From Verrucomicrobiota bacterium (GTDB taxonomy: Bacteria > Verrucomicrobiota > Verrucomicrobiia > Limisphaerales > UBA9464): DNA of 64,000 nucleotides. Under the pieces are notes generated by a model, which was given only the letters and a program-made list of their open reading frames with translations, had not been told where the DNA came from and did no database searches. Positions 1 through 64,000 of the stretch are shown here, in pieces. Each line of letters opens with the position of its first letter. Positions within the stretch are counted from its first letter, which is position 1. The stretch lies in contig CANGKZ010000005.1 in the NCBI GenBank assembly GCA_947454705.1, positions 128,616 through 192,615 on the forward strand. The letters are read 5' to 3'. The position numbers were made by a program, and so were the translations under genes.

Positions 1-239
1 CGATCCAATTCATCCGACCCGAGATGCCGGCCACGCTGATCATCCACGGCGATGCCGACAAACTGGTTCCCATCTACCAGGCCGAACGGTTTTTCAAGCG
101 CTGCGAAGAAATCGGAGTGAAGGCTCCGTTGAAGCTTGTGCGGCGCGAAGGCAAGGACCACGGATGGCTCGGAATTGAAAAAGATGTGGTGCTCTTCGCG
201 GACTGGTTCGATGCGAACCTTCGGCATGTGAAGGAGTGA
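1..239 (+). CDS. alpha/beta hydrolase (dienelactone hydrolase / peptidase S9-like), C-terminal fragment; 5' end outside the window
   Basis: The frame of ORF 24..239 stays open to the window edge. LIIHGDADKLVP...GKDHGW resembles the Asp/His end of an alpha/beta-hydrolase catalytic triad region. Confidence 0.55.
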   Translation, partial: IQFIRPEMPATLIIHGDADKLVPIYQAERFFKRCEEIGVKAPLKLVRREGKDHGWLGIEKDVVLFADWFDANLRHVKE

Positions 240-244
240 GGGGG

Positions 245-285
245 CGGTTGAAGTTAAAGGGTTAAAAAGTTGAAGCGTTGAAGAG
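245..285. repeat. GTTGAAG-family intergenic repeat (GGTTGAAGTTAAAGGGTTAAAAAGTTGAAGCGTTGAAG)
   Basis: Read directly. The same GTTGAAGGGTTAAAAAGTTGAAG core recurs at 440, 27159 (reverse), 41204 and 43486. Confidence 0.85.
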
Positions 286-439
286 GAGAGCGGCCGGCGA
301 AACCGCGACCGCTTTCTTTCTGCGTAGCCGCCGAGGGGACGAGGCGGATCACCCGAGTGAAAAACGAGATCGCACCGGAATTGGGGTTGCCTGGATTGAG
401 ACAACGCCGGCGCGTCTTTCCTCCCCTTCAACCCAATAA

Positions 440-476
440 CGGCAGTTGAAGGGTTAAAAAGTTGAAGCGTTGAAGG
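440..476. repeat. GTTGAAG-family intergenic repeat (CGGCAGTTGAAGGGTTAAAAAGTTGAAGCGTTGAAGG)
   Basis: This 37-nt string is the exact reverse complement of 27159..27195. Confidence 0.9.
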
Positions 477-502
477 AGGCGCCGTCGCTGACGCGAAGGG
501 TT

Positions 503-650
503 ACTCATTCGGTTGGAGTCCCGTCTTGAGACCGTTCGGGGAAGCGCACGGGAAGCGCACGGGAAGCGATTCGGGGCCCATTTTCACCCCTCGGTTGGAT
601 TCCCTATCCAACAGCAGAGCCGCGTAAACGCGGTAATCCGAACGTGTGAA
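503..650. repeat. ~150-bp dispersed repeat family, copy 1 (GGAGTCCCGTCTTGAGACCGTTCGGGGAAGCG ... CAGCAGAGCCGCGTAAACGCGGTAATCCGAACGTGTGA)
   Basis: Both ends match the reverse complement of 26996..27131. The internal GAGCCGCGTAAACGCGGCTC-like palindrome is shared, and a partial third copy lies at 47185..47245. Confidence 0.75.
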
Positions 651-674
651 CAACACGCGGCTTCCCACTTAAAC

Positions 675-709
675 TCTTCAACCCTTCAACATTTCAACCC
701 TTCAACTTC
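675..709. repeat. GTTGAAG-family repeat, reverse orientation (CTTCAACCCTTCAACATTTCAACCCTTCAACTTCC)
   Basis: Read directly. It closely resembles 27464..27499. Both copies abut the 3' end of a minus-strand gene. Confidence 0.85.
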
Positions 710-1422
710 CCCACAGCCCTCACCCGCCGGTACACGAGAAACATCTCATTTCCGATGCGGCGTTCCGAAGCGACCGTCCATCGGGTTGCGTCGGACAGTG
801 TGGCGAATCCTTCTGCATCGAACACACTCGGAGCCGTGCGTCCGCCAAACAGCAGCGGGCAGAGGGTGAGGTTGAGCTCATCGACCAGATCCGCCTGAAG
901 CAGCGCCGCATTCAACTGCCCGCCGCCTTCGCACAGCAGGCGTTTGACTCCGTGTTCGCGCAGGAGTCGTTGGAGCACTGTTTCAAATTCGATCTCACGC
1001 CCCGGACTGGTCCAGACCTCGGCCCCGAGTCGCGCCAGCGCAGCGCGTGCGCGAACAGGGGCGCGTGCCGAGGTGAGCACGATCAGCGGAGCGTCATGCG
1101 TGCTCCAGATCTTTGCATTGGGACTGAGTGATCCCGAACCGCTGACGACCACCCGCAGGGGAAATTCCCGGAGTCCGCGCGCTACCCGGCGGCGTCGCAC
1201 CGCTCCGCGGGGATCGGGTCCATTGCCCAGCGTCGCGCCCGTCTCCTCCACCGTTCGTGCGCCGCAGAGAATCGCATCCGCAGTGGCGCGCAGTTCATAC
1301 AAATGCGCGAGGTCACGTGGACTTCCAAACGTGGTGATCGAACGATCCGCCGTGGCGATCTTGCCATCCGCGGTCATCGCGAGATTCAGCAACACAAACG
1401 GCCGTTGTCCGGAACGAGGCAT
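694..1422 (-). CDS. RibD C-terminal domain / dihydrofolate-reductase-like pyrimidine reductase family protein
   Basis: The 242-aa ORF has FVLLNLAMTADGKIA...GSPRDLAHLYELRATADAILCGARTV...LLCEGGGQLNAALL, the typical RibD_C pattern. The last ~8 codons run into the GTTGAAG repeat. Confidence 0.7.
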   Translation of the reverse strand: MPRSGQRPFVLLNLAMTADGKIATADRSITTFGSPRDLAHLYELRATADAILCGARTVEETGATLGNGPDPRGAVRRRRVARGLREFPLRVVVSGSGSLSPNAKIWSTHDAPLIVLTSARAPVRARAALARLGAEVWTSPGREIEFETVLQRLLREHGVKRLLCEGGGQLNAALLQADLVDELNLTLCPLLFGGRTAPSVFDAEGFATLSDATRWTVASERRIGNEMFLVYRRVRAVGKLKG

Positions 1423-1448
1423 GAGCGAAATAGAGGGAGGGAAAGCTT

Positions 1449-1582
1449 AAACCACAGATGGACACGGATGCACACAGATGCCGAAAAGGATTCGGAAGGT
1501 TACACGTGTAAACCTCTCGAATTTGGCGAAGCATTCAGCCACCGCGGTTTTCATCTGTGTTGATCTGTGTCCATCTGTGGTT
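1449..1582. repeat. MITE-like inverted-repeat element (CAGATG decamer arms)
   Basis: Left arm AACCACAGATGGACACGGATGCACACAGATG (1449-1480) is the inverted complement of right arm CATCTGTGTTGATCTGTGTCCATCTGTGGTT (1552-1582). It belongs to the same family as 37199..37373. Confidence 0.8.
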
Positions 1583-1610
1583 GTTTCCGCAGTCAATTCT
1601 CGTTGAGCGG

Positions 1611-2711
1611 TTACGCTTGTAATGGTTTGCCCGTGATCAGCATGGCGTCGCCGAAGCTGAAGAACCGGTACTGGTGGTCGATCGCCTCCTGATAGGCGCG
1701 GAGCATGAGGTCGCGTCCCTTCGGATGGCATCCCGGCGCGGCGAACGCACTTACCAGCATCAGCAGCGTGCTGCAGGGAAGGTGGAAGTTGGTGATGAGG
1801 GCATCGACCATTTGAATCGTCTGCGGCGGATGGATGAAAATCCGGGTTCGTCCCGATCCTGGGACGAGCCTGCCCCCGTTCGCGCGCCCCACGGTTTCCA
1901 ACACGCGAACTGATGTGGTCCCCACCGCCACGATGCGCCGCCCTTCCGCACGTGCGCGATTCACGGCTTCGCAAGTTTCCTCCGAAATCGAAAACCGTTC
2001 CTCGTGCATGACGTGTTCCTCCGCAGTGGCCGCCTTGACCGGGGCAAAGGTGCCGTGACCGACGTGGAGGGTGACAAACCGGTGCTCAATCCCTCGCCGC
2101 GAGAGGGACTCCAAGAGGTCGGTGGTGAAGTGAAGTCCGGCCGTGGGGGCGGCGACCGACCCGTCGTGCCGGGCATAGACGGTCTGGTATCGGACTCGGT
2201 CTTCAGCGCTCGGCGGCCCCCCTTTTCGCTCCATATAGGGGGGTAATGGGGTTTCCCCCCATTCTTCCACTGCTTTCCGGAACTCCACCGGGCCGGAAAA
2301 GCGAAGTCGGCACCCACCCTCCTCGTTCTTTTCCAACACGTTTGCCTCCAAGGAGGTGAGCTCTCCTTGAGGGTTAAGGATAACGAGACGTGTTCCGGGG
2401 CGAACCCGCTTGCCCGGACGCAACATCACCCACCAATCCAGGGGCTCGTTTTCCTCCAGGAGGAGCATTTCCACGGCTCCCTGGGTATCGGGTTTCCGGG
2501 CTCGAAGGCGGGCGGGAATAACGCGGGAGTCGTTGAGTATCAACAGGTCACCGGGTTGCAGATACTGCTCTACCTCGGTGAACTGGGGGTGGTGGCGGAA
2601 TTCCCCAGTGGAGCGGTCGATGACCAGCAGTCGGGACGCAGTTCTCTCTGGCGCAGGAGTTTGAGCAATCCGGTCGGCCGGAAGCACGTAGTCGAATTCA
2701 CCAGTCAGCAC
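1611..2711 (-). CDS. queA: S-adenosylmethionine:tRNA ribosyltransferase-isomerase
   Basis: The 366-aa ORF begins FDYVLPADRIAQTPAPERTASRLLV and carries internal LPPYM and TAGLHFT motifs, with QueA-typical length. Confidence 0.9.
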   Translation of the reverse strand: MLTGEFDYVLPADRIAQTPAPERTASRLLVIDRSTGEFRHHPQFTEVEQYLQPGDLLILNDSRVIPARLRARKPDTQGAVEMLLLEENEPLDWWVMLRPGKRVRPGTRLVILNPQGELTSLEANVLEKNEEGGCRLRFSGPVEFRKAVEEWGETPLPPYMERKGGPPSAEDRVRYQTVYARHDGSVAAPTAGLHFTTDLLESLSRRGIEHRFVTLHVGHGTFAPVKAATAEEHVMHEERFSISEETCEAVNRARAEGRRIVAVGTTSVRVLETVGRANGGRLVPGSGRTRIFIHPPQTIQMVDALITNFHLPCSTLLMLVSAFAAPGCHPKGRDLMLRAYQEAIDHQYRFFSFGDAMLITGKPLQA

Positions 2712-2954
2712 AGTTCGCGGATTCTAGAAAACGGACGGAAATCGTGCACCAGGAATCCCAAATTGGAGGCCTGTGAATAACTTGTAGATAAGTGCCGACT
2801 GGGGCGTTCAGGGGAGCGGCTGAAACCTCTAACTTTCCCTAGGGACTGTTAATAACCGTCGTAACATGTTGTTGTGGATGTGGATGCAAAAGTGGATTGG
2901 ATGTAGGTTTTGGAGGGTTTTTGGGGTGGCTGACAGGCCCGTTTAAGGGTCGGT

Positions 2955-2991
2955 AGGGGACCTGTGGGGAATTTCGTTGCATGACTGGGGA
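2955..2991 (+). promoter_or_regulatory. candidate MraZ operator: helically phased (A/T)GGGGA repeats upstream of mraZ
   Basis: AGGGGA at 2955, TGGGGA at 2965 and TGGGGA at 2986 are spaced 10 and 21 nt apart, about 115-150 nt upstream of the mraZ ATG. E. coli MraZ binds phased TGGGN repeats in its own promoter. Confidence 0.3.
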
Positions 2992-3103
2992 TTTCAGTGG
3001 CAAAAAGGGTCCAGCGGGGAAGTGATGTCATTTTATGTCGGAACCCATGGTAGATCTCGATGCGCAGGCCGCCCCAGTGGCGGCGGGTGCACCGTCGTCT
3101 TCC

Positions 3104-3562
3104 ATGTCGGGGTGGTACACGTGGAGTTACGACCATCGAATGGACACGCAGAAGCGGGTCCAGTTCCCGGCGGATTGGCGGAACTCGAAGACTCCCGCGC
3201 AGTTTGTGTTGATCATGTGGCCGCATGCCCATCTCAAGGGAGAGCGGGAGTTTGCCTTTATCAAGGGAGTTACGCCGCAAAAATTTAGTTCCTTGGTCGA
3301 GCAGGTCTCGACGAAGGGCATTGGCGAGGACGATACGGGCGCGTTCCGGCGTCAGATTTTTCGCAGTTCGATCCAGGTCGAGTTGGATCCGGCCGGGCGG
3401 CTTTGCCTGCCTCCCAAGATGGTGGCCGAGACCGGAATGAAGAAGGACGTCCATTTCGTGGGCGCCGGGGATCACTTCGAACTTTGGGACAAGGAAATCT
3501 TTGATCGGTGCTCTCAGGCGGATCGCGCGGTGGCGTTGGGCGCTTATAAAACTCTCTCCTGA
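3104..3562 (+). CDS. mraZ: division/cell wall cluster transcriptional regulator MraZ
   Basis: The ORF opens at 3035. The ATG at 3104 gives 152 aa starting MSGWYTWSYDHRMDTQKRVQFPADWR. The second half has DPAGRLCLPPKMV, the duplicated SpoVT/AbrB-like MraZ pattern. It is the first gene of the dcw cluster. Confidence 0.85.
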   Translation: MSGWYTWSYDHRMDTQKRVQFPADWRNSKTPAQFVLIMWPHAHLKGEREFAFIKGVTPQKFSSLVEQVSTKGIGEDDTGAFRRQIFRSSIQVELDPAGRLCLPPKMVAETGMKKDVHFVGAGDHFELWDKEIFDRCSQADRAVALGAYKTLS

Positions 3563-3571
3563 ACCATAACC

Positions 3572-4033
3572 ATGAATGCCCTCCTTCAAACGGCTCGCAG
3601 TTTGTTCAAGCGTCGCGCGGCGGCTCCGGTGCCGACCCCGACGGTGACGGCTCCGTTGACTCCGCGTCCCGTGGGGAGCGCGGTGACGGCGGCGGAGCGC
3701 GAGGCGATTGGAGCCGCGGCGGCGCGTTCGGCGTTGCCAGGCATGCGGGCGATGTCGCCCTCCACTCCGGCGCGCCGGAGCTGGTTCGGTTGGATGTTCG
3801 GAAAAAACCGGCGTCGTGAAGGCGGGCCCCTCGTGCAGGGCGAGCTCCTCCTTCAGAACGTGAAGCCGGTGCGAAATTCTTTGCGGGACGATGACGTGGC
3901 GTTGGTCGAGCGCCGCCAGTCCAAAGTAATCTGGGAGTCTCCGGTGGCGAAGGTCACCAACGACAATCAGGAGCTGGCGTGGAACCGGCTTCGCGGGCGT
4001 CGTATGGAGAACCTGGTGGTCAAACCCGACTGA
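3572..4033 (+). CDS. hypothetical protein inserted between mraZ and rsmH
   Basis: The 153-aa ORF starts 9 nt after the mraZ stop and shows GC-rich third positions like neighbouring genes. I recognise no family. Confidence 0.55.
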   Translation: MNALLQTARSLFKRRAAAPVPTPTVTAPLTPRPVGSAVTAAEREAIGAAAARSALPGMRAMSPSTPARRSWFGWMFGKNRRREGGPLVQGELLLQNVKPVRNSLRDDDVALVERRQSKVIWESPVAKVTNDNQELAWNRLRGRRMENLVVKPD

Positions 4034-4050
4034 ACCCGGGTGCCGCATGC

Positions 4051-4983
4051 GTGAGCTCAAGCTTCACCCATCACACGGTCTTGCTGGAGGAGGTCGTCTC
4101 AGTTCTTCAACCGAAGGACGGGGCGAGCTACTTCGACGGAACGTGCGGTGGAGCTGGGCACAGCGTGGCGATTCTGAAGGCGAGTGGGCCGGCGGGTTTC
4201 CTGTACGCGTGCGACGCGGACCCGGACGCCATCGAAGCAGCCCGTGAGCGACTGGCGCCCTATGCGGGGCGTCATGAGCTGCGGATGATCAACTTCGCCG
4301 ACGCCGGTGCGTTCGTTCCTGCGGGGACGTGCGCGGGCGCCATTCTGGATCTCGGGGTCAGCTCGCATCAGTTGGACACCGCCATGAGGGGTTTCAGCTT
4401 CCAGCACGAGGGTCCGCTCGACATGCGCATGTCGCCGTCCAACCCCATCACCGCCGCCACGATCATCAACACGTGGCCGGTGGAGGATCTCACCCAATTG
4501 TTCTGGGACAACGGAGAGAACCAGGGCCGCCGAATCGCCCGGGCGATCGACCGCGAACGCCAGGTCCGTCCGTTCGAAACCACGCGTCAACTGGCCGCGT
4601 GCGTGGGACGCGCCAATCCGCGCGCCGGCCGCGCGAAGGATCCGGCCACCCTGGTTTTTCAGGCACTTCGCATTGTCGTGAACGACGAACGGGGCGCCCT
4701 CGATCGCGGGCTCCAGACCGCATGGGATCTGCTCGCTCCGGGCGGCGTGCTGGCGGTCATCACCTTCCATTCCGGCGAGGATCGCCAGGTGAAGGAGTTC
4801 TTTCGCATCGAAGCCCGCGACTACGACCTGCCCCCGGGCGAGGAGGATTTTCCGCATCTGCGGATTCCCCGTGCGGCCCGCGGACGCTTCGTCACCCGCA
4901 AGGCGATCCTGCCCTCGGAGGACGAACTCCGTCGCAACCCAAGATCCCGGAGCGCGCAGCTCCGCGCCCTGGTGAAGCTCTAA
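4051..4983 (+). CDS. rsmH: 16S rRNA (cytosine1402-N4)-methyltransferase
   Basis: HHTVLLEEVV...YFDGTCGGAGHS...DLGVSSHQLD...GFSF..GPLDMRM are the RsmH/MraW motifs. The longest ORF starts at 3979 but overlaps the upstream gene. The GTG at 4051 leaves 7 aa before HTVLL, as in E. coli. Confidence 0.9.
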   Translation: MSSSFTHHTVLLEEVVSVLQPKDGASYFDGTCGGAGHSVAILKASGPAGFLYACDADPDAIEAARERLAPYAGRHELRMINFADAGAFVPAGTCAGAILDLGVSSHQLDTAMRGFSFQHEGPLDMRMSPSNPITAATIINTWPVEDLTQLFWDNGENQGRRIARAIDRERQVRPFETTRQLAACVGRANPRAGRAKDPATLVFQALRIVVNDERGALDRGLQTAWDLLAPGGVLAVITFHSGEDRQVKEFFRIEARDYDLPPGEEDFPHLRIPRAARGRFVTRKAILPSEDELRRNPRSRSAQLRALVKL

Positions 4984-5025
4984 CTCTTTTCTGATTTTCC
5001 GCTCACTCCGACTCCCTCAATCAAC

Positions 5026-5454
5026 ATGGCCAAAAACCAAAAACGCGGTGCCCAGGCACTCCAATGGCAGACCTTCGGGTTCGTGCTGTTCGTGGTGGTT
5101 TCGCTGGCGGGCATGGCGCTGGGATACGTCGTCCAGCGGCGTGCGCATCATCGCCTCGGCGATCAACTCACCGCCCTGGAGAAAAAGGTGCAAAGCCTGA
5201 ACGTAATCCTGGATCAGCGCCGCATCGTTCACACCCGTCTTTCTTCCGCTGCCGAGCTGCGTCAACGCGTGGTCGATTTGCACATCGACCTGACCAACAT
5301 TGTCCCCTCGCAGCGTCTGTTCGTCCCGATGCCCCAATCCCGTTCCATCGCCGTCGGGACTCCGGCCTTTCCTGCTTCGCCGATTTCCACCAGCACCACT
5401 CCCAACCGTGACTTGAGCTCGTTCCGTCCGCCACTGGCTGCCGCGGCGCATTGA
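5026..5454 (+). CDS. ftsL: FtsL-like cell division protein (single TM helix plus coiled-coil segment)
   Basis: The call rests on its position between rsmH and ftsI, an N-terminal TM helix (FGFVLFVVVSLAGMALGYVV) and a following heptad-like region (LGDQLTALEKKVQSLNVIL). It is based on synteny and architecture only. Confidence 0.6.
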   Translation: MAKNQKRGAQALQWQTFGFVLFVVVSLAGMALGYVVQRRAHHRLGDQLTALEKKVQSLNVILDQRRIVHTRLSSAAELRQRVVDLHIDLTNIVPSQRLFVPMPQSRSIAVGTPAFPASPISTSTTPNRDLSSFRPPLAAAAH

Positions 5455-5488
5455 TCCCCGATCATTCGCCCCGACTCCCCCAAATCCC

Positions 5489-7654
5489 ATGAACACCCTC
5501 CACAAATCGCGTCGAATCTGGGGAATCGTGGGGTTGTTTTCAATGGGCTTCATGACGCTGGCGGCAAAGCTTGTTTATCTTCAGGCCATCCAACGGCCGG
5601 AGCCGCCGGAGCGGGATTCCTCGACGACGCATCGCGTGGTCCTCACCCCGGCGCGGCGTGGATCGATTCTCGACATCAACATGTTTCCGATGGTGGCGTC
5701 GCAGTTCGTCGTCACCGTCCGGGCTGATCCCGTGAAGATCGGGGCTTTTGGCCCGGGATTGGCTCAAATTGCTGCACCACTCCTGGGCTTGGATGCCCCG
5801 GAAATTCTGCGCCGTCTTCAACCTGAGACCTTCAAGCAGACCGTCACCAACTGGGTCACGAATGGCACCGCGCGCATTCCGACCGTGGTGATCAAGGACC
5901 GGGTTCGTCACGACAATGGCATCGTCACCAACTTGCCGGTGGATCGCTGGACGCAGTTGGAAGCGTTGGTGGCGACCAACCGGTTCCGTCCGGAGTGGAA
6001 TCTTTCGCTCGCCTACACCAACGCCGTGAAGGCCGGCATCGCCGCCCGCAAGGCAGTTCCCTGGTGGAATCTTCCCGCGCGCATGCAGACGGCGAAGCAG
6101 ATCCGTCAGCAACTGCGTCCCATGCAGCTGGATCTCGCCGTGCTGCGCAGCAACGTGGCGGAGTGCCGCGCTGCGGGCCTGTACGCGGAGATGTTCGAAC
6201 TGCGGTCGTATCCGCTGGAACATCGCGGATCGCACTTCCTCGGCTACACCACCAACAGCTGGGAACCCGCACCGCTCGGCGGACGCATTCCGGTGCGGGT
6301 GATCGGTGCCGCCGGAATCGAGCAGCGATATGATCGCGAACTCCGAGGATCCAACGGTTTGATCGAAACCCGTCGTGCGGCCGGACGCGAACTGGTTCCC
6401 CTGCGGGAACGCGAGATTGCTCCGACCGATGGACTCAATGTGGTGCTCACGGTCGATGCCACCATCCAGTCGATGGTCGAGGATGCGCTGGACTATGGCA
6501 TGGAGACCCTCCGGCCCAAGGGCCTGACTGCCGTGGTGGTTCGTCCGAAGACCGGCGAAATCCTGGCCCTCGCGAATCGGCCGACCTGGAACCCGAATTC
6601 ACGCCGCATTCCGAGTCTGGATGCGCTCAAGAACCGCGCGCTCGTGGAGCCGGCCGAGCCGGGATCCACCTTCAAGATCGTCACGTACGCCGCTGCACTG
6701 GACACCGGCGCGTTGAAGCTCGACTCGATGATCAACTGCGAAGGCGGACGCTGGAATGTTCCGGGAACCCGCCGCTACATCGCAGACGATCAGGGCCATC
6801 ACCTTCAAACGGTCACCGCTGAGGATGCCTTCGCCTTTTCGAGCAATGTCGGTGCGGTGAAGATCGGGCTTGGTCTCGGTACGAACGTGTTGTTGCGGTA
6901 CATCCGCGACTTCGGATTCACCTCGCGTACCGGAATTGAGTGCGCCGAGGTCGGGGAAAGTTGGAGTGTGGTAAACGGAGTGCCGACCAAAGTGCCGATT
7001 CATGGAGAACGTCGTGGTACCATTCCGGGCTGGGACGGGATGACGCCGTCGAGCCTTCCTTTCGGTTACGGCATCTACGCCACGCCCATCCAAACAGTCA
7101 TGGCTGCAGCCGCGATTGCCAATGATGGCATCCTGATGGAACCGCGGATGGTTCGTCGAATCGTTCGCAACGACAACAAGGTGGTGGCCGATTTCCCACC
7201 GCGACAGGTGCGTCGAGTGGTGCAGAGCTCCACGGCGCGGGACATGGTTCAAGCCATGCGTCGCGTGGTGACTGCGGGCACGGGTGGCAAGGCGGAGATC
7301 CTGGAATTTCAGGTCGCCGGCAAGACCGGCACCACGAAGAAAGTGGACCCGGTCACCAAGAAATATTCCCTGGCGCATTTTTACGCGAGTTTCGTCGGAT
7401 TCTTCCCGGCCGATGCTCCGGAGGTTTGCATTTTGATCACTGCGGATGAACCGACGACGGCTGGAAAATCTTACTACGGCGGCAAGGCCTGCGCGCCGTT
7501 GTTTGCCCGGATGGGACGCGAAATGGCCAGCTACCTGGCGCTGCAACCGCGGCCCGGAACCAACACGGCCGATGTGCTCCCGACCCTGCCGCCGTCCGGC
7601 ACGCCGGTGGGTCGCGGTCTTCACGGCTTGCACGCGGTCGCGAGCAAGCCATGA
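5489..7654 (+). CDS. ftsI: penicillin-binding protein, peptidoglycan D,D-transpeptidase FtsI
   Basis: The 721-aa ORF has an N-terminal TM helix and the STFK, SSN (FAFSSNVG) and KTGT (AGKTGTT) active-site motifs. It occupies the expected dcw position. Confidence 0.9.
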   Translation: MNTLHKSRRIWGIVGLFSMGFMTLAAKLVYLQAIQRPEPPERDSSTTHRVVLTPARRGSILDINMFPMVASQFVVTVRADPVKIGAFGPGLAQIAAPLLGLDAPEILRRLQPETFKQTVTNWVTNGTARIPTVVIKDRVRHDNGIVTNLPVDRWTQLEALVATNRFRPEWNLSLAYTNAVKAGIAARKAVPWWNLPARMQTAKQIRQQLRPMQLDLAVLRSNVAECRAAGLYAEMFELRSYPLEHRGSHFLGYTTNSWEPAPLGGRIPVRVIGAAGIEQRYDRELRGSNGLIETRRAAGRELVPLREREIAPTDGLNVVLTVDATIQSMVEDALDYGMETLRPKGLTAVVVRPKTGEILALANRPTWNPNSRRIPSLDALKNRALVEPAEPGSTFKIVTYAAALDTGALKLDSMINCEGGRWNVPGTRRYIADDQGHHLQTVTAEDAFAFSSNVGAVKIGLGLGTNVLLRYIRDFGFTSRTGIECAEVGESWSVVNGVPTKVPIHGERRGTIPGWDGMTPSSLPFGYGIYATPIQTVMAAAAIANDGILMEPRMVRRIVRNDNKVVADFPPRQVRRVVQSSTARDMVQAMRRVVTAGTGGKAEILEFQVAGKTGTTKKVDPVTKKYSLAHFYASFVGFFPADAPEVCILITADEPTTAGKSYYGGKACAPLFARMGREMASYLALQPRPGTNTADVLPTLPPSGTPVGRGLHGLHAVASKP

Positions 7655-7790
7655 GCTCAACCTTTTTTGATTCAACCTGTTTCAACCCATGACCACCACC
7701 GCCCTGCGCCCGCTGAGTTGGGAATTTGGTGTTCGAGTGCTGATCTGCGTGCTCTGCCTGCTGGCCATGCTGTGACGGTTTGAGCGCGAT

Positions 7791-8603
7791 TTGTTCATGT
7801 CCTCCGACTCCACAACCCCAGTGTCCTCCGCCTCCTCCCGGTCTCCGGGCGGGCCGGAAGGGCGCGGCCGTCCGCACCTCGCGGGAATGGTGGCCGGGTT
7901 GTTTCTGTCGTGCGGATTGATCCTCGCCGCGATGGTGGTGACGCGGGCCTGGGTTCGGATTTCTGATGCTGCATCAATCACCGTCACCGGATCGGCGCGA
8001 CGCAATGTCAGCTCCGATTTCATGATCTGGCGCGCGCAGTTCACCGTGTCGGCCCCGACCCTGGTGGAGGCGCAGCGCACCCTGCGGGATCATCGGGAAC
8101 AGGTGGCCCGATTTGTGGAATCGGCCGGAATTACGAACGCCGCCTTCACCCCGGTGGTGATCAACGAGGTCACCGGACAGGACCGTCAGCGCACCGGTGA
8201 TGACGAGACCACCTCGCAAAAGACAGTCGCGTTCAAGCTGTCCCAATTGGTTGAGATCCGGTCGGAACTGATGGATCGCATCCTTCAGTTGGACCGCGAT
8301 TCCGTGAAGCTGCTGGAGCAGGGAATCCAGCTCGCGCCAATGGTGCCGGAGTTCATCTACACGCGCGCCGCCGATGCCAAGGTGGAGATGCTTGGTGAGG
8401 CCACGCGGGATGCGCGGGCCCGCGCGGAACAGATTTCAGGGCAGGGCGGACGCCGGCTGGGAAACCTCCGCGCCGCCAAGATGGGCGTGTTCCAAATCGC
8501 CCCGCTTTACTCGAACGAAACCACGTGGGAAGGCCGCAACGACACTACCAGCCGCGAGAAAACGATCACCGCGGTGGTGAATGCAACCTTCCTGATGCGC
8601 TGA
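7791..8603 (+). CDS. SIMPL (DUF541) domain-containing membrane-anchored protein
   Basis: The 270-aa ORF has one N-terminal TM helix, then ITVTGSARRNVSSDFMIWRAQFTV ... ITAVVNATFLM, which resembles SIMPL/DUF541 periplasmic proteins. It sits where murE normally lies. Confidence 0.55.
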   Translation: MFMSSDSTTPVSSASSRSPGGPEGRGRPHLAGMVAGLFLSCGLILAAMVVTRAWVRISDAASITVTGSARRNVSSDFMIWRAQFTVSAPTLVEAQRTLRDHREQVARFVESAGITNAAFTPVVINEVTGQDRQRTGDDETTSQKTVAFKLSQLVEIRSELMDRILQLDRDSVKLLEQGIQLAPMVPEFIYTRAADAKVEMLGEATRDARARAEQISGQGGRRLGNLRAAKMGVFQIAPLYSNETTWEGRNDTTSREKTITAVVNATFLMR

Positions 8604-8604
8604 C

Positions 8605-10029
8605 ATGGACCCGCGCCCACTTTCATTCTTCGCGAACGCCGCACAGGCGGTCGTGACCCCGTTTTCCGGGGCTGCGGACGCGTGCGTGACGGGCGTGGTG
8701 ACCGACTCGCGGCTGGTGGGAACCGGCAATCTGTTCATCGCCCTCAAGGGGGAACGTCACGACGCGCACGACCATCTCGGGGAAGTCGCGGCACGGGGAG
8801 CCCTGGCGGCCGTGGTGGCGCGCGATCAGGCGCATCGGGTGCCGGCAGGATTAGCTGCCCTGATCGTCGAAAACCCACGTATCGCTTTTGGTCAAATGGC
8901 GGCGGCGTACCGGCGCACGTTTGATCTGCCGGTGGTTTGCGTGGGCGGATCCAATGGCAAGACAACGACCAAGGAATTGCTCGCGGCGATTCTCTCACGA
9001 CGCTTCCGCACGCTGAAGAGCCAGGGGAGTTTCAACAACGATGTGGGAGTGCCCGCGACTCTGTTTGGTCTGGAATCCAGTCATCAGGTCGCGGTGCAGG
9101 AAGTGGGGACCAATCATCCCGGCGAGCTCGGGCCCTTGGTGACGATGTGTGATCCGAAGATCGGAGTCACGACGAGCATCGGACGCGAGCATCTGGAGTA
9201 CTTTGTGGATCTCGCCGGTGTCGCTGCGGAGGAGGGGGCCCTGGCGGAACGGCTTCCCTCGGCTTCAGCTGGCGGTGTGCTGGTGCTCAATGGCGAATGC
9301 GCCTTCCGGTCGCACCTCGCTTCGAGAACTTCCGCCCGCGTGGTCCATGCCGGGATCGGTCCCGGAAACGAGTGGACCGCCACCATCCGCGCCATGGAAT
9401 GGGGCCGCACCGTGTTCACGGTTCAGGCACCGGATTCCGCATGGAACGGGGATTATTTCATCACTTTGCCAGGTCGTCATTCAGTCTCCAACGCGCTTTT
9501 GGGACTGGCGACCGCCTACGAGCTGGGCGTGTTGCCTGGCGACGGTCGCGACGGCCTGGCGGCTTTTCAACCTGCGACCCAGCGGCTTCGTCTTCGCGAA
9601 GCCGGTGGGGTCCGCGTGCTCGATGACACCTACAACGCGAATGCCGATTCCATGATGGCCGCGCTGCGAACGCTCAAAGACTTGCCCTGCACCGGGCGTC
9701 GCGTCGCCGTGCTCGGCGACATGGCGGAGCTCGGCCCGGAGACCGCTCCGGCGCACGATGAAGTGGGCCGTGCGGCGGCGCGATTGGGCATCGATGCCGT
9801 GTTCGCCGTGGGCACCCAGGCGGAGACGACCGCTCGGGCTGCTGGCGATGGACGCGGCGTGGCTTTCTCGAATATCGAAACCGCAGCCCCGGCGATCCTG
9901 CATTTTGTCCTGCCGGGGGATGTCGTGGTGTTCAAGGGGTCGCGATCGGCCCGGATGGAACGCCTGATGGAAGCGCTGGTCCGGCAACTGGAACTGCGCA
10001 CGCCCGATCCCCTGCCCAAGGCGGCCTGA
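8605..10029 (+). CDS. murF: UDP-N-acetylmuramoyl-tripeptide--D-alanyl-D-alanine ligase
   Basis: VVTDSRLVGTGNLFIALKGERHDAHD, the P-loop GGSNGKTTTKE, DDTYNANADSM and its position before mraY support the call. Confidence 0.9.
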   Translation: MDPRPLSFFANAAQAVVTPFSGAADACVTGVVTDSRLVGTGNLFIALKGERHDAHDHLGEVAARGALAAVVARDQAHRVPAGLAALIVENPRIAFGQMAAAYRRTFDLPVVCVGGSNGKTTTKELLAAILSRRFRTLKSQGSFNNDVGVPATLFGLESSHQVAVQEVGTNHPGELGPLVTMCDPKIGVTTSIGREHLEYFVDLAGVAAEEGALAERLPSASAGGVLVLNGECAFRSHLASRTSARVVHAGIGPGNEWTATIRAMEWGRTVFTVQAPDSAWNGDYFITLPGRHSVSNALLGLATAYELGVLPGDGRDGLAAFQPATQRLRLREAGGVRVLDDTYNANADSMMAALRTLKDLPCTGRRVAVLGDMAELGPETAPAHDEVGRAAARLGIDAVFAVGTQAETTARAAGDGRGVAFSNIETAAPAILHFVLPGDVVVFKGSRSARMERLMEALVRQLELRTPDPLPKAA

Positions 10030-10035
10030 ACGACC

Positions 10036-11166
10036 ATGCTTTTCCGCCTTTCAGAACTGTTTCCGTACGCGCCTTGGACGGTGTTTAAGTACGTGACCTT
10101 CCGCACCGCGGGTGCGGCGGTGACGGCGTTGCTGTTGTCCATGCTGTTCGGGCCCGCGCTCATCGCCTGGCTCCGCGAGCTGAAGTTTAAGCAGGATTAT
10201 CGCCCCAAGGACGTTCGCGAAGGCCAGACCGGCGCCACCGCAGCCGCCGCAGCCGATACCGCCAAACGGGGGACCCCCACCATGGGAGGCATCCTGATTG
10301 TCATCGTGCTCGATGTGACTGTGCTGCTCTGGGCGCGGTGGAATCCATTGATTTTGTTGACCGTGCTTTCACTGATCGTTCTGGCCGGTCTGGGTTTCTA
10401 CGATGACTGGTTGAAGGTGACGCGTCAGACCGCGGATGGCGCTGCGTCCCGCATCAAGCTCTACATCCAGATCGCCCTTGCCGGAGCGATTGCTTTTTAT
10501 CTTTGGCGACTGCCCTCGACGCGCGGGTTGATCGAGAACGTCGAGCTCCCGTTCCTCAAGACGCCGGTTCTGATCGGAGCTCCGATCGTCGGCGGACTGC
10601 TGGTGATCCTGACCATCGTGGGCAGCAGTAACGCGGTGAATCTCACCGACGGCATGGACGGATTGGCCATCGGCTGCACGCTGATCTGTTCGCTCGCATT
10701 CCTCGTGATGAGCTACGTGGCGGGCAACGCGATTTTTGCCAAATACCTTCTCGTGACCCACGTGGACGGGGCCTCGGAATTGGCCGTGGTTTGCGGGGCA
10801 TTGATTGGCGCGAGTCTCGGATTCCTGTGGTTCAACTGCCATCCGGCGGAAGTTTTCATGGGCGACACGGGGTCGCTCGCCCTCGGCGGGGCCCTGGGAA
10901 TCATCGCCGTTCTCATTCATCAGCCCTTCGTGCTGTTCATCGCCGGCGGCGTATTCGTCGCCGAGGCGTGCAGCGTGATGCTCCAGGTGGGATGGTTCAA
11001 ATTTACCCGAATTCGGTACGGTGAAGGGCGCCGGATTTTCAAAATGTCGCCCCTCCACCATCATTTTCGCATGAAGGGGTGGCCGGAGTCGAAAATCGTC
11101 ACCCGCTTCTACATCGCCGGAATCCTCTGCGCCGTGTTGGCCCTCAGCACGTTGAAGATCCGATGA
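10036..11166 (+). CDS. mraY: phospho-N-acetylmuramoyl-pentapeptide-transferase
   Basis: The 376-aa polytopic protein carries KxGTPTMGG, NAVNLTDGMDGLA, MGDTGSLALGG and SPLHHHF motifs. Confidence 0.95.
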   Translation: MLFRLSELFPYAPWTVFKYVTFRTAGAAVTALLLSMLFGPALIAWLRELKFKQDYRPKDVREGQTGATAAAAADTAKRGTPTMGGILIVIVLDVTVLLWARWNPLILLTVLSLIVLAGLGFYDDWLKVTRQTADGAASRIKLYIQIALAGAIAFYLWRLPSTRGLIENVELPFLKTPVLIGAPIVGGLLVILTIVGSSNAVNLTDGMDGLAIGCTLICSLAFLVMSYVAGNAIFAKYLLVTHVDGASELAVVCGALIGASLGFLWFNCHPAEVFMGDTGSLALGGALGIIAVLIHQPFVLFIAGGVFVAEACSVMLQVGWFKFTRIRYGEGRRIFKMSPLHHHFRMKGWPESKIVTRFYIAGILCAVLALSTLKIR

Positions 11167-11539
11167 ACCGCCTCGAATCCAGCCTGGAAACCGCCCCGAT
11201 GACGCATTTCGCGTCAACGGGCGTTTCGCCCCTTGCACCGCCGTCCTTGCGCGGTTTAATGGGGTCCGACGGCGCGCTTTTCTGCCGTCGTTTTGGCGGT
11301 GGGCACGGCCGTGTTGGCGATCGCGAACGCTTTCTGATTCCAGGCTCCTTGTTCCAGGCTCCGGTGTTAGTCCGGCCTCTGGGAACACGAGTCAGGGTTT
11401 CCCCGAGTGGAGGAGACCGCATTGCCGCGCATTCCCGCGCGCTTCCAGCTTGGTGCCGTGGTGGCTTGAGGAGTCACCACGGCATCAATTCATCCCAAAC
11501 CATTCCTCGAACGACGCCGCACCACGGCTTCACAACACC

Positions 11540-12502
11540 ATGAGTACCCCCAATCCCCTCGCACCCCAAGGCTCCCTGCTCGAGAAGCAGGCCCGGAGCA
11601 AATCGACGCTCCAGGTGGCCGCACTGATCGTTGGTCTTCACGTTTTCGGCCTCGGCGGTTTCTTGATCCTCGGATGCAAGAGGGAGGAAGCCAAGGCCCC
11701 TGACACCGGCAGCGCCGCCGTCACCAACGAGCTCGCCGCCGCCACTTCCCCCGACACCAACGCCCCCATTTCGGCACCGCTCACCAACGCCCTCGCGGGT
11801 GCCGGTGCTGCAGCTGGAGCTGGAACCGGTGCTGGCATCGCCGCCCCGGGCGGCACGGCCGGAGCCGGCCACGCCGCCGCTGACCCTGGTGCTGCTGCGG
11901 GCGGCGCCGGTGTGGGTTCGGCCACCGGAGGCGGACTCGGTGCCGGTACTGCTGCTGCTCCCGACCCGGGTGCCGCTCCTTCGGCCGGAGCCACGGAGTA
12001 CACCGTCGAGAAGGGCGACATCGCCTTCAATCTCGCCAAGAAGCACAACGTCTCCCTCAAGGCGTTGAGCGAGGCGAATCCGAATGTCGACCTCAAGAAG
12101 CTGAAGGTCGGCGCGAAGATTCAGATTCCCGCCCCCGGTGAAGCCAAGGCTTCCAAGGGTGCGGCTGCTGCGGATTCTGCCGCGGGTACCGGTGCAGTGG
12201 CAGGTGCCGCCACCGAAGCCGCTTCGGGTGACGGATCTGTCTACCGCGTCAAGGGCGGCGACAACCTCGGCAAGATCGCCAAGAAGCACGGCGTCTCGGT
12301 CAAGGCCCTCCGCGCTGCGAACAGCCTGACCAGCGACAACATTCGCGTCGGCCAGAAGCTCAAGATTCCTGCGAAGGCCGGTGGCGCTTCCGCCGCTGCC
12401 CCTGCTGCCGCCGACACCGGAGCCGCCGCGGCTCCCGCACCGGTTGCTGCTCCTGTGGCCGCGCCGGTGTCTACGAGTCCCGCCCCGACCGGCGGTAAGT
12501 AA
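11540..12502 (+). CDS. LysM peptidoglycan-binding domain protein with TM anchor and Ala/Gly/Pro-rich linkers
   Basis: There are two LysM units (YTVEKGDIAFNLAKKHNVSLKALSEANP...KIQIP and YRVKGGDNLGKIAKKHGVSVKALRAANS...KLKIP). The ATG at 11540 is preferred over the longest ORF start at 11450. It sits where murD normally lies. Confidence 0.8.
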   Translation: MSTPNPLAPQGSLLEKQARSKSTLQVAALIVGLHVFGLGGFLILGCKREEAKAPDTGSAAVTNELAAATSPDTNAPISAPLTNALAGAGAAAGAGTGAGIAAPGGTAGAGHAAADPGAAAGGAGVGSATGGGLGAGTAAAPDPGAAPSAGATEYTVEKGDIAFNLAKKHNVSLKALSEANPNVDLKKLKVGAKIQIPAPGEAKASKGAAAADSAAGTGAVAGAATEAASGDGSVYRVKGGDNLGKIAKKHGVSVKALRAANSLTSDNIRVGQKLKIPAKAGGASAAAPAAADTGAAAAPAPVAAPVAAPVSTSPAPTGGK

Positions 12503-12627
12503 GTTCTGAGCGGGTGGGACGCGATGGGTGACCTCAGCCCGTCGCGTCCCGCTCCGCAGAGCTTTTGGTTTCGTTCGTCCGTTTTTGCCGCGCCGCCCCT
12601 CACGCCCCTCCCCAATCCAATCCAACC

Positions 12628-13743
12628 ATGAACCGCATCATCACCGCTCTGTTGCTGGCGGTCGGTTCTCTTCTGGTGCTGAGCCTGACCATGCTCGCAT
12701 CGGGCACCATGCTGAAGGCCTCCGACACGCAGGTGCAGTCCCAGGCGATTGCCTGCGCCGTGGGGTTCGTGGCGCTCTGGATCGCCGCCCGGTTGGATTA
12801 CCATTTTCTCGAACGCTGGGCCCCGGTGCTGTACGGCGTGACCTTGCTGCTGCTTGTTCTCACCCTGCTTGTGGGAACCACCAAGGGCGGCGCCCAGCGC
12901 TGGCTCTGGGGCGTGCAGCCTTCCGAATTCGCCAAACTCGGCGTGATCGTTGCCCTCGCCGCCTTTGCCTCCCGGTTTGAACACCGGATCAGCCATTTCC
13001 TTTCCGGCGTTGTCGGCATGGTCTCAGTGGCCATTCCTCCGCTCGCCTTGATTCTCGTGGAACCCGACAAGGGCACCACCGCACTGCTCGTCGGCGTGAC
13101 GGTGCTCATGATGATCGTGGCCGGCGTCCGCATCTGGCAGGCAGTCCTTCCCGCGATCGCCTGCGCGGCGCTGCTCGCCGTCATCATTTTGAACAGCGAT
13201 TACGCGATGAAGCGTGTCAACGCCTTCCTGCATCCGGAGAAAAACCGCGACGGCAACCACCAGGTTCAACAGGGGCTGTACGCGTTCGGAGCCGGTGGTG
13301 TTGAGGGCGTCGGATTGGGAATGGGATCGTTCAAGTTCAACGTCCCCGAACATCACACGGATTTCATCTTCCCGGTCGTCGGCGAGGAGCTCGGGCTTCC
13401 GTTCACGCTGGGAGTGATCGGTGTGTTCGCAGTGATTCTCATCTGCGGTGCGCTCATCACGCAGTCGGCTCAGGATCTATTCGGGTCCCTCCTTGCTGCG
13501 GGGATAACCTTTCTCATTTGTGGTCAGGCCTTGTTCAACCTCGGGGTCGTCACCAGCGTGATTCCGAACAAGGGCATCCCGCTCCCGCTGGTCAGCCGCG
13601 GTGGAACCGGTGTGGTCATGACGCTCGGCCTCATTGGAATTCTGGTCAGCGTGGCCCGCACCGGCGTGATCGGTGCCGCTGCAACTCGGCCCTTTGGCAA
13701 TCCGTTCAACCGGGAGGATACCGATCTCCCCGAAGTCGAATGA
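12628..13743 (+). CDS. ftsW: SEDS-family peptidoglycan glycosyltransferase FtsW
   Basis: The polytopic protein shows the FtsW/RodA signature (QPSEFAKL, HTDFIFPVVGEELG, IPNKGIPLPLVSRGGT). The ATG at 12628 is preferred, and the stop overlaps the murG start (ATGA). Confidence 0.9.
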   Translation: MNRIITALLLAVGSLLVLSLTMLASGTMLKASDTQVQSQAIACAVGFVALWIAARLDYHFLERWAPVLYGVTLLLLVLTLLVGTTKGGAQRWLWGVQPSEFAKLGVIVALAAFASRFEHRISHFLSGVVGMVSVAIPPLALILVEPDKGTTALLVGVTVLMMIVAGVRIWQAVLPAIACAALLAVIILNSDYAMKRVNAFLHPEKNRDGNHQVQQGLYAFGAGGVEGVGLGMGSFKFNVPEHHTDFIFPVVGEELGLPFTLGVIGVFAVILICGALITQSAQDLFGSLLAAGITFLICGQALFNLGVVTSVIPNKGIPLPLVSRGGTGVVMTLGLIGILVSVARTGVIGAAATRPFGNPFNREDTDLPEVE

Positions 13744-14960
13744 GCGCCTCGGCTTCTCCATTCACCACCCGGGTCGCCATCGCCTGCGGCGGCACCGGCG
13801 GACATCTCTTTCCGGGAGTCGCGGTCGGACGCGAACTCCTCAATCGCGGGGTCGCCGTCACCCTGTTTGTCTCCTCGAAGGAAGTGGATCGCCAGGCCGT
13901 GGCGAAGCTTCCGCCGGGATTTGAAATCGAGGTGCTGCCCGCGGTTGGATTGTCGCGCGGACGTGCCCTGGCTTCGGTCATCGCCGCGTTGCGGTCGGGC
14001 GCGCAGGCCCGTCGATTGTTCCGCAACCGTCCGGTGAATGCCGTTCTGGCCATGGGCGGATTCACCTCCTTTCCCGTCGCGCTGGCGGGCCGTTGGTGCG
14101 GAGCGACCACCTTTCTCCACGAATCCAACACCATTCCCGGCCGCGCCAATCGATGGCTCGCCCCGTGGGTGAGTGCCTGCTTCGTGGGATTCAGCGAGGC
14201 CGCCTCGCGATTGAAGAATCGCAACACCACCGTGACCGGCACCCCGGTGCGCGCCGGGTTCGTCCCGACCGATCCTGCCGCCGCGCGGATCGCCTTGGGA
14301 TTCCGTCCCGATCAGCCGCTGCTCGTCGTGATCGGTGGAAGCCAGGGAGCTGAAGGCGTCAACCGGTTGGTCGTGCAATCGCTGCCCGCGCTGCTGGAGG
14401 CGATGCCTGATCTGCAGGTGTTCCACGTGACCGGCAACCGGGACTTCGAATCGGTAACCACCGCGTTTGCCTCGTTCGGAGACCGGGTGCGCGTGACTCC
14501 CTTTCATCAAGGCATGGACGTTGCCCTCGCCGCTGCCACGGTGGCCGTGAGCCGCAGCGGTGCTTCCTCGCTCGCCGAGTTTGCCGCCATGCGCGTGCCC
14601 GCAATTCTCATCCCGTTTCCAGCCGCCACCGATGACCACCAGCGCGTGAATGCGCTGGCCATGGTCAAAGTGGGCGCATCGCGGATGCTCGAACAGCACA
14701 CGGCATCGGTATCCGATTTGGTCCACTCCGTGCGGGAGCTGATCACCGATGAGGCCGTCCGCTCGACGATGATTCAGTCGCTCTCCGCCCTCGATGCCCC
14801 GGGGGCCGCGGGGCGGATCGCGGAGCAAATTCTCTCGCAGTCCGGGGTGCTTGCCTCGGCTCCTGCCTCGCATCGGTCAGGCGAATCCCGTTCCAACCGA
14901 CGTTCGGTTGGTGTGAGCGTGGGTGTGGACGTGACCCGAACCCGGGAGACCCTCGCATGA
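13740..14960 (+). CDS. murG: UDP-N-acetylglucosamine--N-acetylmuramyl-(pentapeptide) pyrophosphoryl-undecaprenol N-acetylglucosamine transferase
   Basis: The protein starts at ATG 13740 (the longest ORF, from 13518, overlaps ftsW). VAIACGGTGGHLFPGVAV begins at residue 12, and GGSQGA and the C-terminal GASSLAEF follow. A ~40-aa Ser/Arg/Val-rich C-terminal tail is present. Confidence 0.9.
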   Translation: MSASASPFTTRVAIACGGTGGHLFPGVAVGRELLNRGVAVTLFVSSKEVDRQAVAKLPPGFEIEVLPAVGLSRGRALASVIAALRSGAQARRLFRNRPVNAVLAMGGFTSFPVALAGRWCGATTFLHESNTIPGRANRWLAPWVSACFVGFSEAASRLKNRNTTVTGTPVRAGFVPTDPAAARIALGFRPDQPLLVVIGGSQGAEGVNRLVVQSLPALLEAMPDLQVFHVTGNRDFESVTTAFASFGDRVRVTPFHQGMDVALAAATVAVSRSGASSLAEFAAMRVPAILIPFPAATDDHQRVNALAMVKVGASRMLEQHTASVSDLVHSVRELITDEAVRSTMIQSLSALDAPGAAGRIAEQILSQSGVLASAPASHRSGESRSNRRSVGVSVGVDVTRTRETLA

Positions 14961-15946
14961 GCGCGCTGCCCATCACTCCCTTTCATCCGGCGAATCCGAC
15001 CGAAGCCGCAGCCGAACTGGCCATCCAGGTGGCGGACCTGTTTCACAAGCTTCAAGGCGTGCTGCCGCTGGAGACCGTGCTCCGACGCGACGAGCCGCTG
15101 GCGCGCAAGACCACGCTCCGTGTGGGCGGACCGGCCGATATTTTTGTCGAACCCGATTGCGAGCATGCATTGGTCAGCGTGCTGGAACTCACCCAGCAAA
15201 TGGGGGTGCCGTTGTTCGTGCTCGGCCGCGGGTCCAATCTGCTGGTGCGCGACGGGGGCATTCGTGGCGTGGTCCTGTCGCTGGCCCATACCAGTTTCTC
15301 CAACATCGAAATCAACGGCACGCTGCTTCAATGCGGCGCCGGGGCACGCCTCAAAGCCATCGCCACCGAGGCGCGGCGCGCCGGGTTGGCCGGATTGGAA
15401 TTTCTCGAAGGCATTCCCGGATCGCTCGGCGGTGCCTTGCGCATGAACGCCGGGGCGATGAACGCCTGGACCTTCGACACCGTGGAACGCCTCCGCTACG
15501 TCACCCGTGCCGGAGTGATCCAGGACGTCCCGGCTGCGGAGGTGCCGGTGACCTACCGTTCCTGCCCGCTGCTCCGCGACGCCATTGCCCTCGGAGCCCT
15601 GCTGCGCGGGAAGACCGATGAGCCCGAGGCGATCAAGGGCCGCATGGACACTTACAGTCGTAAACGTTGGGATTCCCAACCCAACCAGCCCAGCGCCGGG
15701 TGCACCTTCAAGAATCCCGCCCCCACGATGCCGGCGGGGAAATTGATCGATGAACTCGGACTCAAGGGAACCCGGGTGGGCGATGCGATGGTGTCCGATG
15801 TGCACGCGAATTTCTTTGTGAACCTCGGCCACGCCACCGCGCGCGACGTGTTGGAACTGATCGAAGTGATCCGCACCCGCGCCCGCGAAGCCCGCGGGGT
15901 GGAGTTGGAAACCGAGGTTGAAATCGTGGGAGAAAATCTGCCGTGA
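14957..15946 (+). CDS. murB: UDP-N-acetylenolpyruvoylglucosamine reductase
   Basis: The FAD-binding region is LRVGGPADIFVEP ... LGRGSNLLVRDGG, and the C-terminal region is SAGCTFKNP. The start overlaps the murG stop. Confidence 0.9.
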   Translation: MSALPITPFHPANPTEAAAELAIQVADLFHKLQGVLPLETVLRRDEPLARKTTLRVGGPADIFVEPDCEHALVSVLELTQQMGVPLFVLGRGSNLLVRDGGIRGVVLSLAHTSFSNIEINGTLLQCGAGARLKAIATEARRAGLAGLEFLEGIPGSLGGALRMNAGAMNAWTFDTVERLRYVTRAGVIQDVPAAEVPVTYRSCPLLRDAIALGALLRGKTDEPEAIKGRMDTYSRKRWDSQPNQPSAGCTFKNPAPTMPAGKLIDELGLKGTRVGDAMVSDVHANFFVNLGHATARDVLELIEVIRTRAREARGVELETEVEIVGENLP

Positions 15947-16869
15947 GTGCGAACCCTCCGCGTCCTTTGACGATCACTGTTCTCCTCGGAGGACCCTCCG
16001 CCGAGCGCGAGGTATCGCTCCGTTCCGGAGCCGCCGTCGCACGCGCGCTGCGTGGACTCGGACATGTCGTGTATGAGGTGGACCCGATGCCCGGACACGT
16101 CCGTCTGCCCGAAGGCACCGAAGTCGTATTCCTCGCACTTCATGGAACCTATGGGGAGGATGGCGGCGTTCAGTCGGAACTCGATCGCCTCGGAATTCCC
16201 TATACCGGCACGGGCGCCGACGGCAGCCGCACCGCGTTTGACAAGGTGCTGACCAAGAAGCGTTGTCTGGAAGCCGGCGTGCCCACGGCCCGATTTGCGG
16301 TGTTTGATTCGGCGACGTCTCAGTGGCCGGGCGGGGATTGGACTCCTCCGGTGGTTCTCAAGCCCGTGCGGCAGGGAAGCAGCGTGGGGCTTCAATTCGT
16401 GGATCAGGTGGAACAGTTCCCGGCATCGCTTGCGGATTCGCTGCGTCATGATTCCGAAGTGTTGATGGAGGAGCGGATCGTCGGACGCGAAACCACCGTG
16501 GGCATTCTCGCTGGAGAAGCCCTGCCGGTGGTGGAAGTGCGACCCAAGAGCGGTGCCTACGATTACACCAACAAATACACCGCGGGACGGACGGAATACC
16601 TTTGCCCGGCTCCCTTTGATCCGGCCGTCACGGCACGCATTCAGCAGGCGGCGATCGGTGCCTTCCGCGCGGTGAATGGACGCGACTATGCGCGCGTGGA
16701 TGTGATGGTGCGTCCGAATGGCGATCCGATCGTTCTCGAGGTGAACACGCTCCCGGGAATGACCGAGACCAGCCTGCTGCCCAAGGCTGCCGCCGAAGCC
16801 GGGCTCTCCTTTGCCGTGCTTTGTGAACGCATGGTCCGACTCGCACTGGAACGTTCGCGTCCGCGTTGA
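15943..16869 (+). CDS. ddl: D-alanine--D-alanine ligase
   Basis: VLLGGPSAEREVSLRSG, ALHGTYGEDGGVQ and the ATP-grasp C-terminus LEVNTLPGMTETSLLPK support the call. The GTG start overlaps the murB stop. Confidence 0.9.
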   Translation: MSANPPRPLTITVLLGGPSAEREVSLRSGAAVARALRGLGHVVYEVDPMPGHVRLPEGTEVVFLALHGTYGEDGGVQSELDRLGIPYTGTGADGSRTAFDKVLTKKRCLEAGVPTARFAVFDSATSQWPGGDWTPPVVLKPVRQGSSVGLQFVDQVEQFPASLADSLRHDSEVLMEERIVGRETTVGILAGEALPVVEVRPKSGAYDYTNKYTAGRTEYLCPAPFDPAVTARIQQAAIGAFRAVNGRDYARVDVMVRPNGDPIVLEVNTLPGMTETSLLPKAAAEAGLSFAVLCERMVRLALERSRPR

Positions 16870-16874
16870 ATCCC

Positions 16875-17834
16875 ATGGCCTTTCTCTTTCAACAGTCCCG
16901 ACGCAATCGCCGCCGCGATGAGAGCTTCAGCTTCTTCGCCGAGACGGAGGAGTCGGGCGGTTCCCGTCCACGCCGCCGTGGAATGGGGGGCGTGGTGCGT
17001 TCGTTGGTTTTGTTTGCGATCCTCAGCGTGCTGGCAATCGGGCTGGTTCACGCTGCGCGGGAATACTGGCTGTACCGCATCGAATCGCTCGCCTTGAAAC
17101 GCATTCCCGTGCAGCGGGACGGTGTGTTGACCGAGGACGAAATCCGCCGCCTGGCGGGCGTGAAGTTGGGACGCAACATCCTCACCATCGATCTCTTCGC
17201 CCTGCGTCAACGCCTGGCCCGGCATCCGCGCATTGAGGATGCCACGGCTCGATTGGAGTTTCCCGATACCCTGAGCATCTCCATCCGCGAACGTACTCCG
17301 ATCGCTCGGGTGCTGCTTCCTCCGGTCGGCGGCGTTCAGGCGTTCTACCTGCTGAGCGAAAGCGGTCATGTGCTCATGCCCTTCGAGGATGGACACGCTC
17401 CGCGCGAGGTCATCGAAGCCGAGGCCAACCTGCCGATGATCACGCACGTGACGCTGAAGGACTTTAGTTCCGGGCAGGCGGTGAAGGATGATCTGGTGCT
17501 CTCCGCGCTGCGTCTCCTGGCATCGTTTGATTCGTCCCCGATGGCCGGAGTCAGCGATGTAGTGTCGGTTGATGTCGGCGTTCCGAGCGAGCTCACGGTG
17601 CTCAGCAACTACGGCGCGCGGGTCACCTTTTCCACGAGTGATTTTGAACGGCAACTCGCCGAATGGCGCACGGTGCATGACCGCGCCCTCGGCCTGAAGC
17701 GCCTGATTGGATCGCTGGACCTGAGCGTCCGGGCGAACCCTCCGTTGAAGTGGCTGGAAGCTTCGGTGCCTCCGGCTGAAATTCTTCCCAAAACGCTTCG
17801 CACGAAACGCAAACCCATCCGTCGCCATGTTTGA
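16875..17834 (+). CDS. ftsQ: cell division protein FtsQ (TM plus POTRA)
   Basis: It lies between ddl and ftsA and has a single TM helix (VVRSLVLFAILSVLAIGLV) followed by a POTRA-like segment (LKRIPVQRDGVLTEDEIRRLAGV). A TTG at 16866 is an alternative start. Confidence 0.75.
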   Translation: MAFLFQQSRRNRRRDESFSFFAETEESGGSRPRRRGMGGVVRSLVLFAILSVLAIGLVHAAREYWLYRIESLALKRIPVQRDGVLTEDEIRRLAGVKLGRNILTIDLFALRQRLARHPRIEDATARLEFPDTLSISIRERTPIARVLLPPVGGVQAFYLLSESGHVLMPFEDGHAPREVIEAEANLPMITHVTLKDFSSGQAVKDDLVLSALRLLASFDSSPMAGVSDVVSVDVGVPSELTVLSNYGARVTFSTSDFERQLAEWRTVHDRALGLKRLIGSLDLSVRANPPLKWLEASVPPAEILPKTLRTKRKPIRRHV

Positions 17835-19038
17835 TCCCGGCCAAGTCATCGTCGGTCTTGAGATCGGCACCCACAAAATCTGCGTCGCCGTTGGCGAGGC
17901 GGGGCCGAAGGGCGAGCTCACCATTTTGGGGCTCGGCCAGTGCACCTCGCGCGGCGTGCGCAAGGGCGAGATCACCGACACGCAGAAGGCCGCCGAAGAC
18001 ATTCGAGTGGCCCTCGCCGAGGCGGAGCAGCAGGCCAACGTCGAGATTCAGGAGGTGTACCTCGGCATCACCGGCAACCACATTTCCTGCGAAGACAGCA
18101 AGGGCGTGCACCCGATTGCCTCCTTTGATCGCACCATCACGCAGGAGGACATCACCGACGCCATCGCCAACGCCAAGCAGTTCAACTGCCCGGCGGGGAA
18201 TGAAGTGATCGACAGCGTGCGCCAAGATTTCTGCGTGGACGACATGCCCGGATTCGAACATCCGGTCGGGCAGGTCGGCAGCTTGCTCACCGCCAGCGTC
18301 CATGTGATCCGCGGCCGCACCGCACGGATCGAAACCGCGAAGCGCGTGGTGCAATCGATGCAAATCTCGGTGGTGAAGCCGGTGTTCAACGGCCTCGCCT
18401 CCGCCCTCGCGGTGTTGAGCCCTGAGCAGAAGCGTCAGGGAGCAATCCTCATCGACCTCGGTGCCGGAACGACCGAATACGCGTTCTTCCACGGCGGGAT
18501 TCTCCGCCACTCCGGTGTCCTTGCCATCGGCGGAGACCACGTCTCCAACGACCTCGCCTGCGGCCTCCGCATTCCGATCGATCTCGCGGAGCAGCTGAAG
18601 CGCGAGCACGGATCGGCCGTGTTCGATCCCTCGGTTCGCGGAGCCACGCATACCATTCCTGGGGAAACGGGACTCGACCCTCGCGTGCTGAGCCTGGAGA
18701 ACCTGCATCGGATCATGTCCATGCGCCTCGAGGAAACCCTCGAACTCGTCGCACGGGATCTGGCCAAGTCAGACGCGTTCGGCCTCGCCCAAGCCGGAGT
18801 GGTGCTCTGCGGTGGCGGCGCACGGACCCGCGGAATTGAGGCGCTGGTGGATCAGGTGTTCCAACTCCCGGTCGGGCTTGCCCACACCCACGCCGTGTCG
18901 GGACCGGCCGATGTCCTCTCCAATCCGGAATTCGCAACCGCCATCGGACTCGTCCGCTACGGATCGATGCGATTGCAGAAGCGGGGACGCTCCCACTTCG
19001 ACATCAAGGCCACTCTGAGCAGTCTGTTCCGTCGCTGA
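17827..19038 (+). CDS. ftsA: cell division protein FtsA (actin-like ATPase)
   Basis: VGLEIGTHKICVAVGE, ILIDLGAGTTEYAFF and VLCGGGARTRGI are actin-fold phosphate and adenosine motifs. It is followed by ftsZ. Confidence 0.9.
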   Translation: MFDPGQVIVGLEIGTHKICVAVGEAGPKGELTILGLGQCTSRGVRKGEITDTQKAAEDIRVALAEAEQQANVEIQEVYLGITGNHISCEDSKGVHPIASFDRTITQEDITDAIANAKQFNCPAGNEVIDSVRQDFCVDDMPGFEHPVGQVGSLLTASVHVIRGRTARIETAKRVVQSMQISVVKPVFNGLASALAVLSPEQKRQGAILIDLGAGTTEYAFFHGGILRHSGVLAIGGDHVSNDLACGLRIPIDLAEQLKREHGSAVFDPSVRGATHTIPGETGLDPRVLSLENLHRIMSMRLEETLELVARDLAKSDAFGLAQAGVVLCGGGARTRGIEALVDQVFQLPVGLAHTHAVSGPADVLSNPEFATAIGLVRYGSMRLQKRGRSHFDIKATLSSLFRR

Positions 19039-19063
19039 ATTCTTCCTCGTCCCCTCCACGCGC

Positions 19064-20476
19064 ATGAACCCCGACCCGCTCAATCCGACGCCTCCCCCGG
19101 CCCCCGAGCCCGCATCGGCTCCGGTGGCTCCAGCCGCTCCGGCCGCCGCTGTGGTTCCGTCGACGCCCGAGTTTTTTGTCATCGGCGTGGGCCACTCCGG
19201 GGGTGCCATTGCCGAGCGGCTCGCGATCACCGGAATGACCGGAGCCGAAGTGCTCGCGGTCGATACCGACACCACATCGCTGCGCCTGTTGCCCGGGGTG
19301 AAGACCGCGGCCTTCGGAGCCAAGGCGGCCCGTGGCGGCGGATGCGGCAACGATCTGGCCCTGGGTGCCACCGCAGCGAAGGAAGACAACAAGCTGTGGA
19401 AGCAGCGCTTTGCCGAGGTGCGTCTCGTGTGTGTGATCACCGGCGTGGGCGGCGGCGTGGGCGGCGGGTCCGGACCGGTCATTGCGCGCATCGCCCGCGA
19501 AACCGGTGCCCTCGTGCTCGGTGTGGCCATTCTTCCCTTTGATTACGAAGGCAGCCTCCGTCGGTCCAACGCGGCCGCGGGACTCGATGCCCTGCGTGCG
19601 GCGGCCGATGCCGTGATCTGCGTCCCCAACCAGGGCGTCGCGGCCATGCTCGATGACAAGACGCCGTTGATGGAAATGTTCACAGCTGCGAACGATCTGG
19701 TGGCCCAGAGCGTCTCCAGCATCTGGCGTCTGCTGCATCGTCCGGCCCTGAATCCGGTGAGCTTCGCCGATCTCGAACGCCTCCTGCGCGGACGTCACGC
19801 GGCCAGCGTGTTTGCCGCCGTGGAAGTGAAGGGCGCGGGCCGTGCGCGCGAGGCCTTGGAGCGTCTGCAAAAGCATCCGTTCCTCCAGGCCGGCGACATG
19901 CTCGTGGAGGCCGATGCGGCCCTCGTGGCGGTGGCCGGTGGAAATGACCTCCGCTTCGACGAAGTGCAGGGAATTCAAAACCAGTTCCAGCGCCTGTGCG
20001 AACACGCCCAATTGATGACCGGTGCGGCGGTAGATCCGGCGTTGGAGGGACGTCTCGTGGTGACCGTCATCGCGACCAAGGGCGGAGCCTCGACTCTGGC
20101 CAATGCGGCAGCGGCGCACCCCACCACGACCACGGCGAGTTCCGAGCCGGCGGCTTCCAATGCGGCAGCCACCTCGGAGTCGCCCGAGCGTCTCGAATTT
20201 GAAATCCCCGGTTCACGCAGCGGCGCGGAAACCAGCCCCGGCGGACGCGTCGGGGCGATGTTCGTTCCGCCTGCACCCAATTTGAGCGACGGACAAAAGC
20301 GCGAGCTGGCGCAGCGCCAGATCAAGAATCCGCTCAAGCGCAAGAAGGCCATCCAGACCTTGTTCAAGTTCGATGTCGTGTCGGTGAACCGTTTCTCCCA
20401 GACCGAGCCGGTGAAGCGGAACGGTGAGAATCTCGACGAGCCCACCTACGCGCGTCGCGGCATCGCCCTGAATTGA
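19064..20476 (+). CDS. ftsZ: divergent tubulin-like GTPase FtsZ
   Basis: It is the last gene of the dcw cluster. FFVIGVGHSGGAIAERL, VITGVGGGVGGGSGPVIARIA, ILPFDYEG, CVPNQ and SFADLERLL line up by eye with canonical FtsZ boxes. The C-terminal LDEPTYARRGIAL resembles the FtsA-binding tail peptide. Confidence 0.8.
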   Translation: MNPDPLNPTPPPAPEPASAPVAPAAPAAAVVPSTPEFFVIGVGHSGGAIAERLAITGMTGAEVLAVDTDTTSLRLLPGVKTAAFGAKAARGGGCGNDLALGATAAKEDNKLWKQRFAEVRLVCVITGVGGGVGGGSGPVIARIARETGALVLGVAILPFDYEGSLRRSNAAAGLDALRAAADAVICVPNQGVAAMLDDKTPLMEMFTAANDLVAQSVSSIWRLLHRPALNPVSFADLERLLRGRHAASVFAAVEVKGAGRAREALERLQKHPFLQAGDMLVEADAALVAVAGGNDLRFDEVQGIQNQFQRLCEHAQLMTGAAVDPALEGRLVVTVIATKGGASTLANAAAAHPTTTTASSEPAASNAAATSESPERLEFEIPGSRSGAETSPGGRVGAMFVPPAPNLSDGQKRELAQRQIKNPLKRKKAIQTLFKFDVVSVNRFSQTEPVKRNGENLDEPTYARRGIALN

Positions 20477-20505
20477 TTCGCCCGGTTACTCGTTTCCTTC
20501 GTCCC

Positions 20506-21753
20506 ATGAAACTCCGAGTCCTGCTGCTCGTCGTCCTCTCCTGCGTCGGACTCCGTTCCGAAGCCGCCTTCCGCGCGGGCATCGCGGTCCGCGTCGTGAC
20601 GCCCAATCCGCTCCTGCCGGTCAGCGGTGGAGTGGGTGGATCCAATCCGGTGAAGGAGAAGAGCGGGGAGATCACCGTTCGCGCACTCGTGTTCGAACAG
20701 GACACCACACGCGTGGTGTTCGTCAGCACCGACTTCCTCGGGTTTCCCAGCGTGCTCGGAGAACGGATCCGCAAGCAGGTCCCGGGCATCCCGCCGGAGA
20801 ACATCCTCATCGGTGCGACCCACACTCACAGCGCTCCCGATGCCTACTGCTTTCCCGATGGCAAGGGCGGGACGGGCGGCGATCTCAAGTATCTCGATCA
20901 TGTGGTGACCGAAGCCGCCGCGGCGATTCGCGATGCGGTCGCGGCACTCAAGCCCGCCGGATTGAAATCCGCCACGGGCGAGGCGGCCTCGCGCATTGCT
21001 TACAATTACTACGCACCCCAGCTCTATGATCCGCGCGTCAATGTGATGCAGGCGGTCGGGGCTGATGGGGCGGTGATTGCCACCTTGGTGAACTACGCCG
21101 TGCATCCCGAAGTGTTGGGTGCCGACGCTGGCATTTGCTCGCCGGATCTCATCGGACCGCTCTACGACCGTCTCGCCGAGCTGGGCGCTGGCACCGGCAT
21201 CTTCATGAACTCCGCGCAGGGAGGCATGATCACCGCGGACAATCGTCTGCCCAACGGCGGCGAGGCGCGCGATTGGAAGGAATGCCAGCGCATCGGACGC
21301 CTGCTCGCCGAGGAATCCCTCCGCGTCATCAAAGACGCACCAGTGCAGGGGAATCCCAAGCTTCACGTCGCCGTTCGGAATGTGAAATTCCCCGTGGAAT
21401 CCCCGTTGCTCCTCGCCGTGATGCGCGGATCCCCGCTGGGCTACGCCACTGGCACCGACGGTGCTGTGACCACCCGGATGAACTTGGTGAACCTCGGCAC
21501 CGCGCAGATTCTCACCATTCCGGGAGAGGCGCTGCCCAACATCGGATTCTATCTCAAGCGCAAGATGCGCGGGAAACAGAACTGCCTGTTCGGTCTCACC
21601 AACGACGCGTTTGGATACATCCTCACCGAAGTCGATTGGCAGAGCTTCAAGCGATACGAGTACGTGAGTCGCACCTGCCTGGGTGAGAAGACCGGCGAGA
21701 TCCTCATCGCCGAGGCCCTCAAACTCATCGCCGAAAATCCGGCGGCGGAGTGA
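20506..21753 (+). CDS. secreted hydrolase, neutral/alkaline ceramidase N-terminal-like
   Basis: Signal peptide MKLRVLLLVVLSCVGLRSEA is followed by RAGIAVRVVTP...RALVFEQDTTRVVFVSTDFLGFP...IGATHTHSAPD, which resembles the ceramidase_alk N-terminal fold. A TTG at 20473 is the longest-ORF start. Confidence 0.45.
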   Translation: MKLRVLLLVVLSCVGLRSEAAFRAGIAVRVVTPNPLLPVSGGVGGSNPVKEKSGEITVRALVFEQDTTRVVFVSTDFLGFPSVLGERIRKQVPGIPPENILIGATHTHSAPDAYCFPDGKGGTGGDLKYLDHVVTEAAAAIRDAVAALKPAGLKSATGEAASRIAYNYYAPQLYDPRVNVMQAVGADGAVIATLVNYAVHPEVLGADAGICSPDLIGPLYDRLAELGAGTGIFMNSAQGGMITADNRLPNGGEARDWKECQRIGRLLAEESLRVIKDAPVQGNPKLHVAVRNVKFPVESPLLLAVMRGSPLGYATGTDGAVTTRMNLVNLGTAQILTIPGEALPNIGFYLKRKMRGKQNCLFGLTNDAFGYILTEVDWQSFKRYEYVSRTCLGEKTGEILIAEALKLIAENPAAE

Positions 21754-21767
21754 TTCGCTGAGTCCAC

Positions 21768-21805
21768 GAAAAAGCCCGGACACCGTGAGGTCTCCGGGCT
21801 TTTTG
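21768..21805. terminator. bidirectional rho-independent terminator between convergent genes
   Basis: GAAAAAGCCCGGA-CACCGTGAGGTC-TCCGGGCTTTTTG forms a perfect 8-bp GC-rich stem (21773-21780 / 21793-21800), flanked by an A-run and a T-run. Confidence 0.8.
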
Positions 21806-21818
21806 ATTGGTCAGCGAC

Positions 21819-24347
21819 TCAGGCTTCGGTCGGTGCCATGGCGGCCCGCACGCGCTTCCACGCGGCGACATACATGCCGTTTCCACCGGTCTGCTGCGGC
21901 CACAAGGTGACCTGATTTCCGGTCGGCTCCACGTCGGGCGTGAAGGGATTGCGGAGCAGGATCGGTTCGAAATCCGGGTGCGCCTTGGCAAACGCCTCGG
22001 CCACTTCGGTGGTTTCCGCACGGCTGAGCGTGCAGACCGCGTACACCAGGCGGCCGCCGAGTTTCACGGCGGGGGCCACGTTCTTGAGCATCGAGTGCTG
22101 CACGGCGGCGAGTTCGCTGACGTCGGTCGGCGTCGTGGTCCAGCGGGCGTGGGGGTTCTTGCCCCACGTACCAATTCCGGAGCAGGGGGCGTCCACCAGG
22201 ATGCCATCGAACTGCGACTGCGTGGGCGGGCGCTCTCCGCCATCCCAGTGCGCTGCGCGATAGTTGAAGCACTCGGCACGGCCGGCGCGTTCGCGGAGAC
22301 GGGCGAGACGCCAGTCGGCCCGGTCCGTTGCGTAAATCAACCCGCGGTTGCCCATGCGGTCGGCGAGATGAAGCGTCTTGCCGCCTTCACCAGCGCAGGT
22401 GTCCCACCAGATTTCGCCGGGCTTCGGATCACACAGGTGACCGACGGCCTGCGAGGCAATGTCCTGGATCTCGAACTGGCCTTCCTGGAATTCCTTCAAT
22501 CGGAACAGATCGACCGTGCCGGCGTAGGAATAGCTTTGCGGAAGGGGTCCGGGAGTGAGGGGACCGAGGTCGCCGCTGGCGAACCGGCTTACCAGCGCCG
22601 GCTCGTAGTCGGCGCGGGTGCGGACCCAGAGGCTGGGTTCGCGCTGGAGGGCGCGGAGCCATTCGATGTCGTAGTCCATGGCCTCACGCGTCCACGCGGG
22701 AACGGTGCGCTCCATGAGTTCCGCATCGGGAATGGAATCGGGCCGCGAGGCAAACTGCTCCGCCAGCGTGTGGGCCTGGGCCACGCGAAGTTCGGGCGTG
22801 GATTCCGGGCTCAGCCAGCCCTGCCACCGGAAATTCCGGAAGACGGACAGGCTGATATGCGCCGCGGCCTCGGGGGCGAGGCTGCGACGGCGCTTGAGCT
22901 CCTGGCGCAGGGCCGCATCGGCTGCGAGATCCGGACCAATCTTGGAAAGAATCCGTTCGATGATTTCAGGCACGGTGCGCGGAGTGCCGCCGTCACCGGG
23001 GACCGCGGAGGCCTTGGCCTTCGCCGCATCGGCCGCCGCCTTCAACGCCGCACGCACTTGGGGTGCGGGCTTCGGATTGATGCGTGCCGGCTTGCTGCTG
23101 GTGGATTCCACCTTCGCCGGCTTCGGCTTCTGCACCGGCTCGGGGGCGCGATCGGGCGCGACGCCCGCGGCGCGAACCTTGGGCTTCGGTGCGGCGTCGG
23201 GATCCGTCGGCGGCTTGCGTTTGATGAAGCGGTCGTAGAAGGGACGCGGTGCTTCCGGACGCGCGGGACGCCGGGGCGCAGGAGCGGCGGCGGAACCGGA
23301 TTCGGAAAGCGTGCGCGGATCGAGGCGATCATCTTCGTCATCCGACTCATCGCGCGCCGGGCGTGCCGGAGCGGCCTGGGGCGGGCGATACGCCGGACGA
23401 GCAAAATCACGATCACGATCGCGATCGCGGCCCGGTCGGGGCGGTCCACCGGCTCCCGGCGGACGCGTGCCCTGATAACCGGAGCTGTAACCCTGGTCGC
23501 GGTCGCGATTGCGATCCGCACCACTGCTGCCGCCGCTGCGGCTTTGTCCGTAGCCGTAGCCCGAGCTGGAACCAGAACCGGAACTTGATCCGGATCCGTA
23601 ACCACGCGAGGACTGGCCATAGCCGCTACTACCGCCGCTGCTGTAGCCGCCGCCGCCACCGCTGCGATAACCACCGCCGCTGCTGTATCCACCACCGCCA
23701 CCGCCGCGATAGCCACCGCCTCCTCCGCCACCGTAGGGAGGACGCGAACCCGGAGTGCTGCGCGGACGCGGGCTCCAGTTCGGGCCCTGGTCCTGCGACG
23801 CGTTGGGGTTTGAGTTGGGGTTCGAATTGAAATTGGAATCAGGACGATCCGATCCGCGATAGCCGCCGGCAGGGCGGGAGTATTGCGGACGGGGACGATC
23901 GTACTGCGGACGATCCCCCTGCGGGCGGTCGTATTGAGGACGGTCTCCCTGGGGACGATCGTATTGAGGGCGGTCCGACTGCGGACGGCCTTCGGGGCCT
24001 CCGGCGGAATTTCCACCCCAGAACGGGCGTTCGCCACGGCGGATGGAATCGCGTTCCACACGGCCGGGGCGCGGACCACGTTCGGTACGCATGTTCACTT
24101 CGCTCGTGCCATCAGGACGGAACGTGAGGCGTTCCTTTTCCGGGCGGCCGGGATAACGGGATGGAGCGCGTTCGTCGGGGCCACCGGGTCCGGGAGGACG
24201 TCCGGCGCCGGGGGCGGCAGAACGATACTCCGGACGCTCGGGGCGGCCGGGGGGACGGTCGGATCCAAAGGGGCGGTCAGTGCGGGCGGGCCGTCCAGGA
24301 CGGAACGGCTGGGGGCGGCGATCAGGGCCGCCGTAACGGGGATTCAT
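21819..24347 (-). CDS. RsmB/NOL1/NOP2/Sun-family RNA (cytosine-C5) methyltransferase with a ~450-aa low-complexity RGG/GGY/Pro-rich N-terminal extension
   Basis: The C-terminal ~390 aa carry IQDIASQAV, WDTCAGEGGKTLHLA, ILVDAPCSGIGTWGKNP and LVYAVCTLS (SAM-binding and catalytic Cys motifs). The N-terminus consists of PQYDRPQGDR tandem repeats, GGGGGYRGGGGGGYSSGGGYRSGGGGGY and RDRDRDRD tracts. Its start overlaps the stop of the TPR gene (ATGA). Confidence 0.85.
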   Translation of the reverse strand: MNPRYGGPDRRPQPFRPGRPARTDRPFGSDRPPGRPERPEYRSAAPGAGRPPGPGGPDERAPSRYPGRPEKERLTFRPDGTSEVNMRTERGPRPGRVERDSIRRGERPFWGGNSAGGPEGRPQSDRPQYDRPQGDRPQYDRPQGDRPQYDRPRPQYSRPAGGYRGSDRPDSNFNSNPNSNPNASQDQGPNWSPRPRSTPGSRPPYGGGGGGGYRGGGGGGYSSGGGYRSGGGGGYSSGGSSGYGQSSRGYGSGSSSGSGSSSGYGYGQSRSGGSSGADRNRDRDQGYSSGYQGTRPPGAGGPPRPGRDRDRDRDFARPAYRPPQAAPARPARDESDDEDDRLDPRTLSESGSAAAPAPRRPARPEAPRPFYDRFIKRKPPTDPDAAPKPKVRAAGVAPDRAPEPVQKPKPAKVESTSSKPARINPKPAPQVRAALKAAADAAKAKASAVPGDGGTPRTVPEIIERILSKIGPDLAADAALRQELKRRRSLAPEAAAHISLSVFRNFRWQGWLSPESTPELRVAQAHTLAEQFASRPDSIPDAELMERTVPAWTREAMDYDIEWLRALQREPSLWVRTRADYEPALVSRFASGDLGPLTPGPLPQSYSYAGTVDLFRLKEFQEGQFEIQDIASQAVGHLCDPKPGEIWWDTCAGEGGKTLHLADRMGNRGLIYATDRADWRLARLRERAGRAECFNYRAAHWDGGERPPTQSQFDGILVDAPCSGIGTWGKNPHARWTTTPTDVSELAAVQHSMLKNVAPAVKLGGRLVYAVCTLSRAETTEVAEAFAKAHPDFEPILLRNPFTPDVEPTGNQVTLWPQQTGGNGMYVAAWKRVRAAMAPTEA
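23880..23990 (-). repeat. 30-nt in-frame tandem repeat (~3.7 copies) encoding DRPQYDRPQG units inside the methyltransferase gene
   Basis: GTATTGAGGACGGTCTCCCTGGGGACGATC-like units start at 23880, 23901, 23931 and 23961. Confidence 0.8.
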
Positions 24348-25210
24348 TTCTTGGTAGAGGGGAGGCGTCCGACGAGGCGGAGGGCATGCACCTTGGCGAC
24401 GGTGCCCATGTAATCGGCCGGATCGGCCAAGGGCACCGCAGCCACGAGTTCCTCGCGGGCGCGGTCGGCATTGCCCTGCGCCTCAAAAAAGAGGCCCAAG
24501 TACAAATGCGCGTAAAAGGTCTGGTAGCGGAGTTCCGCAGGCTTCGGCGTGCCCTTGGTGGCGGCGGCCAGCACGTCCTCCGGCTTCAACGTGCCGGCAA
24601 ACAGGGCGTGGATTTCCTTCATCGGGATGCGGTCGTCTTCGCGATAGGGGAAGATCTTCTTGCGCGCCGCGTCGAACGATTGCTCGCGCGCCGTGCAGAG
24701 GAAATGCCACACCGCATTCTCCACATCGCCAGAATTCACGGTCTGGTGAAGCTCGAATTGCTCGCGTCCATCCTTGAAGCGGCCCGCATAATACAGGGCG
24801 ATGCCCCGCTGCCAGTTGTGCGGCGCGGCCTTGGGGAGCAGTTGATTCACCTGGTCGAAATCGGAGGCCGAGTCCTCGAATCGGCCCAATTTGAACCGCG
24901 CCACCGCGCGTTCGCGGAAGAGGAAACTGGACTTGGGTTCGATCTCCAGCGCAGCGGTGAAATCACTCACTGCCTCCTCGTAATTGCCCAGAATCGAGTT
25001 CATCTGGGCCCGCTGGTTGAGGAGGCGGTCGTCCTTCGGATTCGCCTTCAGCCCGGCCGTGATGGCCGCGACTGCGTTGGTGTACTGGCCCGACTTCCAC
25101 AGGGCGTTGGCCTGGTCGAACACCGAGGCCTTGGGGTCCGCGGCAGCAAGCCGCCCAATCGCGAGCACGCAGGCGATTGCGGTGAGAAACCAGGACCTTC
25201 TGAACGACAT
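24344..25210 (-). CDS. secreted tetratricopeptide (TPR) repeat protein
   Basis: Signal peptide MSFRRSWFLTAIACVLAIGRLAAA is followed by repeated TPR-like 34-mers (ANALWKSGQYTNAVAAITAGLKANP, GNYEEAVSDFTAALEIEP, GRFEDSASDFDQV). Confidence 0.75.
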   Translation of the reverse strand: MSFRRSWFLTAIACVLAIGRLAAADPKASVFDQANALWKSGQYTNAVAAITAGLKANPKDDRLLNQRAQMNSILGNYEEAVSDFTAALEIEPKSSFLFRERAVARFKLGRFEDSASDFDQVNQLLPKAAPHNWQRGIALYYAGRFKDGREQFELHQTVNSGDVENAVWHFLCTAREQSFDAARKKIFPYREDDRIPMKEIHALFAGTLKPEDVLAAATKGTPKPAELRYQTFYAHLYLGLFFEAQGNADRAREELVAAVPLADPADYMGTVAKVHALRLVGRLPSTKK

Positions 25211-25288
25211 CAGGGGACGAGTAGAGCGGAAAACGGGCCGTGCCGCGAGTCAAAACTCCGGGGCCAACGGGTTGTCGCACCCGAATCC

Positions 25289-26713
25289 TCAGGTTCCGGC
25301 GAGTTCCGAGATCACCGTGCCGCCCTGCGTGACCACGCGCGGACGGTTCAGCGGATCGAGGAATTCGGCGTCGGGCGAGATGCCGAGCAGATGCAAAATG
25401 GTGGCTGCAAGATCAGGCGGACGCAGCGGACGCGTGTCGGGCTGGCCCCCGATTCGGTCGCTGGCACCGATCACCTGGCCCCCGCGAATCCCCGCCCCGG
25501 CCACCGCGAGGGAGAAGCAATTGCCCCAGTGGTCGCGTCCCCCCTCGGGGTTGATCCGCGGCGAACGTCCGAATTCCCCGGTGGCCACCACCAGGGTCTC
25601 GTGCAGCAGGCCGCGCTCCTCCAAATCGCTCACCAGCGCCGAGAACGTTTGGTCAAACTGCGGGCAGAGCACGTTTTTCACGCGCGATGCGTTGTGCTTG
25701 TGGGTGTCCCAGACCGGATTGCCGGTCATCTGGTCTCCCGGCTCGCGCGGCCAGTTCACCTGCACCAGTCGCACGCCGCTCTCCACCAGCCGTCGGGCCA
25801 GCAGCACGCTCTGACCAAACTTGGTACGCCCGTATCGGTCCCGCACTTTGGAGGATTCCAGTTCGAGATCCAGCGCGGCGCGGGCGGTGGCGGAGTGGAC
25901 GACATCAAACGCCTGTTCCTGGAGCCTGTGGAAGGCGCGCACCGAATCGCTCGAGGCCTGCGCCACGAAGTCGCGGTCCATGCCGCGGAGCAGCGCCGAG
26001 CGGTCGCCGAGGCGTTCGAGCGACACCGATTCGGGCAGGCGGAGCCCATCGATCTCAAACCGCGGGAGCTGCGGTTCGCATTGGAAGAGCAGGGGATTCC
26101 AGACCGGGCCCATGAATCCGCCCGACTGCCCGGGGGCGGGCGGGGCGTTGTCGTTGTGGACGAGTTCCGGAAGGATGACGGATGTAAACGGTGAGCGATC
26201 CGCCGGCTTGAGCATGCTCACCACGGAGGCGAGGCTGGGCCAGTCGTCGGGGCTCGCAGGCACCTCGGCCTGGGCGGTGTGGGGCTGGCCGGTCAGCATC
26301 CAGTAGCCGCTGGCGGTGTGGCTGTTGTTGTCGGTGCACATCGAGCGAATCGTGGCGAAGCGATTCGCGATGGCGGCGGTTTTCGGGAGCAGTTCGGAAA
26401 AATGAACGCCGGGGATCGCGGTGCGGATGGATCCGAATTCCCCGCGGATTTCAGACGGGGCCTCGGGTTTCGGATCGAAGGTCTCGTGCTGGGGCGGTCC
26501 GCCGGAGAGGTAGATGAAGATGCACGACTTGGCCCGACCAAATCCGGTACGTGCCAGCGCGGCGGGGATGATCTTGGGCGTCTCCGACGGACTTTCGGCC
26601 CGGAGGAGGTCGGGCAGGGAGAGTCCGATGGAGGCCAATCCGCCGATGCGCAACAGATCCCGACGCGACCATCCGGCGCAGGGCCGTGGGTGGGAGTCGC
26701 GATCCGGGGACAT
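25289..26713 (-). CDS. DUF1501 domain-containing protein (sulfatase-like fold, Tat signal)
   Basis: The twin-arginine leader is WSRRDLLRIGGLASIGLSL. GGPPQHETFDPKP ... EFGRSPRINPEGGRDHW is the DUF1501 pattern common in Planctomycetota and Verrucomicrobiota. Confidence 0.8.
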   Translation of the reverse strand: MSPDRDSHPRPCAGWSRRDLLRIGGLASIGLSLPDLLRAESPSETPKIIPAALARTGFGRAKSCIFIYLSGGPPQHETFDPKPEAPSEIRGEFGSIRTAIPGVHFSELLPKTAAIANRFATIRSMCTDNNSHTASGYWMLTGQPHTAQAEVPASPDDWPSLASVVSMLKPADRSPFTSVILPELVHNDNAPPAPGQSGGFMGPVWNPLLFQCEPQLPRFEIDGLRLPESVSLERLGDRSALLRGMDRDFVAQASSDSVRAFHRLQEQAFDVVHSATARAALDLELESSKVRDRYGRTKFGQSVLLARRLVESGVRLVQVNWPREPGDQMTGNPVWDTHKHNASRVKNVLCPQFDQTFSALVSDLEERGLLHETLVVATGEFGRSPRINPEGGRDHWGNCFSLAVAGAGIRGGQVIGASDRIGGQPDTRPLRPPDLAATILHLLGISPDAEFLDPLNRPRVVTQGGTVISELAGT

Positions 26714-26823
26714 GCGGCCAAGCTAGAAACGCGGCGCGCGCGAGCCAAGATTAAAGGCGAAAAAGGGCCACCCGGCGGAGTGAGTTAATTTGGAAATCAG
26801 GAAAGCAGGAACCGAAACGGGGC

Positions 26824-26893
26824 GGTTGAAGAGTTGAACCTAAAAGCGGCAGTTCGAACCGCAGATGGACGCAGATGGAGAGGGAGATAGGTC
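26824..26893. repeat. composite repeat: GTTGAA units followed by a lone CAGATG-arm (GGCAGTTCGAACCGCAGATGGACGCAGATGGAGAGGGAGATAGG)
   Basis: It aligns with the left end of the 37199..37373 element (GGCAGTTGAAACCACAGATGAACACAGATTCACACAGATGGAGAAGGAGATGGG). No matching right arm lies nearby. Confidence 0.7.
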
Positions 26894-26995
26894 GCTTGAT
26901 GCGCCTGCAATTCATTCCCTTGCTGGGGGAGTCTCAATCGCGTCCGCCCTCCGGTAGTTTTCTCTCTTAACGCCGGAATTCTACGGCGGGGTGCC

Positions 26996-27131
26996 TCACA
27001 CGTTTGGAGTACCGCGTTTACGCGGCTCGGCTGTTGGACGCGGAATCATCGAACGGTTGGAAATCAACCGGCTGCATGCCGCGAGACACGCTTCCCCGAA
27101 CCGTCTGAAGACGGGACTCCGAACGGATGAG
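26996..27131. repeat. ~150-bp dispersed repeat family, copy 2 (reverse orientation relative to 503..650)
   Basis: The reverse complement starts CTCATCCGTTCGGAGTCCCGTCTTCAGACGGTTCGGGGAAGCG and ends CAGCCGAGCCGCGTAAACGCGGTACTCCAAACGTGTGA, matching both ends of copy 1. Confidence 0.75.
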
Positions 27132-27158
27132 AAAATCCACGCGACAGCATCGAATTCC

Positions 27159-27195
27159 CCTTCAACGCTTCAACTTTTTAACCCTTCAACTGCCG
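27159..27195. repeat. GTTGAAG-family repeat, exact reverse complement of 440..476
   Basis: CCTTCAACGCTTCAACTTTTTAACCCTTCAACTGCCG was read directly. Confidence 0.9.
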
Positions 27196-27463
27196 TTTTC
27201 AGGTTAAAGGGCGCGGGCGAAGTTCGCTCGATCCAAAGCAGTAGGGGACTACCGCAGTCCAAGATCTGGCGGAGTTCGCCGCGCGGGCAATCGAGTCGCG
27301 ACAGCGTCGTGGAGTGCGCCAGTCCTCTGGCGCTTTCGGATGCGGGACGATTTTCAAAGCGCCCACTCCTCTGCGTCTCCGCGTCTCTGCGGTTTGCCTC
27401 CGGAATCGTCGTGCATTCGTGGGGGTCAAAAAACGAAGAAGGGTTGAAGCGAGCCCTCGGCCC

Positions 27464-27499
27464 CCTTCAACCCTTCAACAAGTTTAACCCTTCAACTTC
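27464..27499. repeat. GTTGAAG-family repeat, reverse orientation, immediately 3' of acnA
   Basis: CCTTCAACCCTTCAACAAGTTTAACCCTTCAACTTC. The similarity to 675..709 extends into the following CCA.A.CCCTCAC. Confidence 0.8.
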
Positions 27500-27509
27500 T
27501 CCAGAACCC

Positions 27510-30215
<2,706 letters not shown>

Positions 30216-30448
30216 GTCAATTCGTGGACGTAAACGTGGCTACGGAATGGATCGAAATTCGGAAACAAAGGTGGGGTTTGCGGAAAAGAGCGTCAAGAAA
30301 GTGGGCAGGATCCTTTTGAACGTCCGGACCCCGACCTGCGTCTGGGTTTCGCGGAAAGCCGGTAACGCTTTCCAGGTCGACGGGGTCTTGCCTCCGTGGG
30401 GACGACCTTGCTCCGGACTTCCCGGTGCGGCAGTTTGAACGGACGTCG

Positions 30449-31492
30449 ATGACGCGGGCCTGGCCTAAATTGCCTCAACTAAGATGGCGCGACTGGTGGC
30501 GATCACCCCTGGTGGTCGCCTTGTTGTGCTCCATTTTGGTACACTTGCAGTTGTTTTTCCTCAGCTGGTTGCTGCCGGAAATGCAGCGTCGCGGCTTCAT
30601 GCCCGACTGGCTCAAGCCGGTTGCTGAAGCTGTCGCCCCCCAGATTCCCAAGCCCGACCCCGCCCGCGCGCAGGCCCCGCGGGAACAGGAAATCGAGATC
30701 CCGCTGCAATTCCTCGAAGTGGATCCCGCGCTCGCCACCACCGAGGTCCCCAAGCAGGCCCGCTTCACCTCCACGGCCAACACGCTCGCGGCGAATCCGA
30801 ACCCGCCCAAACAGGCCGCACCAAAACCGGTACCCCAGATCGACGGCAAGCGCCCGGACACTCTCAAGACCTTTGACACCAGCCGTCCTGTCAAACCCGC
30901 CCCGGCCAGCCCGCCCAAGCAGCTTCAGGACGAGGAGGCACGCGACGAGGTAAAGCCCCAGCCCAAGGGCGGGAAGCAGGCCGGTGAACTCGCTGTATCA
31001 AAACCGGTACCTGACGCGAAGGTCGACCAGGAGCAGGAGGCGCGGGAGGCCAAGATGCCTGCGCCGAAGCGCTACAAGAGCCTGGCTCAGGCGCGGGCGG
31101 ACAAGGGCATCGTGGTGGGCGAGCGCATGAAGCAGGAGGGCGGCGTCCCTCGCGTGGGGGCCGATGCGAGCTTCGATGTGAAGGCCAGCCAGTTCGGCGA
31201 GTACTCCAGCCGGCTGACCGCGGCCGTGCAGGCCCGCTGGTACTATCTGCTTGAGGAAAAACACTTCGCCCTCGAACGCACCGGCAAGGTGGTGGTGACC
31301 TTCCGCCTCCATCCGGACGGCACGGTGAGCGACATTCGGACGCTTTCCGCGACCGTCGGTGAGATTCAATCCACCTGGTGCGAACTCGCCATCGAGCAAC
31401 CCGCACCGTACGGCCGCTGGCCGGCGCAACTTTTGCATGAGATCGGATCCGACCCGATCAACGTCACCTTCACCTTCAACTACTACAATTGA
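30449..31492 (+). CDS. TonB-like energy transducer (N-terminal TM, Pro/Lys-rich spacer, TonB_C-like domain)
   Basis: It has a TM helix (LVVALLCSILVHLQLFFL), a Pro-rich region, a C-terminal segment (TGKVVVTFRLHPDGTVSDI) and an immediately downstream exbB/exbD pair. Confidence 0.65.
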   Translation: MTRAWPKLPQLRWRDWWRSPLVVALLCSILVHLQLFFLSWLLPEMQRRGFMPDWLKPVAEAVAPQIPKPDPARAQAPREQEIEIPLQFLEVDPALATTEVPKQARFTSTANTLAANPNPPKQAAPKPVPQIDGKRPDTLKTFDTSRPVKPAPASPPKQLQDEEARDEVKPQPKGGKQAGELAVSKPVPDAKVDQEQEAREAKMPAPKRYKSLAQARADKGIVVGERMKQEGGVPRVGADASFDVKASQFGEYSSRLTAAVQARWYYLLEEKHFALERTGKVVVTFRLHPDGTVSDIRTLSATVGEIQSTWCELAIEQPAPYGRWPAQLLHEIGSDPINVTFTFNYYN

Positions 31493-31495
31493 CCG

Positions 31496-32143
31496 ATGCT
31501 TGAATCCATTCGCGACGCCGGCCCCTTCATGTGGCTTCTGGTGGTCCTTTCCGTGGTCTCGCTCACCCTCATTTTCGACCGCGCCTGGGCGCTTCGACGC
31601 GCCCGCGTGCTGCCCACGGTCCTGACCGACGCCATCGCGGATCGTCAGCCGTCCGAACTCCGCATTCTCAGCCGCGCGTCGTCTTCCCCACTCGGGCGGC
31701 TCACGTTGTCGGTGGTGGACCACCTCGGCTGGCCCAAGGCAGAGAACGCCGGTGCGCTCGAAGTCTGCGCGCGACAGGAAGTGGCCAAGCTCGAGCGCGG
31801 ACTTGTGGTGCTCGAAATCATCGTCGGTATCGCACCGCTGCTCGGTCTGGTGGGAACGCTGTATGGCATCATCCCGCTGTTCGGTGACTTCGGCAAAGCG
31901 GTTTCGGGCGACAACACGCTCCTCGCGAAGGGCATTGCCGCCGCGCTGAACAAAACGCTGGCCGGCCTCATGGTGGCGATCCCTTCGCTGGTGGCGTGGA
32001 GCTATTTCAACAAGAAGGTGGAGTCGCTCGCCGTGGAGCTCGAAGGCGTGTGTGACATGCTGCTGCGCCGGTTGTATCTCGGCTCGCCGGACAAGGGGGC
32101 GACGAATGCCGACGCCGACGGATCGGAGGGTTCGAACCGATGA
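31496..32143 (+). CDS. exbB: MotA/TolQ/ExbB proton-channel family protein
   Basis: The 215-aa protein has three TM helices, and GIAPLLGLVGTLYGI ... IAAALNKTLAGLMVAIP is typical of ExbB/TolQ. Confidence 0.85.
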   Translation: MLESIRDAGPFMWLLVVLSVVSLTLIFDRAWALRRARVLPTVLTDAIADRQPSELRILSRASSSPLGRLTLSVVDHLGWPKAENAGALEVCARQEVAKLERGLVVLEIIVGIAPLLGLVGTLYGIIPLFGDFGKAVSGDNTLLAKGIAAALNKTLAGLMVAIPSLVAWSYFNKKVESLAVELEGVCDMLLRRLYLGSPDKGATNADADGSEGSNR

Positions 32144-32565
32144 AGTTTTATCCCCGACGCCGGAAGACCGCGCCGGCGATCATCATCATTTCACTGATCG
32201 ACGTGTTGATCGTGATGCTGGTGTTTTTGTTGGTCTCCACGACCTTCAAAAACCAGCCGTCCGTAAAGCTCACGCTGCCGGAAACGGCGGAATCGCCGAA
32301 GCCCGGATCCTCGAGCGACAAGCCTCCGATGATCGTGACGGTGGCGAAGGACGCGCCGCACTATTACGTGGGCAACCGCGCGATCACGGCGGATGCGCTG
32401 CAAACCGAGCTGAAGGTGGCCGGCAGTTCCGACGCGAACATGCACCTCGTGGTGCGCGCCGACGGCGGTGCCGAGTGGCGTTTGGTGGTGAAGGTGATGG
32501 AGTACGCCAAGCTCGCGCAGATCAAGAACGTGAAAGCCTTCACCAAGGGCGCGGGACAGAAGTAG
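32140..32565 (+). CDS. exbD: ExbD/TolR biopolymer transport protein
   Basis: The 141-aa protein has an N-terminal TM helix (IIIISLIDVLIVMLVFLLV) and an ExbD-like periplasmic domain. Its start overlaps the exbB stop. Confidence 0.85.
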   Translation: MKFYPRRRKTAPAIIIISLIDVLIVMLVFLLVSTTFKNQPSVKLTLPETAESPKPGSSSDKPPMIVTVAKDAPHYYVGNRAITADALQTELKVAGSSDANMHLVVRADGGAEWRLVVKVMEYAKLAQIKNVKAFTKGAGQK

Positions 32566-32611
32566 AAGCCGCGCGCCTCGCGCATCGCGACGCGCGAAGA
32601 GTTCAGCGAGT

Positions 32612-33895
32612 TCAGCGGGTTCCGATCACCACTTCCGGCGGGTTCGCGTAGTCGTTCCACAGGCGCTCGATCTCGGTGCGATCCGGCGGGCCGTCCAACA
32701 CGACGAACCGATAGCGCGCCACGTAGGGCTTGCCCGCCTCGATGCGGAAATCGCCCATTTGCGACGGGGCAAAACAGAAGAATGGTTCGGTGGTATGCAC
32801 GCGCATCGGCTGTGGGAATCGGAAGTTTTCCGGATGCGACAAGATGGCCACCCCGGCCTGGCGTCCGTCCACCAGTCCGCTGAGGTGAATCCACCGCGCC
32901 CGGGTCATGTTGGCGCGAATGCGGTCGGTTTCACCTTCCGAGGTCAGCACCGATTCATTCCCCGCGCCGTTCCAGGCTCCGTTTCCACGGAAGCCGAGTC
33001 CGCCGTACAAATACTGGAGCAGGATCAACGGACGGTTCTCTTCGGCGGTTTGGATCGAGGTCCAGTCCCAGATTCGGTACGGATTGGCTGCCGTGGTGAC
33101 GGCGTAGGCGCGCACGTCCCACACTTCATCGAGGGCCTTCCAGGGTTGCCCGGAGGTGAGGTCCACGAACTTGTGTCGGGCCCGGAATCCGCCGTGGACC
33201 GGGCCGCTCCACATCGATGCTACTTCGACAAACTCCACGCGTCCCTTGCCCTCGCCCATGTTCCAGAAGTCGGGATGGCGTCCCTCAAACTCGGTGTGGG
33301 TCCACGGGGACCAGACGCCGTGGTGGTGGACGTGATTGGTGGGGAAGTCATCGCTCACCACGCGTCCCGACGGGGTGAAGATCGGATGCAGGTAACCTCC
33401 GCGGATGTAGCGTTCCGAGATTCCCGGGCGGGGAAGCGGTCCGGGTTCGGCTTGGTATTCGAGGATGGATTGTCCGCCCTGGGTGATGCGCAGCTTGGTT
33501 CCGGAGCGGCGCGTCTCAATCGGGGCCAGTTCCGAAGTGCGGGAGGATGCCTTGCCGCCGACGTGAAGGGTGAGTGTGCCGCCGCGTTCGAGATCCGGAA
33601 TGCGCAGCGTGGCGTGGCCGTTGGTTTCCACCTGCACGAGGTGGGTGGCGCCATGTTCATCGGTGGCGCGCAGCACACGGGCCGCGCCGGGGGGAAGATC
33701 AAACGAAGCGAACGTGTCGTGTCGCTTCAGTGAGCCAGCGCGAAGGGTGACCGTGAGAGCAGGCTCCTGATCAGACGCGGCGTTTGCGGGCGAAGTTGGA
33801 ATCAGGATCTGGGTCAGCGTCGCGAGGAGGGCGAGGCGGAGGCTTTTGCCGAGGAATGCGCCGCGGTGCGTGCGGGCGAAGGATCGGGATTCCAT
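32612..33895 (-). CDS. PmoA-family (DUF6807-like) secreted protein
   Basis: The ATG at 33895 gives 427 aa with a signal peptide. GGYLHPIFTPSG...FPTNHVHHHGVWSPW...YGGLGFRG resembles the PmoA family widespread in PVC bacteria. The longer ORF up to 34564 overlaps argG and was discarded. Confidence 0.6.
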   Translation of the reverse strand: MESRSFARTHRGAFLGKSLRLALLATLTQILIPTSPANAASDQEPALTVTLRAGSLKRHDTFASFDLPPGAARVLRATDEHGATHLVQVETNGHATLRIPDLERGGTLTLHVGGKASSRTSELAPIETRRSGTKLRITQGGQSILEYQAEPGPLPRPGISERYIRGGYLHPIFTPSGRVVSDDFPTNHVHHHGVWSPWTHTEFEGRHPDFWNMGEGKGRVEFVEVASMWSGPVHGGFRARHKFVDLTSGQPWKALDEVWDVRAYAVTTAANPYRIWDWTSIQTAEENRPLILLQYLYGGLGFRGNGAWNGAGNESVLTSEGETDRIRANMTRARWIHLSGLVDGRQAGVAILSHPENFRFPQPMRVHTTEPFFCFAPSQMGDFRIEAGKPYVARYRFVVLDGPPDRTEIERLWNDYANPPEVVIGTR

Positions 33896-34017
33896 GCGCG
33901 ATAGCGAAGCCCGGCTCGCGAAGGAAGGAAACAAGAATGAAACCGCCGGCCAGCGGAGAAAACTCTCCACGGGCCGGCGGGTTGGAAAACACCGGGCGAC
34001 GAATCGCCTCGGTCGGA

Positions 34018-35265
<1,248 letters not shown>

Positions 35266-35388
35266 AAAGCGCGCGGATGATGCGGTGGATCGGCCGCCGG
35301 GGAAGTGGAAACTTTGCCTTCCGCCGATTCGTCCGCAGCCCGGGTCGCCGGTTGACTCGCAGGGAAGGGGTCTGGTTCGCTTGTCGGC

Positions 35389-36216
35389 ATGAAACGGAAT
35401 GTCCGCGATCCGCTGGGTTGGAACCGAGTTCGCAGCGCCGGTTGGAGCGCCGCACTGATCCTGTCGCTCGGCGCCGTGCTGGCCGAGGACCTCGCCCTCC
35501 CGAACGGACGCACGCTTCATGACGTTTCGTATTCCGACCCCAACCCGGCCTCCGTGCTGGTCAAGTCGCGCGAGGGCTCCGAACGGCTCGACCTGGTGGA
35601 TCTGCCGGCAGCGGTGCAGCAGCGTTTCCAATTTGATCCAGTGACGGCGCTCCGATTTGTGTCGGCCGAAAACCGCCGTCTGCGCGGCGAGGCCGCCACC
35701 ACCCCGGGAGGTCGCTTTGCCCCTGCACTGGTTCGCGTGACCGCATCGTCCGCCGCCGAGACCGCATGGGCCAACCGCCCGCCCACGCCGGCTACGGCCT
35801 CGCTTCCTCCCGTCACGCGGACGTCGCGTGTGGATGCCTTTGATCTGGTGAACCATTATCGGAGCGAGGCCGCATCGGCCTCCGCGCGATACAAAGGCCA
35901 CGACTTTCAGCTCGAGGGAATCGTCGAACGGGTGGAGAGCTCGATCGTGGGACGCGGCGTGAAGGTGCTGCTGGAATCGCCCGACCGGGGCATCCGCGTG
36001 GTGGTGGAATGGCGCGTGCCCGATGACTATCCGAAGTTCTACACCAAGGCCGAGGGACGCCGGTTCTTCGGCGGCTCAGGCGGGGCGCATCGACTCGTGA
36101 TGGCTGCCGGCGACCGGGTGCGATTCTCGGTCCGCGGCGGGGCCTACGACGACGGTGCCGTGTTCCTCGGTCGCGCCGAGTTGCTCGACCGCGTGGCGGG
36201 TCCATCGACGCCCTGA
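35389..36216 (+). CDS. hypothetical secreted protein with a possible C-terminal OB-fold (tRNA_anti-like) domain
   Basis: The 275-aa ORF has a signal-like N-terminus ([16 protein letters not shown]). Its C-terminal [41 protein letters not shown] resembles tRNA_anti-like OB folds. The assignment is weak. Confidence 0.45.
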
Positions 36217-37112
36217 TTCACGGAGCGGGAGGGTTCGATGTGGATCAACACGTCGTACACGTGCGGCATTTCCGCGCGGACGGTGTCCTTCACCTGATGG
36301 GCGAGGGTGTGGGAGTCGCGGACGGTCATGTCCGGATGGACGTGCACGTGCATGTCGACCCAAAGATGATACCCCATGCGGCGCGCGAAGCATTTCTCCA
36401 CGGCGTCCACTCCGGGAACCTGCTGCGCGACGGCGCGGATCTTTGCCGTGAGCTGCGGATCCGGCGTGGCGTCCATCAACTCCTCCAGCGCAGGCCGGAG
36501 CAGGCGCCAACCGTTCCACGCGATGATGCCCGCGGCGACGATCGCAGCGAGATCATCGGCCATGGCAAAGGCAGGGCCTCCGACGAGCGACGTGGTGATC
36601 CCTACTGCGGCGGCGAGTGAGGTGATGGCGTCGCTGCGGTGGTGCCACGCGTCGGTCTTGACCACGTTGCTCTCCACCGCGGTTCCTTCGCTCCGGGTGA
36701 ACCGGAACATGCCTTCCTTGATCAACGCGACGGCGATCAGCACCACGAGAGTGAACGGCCTCGGTCCGACGTGATTTCCCAGCGCCTCCTCGATCGATTT
36801 CAGCGCAATGCCCGCGGCCGCGATCAGCAGCACGGTGGAGATCACTGCGGCGGCGATGGGCTCGGCCTTTCCGTGGCCGTACGGGTGGTCCTCATCTGCG
36901 GGTTTGGCCGCGACCACCAGGCCGCGCCACACGATGACGGAGCTGACGATGTCGGCCAGCGACTCCACGCCGTCAGCAACCAGGGCGTGCGAATGTCCCC
37001 ACACGCCTGCGAGCAGTTTGCCCACGGCCAGGACTGCGTTCACCGCCATCCCCAGGAAGGTCACCCGGAGGCTCCGTTCGAGACGGTTCTTGATCACCGG
37101 GGAAGTGAACAC
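36144..37112 (-). CDS. cation diffusion facilitator family transporter
   Basis: It has six TM helices, HSHALVADGVESLADIV ... DAWHHRSD metal-site motifs and a C-terminal cytoplasmic domain. Confidence 0.85.
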   Translation of the reverse strand: MFTSPVIKNRLERSLRVTFLGMAVNAVLAVGKLLAGVWGHSHALVADGVESLADIVSSVIVWRGLVVAAKPADEDHPYGHGKAEPIAAAVISTVLLIAAAGIALKSIEEALGNHVGPRPFTLVVLIAVALIKEGMFRFTRSEGTAVESNVVKTDAWHHRSDAITSLAAAVGITTSLVGGPAFAMADDLAAIVAAGIIAWNGWRLLRPALEELMDATPDPQLTAKIRAVAQQVPGVDAVEKCFARRMGYHLWVDMHVHVHPDMTVRDSHTLAHQVKDTVRAEMPHVYDVLIHIEPSRSVNQGVDGPATRSSNSARPRNTAPSS

Positions 37113-37198
37113 GGGAGGAGCGGCCGGGCCAAGCAGTTCAACCTGCGAAATCGAATCGTCTCTTGTCCGTCGACCGGCGCTAACCGGTTAACTTAGAA

Positions 37199-37373
37199 AC
37201 GGCAGTTGAAACCACAGATGAACACAGATTCACACAGATGGAGAAGGAGATGGGTGGTTCGACCGGGCTCGAACGTTTCACCTTCTGGGTGAACTTTGAA
37301 GCCTTCCGCTCCGCGCATTCCAATCTGTGTTCATCCGTGTCCATCTGTGGTTGAACTCTACTTCAACTGCCGT
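37199..37373. repeat. complete MITE-like inverted-repeat element (175 bp)
   Basis: Left end ACGGCAGTTGAAACCACAGATGAACACAGATTCACACAGATGG is the inverted complement of right end CCAATCTGTGTTCATCCGTGTCCATCTGTGGTTGAACTCTACTTCAACTGCCGT. There is no coding capacity. Confidence 0.85.
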
Positions 37374-37381
37374 TTTTCGGT

Positions 37382-37816
37382 TTAATCGCGCAAAACGGAG
37401 TTGGGAAGGTCGTCGCGATCGTTCGGGTGCTTGGGGAAATGCTTTGCCAATTCGGCGCCGGCGCGCTGGATCCCGGCGAGGAGGGCCTCAGTGAATTTCC
37501 CCTGCTTGAGGAGTTCACTCATGTCCGCCGCAATCGAGGTCCAGAAGGGTTCCCCGCAGCGCAGGTGAATGCCTTCGTCGGCCGCGATCGCAAACTGGCG
37601 CGATGCGGGAACGATGTAGATCAGCACCGCATTACGAAGCGGCGTCTTCTTCATGCCGCGTTGTTCGAGTTCGCGGTGGGCGGCAGCGAGGGGATCGTTG
37701 CACGGGCCCTGCCGGATGAAGACGCGGATCTCACCGGAGGTTTGCTTTTCAGCGGTGACGATGGCTTCGACGATGCGTTGATCGTCCACCTGTTCCTGAA
37801 ATTCCTTCGGGTCCAT
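37382..37816 (-). CDS. TPM domain-containing protein (TLP18.3/Psb32/MOLO-1 phosphatase-like)
   Basis: The 144-aa ORF has IVEAIVTAEKQTSGEIRVFI ... NAVLIYIVPASRQFAIAADEGI, typical of the small TPM paralog that follows a YgcG-like TPM gene. Confidence 0.7.
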   Translation of the reverse strand: MDPKEFQEQVDDQRIVEAIVTAEKQTSGEIRVFIRQGPCNDPLAAAHRELEQRGMKKTPLRNAVLIYIVPASRQFAIAADEGIHLRCGEPFWTSIAADMSELLKQGKFTEALLAGIQRAGAELAKHFPKHPNDRDDLPNSVLRD

Positions 37817-37840
37817 GCGTTGTGTTTGCGTGTGTTCGTT

Positions 37841-38917
37841 CTACCAACTTCCGCTTGCGCCGCCGCCATCGGAACTGCCGCCACCGCCACTGAATCCACT
37901 GTCCCCTCCGCCCCAACTTCCGCTGTCGCTGCTGCTGCTACTACTACTGCTGTCACTTCCGCTGCCACCGAAAAAACCGCCCGAGCTGCTGGAGTTGTTG
38001 TCGCCCCAGAGGTGGATATTGACGCCGTTCCATCCTCCACCCCATCCGCCGCCCCAACCATTTCCCCAGCTCCCCCATCCGGTGCGACCGAGCCCGCCGC
38101 CGGAGTAATCCCACCCGGGTGTCGGAGCCGAAAAGGTGCCCGGCGAGGAAAAGAACCACATCCAGAGCGCGGCCGCCACCGCGAGTCCGGCGAGGATGTG
38201 AAATTCAGATCCGACGTACACGGCAAACGGATGTCCGAGTCCGCCGACCAATCCACCCGCAATGGTGTGGCCGATCTGCATTCCGGTGGGCTGATTGCGG
38301 GTCTTCAGGCCGCGCATGAAGATTCCTGCGCCCGCCCCCGCGATGCCCGCAACCACCATCCAAATCTGCAAGGCAAGCCCAAGCCCGTGGGGTGATTTGC
38401 CCTGGATTCGTGCCGGGGAGCGGTATTCGCCGCGAACCGCCTGAACGATCGAGTTCACGCCCGCACTTACGCCTCCGGCGAAGTCATTCACCCGGAATCG
38501 CGGCGCCACCCGGTCGCGAAGAATGCGGGCGGCGAGCTTGTTCGGCAGCGCGTGGCTGAGTCCGCTCCCGACCTCGATGCGCATGCGGTGGTCATTCACG
38601 AACACCGCAAAGAGGACGCCGTTGTTTCGTGTCGCCTCGCCGATTTTCCATTCGTTGAACACGCGTCGCACGTAGTCCTCGAGGTCTTCCCCTGGCGGAA
38701 GCGAGGGGGCGATGAAGGCGACCACCTGGGTACCACTCTTGCGTTCGAGTTCGACCAGGCGCGCGTCCAACGCGTCCACCGTGGACGCCGGGAGCGTCGC
38801 GGTGATGTCCAGCACGTGACGCTTGGGGGCTTCGGGAATCGGGTTTTGTGCGCGGAGCCGTACCGGACTGAGGATCCACAGAAACCCCAGCAGGAAGGGA
38901 ACGAGGTGCCGTTTCAT
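37841..38917 (-). CDS. YgcG-like TPM domain protein with TM segments and a Gly/Trp/Ser-rich C-terminal tail
   Basis: A signal peptide is followed by VLDITATL...LVELERKSGTQVVAFIAPSL...NNGVLFAVFVNDHRMRIEVGSGL (TPM domain). TM helices and a GGWGGGWGGGW...SSSSSSSSDSGSWGGG tail follow. Confidence 0.75.
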   Translation of the reverse strand: MKRHLVPFLLGFLWILSPVRLRAQNPIPEAPKRHVLDITATLPASTVDALDARLVELERKSGTQVVAFIAPSLPPGEDLEDYVRRVFNEWKIGEATRNNGVLFAVFVNDHRMRIEVGSGLSHALPNKLAARILRDRVAPRFRVNDFAGGVSAGVNSIVQAVRGEYRSPARIQGKSPHGLGLALQIWMVVAGIAGAGAGIFMRGLKTRNQPTGMQIGHTIAGGLVGGLGHPFAVYVGSEFHILAGLAVAAALWMWFFSSPGTFSAPTPGWDYSGGGLGRTGWGSWGNGWGGGWGGGWNGVNIHLWGDNNSSSSGGFFGGSGSDSSSSSSSSDSGSWGGGDSGFSGGGGSSDGGGASGSW

Positions 38918-39173
38918 GGGAGATCAGGGCAGGGGATTGGGGACAGAAGTTTTGGAACCTGAACTGAAGCGCCTTCGAAGTCTTCGGAGGCGTGCATCCT
39001 TGAATTTGCTTCGCCTGCGAAGGAGCCCGGAGTTTTCCGGAGCGGCGAAGTCAGAACCATGACGGAAGCGTTTGTACGCCGTTGCCGGGCGGTGTCAGGT
39101 GGAAGGTTCTCCTGGAATTCCAACGCACTGCATCGCATCGCACCGCACCGCACTGCAACGGCCGCAGTTCTCC

Positions 39174-40019
39174 TCACTCTCCCGGCCGCGGATCGAAGAG
39201 CGACAGCACGCCATCGAGACCGGTGTGATTCAACGCCACGCGCGCCTGCTGTTGCACCACGGGCTTGGCGCGGAAGGCCACGCTCAGTCCTGAGATGGCC
39301 ATCATCTTGAGATCATTCGCACCGTCTCCGAGTACGATCGATTGCGTGGGAACACATCCCGAGGCCTCGCACACTTCGCGGACTTTGCGCGCCTTGGCGT
39401 CGGCATCCACGATATCGCCCAGCACCTGGCCGGTGAGGCGTCCGTCGCGGGTTTCGAGCACGTTGGCAAGGGTCACGTCCAGACCCAGCCGGGCACGGAG
39501 GCGTTCGGTGAAGAAGGTGAATCCGCCCGACACCAACAAGGTTTTCCATCCCGCGGCTTTTGCTGCCGCGAGCAGGGACTCGGCGCCGGGGGAAAGCCGG
39601 AGGCGTTCGTCGTACACCTGTTGAAGCCGCGATTCCTCGAGTCCCTGGAGCAACGCCACGCGTCGTCGCAGTGCCGACGGGAAATCGAGTTCACCGCGCA
39701 TCGCCGCTTCGGTGATCGCCGCGACTTGCGGCTTCACGCCCACGAGATCGGCAATTTCATCGATGCACTCAATCGTGATCAGCGTGGAGTCCATGTCCAT
39801 CGCCACCCACTTGAAGTCCGCAGGCTTGAGCGGTGCGTCGAGCCGGGTGCAGTCGAGTTTCTGATCGCGGCAATAGGCGATCACGGGATCGACCGACTGC
39901 GCGTCCGAGAGCCGGACGGCGGTGCGTCCCGCCGACACCGTGCGGGTGCAGGCGGAGAGTCGCGCGACTTCCTGCGCGTGGTGGGAGGTGAGACCAGGGC
40001 CCTGAACAACGAGTTCCAT
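39174..40019 (-). CDS. serB: phosphoserine phosphatase
   Basis: The HAD motifs are VAMDMDSTLITIECIDE, LVSGGF and GDGANDLKM, with the SerB-type cap. Confidence 0.85.
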   Translation of the reverse strand: MELVVQGPGLTSHHAQEVARLSACTRTVSAGRTAVRLSDAQSVDPVIAYCRDQKLDCTRLDAPLKPADFKWVAMDMDSTLITIECIDEIADLVGVKPQVAAITEAAMRGELDFPSALRRRVALLQGLEESRLQQVYDERLRLSPGAESLLAAAKAAGWKTLLVSGGFTFFTERLRARLGLDVTLANVLETRDGRLTGQVLGDIVDADAKARKVREVCEASGCVPTQSIVLGDGANDLKMMAISGLSVAFRAKPVVQQQARVALNHTGLDGVLSLFDPRPGE

Positions 40020-40156
40020 GATGCGAAAAAGGAGCGGCTAGGCTGACCGGCGGGCGGCGCGGGGGGCAATGTCGAACTTGCGTCCGATGGGAACCGATTC
40101 AAGGGCGATGAACTTTGGTCCTTGATCTCACCCGGCGGCATCACAGCCTTGCCCGC

Positions 40157-41197
40157 ATGTCATCAATTCCCAGGGTGGCGGTGCTCGGCACCGGATCACT
40201 CGGCAAGGAACACGCACGGATTTATGCCGAACTGGCCCGCGAAGGCGTGGTCGAGTTTGTCGGCGTCTATGACGTGAATCCCGAGGCCGCCCGCGTGCAG
40301 GCTTCGAAACACGGCGTTCGTGTGTTCCTGAACGTGGACGAAGCCGCTGCCGCGGTGGATGCCCTGAGCGTGGTGACGCCCACCACCACCCACTTCACGC
40401 TCGCCCGCGCGTTGCTCGCGCAGGGGAAACACCTGCTGGTGGAGAAACCGATGACCGACAACGCGGCCGAGGCAGCGGAGCTGGTGTCGCTCGCGCAGGC
40501 GAATCGATCGGTGCTGCAGGTCGGACACGTGGAGCGTTTCAATCCCGTGTTCACCTACCTCGAGCAAGTGGCCACGAATCCGCGCTTCATCGAGTGCCAT
40601 CGTCTCTCCCCGTTTCCGGCCCGCAGCACGGACATCGGGGTGGTGCTCGATCTGATGATCCACGATCTCGACGTGGTGCTGGCGTTTGTGAAGTCCCCGC
40701 TGGTGTCGGTGGATGCGGTTGGAATCCCGGTTTTGAGCAAGAGCGAGGACATCGCCAATGCGCGGCTCCGGTTCGAAAATGGCTGCGTGGCGAATCTCAC
40801 CGCGAGCCGCATCAGTCCGGAGCGCCTTCGGAAAATCCGGGTGTTCAGCAGCGGCGCGGAGACCAGCTACATCAGCCTCGATTACCGCGCCCAGGAAGGC
40901 TTCATCTACCGGCTGGCCCGTTCGGACGAGCCGGAAAGTTCACTGCTCCAAAAGTTGATGGCGGCGCAGAAGATCATCGGCCCGCGGGATCAGACCATCG
41001 TGAGCGAATTCGCCGGCAAACGGATCGTGCGCGAGCCGGTTCCGATTACCAAAGATGAACCCTTGAAGCGCGAACTTGCCTCGTTCGTGGCCTGCGTGCG
41101 GGAACGTCAGACACCGCGCGTCACGGGTGCGGAAGCCAAGGCGGCGCTCGACGTGGCCTTCGAAATCACGCGTCAGATCAATGCCAGCAATCGCTGA
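40157..41197 (+). CDS. Gfo/Idh/MocA family oxidoreductase
   Basis: The Rossmann N-terminus is RVAVLGTGSLGKEHARIY, with EKPM and a following alpha/beta dimerisation domain. The ATG at 40157 is preferred. Confidence 0.8.
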   Translation: MSSIPRVAVLGTGSLGKEHARIYAELAREGVVEFVGVYDVNPEAARVQASKHGVRVFLNVDEAAAAVDALSVVTPTTTHFTLARALLAQGKHLLVEKPMTDNAAEAAELVSLAQANRSVLQVGHVERFNPVFTYLEQVATNPRFIECHRLSPFPARSTDIGVVLDLMIHDLDVVLAFVKSPLVSVDAVGIPVLSKSEDIANARLRFENGCVANLTASRISPERLRKIRVFSSGAETSYISLDYRAQEGFIYRLARSDEPESSLLQKLMAAQKIIGPRDQTIVSEFAGKRIVREPVPITKDEPLKRELASFVACVRERQTPRVTGAEAKAALDVAFEITRQINASNR

Positions 41198-41203
41198 TCG
41201 CGG

Positions 41204-41238
41204 CGGTTGAAGTGTTAAAAAAGTTGAAGAGTTGAAGG
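41204..41238. repeat. GTTGAAG-family intergenic repeat
   Basis: CGGTTGAAGTGTTAAAAAAGTTGAAGAGTTGAAGG was read directly. Confidence 0.85.
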
Positions 41239-41608
41239 GGGAATGCACGACGGCTCAGTATCGTCGCCCGGTCTTAGCCGTTCCCAATTGAGAATAGCCC
41301 AGGCCTTCAGGCCTGGGGCTAAAGGAGATGGGTGTTGTTGAGTCCCGCAGGGACGACAGAGGGTTCTTTTTCTGCCGTACCTGCAGGACTTCCTCCGTGT
41401 TTACGACAACTCCCCGGCCTGAAGGCCAGGGCTATTATCACAAGCGTCTCTTTCCGAGCGCCTCCTCCCAATCCCCACCTGCGTGTATCTGCGGTTTGGA
41501 CTCCCGCTCTCAGCGAGAAAACACCGGATCCGCCTGCGCGAATCCGGTGAATCAAAAGTGATACAACCCAACGCCGCGTTCCGGGCGGGTGGGGCGAGGT
41601 GATACGGC

Positions 41609-42352
41609 TTATTCGCCTTCCGTGAGCGGGGCGATTTCTCCGGATCCAGCTGCTGGGCCACCGTTCTGGAGTTCGTTCCAGCGAACGGCCTGACGCACCA
41701 GCGCGGCGCCGTCCTTGAGGTTGAGCTTCGATTTGATGTTGGCCCGGTGGGCATCCACCGTCTTTGGGCTCAAGCGCAACCGTTCGGCAATGGTCCGGGT
41801 GCTCTGGCCTTCGCCGAGCAGACGGAAGATTTCAAATTCACGGTCGCTCAAACGATCGAGCATCAGGTCCTTGCTCGACGTCGAGAGCGCCTTGCGTCCC
41901 AGGTTGCCGAGCAGTTCGGATGACACGCGGGCGCTAACGAACACGCGTCCTTCGAGCACGGCACGGGTCGCTTCGAGCAGACGGTCACCGCCCGCTTCCT
42001 TCATCACGTACCCACGGGCACCGGCACGCAGCGTGCGTTCCGCGTAGAGCATTTCGTCGTGCATCGATACGACGAGCACCGGGAGATTCGGATCCAGCGC
42101 GTGGAAATCCTTGAGCACTTCGAGGCCGTTGCGGTCGGGCAGACCAAGGTCCAGCACCACCACGTCGGGCTTGATGCGCGACACCATTCCCACCGCCGCC
42201 GCGGCGCTGCCGGCTTCGGCGACGACCTCGAGATCGGGCGTGGAGTTGAACAGCAGGGCCAGACCCGCGCGCATCAGCGGATGGTCGTCCACCATCAGGA
42301 TCCTACGCTTGGCGGTCGGGGCTGGCGTGGTGGGGGCTTCAGCGGCTTTCAT
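41609..42352 (-). CDS. NarL/FixJ-type response regulator (REC plus LuxR HTH), orphan
   Basis: RILMVDDHPLMRAGL ... VVVLDLGLPDRNG (receiver) is followed by a C-terminal LSDREFEIFRLLGEGQSTRTIAERLRLSPKTVDAHRANI (LuxR-type HTH). Confidence 0.9.
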   Translation of the reverse strand: MKAAEAPTTPAPTAKRRILMVDDHPLMRAGLALLFNSTPDLEVVAEAGSAAAAVGMVSRIKPDVVVLDLGLPDRNGLEVLKDFHALDPNLPVLVVSMHDEMLYAERTLRAGARGYVMKEAGGDRLLEATRAVLEGRVFVSARVSSELLGNLGRKALSTSSKDLMLDRLSDREFEIFRLLGEGQSTRTIAERLRLSPKTVDAHRANIKSKLNLKDGAALVRQAVRWNELQNGGPAAGSGEIAPLTEGE

Positions 42353-42623
42353 GAGTGGTAAAGCGATTGCAATGGCAGGCCTCGGACGACGCGACAGGGA
42401 AAGGCGGCACGTTTGCGGACGTGCGGCATGCTTTCGTGAAGGTCGGTGCCATGGGTTTCGATCGAACTGGCTGGGTGTCAGGATGTTTCAGTCTTGGTAC
42501 CTGTTTCCCTCCATCTGGGATCGCCCGAAGGTCAGGTTCCAAACCAATGCCAATGCCCAACAGCCCGTGGCGCGGTATTAGCAAAGGGATCGTCGTAAGG
42601 AAATGAAAACTTAAAGAAAAATC

Positions 42624-43400
42624 CTAGGAACCGACGGATTCTCCTTTAAGGGTAGGCCGAGCCTCCCCCATGTGCTGATTAAGATCCGCGAGCCGGCGGA
42701 GTTGAATCCCGGCGGGGGTGAAATTCGCTGGGTTCAGCCAGGTGAGAAATGCCGACTCAAGCGCAGGCCATTCCGAATCGATGATTGAGAACCACGCGGT
42801 ATCGCGATTGCGTCCGCGATAGACCAGGGCCTGACGGAAGATCCCTTCGAACTGGAAGCCCAGACGAAGCGCGGCGGCGCGGGAGGGGGCGTTGAGGGCG
42901 TCGCACTTCCACTCCACGCGGCGGTAACCGAGTTGAAACGCCTCCCGGATGAGCAGGTACAGCGCTTCGGTGGCGGCGGTCTGACGTTGCAGCAACGGCG
43001 AGAAAACGATGTGGCCGATCTCGATCGTGCCCGCATCGGGAGTGATGCGCATCCAAGACACCCAACCGGCAGCCCTACCGGTCTTCAGATCGATCACCGC
43101 CATGAACAAAGGGTCCGATCCGGCGGCGTTGGTGCGGATCCAATCGGCGAGATGCGACTCGGTGGGAAAAGGTCCGTACGGCAGGTAGGTCCACGCCGCA
43201 TCCGAAGCGGAATCTCCGGCGGACCATGCCTGCCACAAGTCCGCCCTGTGGCGCTCCCAATCGAGCGGCTCGAGCCGACAGTACCCGCCAGCAATCGAGG
43301 CGCGATTTGGACGCGGCGGAACAATCCAACCGGGAACGTCCGGACCGATGGGCTGCCCCCACGCGTTCCGGCGTACCAAATTAGATTCAGCGTCCGTCAT
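42624..43400 (-). CDS. GNAT family N-acetyltransferase (RimJ/RimL-like)
   Basis: IEIGHIVFSPLLQRQTAATEALYLLIREAFQLGYRRVEWKCDALNAPSRAAALRLGFQFEG is a typical Acetyltransf_3 core. Confidence 0.8.
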   Translation of the reverse strand: MTDAESNLVRRNAWGQPIGPDVPGWIVPPRPNRASIAGGYCRLEPLDWERHRADLWQAWSAGDSASDAAWTYLPYGPFPTESHLADWIRTNAAGSDPLFMAVIDLKTGRAAGWVSWMRITPDAGTIEIGHIVFSPLLQRQTAATEALYLLIREAFQLGYRRVEWKCDALNAPSRAAALRLGFQFEGIFRQALVYRGRNRDTAWFSIIDSEWPALESAFLTWLNPANFTPAGIQLRRLADLNQHMGEARPTLKGESVGS

Positions 43401-43485
43401 GGGGAACTCCGGGTTGGGTTCGTTTCACGGGTGAATCTGTTTCAGTCATTCCCACCGTGAAAGAACGATTCGGGCCGTTTTTGGA

Positions 43486-43571
43486 AGTTGAAGAGTTGAA
43501 TCTAGAAACGGCAGTTGAAGGGTTGAACCTAAAGACGGCAGTTGAAGGGTTAAAAAGTTGAAGAGTTGAAA
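43486..43571. repeat. cluster of GTTGAAG-family repeats (about 3 units, including two AAACGGCAGTTGAAGGGTT cores)
   Basis: AGTTGAAGAGTTGAATCTAGAAACGGCAGTTGAAGGGTTGAACCTAAAGACGGCAGTTGAAGGGTTAAAAAGTTGAAGAGTTGAAAG was read directly. Confidence 0.85.
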
Positions 43572-43756
43572 GGGAAACTTGGCCCTGCGCCGTGACAACG
43601 CCGCCGATACTATAAAATGACCAGCGCCGGCGCCGTCATTGCCGGATTGGAAGCAGGCCAAAGGAACCATCTCCCCGCGATGCTCCATGCGCGAAGAAGT
43701 GCTCCCGTCTCCCCAAAACACAGGCCTGAAGTCCTGGGTTATTACCACCCGCTTCC

Positions 43757-43786
43757 CCATCTGCGTTTATCTGCGTCCATCTGCGG
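43757..43786. repeat. solo CAGATG-type arm (CCATCTGCGTTTATCTGCGTCCATCTGCGG)
   Basis: It resembles the right arms at 1552-1582 and 37321-37352. No clear left arm is present. Confidence 0.6.
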
Positions 43787-43813
43787 TAAAAAAATCTCCG
43801 CATCGACCCAGGC

Positions 43814-46800
43814 TCAATGCGTCACCAGGTATTTCAGGAGCTCGATCCGTTCCCGTTCACCGAGGGCTTCCAGGATTCCTTCCGGCATCAGGGAACGATC
43901 GCTGGTTTCGCGGTGTTTGATGTCGGACTTCGGGATCACCACGGTTTCGGTGAGCGTCTTCAACGAGACGGCGCTGGGCGTCTCGGACGCAACGAGACCG
44001 TTCCACGCGGTGCCGTCGCGCGTCTCGATCAACGTGAGCTGGAAGTCCGCGCCGATGACCGCGTTCGGATCCACGATGTTCTCCAGATAATACCGGATGC
44101 CATGCTGACCGGCTCCGGTGAGCTCGGGGCCGATCCGTGCTCCGTCATTCCCGATCCGGTGACACTGCGAGCAAAGGCGCACGAAGTGATTGCGTCCCTC
44201 GCGGTCCGAGTAGGCCCAGAGCGGGGCTTCGTCGAAGGTCTTCTGCAGCGAGGCAATCAAGGCCTGCTTGTCGGCCGGGGTTTTCTGGATGCGTCCCCAC
44301 AGCGACGTCACCTGGCGGTCCACCTCGGGATCGTGCAGCGCGGTGAGTTGTCGAATTTGGAACGCGCTGATCAGGTCGCGCTTGAGCCGGCCCGCCGCGA
44401 TTTCTCCGAGCAGGGCACGTGCGGAGGCCGCACGACGTGTGAGCGTGGCCAGGGCGAGTTCGCGTTCCGATTGCGGGAGCGTTCCAATGCGGCCCAGCAG
44501 GGCGCGCGGAATCGAAGGATCATCGAACCGTGCCAGCAACGGAATCGTCGCGGGACGGAACGCTGGATCGTCGAGCAACTGCACGAACAAGGGCAGCGAT
44601 GTGGAATCCGACGCGCGGCTCAGCACGGCGAATGCGTGTCGGCGATCCGCCTCGGCCGCGTTGCGATCGGCCAGCACGGTGCGCAGACGCGGGAAGCCCG
44701 ACGCATCGCCGAACACCGCTGCGAGCCGCTCGGCGCTGCGACGCACCGAGGCATCCGTGTGCGTGTAGAGCGATTTGGAAACGCGCTTCCACGCCTCGGG
44801 CATGGGCAGATTGGCCCGCGGTTCCATCGCCAGCCAGAGACCCGCCAAACGACGCGGCAAATCCGCGGCCGGCGTGGACGCCAGCAGCGCGATCTCCCGG
44901 TTCAACGCCACTCCTTCCTGCGAGGCGGCGTACCAATGAATCCAATCGGCCAGTTGCGTCAGGGGCGATGCCGTCGCGAGCTTGAGCGCGCGTTCCGGGT
45001 TCTTCGGGAGCAGGGTTGCGATTCCATCCCACAGCAGACCGGGAAGGTTTCGATCCTCCGCATCTTCGCCGTGCCAGCTCAACGATTCCGCCAGGCTCCA
45101 CGCTGTGGTTTCTGGAACGCGTTGGATTGCCGATGCGAGGGCGCGTCGCACCACCGGCGAGGGATCCGCATCGGCCAATTTCTTGAAGCGCGTCAGCGCG
45201 GCCGTCGATGCCTGGCGTCGATCCGTAGTGAGCTGAATCGTCCACGCGCGGACGAACTCATCCCGGTCGGCAAGCCCGCGCGCGACCGTCGAATCCATGC
45301 CGCTGCCGTCCAGCCCGCGATCGCGACCGGCCGTGCGATGCAGCGTCCACAGCGCCTGCAGCCGTTGGCGGGAATCGGGATCTGACTCCAGCGTCTTCTG
45401 CAGTTTCTGCAACGCGGCGGGATCCAGCGCGCGTTCCGCGGCGCGCTCCTGGAGCAATCGCGCCGCCGTGCGCGCGTACCACGCGTTGCGATGCGTGAAG
45501 AGGCCCACGAGATCGGCATCGGATTTGTCCGACAGATTCACCGACACCGGACGGAACCCGGCCTGCCATTCCATGCGGTACATCCGGCCGTTGCTGCGGT
45601 CCCACCGTTCCACATTGGGATTGTGGCAATGCTGCGGATCCACCCAGTCGATGAAATACACCGCGCCATCCGGACCGGTCTGCAAATCCACGGCCACGTA
45701 ACTCGGATCCGTGCAGAACAGCTGATCCTTGCCCGCGTGGACCGTCTCAAATCCGGAACCAAGCCGGCGGTTGATCTGCTGGTTGATCTGATGTCCTCCG
45801 AGGTTGTGGGTGAACAAATGCCCGCGGAATTCCTCCGGCCAGTTGTCGCCCTGATAAATCAAGGTGCCCACGTGGGAATGTCCGCCGTAGATGGCATCGC
45901 TCCCGGGCGCGCCTGCGCCGCCGGCGCCGTGGTCGTAGCGGGCCGATGCGAGCAGGTAATTCTTGAACCCAGGGAATTCCTTGGGCGGATTGGCGATGAT
46001 GAACGGTGCGTAATTCGCATTCGCCTGATTCCAATAATGACCGCCCTGAATCACGTGCGTGGTGCATCCGCCGCCCCAGTAGCTGCGGCAGTGGGTCATG
46101 AACAACTGGCCCTGGTCGTCGTAGTCCAACCCCCACGGATTGCTTCCCCCGCTGGCGAACACCTCGAACTCGTGTCGAACGGGATGATACCGCCACACGC
46201 CCGCGCGGAGTTCCGTGCGTTGCGAATCGGGCGCGCCGGGGCGTCCGATGTGGGCGAGGTTGAACACGCCCTGGTTTCCGTAGAGCCAGCCATCGGGTCC
46301 CCAGAGAAAACTGTTTAGGCACTCGTGGGTGTCCTGGTATCCGAAGCCATCGAGCAACACCTGCGGAGGTCCATCTGGCACGTCGTTGTGATCGCGATCG
46401 GCGAGGAAGAGCAGCTGCGGCGCGGCCCCGATCCACACACCGCCGAAGCCCACTTCCAATCCGCTCACCAGGTTCAATCCCTCGGCAAACACCTTCCGCG
46501 TCTCGAACCGCCCGTCCCCATCGCGGTCCTCGAGGATCACGATGCGGTCCTGTCCTTGACCCTCGGGGCGCTTCGACGGATAGCTCATGGCTTCGGCGAT
46601 CCAGATCCGTCCGCGCTCATCCCAGGCAAACGCCACCGGCTGCTGCAGCGCGGGTTCCGACGCGACCAGTTCCACTTTGAAGCCCGGCGGAACATGCATC
46701 GCGGCGACCGTTTTCTCGGCGGGGGAGTTGGCTGGCCGATCCACCGGATTCGGCCGTAGATGTCGCAATACCGGACTCGATTGCAGACGCGACGCGCTGG

Positions 46801-46942
46801 GGAGCGGGTCCTCGGCGCGAAGCGTGGAGTGGAACGCCCCATTGGACAGCACAAGCGCGGCCGCTGCGATGGCGACGACGGGAACGCGGGTGCGCGAGGA
46901 AGCCTGGGGCTGGGTCTTGGTGATGCGCGTGCTCTGGCTCAT
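43814..46942 (-). CDS. PVC-type heme-binding CxxCH protein (membrane-bound dehydrogenase-like beta-propeller, HEAT-like repeats, C-terminal cytochrome c)
   Basis: The ~1040-aa protein has an N-terminal signal/TM, a glucose/sorbosone-dehydrogenase-like region (IAEAMSYP...ILEDRDGDGRFE), a long helical-repeat middle and a C-terminal LCSQCHRIG heme motif. A GTG at 46984 is an alternative start. Confidence 0.75.
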   Translation of the reverse strand: MSQSTRITKTQPQASSRTRVPVVAIAAAALVLSNGAFHSTLRAEDPLPSASRLQSSPVLRHLRPNPVDRPANSPAEKTVAAMHVPPGFKVELVASEPALQQPVAFAWDERGRIWIAEAMSYPSKRPEGQGQDRIVILEDRDGDGRFETRKVFAEGLNLVSGLEVGFGGVWIGAAPQLLFLADRDHNDVPDGPPQVLLDGFGYQDTHECLNSFLWGPDGWLYGNQGVFNLAHIGRPGAPDSQRTELRAGVWRYHPVRHEFEVFASGGSNPWGLDYDDQGQLFMTHCRSYWGGGCTTHVIQGGHYWNQANANYAPFIIANPPKEFPGFKNYLLASARYDHGAGGAGAPGSDAIYGGHSHVGTLIYQGDNWPEEFRGHLFTHNLGGHQINQQINRRLGSGFETVHAGKDQLFCTDPSYVAVDLQTGPDGAVYFIDWVDPQHCHNPNVERWDRSNGRMYRMEWQAGFRPVSVNLSDKSDADLVGLFTHRNAWYARTAARLLQERAAERALDPAALQKLQKTLESDPDSRQRLQALWTLHRTAGRDRGLDGSGMDSTVARGLADRDEFVRAWTIQLTTDRRQASTAALTRFKKLADADPSPVVRRALASAIQRVPETTAWSLAESLSWHGEDAEDRNLPGLLWDGIATLLPKNPERALKLATASPLTQLADWIHWYAASQEGVALNREIALLASTPAADLPRRLAGLWLAMEPRANLPMPEAWKRVSKSLYTHTDASVRRSAERLAAVFGDASGFPRLRTVLADRNAAEADRRHAFAVLSRASDSTSLPLFVQLLDDPAFRPATIPLLARFDDPSIPRALLGRIGTLPQSERELALATLTRRAASARALLGEIAAGRLKRDLISAFQIRQLTALHDPEVDRQVTSLWGRIQKTPADKQALIASLQKTFDEAPLWAYSDREGRNHFVRLCSQCHRIGNDGARIGPELTGAGQHGIRYYLENIVDPNAVIGADFQLTLIETRDGTAWNGLVASETPSAVSLKTLTETVVIPKSDIKHRETSDRSLMPEGILEALGERERIELLKYLVTH

Positions 46943-47184
46943 GGCAAAACGTGATTCAACGTTCCGATCGTTCGTTTCACCCACGGCATCCGTTTCAATT
47001 CAGGTACGTCACCTTACTGTCGGATACCGAAACAGAAGCCGGGATCAACGAGTTGGAATGCGCCAAATACAACCGCCCCCGGGAAAGAAGTCGAACGAGA
47101 TCACGCGCGCCCGCCGGCGCCGGGCGCGCGAAGGCAAAAGGAGAAGGGAGAAAAGCAAAGGGCTCGATCGAAGCGAGAATCTCG

Positions 47185-47245
47185 TTCACCCGTATGGAGT
47201 CCCGCGTTCACGCGGCTCTGCTGTTCGACGGAGACCCGAATGGAG
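47185..47245. repeat. partial third copy of the ~150-bp dispersed repeat family
   Basis: TTCACCCGTATGGAGTCCCGCGTTCACGCGGCTCTGCTGTTCGACGGAGACCCGAATGGAG parallels 26996-27055 (CACACGTTTGGAGTACCGCGTTTACGCGGCTCGGCTGTTGGACGCGGAATC). Confidence 0.55.
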
Positions 47246-47520
47246 ATGAAAAAGCCAATCTCCCGTAGCAAGAGCTCGCAGTCCCTTTCGACCGCCGTTT
47301 CCAACTGGAAGGATCCCATTGAATGCAAACTGCCAGACTTGCGGATGGCATTGTGTCTGCTTTTCTCAATCGGTCCATTCCCACGCGCAGGGGCATGTCT
47401 TCGGCGCTTCAGGCTTTTGGAAGAATTTCGCAGCCGGGAACTGTGGACGGGGCTTGAGGGCGGAAGAAATCCGTCGTAGTGCCGATCACGCAGGCCCGCA
47501 GAGTGGAGGTAAAATTCAGC

Positions 47521-50500
47521 ATGAACCGAACTCCTTCGTCGAACAGGTCGGTCGCCAAGAGCCTGCTTCTTGTCGCGATCGTCACGGGGTTTTTGCCGTG
47601 CGCCGCCGGCGATGGAGGGGGCTCGTTGATCGCCTGGGGTGAGAATTCCCTGGGGCAAACCCTCGTTCCTGAAAATGCCCGGGAAGGCGTAGTCGCGGTG
47701 GCCCCGGGCATAAGCCACGTGTTGGCGCTGATGGGCGATGGAAGCCTTCGGAGTTGGGGGGATGACCGTGCCGGGCAGGTGTCGATTCCGCCGGAGGCTC
47801 GGACGGGAGTGATTTCGATGGCGGCCGGGCGCGCGCACAGCCTGGCGGTGACCAGGGACCATCGAGTCCTGGCCTGGGGAGCCAATGAGTTTCAACAGAT
47901 CGAGATTCCGTCGATCGCCGGCTGGGGAGACACCTTTGCCGTGGCCGCCGGGGCCAATCACAGCCTCCTGATTCGAAGCGACGGCGATGTGGAGGCGTGG
48001 GGGGATAATCGCGAGGGACAGGCCACGGTGCCGGTCGCTGCCTATTCGCGGGTGGTGGCGGTGGCGGCGTCGGGAAACCACAACCTCGCGTTGCGCACCG
48101 ACGGAACCGTGGTGGCGTGGGGAGGATCCAACCCCGCATTGGGGAAGATTCCCGCGGGAGCCCTCAGTCAGGTCGTTGCGGTGGCTGCGGGGCCCGATTG
48201 CAACGCCGCATTGCGATCCACCGGAGAGGTTGTGGTGTGGGGAAATCCAGCACTGAGCGGAACCAACGTTCCCGCTGGCGCAAAAAAAGGCGTCGTGGCG
48301 ATTGCCGTGGGCGATCGGCAGGTGTTTGCGTTGAAAAAAGACGGCTCGGTTCTCGCCTGGGGCGGGAATGATTCCGGGCAGATCTCCGTTCCGCTGGTGC
48401 CCGAGCAAGGGGTCCGTTCGCTTGCCTCGGCGGGGGGATATGGGTTGGCCATCGTCACCAACCGCGTCGCGCCTCCCCTGCTTCCGCCGACCCTGCTCGG
48501 TCAGTCGCGGGCTCTCACCCTTCAGGCCCGCGGAGTCGCCTCCTTTACGGTTCAGGCCACCGGCAGGAATCTGCGATACCGATGGAAAAAAGATGGAAAA
48601 GAACTGCCCGCGGCAAACGGATCGACGCTCAACTGTGGACCGCTGCGCGACGTCGATGTCGGTATTTATCAGGCGATCGTGGAAAATGATGCGGGGCGTG
48701 TGACCTCGGATCCGATTCAGCTGACCGTATCTCCAGGGGAAGGCGAACTGCTCAAGGGTGCGGCGGCCCAGTGGGGATTTGGATGGACTCTGGAGGCGGT
48801 GCCCGATGAGGTCCGACAGGGAGTCGTAGCCCTGGGCGCTGGCACCGACTTCAACATGGCCCTTCGTTCGGATGGCCGGGTGATGACGTGGACCGCCGAT
48901 GGAATCGGAACCCCGTGGCTCAAACTTCCGCCCGAGGCCACTACCAACGTGTTGGCGATTTCCGTGTTTGGCCGAAAGGGATTGGCGATCACGTCGGATG
49001 AAAAATTGATCCGCTGGAGTGATCCGCGGGAAACCCCGAGGACCGCACAATCCCGAACGGTGGGAAAGGTGGTGGCGATCGCTGGGGACAATCTGGTTCT
49101 CCAGCAAAATGGCGCCGCCGCCTGGGCCGATGACTTTGGGGAGGATTTCGTCGTCCCCGAGTCCGCGCAGTCGGATGTCGTGGCGATCGCCTCTAGCCAG
49201 TCCTTCATGTGCGCGTTGCGCGCGGATCGTCGGGTGGTTTGCTGGAAGGATGGAACCGGGACCGAGATTCCAGTGCCCGCAGGGATTCAGGGACGAACCG
49301 TGCAAATTGGTGCCGGAAACTATTTCGGTGCCGCCCTGTTGGAGGACGGATCCGTGGTCACTTGGGGCGACAATCGATTCGGGCAGTTGGCCATTCCCCT
49401 CGAAGCGACCCGTGGGGTGAAAGAGATGTGGGTAGGAGCCGATGTGATCTTCGTCCGCCGCGAGGATGGATCCATCTTTTCGTGGGGTCTGAACAACACC
49501 GGCCAACTCCAGATCCCGAGCGCGCTTGGCAGTTCCATTCGTTCCATTACTCCAGGCCAATTCCGGACCCTTGCCCTGGTCGAGCCGACACCCCCAACGG
49601 TCGTGGCGGGCCCAGTCTCCCAGGATTTGATCGCCGGCAGCGCGACTGAACTTAAAGCGCAATACCGTGGGTACCCTCTCCGATATCAATGGTTTCGGAA
49701 TGGGATTCCGATCGCTGGCGCAACCGCAGCGAGCCTCAATCTTCCAAATCTTTCGGCCATGGAGTCGGGGGATTACACGGTGATCGCGTCGAATCAATTG
49801 GGCACCGCCTCCCATTTCATACCTGCCGTTCTGAAGGTGCGCGCGGGACGTAGTTCCCTTCTGGTTTGTGACCACACGGCGACCCAATTCGAGCCCGTGC
49901 CTGTGGAGGCGCAAAATGATATCGTCGAGTTTGCGTCCGGATTGACTCATCGCGTTGCTCTCAACCAAAGCGGACAAGTTTTTGCGTGGGGTGGATCCAA
50001 CGAATTGGGGCAGCGATCGATTCCCCTGGGAGCCGAACTCGGTGCAGCTCGGATCGCTGCCGGGGCGAATCACACGTTGCTTCTGGGAAACAATGGCGCG
50101 GTGGTTGCCTGGGGCGACAACCGGAGGGGACAATGCAATGTGCCCCTTGAGGCCCGGACGGGAGTCCGATCCATTGCAGCGGTGGGAGACACATCTTATG
50201 CGGTCGTAGGCTCCGGGAGAGTCGTCGTTTGGGGGGATCAGGAATTCGGGGAAGGGAACATTCCATCCGGTGCGTTGACGGGCGTGAAACAGGTGACCGT
50301 GGTTCCCGGACGCGCAATTGCGTTGCGGACCGACGGTGTGGCCTTCGCCTGGGGCGGTAAGGCAAATCCCACCGTGAAAATTCCGGCAGAAATCCAAGGG
50401 AAGATTCGGGCGACCGCCTTGACCGCGTATTATTGCTACGCGGTTTTGTTGGATGATTCATTGGTAGGGTGGGAATGGGGGCTGTCGCAACTCCCGGGGC

Positions 50501-50946
50501 CGGGGGAATACATACCCGGACTGGCGGCTGTCCGTGCAAACGTGGCGACGATCTCCTCGGCAATCTGGGGAGGAGGCTTTGATACCGTCTTTGTCGTGAG
50601 AAACGACGGGATCGTCGATCGGTGGCGGGATCTCGGCTTTGAATCGAGTCGCCTTCCCTTCAACCGCGATGCCGTCATTCGCTCCGCGACCGTGGGGCCC
50701 TCGGTGGTTGGATTGATCACCGATACCCCTGTGACTCTTGAATGGGCGAAGCAATCCGCCGGGATGCAAGTCTCGTGGTCCAGCCTGCTGGAGACCGCGC
50801 GTTTGCAATCTACATCGAGTCTGAATGCCCAGTCGGGATGGGTGGATGTCACCCAACCGCAGAAAGAAGTGGGCGGACGACAAACGATCTCCGTACCACT
50901 CGATTCAGCCTCCCCGATTCGTTGGTTTAGGCTAATAACTCATTAA
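47521..50946 (+). CDS. giant secreted RCC1-repeat (beta-propeller) protein with interspersed Ig (I-set-like) domains
   Basis: A signal peptide is followed by many RCC1 units (AWGENSLGQ, SWGDDRAGQ, AWGANEFQQ, AWGDNREGQ, AWGGNDSGQ, TWGDNRFGQ, AWGGSNELGQ, AWGDNRRGQ). There are two Ig-like segments (LRYRWKKDGKEL...DVGIYQAIVENDAG and LRYQWFRNGIPI...SGDYTVIASNQLG). Confidence 0.85.
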   Translation: MNRTPSSNRSVAKSLLLVAIVTGFLPCAAGDGGGSLIAWGENSLGQTLVPENAREGVVAVAPGISHVLALMGDGSLRSWGDDRAGQVSIPPEARTGVISMAAGRAHSLAVTRDHRVLAWGANEFQQIEIPSIAGWGDTFAVAAGANHSLLIRSDGDVEAWGDNREGQATVPVAAYSRVVAVAASGNHNLALRTDGTVVAWGGSNPALGKIPAGALSQVVAVAAGPDCNAALRSTGEVVVWGNPALSGTNVPAGAKKGVVAIAVGDRQVFALKKDGSVLAWGGNDSGQISVPLVPEQGVRSLASAGGYGLAIVTNRVAPPLLPPTLLGQSRALTLQARGVASFTVQATGRNLRYRWKKDGKELPAANGSTLNCGPLRDVDVGIYQAIVENDAGRVTSDPIQLTVSPGEGELLKGAAAQWGFGWTLEAVPDEVRQGVVALGAGTDFNMALRSDGRVMTWTADGIGTPWLKLPPEATTNVLAISVFGRKGLAITSDEKLIRWSDPRETPRTAQSRTVGKVVAIAGDNLVLQQNGAAAWADDFGEDFVVPESAQSDVVAIASSQSFMCALRADRRVVCWKDGTGTEIPVPAGIQGRTVQIGAGNYFGAALLEDGSVVTWGDNRFGQLAIPLEATRGVKEMWVGADVIFVRREDGSIFSWGLNNTGQLQIPSALGSSIRSITPGQFRTLALVEPTPPTVVAGPVSQDLIAGSATELKAQYRGYPLRYQWFRNGIPIAGATAASLNLPNLSAMESGDYTVIASNQLGTASHFIPAVLKVRAGRSSLLVCDHTATQFEPVPVEAQNDIVEFASGLTHRVALNQSGQVFAWGGSNELGQRSIPLGAELGAARIAAGANHTLLLGNNGAVVAWGDNRRGQCNVPLEARTGVRSIAAVGDTSYAVVGSGRVVVWGDQEFGEGNIPSGALTGVKQVTVVPGRAIALRTDGVAFAWGGKANPTVKIPAEIQGKIRATALTAYYCYAVLLDDSLVGWEWGLSQLPGPGEYIPGLAAVRANVATISSAIWGGGFDTVFVVRNDGIVDRWRDLGFESSRLPFNRDAVIRSATVGPSVVGLITDTPVTLEWAKQSAGMQVSWSSLLETARLQSTSSLNAQSGWVDVTQPQKEVGGRQTISVPLDSASPIRWFRLITH

Positions 50947-50972
50947 CTTCACCGCGATCCAGGCTTGCAGGC

Positions 50973-51215
50973 CTATTCCTTAACAGCCGGAGCTGGCGGA
51001 GGGTCTACGGGCTCCGCCCAGAGGATTCTTCGGAGGAGTCCTTCCGGGTCCTTGGCTCCCAGCTGGTTCACGATCGCGGACAATTTGTGCAAATGCTCGT
51101 CGCGGCGGGCGGTGATCCGCAGGCGGAACTGCTCATAAGTCGCGCCGAGCCCTACCAATGTCATGACCTTCTCTGTTTTCGTCACTTCAGGGTCGTTGCG
51201 AGTCGTATCCATCAT
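50973..51215 (-). pseudogene. truncated paralog (C-terminal domain only) of the 52698..53384 gene
   Basis: 80 codons from the first ATG align with the C-terminus of the 52698..53384 product. The in-frame similarity continues upstream (ETNRLLAS vs ECNRMLAT) to the stop of the preceding gene, with no ATG, GTG or TTG available. It may still be expressed as an 80-aa protein. Confidence 0.45.
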
Positions 51216-51300
51216 CGAGGAGAGATGCACGGCGTCGGAAGCGAGCAGCCGATTCGTCTCGGCCCCCGCCCGGCCGGTGGTAATCCGTTTCCTCCGACGC

Positions 51301-52458
51301 CTAGGATCGGCGTTTCCGAAGTGCGAAGAGTCCCAGCGCGGCGACCGAAATGAGTGCGATGGCCCACTGGAACGGACGCCGGCGGGTGGCTTCGGGCAGG
51401 GGATTGCCCGTCTCCCGAAGCGCAGCTTCCTGCTCGAGCGACTTCTTGGCGCTGTGCCGCACTCGGAACAGGAGGGAGCGATCATCCTTTTGCAGCCATT
51501 GATTCGTGGTCCGGTATTCGAGTGCCGCGATTCCCTGATCGCCGAAGCGCCGATCCTCCATTTCGTAAATTCCCGCCGTTAGTTCCGGCAGGGGAAGAAT
51601 CGCGGGAATGGCGGCGACGTTGGTCACCGTGCAGGTGAACTCGAACGCGGTGAGCAGATTCGATGACGAGTTGGGATTCAACGTGTCGGGGATAAAGCAC
51701 TGGAATCGGAACTCCGACGGACTGGATCCCTTCTTCCCGTACACCCACCGCCCCAGTCCCGAGGTGTATCCCGAGCTGAACGGAGCCTTGTGTTTCTTGA
51801 CCTGCAGACGCCCTTGGGGATCCCGCACGCCGTAGGTTCCCGGGCTGGTCAGTCGGAGCTCCTCGGGGCGCCCGTCGTGATCCTGTTTGAGGGAATACTG
51901 GGGAAACAGGGCCGGAGTCTCGAACTCATCGAGCTCCACCGAAAACAGGCTGCGGGCGGGTCCGCTGGGATCCCGGAAGGTGCAGCCCGAAAGGAAAGCG
52001 AACCAAAGATGTTGGAGCTCCTGCTCGCGCGAATTCGGGTAGGTGCCCGGATACACGGCGGCCTTGCCCGATGCGAGCGAAGCCGCGACGGAGGAATACT
52101 TGTCGCCCCAGGCCGCTTTGACGGCGACGGGATTCAGGAGGTCCACCCGGAAGATATTGGTCCCGTCGCAGCCGAACTCCTTATCGGTCACGAGCACATT
52201 CGGATTGCCGACATTGTCAGGATCCCGAAGGAAAACCTTCCACTGGCACCCATCCAACTGCACCCGAAACTCGTTGGTCCGCCCCACGCCGGGCGTCGCC
52301 TCCTGCGCCGGAACGAGAAACCGGTACACTCCGCTGACTTCAGTCGCCGCCGCCAGCTCCCCCGAGGACCGTACCGTCAAAATCAAAAGGAGCGCGAGGA
52401 TTGGGAACAGGCCGCAAAAGCAAATGCGACAGCGAAGGGGGAAGTTCTCACGTTTCAT
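51301..52458 (-). CDS. hypothetical secreted protein with a C-terminal TM anchor and basic tail (module 1, gene B1)
   Basis: The ATG at 52458 gives 385 aa with signal peptide MKRENFPLRCRICFCGLFPILALLLILTV. The body looks beta-rich. The C-terminus reads LPEATRRRPFQWAIALISVAALGLFALRKRRS. I recognise no family. Confidence 0.6.
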   Translation of the reverse strand: MKRENFPLRCRICFCGLFPILALLLILTVRSSGELAAATEVSGVYRFLVPAQEATPGVGRTNEFRVQLDGCQWKVFLRDPDNVGNPNVLVTDKEFGCDGTNIFRVDLLNPVAVKAAWGDKYSSVAASLASGKAAVYPGTYPNSREQELQHLWFAFLSGCTFRDPSGPARSLFSVELDEFETPALFPQYSLKQDHDGRPEELRLTSPGTYGVRDPQGRLQVKKHKAPFSSGYTSGLGRWVYGKKGSSPSEFRFQCFIPDTLNPNSSSNLLTAFEFTCTVTNVAAIPAILPLPELTAGIYEMEDRRFGDQGIAALEYRTTNQWLQKDDRSLLFRVRHSAKKSLEQEAALRETGNPLPEATRRRPFQWAIALISVAALGLFALRKRRS

Positions 52459-52584
52459 GCTCAAATGGAGAGGCCGACCGTCAACGACTGCCCTCGCACC
52501 TTGGTTGTTCCGGTGTCGACGGGAGCAGTCATAGGCAGCAGCGAATTGAATCATCCCATTGTTAAACGAAGCGCCTCCCGCCGC

Positions 52585-52604
52585 GCAAAGCCCATGTTTG
52601 GTAC
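52585..52604 (-). promoter_or_regulatory. conserved 20-nt leader motif (minus strand GTACCAAACATGGGCTTTGC), copy upstream of B1
   Basis: It is identical to 54315..54334. It lies ~130 nt upstream of the B1 ATG in the 240-nt gap after the A2 stop. Possible -35 TTGCGC and -10 TTTAAC elements lie immediately downstream on the minus strand. Confidence 0.45.
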
Positions 52605-52697
52605 AGCGGAGGCGAGGGCTGCGTTCCAGGGAGTAAACAACCGCAGAGAGACGTCCTGAGGTGACTCGGCACAAGGTCCGAGAGATTTCGCGGCCAG

Positions 52698-53384
52698 CTA
52701 TTCCGTCGGGTCGGGCGGGGGATTCAAGGGTTCTGCTCGAAGGACGTTTCGAAGGAGGCCCTCTGGATCGCTGGTGGCGAGTTGATTCAGAATTGAGGTC
52801 AATTCCTGAAGATGCTCTTCACGCTGTTTAGTGATCTTGAGGCGGAACGGTTCGAAGTTCGCGGAGAGGCTGTCGATGGTCATTGCCTTCTCGGCAAGTG
52901 GCTTTTCGGGGTCATGGCGGACGTCATCAAACAGCGCTGAGAGTCTCTCCGCATGTGTCGCGAGCATCCGGTTGCATTCGGACACGGTGAAGAGCTGCTT
53001 TAGGATCGGGCGCAGCTGTGCTTTGGAAACATCCGCGGTGATCCCGTTGTTGGTTAGGATTCGATAAACCATCAAGAACTCTGGAATCGGGTGCTCGATG
53101 AGCATCTCACCATCCCGAATTGCCGCCTGGGTGGCGGCAGATTGGGTCCCGGTTACCTGGACTGCTTGCTTGGTGAATCGCGATGGTTCTTTCGCGGTTG
53201 AGGCGCGAGCTGGAGTCGTCGGGAGAATTGAATTTGTAGTTTGCGGAGACGAGCTAGCATTTCCCAACTGCTGGCTGATGCGGGAGGGGACTATTAGAGC
53301 TGCGATCCCGAGAATTAAAAGGACCGCAAGCCCTCGAAGTGAAATCTTCCGTTTTCCTGGTTCAGGAGAGGTGCTATTTGACAT
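52698..53384 (-). CDS. hypothetical membrane-anchored helical protein (module 2, gene A2)
   Basis: The 228-aa protein has an N-terminal TM helix (LRGLAVLLILGIAALIV). The C-terminal ~95 aa are paralogous to 50973..51215. GC content is reduced (hand counts of 48-55%). I recognise no family. Confidence 0.6.
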   Translation of the reverse strand: MSNSTSPEPGKRKISLRGLAVLLILGIAALIVPSRISQQLGNASSSPQTTNSILPTTPARASTAKEPSRFTKQAVQVTGTQSAATQAAIRDGEMLIEHPIPEFLMVYRILTNNGITADVSKAQLRPILKQLFTVSECNRMLATHAERLSALFDDVRHDPEKPLAEKAMTIDSLSANFEPFRLKITKQREEHLQELTSILNQLATSDPEGLLRNVLRAEPLNPPPDPTE

Positions 53385-54147
53385 AACCAATCGTGATGCT
53401 TGGAAGAAGATCCTGAGAAGTTGAATTAAACGAACCCGCGCCGATAAAACTCACTGTTGAAAAGGTCATCGGTGTTATTTGGGTTGTGTAACTCCAAAGT
53501 CCGTTGGTGGAAAAAAGACTACAAGAGGTATTGAAAACATCGGTGGCCGCTTCCAATTTCACAATTACGGAAGTGGGATATTTTAGTCTATATTGGGCGT
53601 ACTTAGCGGCATCCACTCTGATTTTGAGCTTTGTTGGGGTAACGACGAGAGACTTTTCCATCACGGGTTTTCCAGTGGCATCTCGGGTTACGCAAGTCCA
53701 GTTGAGTCGGCCTATGTCGTGATAGAACGGATTAGTGTCCACGGGAGATGTTGTAGCGCCATTTTCATTTTCCGTGGTTACATAGCTCTCCCAGATATCG
53801 GATGTGGGGTTTGCTGAGTTTAAATAGTGGTGCTTCGTTATTGTGACCTGTGAGGCCGGGACACCATTATTATAGAAAATTGTCTTGTGCACCTCCAAGT
53901 AGTCTTGGACGCAAACGGATGCGGTAAGAATTGAGTAATCTTGTGCGATGGAGACGCCAAGCTTGATGGCCTCTGTTGCAGCGCCGATCACGGCATCCTT
54001 GGAAGCTAGAACTGGATTTGCGAAGCGGTCGGGAGGCGGGAGTTCGGCGGCGAGTTTGGCTTCGAGGATCGAAACCGCCGGAATCAGGAGCGCGATGGCG
54101 ATGGTAACGGTTCTGCAGTTCCGCTGTAGGGGCTTTGTGTTCGTCAT
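53374..54147 (-). CDS. hypothetical secreted Thr/Ser/Asn-rich protein (module 2, gene B2) in a low-GC islet
   Basis: The ATG at 54147 gives 257 aa with a signal/TM (TVTIAIALLIPAVSILEA). Hand counts of three 60-nt lines gave 40-43% GC, against above 60% in the flanks. Its stop overlaps the A2 start by 11 nt. I recognise no family. Confidence 0.55.
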   Translation of the reverse strand: MTNTKPLQRNCRTVTIAIALLIPAVSILEAKLAAELPPPDRFANPVLASKDAVIGAATEAIKLGVSIAQDYSILTASVCVQDYLEVHKTIFYNNGVPASQVTITKHHYLNSANPTSDIWESYVTTENENGATTSPVDTNPFYHDIGRLNWTCVTRDATGKPVMEKSLVVTPTKLKIRVDAAKYAQYRLKYPTSVIVKLEAATDVFNTSCSLFSTNGLWSYTTQITPMTFSTVSFIGAGSFNSTSQDLLPSITIGYVK

Positions 54148-54314
54148 GGAGGAGGTGGTGGTGGGTGGGTGGTTTCTAGATGTCGGATAATCCTGGAGCG
54201 GCACTTGGATTCAGGTTTCTGCCAGCGTCGAAGTTGAACGGGCTTGTTGGGGCTTTGGCGCTGAAGTGTCGTTTCAGAAAGCATTTCGTTTATACCCGAA
54301 GAATCGAACGCCCG

Positions 54315-54334
54315 GCAAAGCCCATGTTTGGTAC
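54315..54334 (-). promoter_or_regulatory. conserved 20-nt leader motif (minus strand GTACCAAACATGGGCTTTGC), copy upstream of B2
   Basis: It is identical to 52585..52604 and lies ~170 nt upstream of the B2 ATG. A minus-strand TTGCCG, an 18-nt spacer and TATAAA (54289-54294) follow. Confidence 0.45.
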
Positions 54335-54567
54335 GTTTCGGCGGTTCCGCGTGAGCCCGGAGGGGTGGGTTTCTACGGGGCCACGCTTAGGGTGTTGCCG
54401 GAAGGCGGAGGCCGAGTTCCAGCGGGAAAGACCGGAGTTGTTCAGCGGCACATCGAGCCTGATGCGGGGAGGTGCTGAACGCGGCCGGGGCGATGGAAAA
54501 GAGCGAGCGAGCCGCATTTTTGGAGGCCGGTCGCGGGAGTGCTTGCTGGATTCCGCGGGGAGGGGGA

Positions 54568-54600
54568 GGGGGGCCTGAGTGGTGCCAGCGGGAGGAATCG
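54568..54600 (-). repeat. direct repeat of the tRNA(CAT) 3' end plus its downstream flank (att-like site)
   Basis: GGGGGGCCTGAGTGGTGCCAGCGGGAGGAATCG matches 60061..60093 (GGGAGGCTTGAGTGGTGCCAGCGGGAGGAATCG) at 31 of 33 positions. The 25-nt core is identical and the orientation is the same. Confidence 0.7.
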
Positions 54601-55029
54601 CGGAAGGTTCAAACGCGCCAACGTCAGCTCCGCGGGGTTTTAGTTTTCCACGACTCGACGGTTTTTCGCCGATCCGTTCACTGCCAAACTGAGGGGTCGC
54701 TCCGGTTGGAACGACATGGAGTTATTGGATGGTGGATAGCCGGATGGGTCTCACGGAATGCTTGCAGTTCGGCTTCGCCCCGTACTTTTGCTAAACTTTG
54801 CCGGGAAGCTGTCGATGCAGGGATAGGGTGCGTGCGACCTGGTCGCGGGTGCTGTCCATTTCGATCGGGACTCTGGGACTGAAAGAATTGGGCGAATCCC
54901 GAATCCTGGAACCGGCCACGGTGCCGCGCCGAGACGAAGAGGAGAACTCCGGGAACACTTGGCGGGGTGCCTCCGGATCCCGGCAATTGTGTTGGAGCGG
55001 GGCTTCCGCAACCCTGTCCGGATTATTCC

Positions 55030-58000
55030 ATGCCCGTATTCCCAGAGCGCCATTGCCAAATCGCTTACCGGATTCTTCGACTTGCCTGTCTGCTGGCTTG
55101 GATTCCGGCGAGTCTGCTGGCTGAGGGCAATCGCTCCACCCTGACCAATCTGGCCCAGGTGCGGGCGCTCTCCGTGAAGGAAGCTTCCAAGGCGCACCCG
55201 GTTTCCGTGGTGGCCATCATCTCGGGCAACGGGGCCATCCGGTTTCTTCATGACGCGACGGGCAGCTGCTATCTGCCCTGCGATGCGCTTTCCAAGTATC
55301 CGATTGGCGCGCGGGTGCAGGTGGATGGCGTGACCGATCCGGGCGACTTCTCCCCCTTCATCAAGGGCACCAATGGCCCCGGGGTTCGGCCGCCCCGCCT
55401 GACCATTCTAGGCACCGGACCGCTTCCCCCGGCGACCCCGGTGTCCGGTCGGGAATTGCGGCATGCGCAGGTGGATTGCGCGCGACTGGCATTGACCGGT
55501 GTCGTGCGGACGGTCGATCGCCAGCCCGCCGACGATGCAGTCCTCGCCAGCGTCGATGTGGACGGATTCCGAATCGATGTCAGCTGCACCGGTATTGACG
55601 GTCCTGCCGGTCGCCTCACCCGGGGCAGCGTCATCCGGGTGGAGGGCACCTACAGCTGTGCGTTCAACCTGCGGCGACAGCTGTGGACAGGCGGCTTTCT
55701 CTACACCACCAGCGGTCAGGTGCGCTTGCTGGAGCAGCCCTCGACCACGGAGTTCTCCCTTCCGCCGATTGCCATCAACGACATCGGGCGATTTTCCCCC
55801 AATAGCCGGTCGGATCTGATTCATATTTCCGGAACGGTCACCGCCGTTCGTGAAGGGGAGGGACTCTTTGTCGAAGATGAAACCGGTTCCTGCTGGGTGG
55901 AGATTCCGGTGCGAAAGGAATATCGCGTGGGGGAGAAAGTCGATGCGGTGGGGTTTCCAGTGCTGAAGCGATCCACGACTACGCTGGAGGATGTGGTTCT
56001 CCGGCATGCGGGCCTTGGCACTCTGCCACCCCCGCAGCCGATCGCGCAGGTGGCCGAGGTGCTGGGGAATTTTGCATCCGGAAGCCCGCTTGATCACGAC
56101 GGGCGCCGTGTCCGCATCCGCGCACACGTGGACAATTATCTCCGCCTACCCAAAGGGATTCTGATCCTGCTCTCCGAGCTGCCCCATGAATTCGCCGGGG
56201 AACTGGGCTCGACGGATATAGAGTCCCTTCCCAGGCGGTTTCCGCCCGGATCGCTGGTGGATATGACCGGGGTGCTGCGGGTCGAACACGACGGTAGCTT
56301 CCGCATCCGGGGTGCCCATCTGCTCATTGCCTCCCCGGACGAGGTGGTCCTGGTCGCTCCGCCGCCGCCGAAGGAGCGGGACCGTTGGATGCTTTTGCTC
56401 AAGGGAGCCGGCGGGATTCTCGCGGTAATGCTGGCCCTGCTCGGTCTGACGTTGAAGAACCGCCGACAATTGCGGATGCGGCTGGTCGAGCAACAGAACA
56501 CGGCGCTGGCATTGAAGGACCGGGAACGGGACCTGTCGAAGATGGTCGAGGCTCGAACCCGCGAACTGCAATCGCACCGGAATTACATCTCGTGCGTCCT
56601 CGATCTCCTGCCAATTCCGCTGTATGTGCGGAACAACGACGGTGAGATCCAGGTGGTCAATACCGCGCTTGCCGAGTGCCTGGGTTTGGGGGGACGCAAC
56701 GTCATCGGAACCCGCGTGACAAACCTCGCCGGCAACTTCCCCATGTTCGCTGAACTGTTCCGGGATACCGGCGAGCCACTCACTCCCGGCGCCGAGACCC
56801 GGATTCATGATGTAAGAATCACCTCAAGTCAGGGCGCGATATTGTGGTATCAGGTGGTGGAATCCACAGTCACCGGCAGCGAAGGCCAGTTGATCCGCCT
56901 CGGCATGGCGATCGACGTGACCGATCGAAAGTCCCATGCGGAGGCTCTGCAGCGTGCCAGAGAGGCTTCCGAGGCCGCCGCCCGTGCCAAATCCATGTTT
57001 GTCGCCAACATGAGCCACGAGATCCGCACCCCGATGAACGGGGTCATTGGCATGCTCAATTTGATGGCCGACACGCCCCTGGACGAGGAGCAGGCGGAGT
57101 TCATCCGCACAGCCAGCAGCAGCGCCGAGGCGCTTCTGTGCGTGGTGGATGACATTCTCGATTTCTCCAAAATGGAGGCGGGAAAACTCCAGCTGGAATG
57201 CGCCCCGTTCGATCTCCTGGAATGCCTGCGCGGTGTCCACGATCTGCTCGTGGAAAAGGCCGCCTTTAAGGGCGTGCACCTGTCCGTGTTGCTGGAGCCT
57301 GACGTCCCCATGGAGCTCCGAGGCGACAGCGGACGCCTGCGCCAGGTCCTGCTGAATCTCGTCGGAAACGCGATCAAGTTTACCCAGGCGGGGTCGGTCA
57401 CCGTGCGGGTGGAGATCGAGGAATTGACGACGGCCGACATCGTGCTGCGGTTCCTGGTCTCCGACACCGGAATCGGAATGTCGGACGACGTGGTTCGTTC
57501 GCTGTTCCAGCCCTTTTATCAGGCGGATTCCTCCTCCACGCGGCGATATGGAGGGACCGGGCTCGGGCTTACCATCAGCAAGAAGCTGATCGAATGCATG
57601 AGCGGCAGCATTGAGGTGCGAAGTCGCAAAGGAAAGGGCAGCGACTTCCGGTTCACGGCCCGCTTCAATGTTCACGCGAGCGCCGAGAGTTCACAGAAAC
57701 CCGGCGGAATCCCGGAGGCGTCCTATGTGGTGTCTTCAGGAAACCCCGAGCTCGCGCAGCATCTGATCGATCATCTGAGCGAGTATCAGCCGACGCGCGT
57801 TCGCGTGATTTCTCCGCAGCACCTCGGTGCCACGGCCGCGGCCCTGGACCCGAACACGATTGTGCTGCTCGATGTCCCACCTCTCGCCAAATCCCTGCCC
57901 ACCCTGCTTCCGGAACTCGTCAACCGCGCCGGGAGGCAACCCCCACGCACCCTGCTGCTTCTGGACGGGCTCAGTCTCCATTTGGGCAACCAGCTGCGCG

Positions 58001-58557
58001 AGTTCCCGTCCACGACGGTGCTGCGGAAACCACTTTCCTTCCGGGAGCTGGTTGCCGCTCTCCAGCGGTTGAGCACGGTCGCCGCATCACCCAGGATGGA
58101 ATCCGGCATCACCCCCGCGGCGGTGCCGCCTCCCGACCCGCTGCCCCGGGAGTCGCAGGGGAAGATCCTGGTGGTCGAAGATCATCCGGTGAACCAACAA
58201 CTCCTGGCCACGCTGTTGCGCAAGGCGGGCTATGCCGTGGTCACGGTACCCGATGGCGTGGCGGCCCTCGGCGCCCTGAGCGAGGGGCCGTTCGATCTGG
58301 TGCTCATGGACTGCCAGCTTCCCCGCATGGACGGACTGGAAGCCACGCGGCGCATCCGGGCCGGCGAAACGGGCACGCCGCAGATCCCGATCTTGGGAGT
58401 TTCAGCCAGCGCCATGCAGCTCGATCGAGACGCATGTGCGCGCGCCGGAATGGACGGATTTGTCAGCAAACCGGTCCAAACCGAGGCCTTGCTCCGGCTC
58501 ATCCGTTCGCATCTGAATCCGACCGGGGCCAACACCTCGGACGGCAGTCAGGCCTGA
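55030..58557 (+). CDS. hybrid sensor histidine kinase / response regulator with a large N-terminal extracytoplasmic domain
   Basis: A signal-like helix and ~440 aa of unassigned sequence precede a TM helix (WMLLLKGAGGILAVMLALLGLTL). A coiled coil, a PAS-like region, HisKA (FVANMSHEIRTPMNGVIGM), HATPase_c (GTGLGLTISKKL) and a C-terminal REC (KILVVEDHPVNQQLL...LVLMDCQLPRMDG) follow. Confidence 0.9.
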   Translation: MPVFPERHCQIAYRILRLACLLAWIPASLLAEGNRSTLTNLAQVRALSVKEASKAHPVSVVAIISGNGAIRFLHDATGSCYLPCDALSKYPIGARVQVDGVTDPGDFSPFIKGTNGPGVRPPRLTILGTGPLPPATPVSGRELRHAQVDCARLALTGVVRTVDRQPADDAVLASVDVDGFRIDVSCTGIDGPAGRLTRGSVIRVEGTYSCAFNLRRQLWTGGFLYTTSGQVRLLEQPSTTEFSLPPIAINDIGRFSPNSRSDLIHISGTVTAVREGEGLFVEDETGSCWVEIPVRKEYRVGEKVDAVGFPVLKRSTTTLEDVVLRHAGLGTLPPPQPIAQVAEVLGNFASGSPLDHDGRRVRIRAHVDNYLRLPKGILILLSELPHEFAGELGSTDIESLPRRFPPGSLVDMTGVLRVEHDGSFRIRGAHLLIASPDEVVLVAPPPPKERDRWMLLLKGAGGILAVMLALLGLTLKNRRQLRMRLVEQQNTALALKDRERDLSKMVEARTRELQSHRNYISCVLDLLPIPLYVRNNDGEIQVVNTALAECLGLGGRNVIGTRVTNLAGNFPMFAELFRDTGEPLTPGAETRIHDVRITSSQGAILWYQVVESTVTGSEGQLIRLGMAIDVTDRKSHAEALQRAREASEAAARAKSMFVANMSHEIRTPMNGVIGMLNLMADTPLDEEQAEFIRTASSSAEALLCVVDDILDFSKMEAGKLQLECAPFDLLECLRGVHDLLVEKAAFKGVHLSVLLEPDVPMELRGDSGRLRQVLLNLVGNAIKFTQAGSVTVRVEIEELTTADIVLRFLVSDTGIGMSDDVVRSLFQPFYQADSSSTRRYGGTGLGLTISKKLIECMSGSIEVRSRKGKGSDFRFTARFNVHASAESSQKPGGIPEASYVVSSGNPELAQHLIDHLSEYQPTRVRVISPQHLGATAAALDPNTIVLLDVPPLAKSLPTLLPELVNRAGRQPPRTLLLLDGLSLHLGNQLREFPSTTVLRKPLSFRELVAALQRLSTVAASPRMESGITPAAVPPPDPLPRESQGKILVVEDHPVNQQLLATLLRKAGYAVVTVPDGVAALGALSEGPFDLVLMDCQLPRMDGLEATRRIRAGETGTPQIPILGVSASAMQLDRDACARAGMDGFVSKPVQTEALLRLIRSHLNPTGANTSDGSQA

Positions 58558-59666
58558 ACAGCCCCGCTGGCCACGCGGCTCTCCACCACACGGGCCACCG
58601 AGTGTGCGAGGTTGGGAATCGAGTCCACCTCGCATTGCGGTCCCAACAGGGAGATGGCGGCGCGTGGCATCGATTCCGCCACCGCGGTTGCCGGATCCTG
58701 GGCAAATACCCTGCCACCCCGTGCCACGATCGCCTGCGCGCCCCGGGCCCCATCGACCCCCAATCCCGTAAGCACGACCCCGACGGAGCTCGCCCCGAAT
58801 CCCTGCGCCATCGTCTGGAACAACGGGGCGGCGGACGGGCGGACGTAGTTGATCTCCGGCGAATTCCGGATCTCGATTTTGCGCCCGCCTTCCGCCACGC
58901 ACAGATGGCGATCGCCGGGGGACAGGTACACCTTTCCGGGTTCAATCGTCTCGCCGTGCACCGCGATCGACACCGGCAGATCGGTCACCTTTGCCAGGGA
59001 ACCCACCATGTGGCGCTGCACCCAATCTGGACCATGCAGGACGATCAAATAGGCCGAACGACGCGACAGGGCACGCGCCTCCACGAATGCCTTGAGGGCC
59101 GGCGGACCGCCGGTGCTCGCCGCAATGCCGACCACCGAAAACGGGGCCATTGCTCCCGGCGGAGTTCCCTCACGCGCCCAGACGGGACGCTCGGGCGCCG
59201 GGGCGGCACTCAATCGAACCGGAGCTGCCGGTTCAGCACTGACCGGAGGCTGCGGGGCGGCGGAGACGGGTACCGCCGCGGGTGTCGGCACCGCCATGGT
59301 GGCCTTCCGACGGGCAAGTCCGCTGTTTAGCCGTTCCAGGAGCTCCACCGGACGCAGCGGTTTGCAAAGAAACTCGTCGGCGCCCGATTGGAGAGCGTGC
59401 AGGCGGGCCTCCTCCGAGCGGAGGGAGGTAAGGACCAACAGGACCGGATGGGGCTTGGGAAGGCGACGGATGGTGCGGACCAGCTCGATGCCATCCAGCT
59501 CGGGCATCATCCAATCCGTCACGACCGCATCGACCGGTGCCTTACTCAAAGCGTCCAGCGCCTCACGTCCATCGCGAACCACTGTCACTGCGTGCGCGCA
59601 ACGACGTAGGGTCACTGCGATGACGGTTGCACTCGCCCGATCGTCCTCTGCCACCAGAATGGTCAT
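58548..59666 (-). CDS. CheB-like protein-glutamate methylesterase with N-terminal receiver domain
   Basis: The REC domain is ILVAEDDRASA...AVVTDWMMPELDG, followed by a Pro/Ala linker. The CheB_methylest domain reads VVGIAASTGGPPAL...LIVLHG...YLSPGDRHL...VVLTGLGVDGARG, with Ser/His/Asp triad positions present by eye. Confidence 0.8.
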   Translation of the reverse strand: MTILVAEDDRASATVIAVTLRRCAHAVTVVRDGREALDALSKAPVDAVVTDWMMPELDGIELVRTIRRLPKPHPVLLVLTSLRSEEARLHALQSGADEFLCKPLRPVELLERLNSGLARRKATMAVPTPAAVPVSAAPQPPVSAEPAAPVRLSAAPAPERPVWAREGTPPGAMAPFSVVGIAASTGGPPALKAFVEARALSRRSAYLIVLHGPDWVQRHMVGSLAKVTDLPVSIAVHGETIEPGKVYLSPGDRHLCVAEGGRKIEIRNSPEINYVRPSAAPLFQTMAQGFGASSVGVVLTGLGVDGARGAQAIVARGGRVFAQDPATAVAESMPRAAISLLGPQCEVDSIPNLAHSVARVVESRVASGAVQA

Positions 59667-60060
59667 GAGCCTCGAAAAGTGTTTCCGCCTCGGTTTCGGA
59701 TCGGAGGCGGGTTGACGCGGAAGAGGGAATAATCCGGTTCTCGAAGGCCGATGTCGAGGGTCGACACTGCCGCGACGAACCCGTGCTTCCGCTTTCGTCC
59801 GGCGACCTTGGCTGTTTTCAAGACCCGCAAGACCAGCCCGGCTTTTGGAGACGGAAACGACTCAGCTAGGAGAGCGTTCGATTCGAGTGACCCGGAAGGG
59901 CGTTCAGAATGTCCTTCGATTGTTTGAGTTTCTGGATCGAATCCACCCAAACTGCCGTGAGGCTCGGGCAGGGTTGAACGAATGGCCTCTTGGTGCCGAA
60001 GAATGAGTTTTGGTCCTCAGTTCACGGCCGAGTTCGTTTTTGGCCGGGAAGGGAAGACGA

Positions 60061-60093
60061 GGGAGGCTTGAGTGGTGCCAGCGGGAGGAATCG
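60061..60093 (-). repeat. att-like repeat partner: 3' end of tRNA(CAT) plus 12 nt of downstream flank
   Basis: See 54568..54600. It covers the last 21 nt of the tRNA (including the encoded CCA) and the flank. Confidence 0.7.
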
Positions 60094-60147
60094 AACCTCC
60101 GACCAAGGGCTTATGAGTCCCCTGCTCTACCGCTGAGCTACGCTGGC
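60073..60147 (-). tRNA. tRNA with CAT anticodon (elongator tRNA-Met, or tRNA-Ile2 if lysidine-modified), CCA encoded
   Basis: The reverse complement GCCAGCG-TA-GCTC-AGCGGTA-GAGC-A-GGGGA-CTCATAA-GCCCT-TGGTC-GGAGG-TTCGATT-CCTCC-CGCTGGC-A-CCA folds by hand into a cloverleaf. The acceptor stem is a perfect 7 bp, with 4-bp D and 5-bp T stems. The G1-C72 pair argues against an initiator. Confidence 0.9.
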
Positions 60148-60323
60148 AGGCCGTCTCAAGGGGGCGCATAAATACGGAAGCAAGGGAGCCTCGGCAAGTC
60201 GTTTTCCTCAGGAATCCACGCCCGCGGGCAGGGGAGGCCCGCCTGCCTCGTCGTGCCGGTTGCCCCGCAGACCGCCTTTGTGATTGGATACGCGGACACA
60301 GTTCGGAAGACGCAAGAGACCTT

Positions 60324-61742
60324 ATGTCGCAAATCAAATTCGGAACGGACGGCTGGCGCGCGATCATCGCGGAGGATTTCACCTTCGCCAACGTGGCCCG
60401 GGTGGCCCAGGCCACTGCGGACTACTGGAAGCAGCATCCCGTGAAGGGAACGGTCGCGCATGCCGTGGTGGGGTACGACCGCCGATTCCTGTCCGATCAG
60501 TTCGCCCGCCGCGTCGCCGAGGTGCTCGCCGGCAATGGATTCAAGGTCACGCTTTCCGACGCCCCCGTTCCCACGCCCGCCGTGTCCTACGCGGTGAAGC
60601 AGCTCAAGGCGATCGGCGGCGTGATGATCACCGCCAGCCACAATCCGCCCGCCTTCAACGGATTCAAACTCAAGGCCTGGTTCGGCGGCTCGGCCGATCC
60701 GGTGATCTGCCAGGGGGTCGAGGCGCTGCTCGATTCCACCCCGTTGAAGCACGTGACGTTCGAACACGGAGTTTCGACCAAGTCGATCGTGGTGAAGGAT
60801 CTCCGCGCGGCCCATTACGCGGCGTGCAAGAAGCTGGTCGAGTTCGACCGCATTGCGGCGTCGAAGTTGAAGTTCGCGCACGAGGCGTTGTACGGCGTCG
60901 GTGCCGGCTGCTTCGATGAATTGCTGGCCGGTACGACCTGCCAGGTGACGACGCTCAACGCGGAGCACAATCCCAATTTCGGCGGGATCAATCCAGAGCC
61001 GATCGCCAAGAATTACGTCAAGTCGGCCGCCTACCTGGCGAAGCATCCGCACGATCTCTGCCTGGTAACGGACGGCGATGCCGACCGCGTGGGCGGCATG
61101 ATGGGCAACGGGGATCTGCTGACCACGCATCAGATCATCTGCCTGCTCCTGCGGCATTTCGTGGTGAACCGTCAGCAGACCGGCCGAGTGATCAAGGCGT
61201 TGACCACGACCACGATGGTGGATCGCATTTGTGCCAAGTTTGGTCTGGAGCTGATCGAGACCGGCGTGGGCTTCAAGTACATCGCGGCCGAAATGATCCG
61301 CGGCGAGGTGCTGCTCGGATTCGAGGAGAGCGGTGGCATCGGGTTCCCCGGCCACATTCCGGAGCGCGACGGCATTCTCGCCGGCTTGATGCTCCTGGAG
61401 ATGTTGGCGCGGGAAAAGAAGCCGTTGAAGACGCTCCTGGCGGATCTGGAACGCGAGTTCGGTCCGCACCGTTATGCGCGCATCGATGTGCACTTCCCGT
61501 TGGAGAAGCGCGCGGCGCTGATGCAGTACTGCAAGCTGAACCCGCCGGCGAAGCTGTTGAAGTCGCCGCTGGCCGAGGTGAAGGCGTTCGATGGCGTGAA
61601 GTTCATCTCCAAGGACGGTTCCTGGCTGATGCTTCGCGGGTCGGGCACGGAGCCGATCCTGCGCATCTATGCCGAGGCGAAGTCGGATGCCGACGCCGAG
61701 GCGTTGCTGAAGCTCGGAAGCAAGATGACGAAGCAGGTTTAG
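60324..61742 (+). CDS. phosphoglucomutase/phosphomannomutase family (alpha-D-phosphohexomutase)
   Basis: FGTDGWRA, the active-site ITASHNPPAFNGFK, the metal loop DGDADR, and GEESGG and RGSGTEP motifs are present. Confidence 0.9.
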   Translation: MSQIKFGTDGWRAIIAEDFTFANVARVAQATADYWKQHPVKGTVAHAVVGYDRRFLSDQFARRVAEVLAGNGFKVTLSDAPVPTPAVSYAVKQLKAIGGVMITASHNPPAFNGFKLKAWFGGSADPVICQGVEALLDSTPLKHVTFEHGVSTKSIVVKDLRAAHYAACKKLVEFDRIAASKLKFAHEALYGVGAGCFDELLAGTTCQVTTLNAEHNPNFGGINPEPIAKNYVKSAAYLAKHPHDLCLVTDGDADRVGGMMGNGDLLTTHQIICLLLRHFVVNRQQTGRVIKALTTTTMVDRICAKFGLELIETGVGFKYIAAEMIRGEVLLGFEESGGIGFPGHIPERDGILAGLMLLEMLAREKKPLKTLLADLEREFGPHRYARIDVHFPLEKRAALMQYCKLNPPAKLLKSPLAEVKAFDGVKFISKDGSWLMLRGSGTEPILRIYAEAKSDADAEALLKLGSKMTKQV

Positions 61743-61848
61743 CCTGTGTCGCGGGGCGGGGCGTTGCGCGTTCGACACTTTTCCACGGCGGCGGTTGCCT
61801 GCGTGACTTCCGGGGCCTAACGTGGCCCGGTCGCCGTCGCGGCCCCGC

Positions 61849-63201
61849 ATGAAAAAGCGCCTTTTTTACGCTGTCTTCGTCGTTTCGCTCGCCGCCTACG
61901 TGCTCACGGGCGCGCAGGTGGAGCGTCTGTCATCCGCCGGGGAGAAGGACGATGCCTACCCTCAGCTGGAGCTCTTCGCCCGCGTGCTCCAAAAGGTCCG
62001 CAAGGACTACGTGGATGGCGACAAGCTCACCTACAAGGAGCTCGTCCAGGGCGCGCTCAAGGGCATGCTGGGCACGCTGGATCCCCACAGCGAGTACATG
62101 GAGCCGGTGAAGTACAACGAGCTCAAGGAGGACACCGAGGGCACGTTCAGCGGCGTGGGATTGCAGGTGGGATTGCGCGATGGGTTGCTGACGGTGATTG
62201 CGCCGATCGAGGACACGCCCGCCTTTGAAGCCGGGCTGATGGCCGGCGATCACCTGGAGAAGATCGACGGGCAGTCCACGGAGAAGTTCAACATGAATGA
62301 CGCCGTGCAGCGCCTGCGCGGGGAACCGGGATCGAAGGTGACGCTGACCGTGTCGCGTCCCTCGTGGACCGAGTCGAAGGAGATCGTTCTGGCCCGTGCC
62401 GACATCCGTGTTTACACGGTCAAGGACATCAACAATCGCCGGGAATTTCCCATCGGACCAAATCAAATTGGATACGTCCGCCTCACCCAGTTCGGCGAGA
62501 AGTCGGCCGATGAATTGGAGGAGGCGCTGGTGAAGCTCGAGGGGCAGAACATGACCGGCCTGGTGCTGGACCTGCGGGGCAACCCGGGCGGGCTGCTGGA
62601 TCAGGCAGTGGCGATCTGCGAGAAATTTCTGAAAAAGGGCGAGCCGATCGTTTCCACCGAGGGCCGCAATGCGTCGGCCGATGTGCAGCGCAAATCCGCG
62701 GGATTCGGCAAGAAGCGCCTGACCCTTCCGATCGTGCTTCTGGTGAATGGCGGCAGCGCGAGCGCCTCGGAGATTGTGTCGGGATGCTTCCAGGATCTGG
62801 GCCGCGCGGTGCTGGTGGGCGAGACCACCTTCGGCAAGGGATCGGTGCAGAGCATTCTTCCGATGCCCGATGGCAGCGCGTTGCGGTTGACCACGGCGAA
62901 GTACTACACGCCGAGTCACAAGGTGATTCACGAGCACGGGGTGACGCCGGACGTGACAGTTCCGATTTCCGAAGAAGAGGAGACGGCGATCCAATTGCGC
63001 CGGCTTCCGGGCGGGACGGCGAATCTCACCGACGTGTTGCGCAACTACGAACCCGAGAAGCGGGAGCGGTTGCGCGAGTTGGTGCGGGATGAGCGCGATC
63101 CGCAGCTGGAGCGGGCCCAGGATTTGTTGAAGGGCATCCGCCTGTTTGGCCAGCGTCCCGCCGACAAGGGCGAGAAGGCGACACGCCCCGTGTTGCGCTG
63201 A
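61849..63201 (+). CDS. S41-family carboxy-terminal processing peptidase (PDZ domain)
   Basis: It has an N-terminal TM/signal, a PDZ segment (GVGLQVGLRDGLLTVIAPIEDTPAFEAGLMAGDHLEKIDG), LDLRGNPGGLL and the catalytic GGSASASEIV ... FGKGSVQ. A GTG at 61822 is the longest-ORF start. Confidence 0.9.
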   Translation: MKKRLFYAVFVVSLAAYVLTGAQVERLSSAGEKDDAYPQLELFARVLQKVRKDYVDGDKLTYKELVQGALKGMLGTLDPHSEYMEPVKYNELKEDTEGTFSGVGLQVGLRDGLLTVIAPIEDTPAFEAGLMAGDHLEKIDGQSTEKFNMNDAVQRLRGEPGSKVTLTVSRPSWTESKEIVLARADIRVYTVKDINNRREFPIGPNQIGYVRLTQFGEKSADELEEALVKLEGQNMTGLVLDLRGNPGGLLDQAVAICEKFLKKGEPIVSTEGRNASADVQRKSAGFGKKRLTLPIVLLVNGGSASASEIVSGCFQDLGRAVLVGETTFGKGSVQSILPMPDGSALRLTTAKYYTPSHKVIHEHGVTPDVTVPISEEEETAIQLRRLPGGTANLTDVLRNYEPEKRERLRELVRDERDPQLERAQDLLKGIRLFGQRPADKGEKATRPVLR

Positions 63202-63311
63202 AGTCCGGTGGTGTCGTTCAGATGGGGCCCGAAAACGGTGGGTCGACGCGAGCACGTCGGCCGAATTGAAATGGGTCCTTTTCGGCGCCTGGTTCTGGCA
63301 CGCTTTTCCCC

Positions 63312-64000
63312 GTGATTCTCGCCATCGAAAGTTCCTGTGATGAAACCAGCGTGGCGCTGGTTCATGACGGGCGTGTGCTGGCGAACCGGGTGTCGTCCCA
63401 AATTCGATTGCACGCCGAGTACGGCGGGGTGGTGCCGGAGCTCGCCACGCGGGAGCATTTGCGGAATCTGATCCCGGTGGCACGCGCGGCGATGGAATCG
63501 GCCGGAGTGCGACCCGAGGCGCTTTCAGCGATCGCGGCCACGCGCGGGCCCGGGCTTCCGGCGGCCTTGTTGGCGGGCTTCACCAGTGCCGCAGGACTGG
63601 CCTACGCGTTGGATCGCCCGCTCTACGGGATTCATCACCACGAGGCGCATTTGTATTCGCCGTGGATCTGGGGGGAGCCGCTGTCGGCGCAATTTCAGGA
63701 GTTCGAGCCCCATGTGTCGCTGATCGTCAGCGGCGGACACACGCTGTTGGTGCATGTCCGGGGTGAGCTCGATCATGCGGTGCTCGGGGGCACGCTGGAC
63801 GATGCGGCGGGGGAGTGTTTCGACAAGGTGTCCAAGCTGCTGCAGCTGCCGTATCCGGGTGGACCGGTGCTGGACCGGCTCGCGGGGGAGGGGGATCCGA
63901 CGGCATATGTTTTCCCGCGTCCGATGCTCACCGATCCGGGATGGGACTTCAGCTTCAGCGGGCTCAAGACGAGCGTGCGCTACTTTTTGGAGAAGCATCC
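63312..64000 (+). CDS. tsaD: tRNA N6-adenosine threonylcarbamoyltransferase, 5' part (runs off the window)
   Basis: It is absent from the ORF track because it has no stop in the window. The GTG at 63312 follows an in-frame TGA at 63267. I translated ILAIESSCDETSVALVHDGRVLANRVSSQIRLHAEYGGVVPELATREHLRNL by hand, and the start matches the canonical TsaD/Kae1 N-terminus. I also spot-checked later stretches of the frame and found no stop in them. Confidence 0.85.
   Translation, partial: MILAIESSCDETSVALVHDGRVLANRVSSQIRLHAEYGGVVPELATREHLRNLIPVARAAMESAGVRPEALSAIAATRGPGLPAALLAGFTSAAGLAYALDRPLYGIHHHEAHLYSPWIWGEPLSAQFQEFEPHVSLIVSGGHTLLVHVRGELDHAVLGGTLDDAAGECFDKVSKLLQLPYPGGPVLDRLAGEGDPTAYVFPRPMLTDPGWDFSFSGLKTSVRYFLEKH

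Follow-up and report, generated by a model that had tools for sequence, protein, structure and literature searches.

The MafB/MafI loci of Neisseria are effector-immunity loci carrying tandem or orphan immunity paralogs. The immunity proteins Cmi and Pim, of the colicin M/pesticin type, are N-terminally membrane-anchored and periplasmic. For tipC and esaG, immunity paralogs in tandem have been described that recombine and have conserved blocks at the 5' and 3' ends (PMC9484751). In the present study, a 64-kb stretch of DNA from a Verrucomicrobiota bacterium was analysed; this whole stretch is referred to as the window. Its ORF list places four ORFs on the minus strand between 50973 and 54147, with coordinates as first described (Table 1). 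The original prediction read them as a duplicated two-gene module, B2-A2 and B1-A1'. We found instead that only A is duplicated and that B1 is no partner of A. The unit is a two-gene operon, B2 followed by A2, encoding a Sec-exported protein and a single-pass membrane protein. A small clade of uncultured Verrucomicrobia, most of them from freshwater, has conserved the B-A pair, and A alone multiplies, as tandem, solo and truncated copies.

Table 1. Features of the B-A locus, with positions in the window
Feature	Position	Strand	Description
A1'	50973..51263	-	3' remnant of a second A paralog, A1 type; about 96 of about 230 codons
Junction filler	51264..51300	-	37 nt separating the B1 stop from the A-homologous sequence
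B1	51301..52458	-	385 aa; N-terminal signal peptide, C-terminal TM helix and RKRRS tail
Promoter-like element upstream of B1	52549..52604	-	20-nt box at 52585-52604; 146 nt upstream of the B1 ATG
A2	52698..53384	-	228 aa, bitopic membrane protein
B2	53374..54147	-	257 aa, Sec-signal protein, precedes A2
Promoter-like element upstream of B2	54279..54334	-	20-nt box at 54315-54334, -35, -10-like
43-nt repeat with tRNA-Met 3' end	54558..54600	.	boundary of the B2 leader; intact tRNA-Met here in the related locus L002

The B-A pair and its two protein families

Homologs of B2 are located directly upstream of A in eight divergent Verrucomicrobia lineages, with stop and start codons that mostly overlap. 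The order B then A is found in the window, L002/L003, L009, L011, L012/L013, L014 (a fragment), L015 and L017, and the two genes overlap by 11, 11, 20 or 4 nt or are separated by a 12-nt gap. In the window, the start of A2 overlaps the stop of B2 by 11 nt (ATGTCAAATAG). The B2-type partners of A are kept down to 33–38% identity (L009, L011, L012, L014, L015 and L017), and the pair is retained across lineages at 25–38% identity. The original prediction took a conserved A to accompany a variable cargo and asked whether A always sits downstream of non-homologous signal-peptide genes; B-family proteins are instead its conserved partners. The B family is small and unannotated, and every member precedes an A gene where downstream sequence exists (a small sample, about 10 loci).

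Solo A genes occur in L001 and, beside a PrlF/PIN module, in L007/L008, and the A gene P0022, possibly a further solo copy, adjoins transposases. Tandem A-A arrangements were found in L002 and in contig fGcSo9J7. Truncated copies are A1' and P0021, the latter bearing further substitutions and an indel. There are at most two or three A copies per locus. Types A1 and A2 form sister clades, which indicates that the duplication is lineage-specific. Both families are very rare, with about 17 clusters (50% identity) in a set of 1.84 billion representatives. A hand-built B pattern search retrieved two Verrucomicrobia MAGs with B, an A-profile scan of genome contigs yielded no further locus, metagenome-contig scans with the B profile and with the 20-mer described below returned nothing, and no B-A homologs were found among IMG/VR viral contigs.

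B2 is about 225 aa long after processing. The family alignment reveals a signal peptide with a conserved cleavage site between A and E, followed by the conserved elements NPVLA, DYSxL, HY, WE, FxH, PT, C152, C209 and D..P..I, the two conserved cysteines being present in B2. Divergence is spread evenly over the length of the alignment, without the conserved N-terminus and variable toxin at the C-terminus that polymorphic toxins typically have. The alignment shows neither a lipobox nor a signal for outer-membrane targeting, and no delivery or trafficking region, only the Sec signal. B2 and the B-family profile had no match in Pfam, NCBIfam, PADLOC, PHROG or PDB sequence searches, and no toxin or enzymatic domain was recognised in B2 by these searches. 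An AF2 model of B2 built on four sequences was unusable (pLDDT 33).

A2 consists of a short basic N-tail, one TM helix, a disordered S/T/P/Q linker of about 45 aa and an all-helical domain of about 145 aa that terminates in EPxxPPPDP. By the positive-inside rule, the helical domain would face the periplasm. In the predicted AF2 model, residues 80-228 have a pLDDT above 90, with helices at 83-97, 101-112, 117-156, 163-200 and 207-215. Foldseek searches of PDB and BFVD with this model found designed or generic helical bundles only, none at E<=0.001, and no natural protein in PDB at E<0.1. The earlier statement that none of the four proteins belongs to a recognisable family agrees with our searches, as all four products and each sequence in the family alignments of A and B gave nothing above noise in Pfam, NCBIfam, PADLOC and PHROGs. 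The best curated-family scores were far under the cut-off (e.g. TPR_SYO1 with 15.8 bits against 27), and PDB sequence profiles had no match for A, B or B1.

B2, A2 and B1 are all under purifying selection. The dN/dS is 0.13 for B2 against L002 and about 0.2 for A2 (0.13–0.21 for the two together).

B1 and the A1' remnant

The paralogy of A2 and A1', first noticed by eye, is statistically significant (44 of 84 residues in the A1' frame identical, 52%, E=5e-30). The longest ATG-initiated ORF of A1' covers 50973-51215 (80 aa), and the remnant has no start, TM helix or linker and lacks the first third of the helical domain. Its truncation was also recognised correctly, since a full-length ortholog (P0006) is known from L001 (5545-6237), in the same position beside the RCC1-repeat gene. 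The dN/dS between A1' and this ortholog is 0.56, suggesting relaxed constraint, and the last 45 nt are 100% identical whereas the remainder is 46–73% identical. A1' is probably a pseudogene.

Similarity to A does not continue up to the B1 stop as claimed, but begins at about 51263. The filler in front of it matches nothing, and neither L016 nor L001 has a counterpart. Blastn homology to L016 stops near 51344 and homology to L001 begins at 51255, i.e. homology with both breaks at the junction of B1 and A1'. A rearrangement in which A1 lost its 5' part brought B1 next to A1'.

B1 matches itself and variants of more than 90% identity, and no others. Its dN/dS of 0.17–0.32 indicates that it is a real gene. 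The reported absence of resemblance between B1 and B2 was confirmed by BLASTP (best E=2.4) and by hhalign profile comparison (probability 0.3), and the idea that B1 is a diverged B was rejected. Judged by its sequence, B1 is an orphan gene that is specific to its lineage, subject to purifying selection and unrelated to the B family. In L016 it precedes a gene for a Cys-rich protein and then a MauE-like gene, and the full-length A1 of L001 has neither B1 nor B upstream, so that B1 followed by A1' does not constitute a unit. The C-terminus of B1 reads ...LPEATRRRPFQW-AIALISVAALGLFAL-RKRRS. Assignment as a PEP-CTERM protein was not supported, as a basic stretch separates the PE motif from the TM helix and there was no NCBIfam match at E<=1.

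Composition, allele replacement and chromosomal setting

The mean GC content of the window is 62.9%. B2 has a GC of 48.6% (GC3 53%, z=-4.6) and A2 of 54.7% (GC3 60%, z=-2.5); B1 is host-like (61.7%, GC3 75%). When 700-nt sliding windows were computed over the whole 64 kb, 52.7-53.8 kb was the sole stretch well under the mean minus 2.5 sd, one further position, at 2601, being barely past this line (54.9%). The compositional oddity of B2-A2 was thus rightly noticed, although the hand-counted 40–43% for B2 is too low (its minimum over 700 nt is 46.3%). The interpretation of B2-A2 as the younger copy, and of unit 1 as ameliorated, has to be abandoned. In every lineage each B-A pair has a lower GC and GC3 than its own flanks; low GC is a trait of all B-A pairs and not a sign of youth, and B1 is an unrelated gene rather than an ameliorated B. 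The compositional "island" signal is here a stable family trait and not a mark of recent acquisition, which calls for caution in GC-based island calling.

B and A are far more variable than their surroundings. Between L011 and L017 the DUF7133 protein in the flank shares 95% identity (dS 0.5), whereas B shares 56% (dS saturated) and A 59%. Between L011 and L015 the flanks are 85–87%, B 42% and A 31% identical. The DUF7133 gene of the window, with only 29% identity, was rejected as an ortholog of those in L011 and L017. Synonymous divergence is uneven across adjacent genes (dS 0.63, 0.26 and 0.08), and recombination breakpoints fall inside A. A2 itself is a mosaic with respect to the Ab copy of L002, the first 135–180 nt or so being 68–84% identical and the remainder 88–100%. 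In the window B2 sits with an Ab-like A, whereas in L002 B adjoins the Aa copy instead. The chromosomal site of the B-A pair is conserved, and homologous recombination has exchanged one allele of the pair for another there; the breakpoints map to the conserved ends of A. Whatever its function, the locus is a clean natural case of cassette-like allele replacement. The accessory or conflict-type flavour proposed originally is strengthened by this hypervariability at a conserved site, by the recombination mosaics and by the duplicated, solo and truncated A genes. Charge complementarity between B and A was also considered and proved inconsistent.

The location in a tRNA-Met-linked variable region stood up to comparison with relatives. 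The locus abuts tRNA-Met or its 3' fragment in the window, L002 and L009, and the gene content from tRNA-Met to the RCC1 gene differs among relatives; in another clade the pair holds a conserved non-tRNA site. Two 43-nt repeats (54558-54600 and 60051-60093) are 88% identical and both contain the tRNA-Met 3' end, giving a direct repeat at the far border as in a tRNA island, and L002 is without the 5.45 kb between them. The segment between the repeats codes for nothing but a hybrid histidine kinase and a CheB-like response regulator. No integrase or recombinase was found in it, and none of the four ORFs of the locus is recombinase-like. The histidine kinase, the CheB-like gene, the RCC1-repeat protein and the DUF7133 protein are the neighbours of the locus, with no secretion apparatus among them.

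Careful inspection of the upstream regions revealed an exact 20-nt repeat, GTACCAAACATGGGCTTTGC, ahead of both B2 and B1, which the original prediction had missed. It occurs twice in the window, and 0 of 100 shuffles gave a match. The B2 element has a TTGCCG-type -35 and a -10-like TATAAA (within ...TTCTTCGGGTATAAAC), is located about 187 nt ahead of the B2 ATG, and is invariant in L002, L009 and L010 though B is only 53% identical there. The B1 element recurs before B1 in L002 (one mismatch) and in L016. A strict sigma-70 scan did not call the element, which is a putative promoter. A common promoter box would put B2-A2 and B1 under one regulator, and the orphan gene B1 could encode another effector-like product regulated together with them. 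The conserved B2 leader of about 400 nt was rejected as a small ORF, because frames and stops differ between relatives, and as a structured RNA, the consensus fold of three distinct sequences reaching only -6 kcal/mol. Rfam gave no match over 50.5-55.2 kb, and a terminator scan at the locus was at chance level.

Possible roles and comparison with known systems

We tentatively propose that B is a Sec-exported effector and A a membrane-tethered periplasmic immunity or binding protein, accompanied by orphan and decayed immunity copies. B would pass through the periplasm of the producer and may be an enzyme built on the conserved His, Glu and Asp residues and one disulfide. A would be the cognate tethered partner, kept at a fixed ratio with B through translational coupling, and would neutralise B or incoming B alleles of neighbours; spare A genes would serve as orphan immunity genes that decay once unneeded, e.g. 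A1'. As in effector-immunity loci, a small gene lies immediately downstream of B and is co-inherited with it, and extra or orphan A copies exist while B is never without A where downstream sequence is available. Against this reading count the failure of sequence searches to place B or A in any family of toxins, enzymes or immunity proteins (the fold of A pointed to none either), the even divergence of B, the missing delivery apparatus, the pairing of the window B2 with an Ab-like A and the inconsistent charge complementarity. In its full form, two new families specific to freshwater Verrucomicrobia that make up a Sec-dependent antibacterial effector and its tethered immunity protein, with alleles swapped by recombination at the conserved immunity-gene ends and spare or decaying immunity genes recording past encounters, the proposal is somewhat unlikely.

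The asymmetry and hypervariability would also fit an envelope or surface complex under phage pressure, in which B would have a structural or adhesive role in the periplasm or on the surface, A would anchor it in the inner membrane or act as its chaperone, and the extra A genes would simply be paralogs, with phages or predators behind the variation. Surface-antigen loci typically show such hypervariability, allele replacement and low GC, B has no catalytic family, the disordered linker and helical hairpin domain of A are compatible with a tether, and chromosomal position is conserved within one clade. We regard this explanation as unlikely, as it leaves unexplained why A alone is duplicated, why solo A genes lie near transposases and toxin-antitoxin modules and why A fragments exist, and as a Sec-only periplasmic protein with neither outer-membrane targeting nor a lipobox would not be exposed to phages. 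Neutral debris of horizontally acquired DNA in the tRNA-Met-linked region, with low GC reflecting recent foreign origin and no function in the host, would account for the tRNA-Met abutment and the variable gene content. It is improbable in view of the purifying selection on B2 and A2, the retention of the pair at low identity and at a conserved non-tRNA site, the persistence of low GC in all lineages without amelioration, and the lack of homologs on viral contigs in IMG/VR. Most improbable, and largely refuted, is the model of the original prediction, with A as a conserved adaptor for interchangeable, non-homologous secreted cargos B2 and B1 in two units, the older one decaying. Both proteins are secreted, both genes have the same 20-nt box, and B1 lies directly upstream of an A remnant; nevertheless, B-family proteins precede A in all eight lineages, B1 and A1 have other neighbours in L016 and L001, the filler between B1 and A1' is non-homologous, and B1 is confined to close relatives.

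If the reading of B and A as effector and immunity protein is true, the pair would be the first module for interbacterial antagonism to be described from an abundant but uncultured freshwater Verrucomicrobia clade, built from two protein families absent in every curated library, and it would extend immunity-gene turnover through recombination to a new phylum. The rarity of both families limits its general impact.

Among known proteins, CpxP, Spy and ZraP resemble the A domain in being small, acidic, all-alpha and periplasmic (predicted for A) with a long helical hairpin, but there is no Foldseek PDB match, and A has no LTxxQ motifs and is membrane-tethered. In its predicted topology A resembles Cmi and Pim: a short N-tail in the cytoplasm is followed by one TM helix and then by a periplasmic domain that could intercept a periplasm-acting protein. 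However, A is about twice as large, with a long disordered linker, an all-helical hairpin domain and no detectable homology, and neither the gene order nor the B partner has any relation to colicins. From the T7SS EsaD/EsaG and TelC/TipC arrays the locus differs in that B and A have no sequence or fold relation to known toxin or immunity families, B is a single, evenly diverging domain with a plain Sec signal, no T6SS, T7SS or CDI machinery is linked to B-A, and A copies do not form long arrays. The likeness to these arrays lies in the organisation and turnover of the locus: a secreted effector-like gene is followed directly by a small cognate gene, the downstream gene alone multiplies, its conserved 5' and 3' blocks are the recombination points, alleles are swapped between strains, and the locus is compositionally atypical.

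Architecture of the locus

The four predicted minus-strand ORFs are present (see table). A2 and A1' are paralogs (52% identity over 84 residues, E=5e-30), and B1 and B2 are unrelated, without similarity by BLASTP or profile comparison; both points agree with the original prediction. The A-type similarity of A1' was thought to reach up to the B1 stop, but it actually sets in at about 51263. What had been taken for two B-A units is one conserved B-A operon (B2-A2), an orphan A remnant (A1') and an unrelated orphan gene (B1).

Features of the window (or of a relative's contig, where named)
Feature	Position	Strand	Remarks
DUF7133/HEAT protein	43814-46984	-	neighbour gene
RCC1-repeat/Ig protein	47479-50946	+	secreted, 1155 aa; ~20 RCC1-type repeats and Ig domains
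A1'	B1 stop to 50973 (A-like frame)	-	80 aa from first ATG
B1	51301-52458	-	385 aa
20-nt box, copy 1	52585-52604		146 nt upstream of B1
A2	52698-53384	-	228 aa; ATG within final codons of B2 (ATGTCAAATAG)
B2	53374-54147	-	257 aa
20-nt box, copy 2	54315-54334		187 nt upstream of B2
43-nt direct repeats	54558-54600, 60051-60093		88% identical
Segment between repeats	54601-60050		~5.45 kb
Hybrid histidine kinase	54967-58557	+	neighbour gene
CheB-like response regulator	58548-59666	-	neighbour gene
tRNA-Met	60073-60147	-
~114-nt hairpin element	27224-27337		single copy in window
~114-nt hairpin element	L002 3011-3124, L003 1371-1470, L004 1-37
DUF7133/cytochrome-c gene	L011 7528-10647, L017 2366-5506		after B-A
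Variable region between B1 and A1	L016 1580-2490, L001 528-4981		strain-variable

The origin of A1' is indicated by two related contigs. In L016, A2 and B1 are in the same order as in the window, with B1 next after A2, and DNA homology to the window stops at the 3' end of B1. In L001, a full-length A1 (P0006, 230 aa), with neither B nor B1 upstream, adjoins the RCC1-repeat gene as A1' does, and homology begins mid-gene at 51255. These breakpoints flank 37 nt with no match in either contig. A1' is therefore a 3' remnant from rearrangement. The predicted duplication and decay of A is upheld. The dN/dS of A1' against the L001 A1 is 0.56; P0021, another truncated variant, has additional changes. 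B1 is under purifying selection (dN/dS 0.17-0.32), with relatives found only as >90%-identity variants. It encodes a signal peptide and a C-terminal transmembrane helix followed by an RKRRS tail, and did not match the NCBIfam PEP-CTERM models.

Beyond B1, the variable region of L016 encodes a Cys-rich 129-aa secreted protein and then a MauE-like membrane protein. In L001 the region contains genes with 46-47% GC throughout: one for a different MauE-like protein, one for a prepilin-type N-terminal-methylation protein, one for a GT1 glycosyltransferase, and a small Cys-rich ORF of 94 aa. These regions may be modules of a small Cys-rich peptide and a disulfide-related MauE. The RCC1-repeat/Ig gene, convergent with A1', is 94% identical to its L001 copy at the DNA level.

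The window has a mean GC of 62.9%, compared with 48.6% for B2 (GC3 53%, z=-4.6), 54.7% for A2 (GC3 60%, z=-2.5) and 61.7% for B1 (GC3 75%). The stretch at 52.7-53.8 kb is the sole strong low-GC outlier of the 64 kb; one 700-nt segment at position 2601 (54.9%) falls barely beyond the same cut-off. The outlier status of unit 2 (B2-A2) was thus correctly predicted, but the hand count of 40-43% for B2 was too low. The B-A pair lies below its flanks in GC and GC3 in every lineage where flanks were compared. Since low GC is common to all of them, it is no evidence that unit 2 is younger, as had been proposed, but a family trait.

The B and A families and their exchange between relatives

A word-indexed search recovered six A relatives. 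When a profile was run exhaustively against 1.84 billion representatives, no more than 17 clusters scored E<1e-10. Apart from a few fragments, members are about 200-235 aa long and share a single architecture: a short basic N-tail, one transmembrane helix, a low-complexity linker of 45-70 aa and a domain of about 145 aa ending in (L)LxxQ/EPxxPPPDP. AlphaFold2 gives a confident model of this domain (pLDDT >90, residues 80-228), in which five helices are arranged about a long hairpin; Foldseek returned only designed or generic bundles from the PDB (best E 0.12) and no meaningful match from BFVD. By the positive-inside rule, the helical domain would lie on the periplasmic side.

Contigs with A relatives carry a B2 homolog directly upstream of A, so that the B family itself is the conserved partner, contradicting the predicted pairing of A with a variable cargo. 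B and A form a translationally coupled operon of a secreted and a membrane protein. B proteins have in common a signal peptide with a conserved cleavage site between Ala and Glu, the motifs NPVLA, DYSxL, HY, WE and FxH, and two invariant Cys. No B without a downstream A was seen at loci with downstream sequence.

B homologs in relatives, with composition of B and its flanks (GC / GC3)
Locus	Identity of B to B2	B-A junction	B	Flank
L002/L003	86%	11-nt overlap
L009	53%	11-nt overlap	50% / 56%	60% / 82% (flagellin)
L011	38%	~12-nt gap, Ns in sequence there	50% / 56%	64% / 75%
L012/L013	~40%	20-nt overlap	48% GC (L012)
L014	B fragment
L015 (= L018, Verrucomicrobia MAG GCA_025354845.1)	33%	4-nt overlap	55% / 61%	63-64.5% / 72-78%
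L017 (Verrucomicrobia MAG VK_bin-2510)		12-nt gap

Solo A genes are found in L001 and, beside a PrlF/PIN module, in L007/L008. The A gene of P0022 adjoins transposases, and its available upstream sequence is just 63 nt. Tandem A genes occur in L002 (Aa and Ab) and one sister contig. The A1 and A2 types are sister clades in a neighbour-joining tree, which makes their duplication lineage-specific; a second duplication, of the A2 type, occurred in L002 (Aa and Ab 72% identical over the A1'-aligned region). Duplication and decay are confined to A. Both genome matches are Verrucomicrobia MAGs, the metagenomic relatives appear from record names to come mostly from lake or pond samples, and searches of IMG/VR viral contigs gave no relative of either A or B.

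Both B and A are under purifying selection, and their alleles are replaced in a cassette-like manner. Between L011 and L017 the DUF7133/cytochrome-c protein next to the pair is 95% identical (dS 0.50, dN/dS 0.04), whereas B is 56% (dS saturated) and A 59% identical, with DNA identity rising from 50-65% to >80% within the final ~40 codons of A. L011 and L015 are 85-87% identical in their flanks, 42% in B and 31% in A. Between the window and L002, dS falls from 0.63 in B2 through 0.26 in A2 to 0.08 in B1; identity in the flank on the tRNA side is 97%. A2 is a mosaic relative to Ab of L002 (first ~135-180 nt 68-84% identical, remainder 88-100%), and A1' matches the L001 A1 perfectly over the final 45 nt, with 46-73% before that. 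The B-A pair therefore acts as an exchangeable cassette, with conserved blocks of A anchoring the swaps.

Upstream box and neighbouring repeats

The 20-nt exact repeat GTACCAAACATGGGCTTTGC upstream of B2 and B1 had zero matches across shuffles, and each copy is followed by a similar TTGCxx...TAnAAn layout. It is invariant 5' of B in L002, L009 and L010, even at ~65% coding-sequence identity, and 5' of B1 in L016, with one mismatch in the B1-upstream copy of L002. It is absent from the distant clade and had no exact match in JGI metagenome contigs. The box is a candidate regulator-binding site; since a strict sigma-70 scan passed it over, we can only infer that it is a promoter with a regulator site co-regulating B2-A2 and B1. 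A conserved ORF at the box/B2 leader was rejected by comparison among relatives, and for the leader neither a convincing RNA structure nor a match in Rfam was obtained.

The 43-nt direct repeats contain the tRNA-Met 3' end and flank a segment encoding the hybrid histidine kinase and the CheB-like response regulator, with no integrase inside. In L002 this segment is missing and tRNA-Met directly abuts the B2 leader; L009 has the tRNA fragment in common with the window, plus ~37 nt past it. This looks like an integrase-less insertion/excision polymorphism at tRNA-Met. The hairpin-containing element (…CAGAGGACTGGCGCACTCCACGACGCTGTCGCG…GGACTGCGGTAGTCC…), which at 82% identity also forms the spacer between the tandem A genes of L002, is probably a dispersed intergenic repeat. 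The DUF7133/HEAT gene of the window was rejected as conserved synteny with L011 and L017, as it is only ~29% identical to their copies and therefore a paralog.

Possible role of the B-A pair

Tentatively, and at somewhat less than even probability, B could be an exported effector and A, tethered to the membrane on the periplasmic side, its immunity or binding partner; the spare A genes would then be orphan immunity genes. Against this reading, toxin/immunity homology was not detectable, no delivery system was identified, B divergence is even along its length, and B/A charge complementarity is inconsistent. Its main rival, in which diversifying selection acts on a module of the envelope or cell surface, we consider somewhat less likely still.

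That the locus is neutral foreign debris is highly improbable: the selection results and the retention of the pair speak against it. The original model of an adaptor plus variable cargo is largely refuted by the conserved B family and retains very little credibility; its broader notion of a conflict-like accessory cassette survives, but not its central architecture or the meaning given to low GC.

B and A are two new protein families in a type of locus that is already familiar. The proposed effector-immunity role would follow the logic of known loci in which tandem immunity paralogs recombine (PMC9484751).
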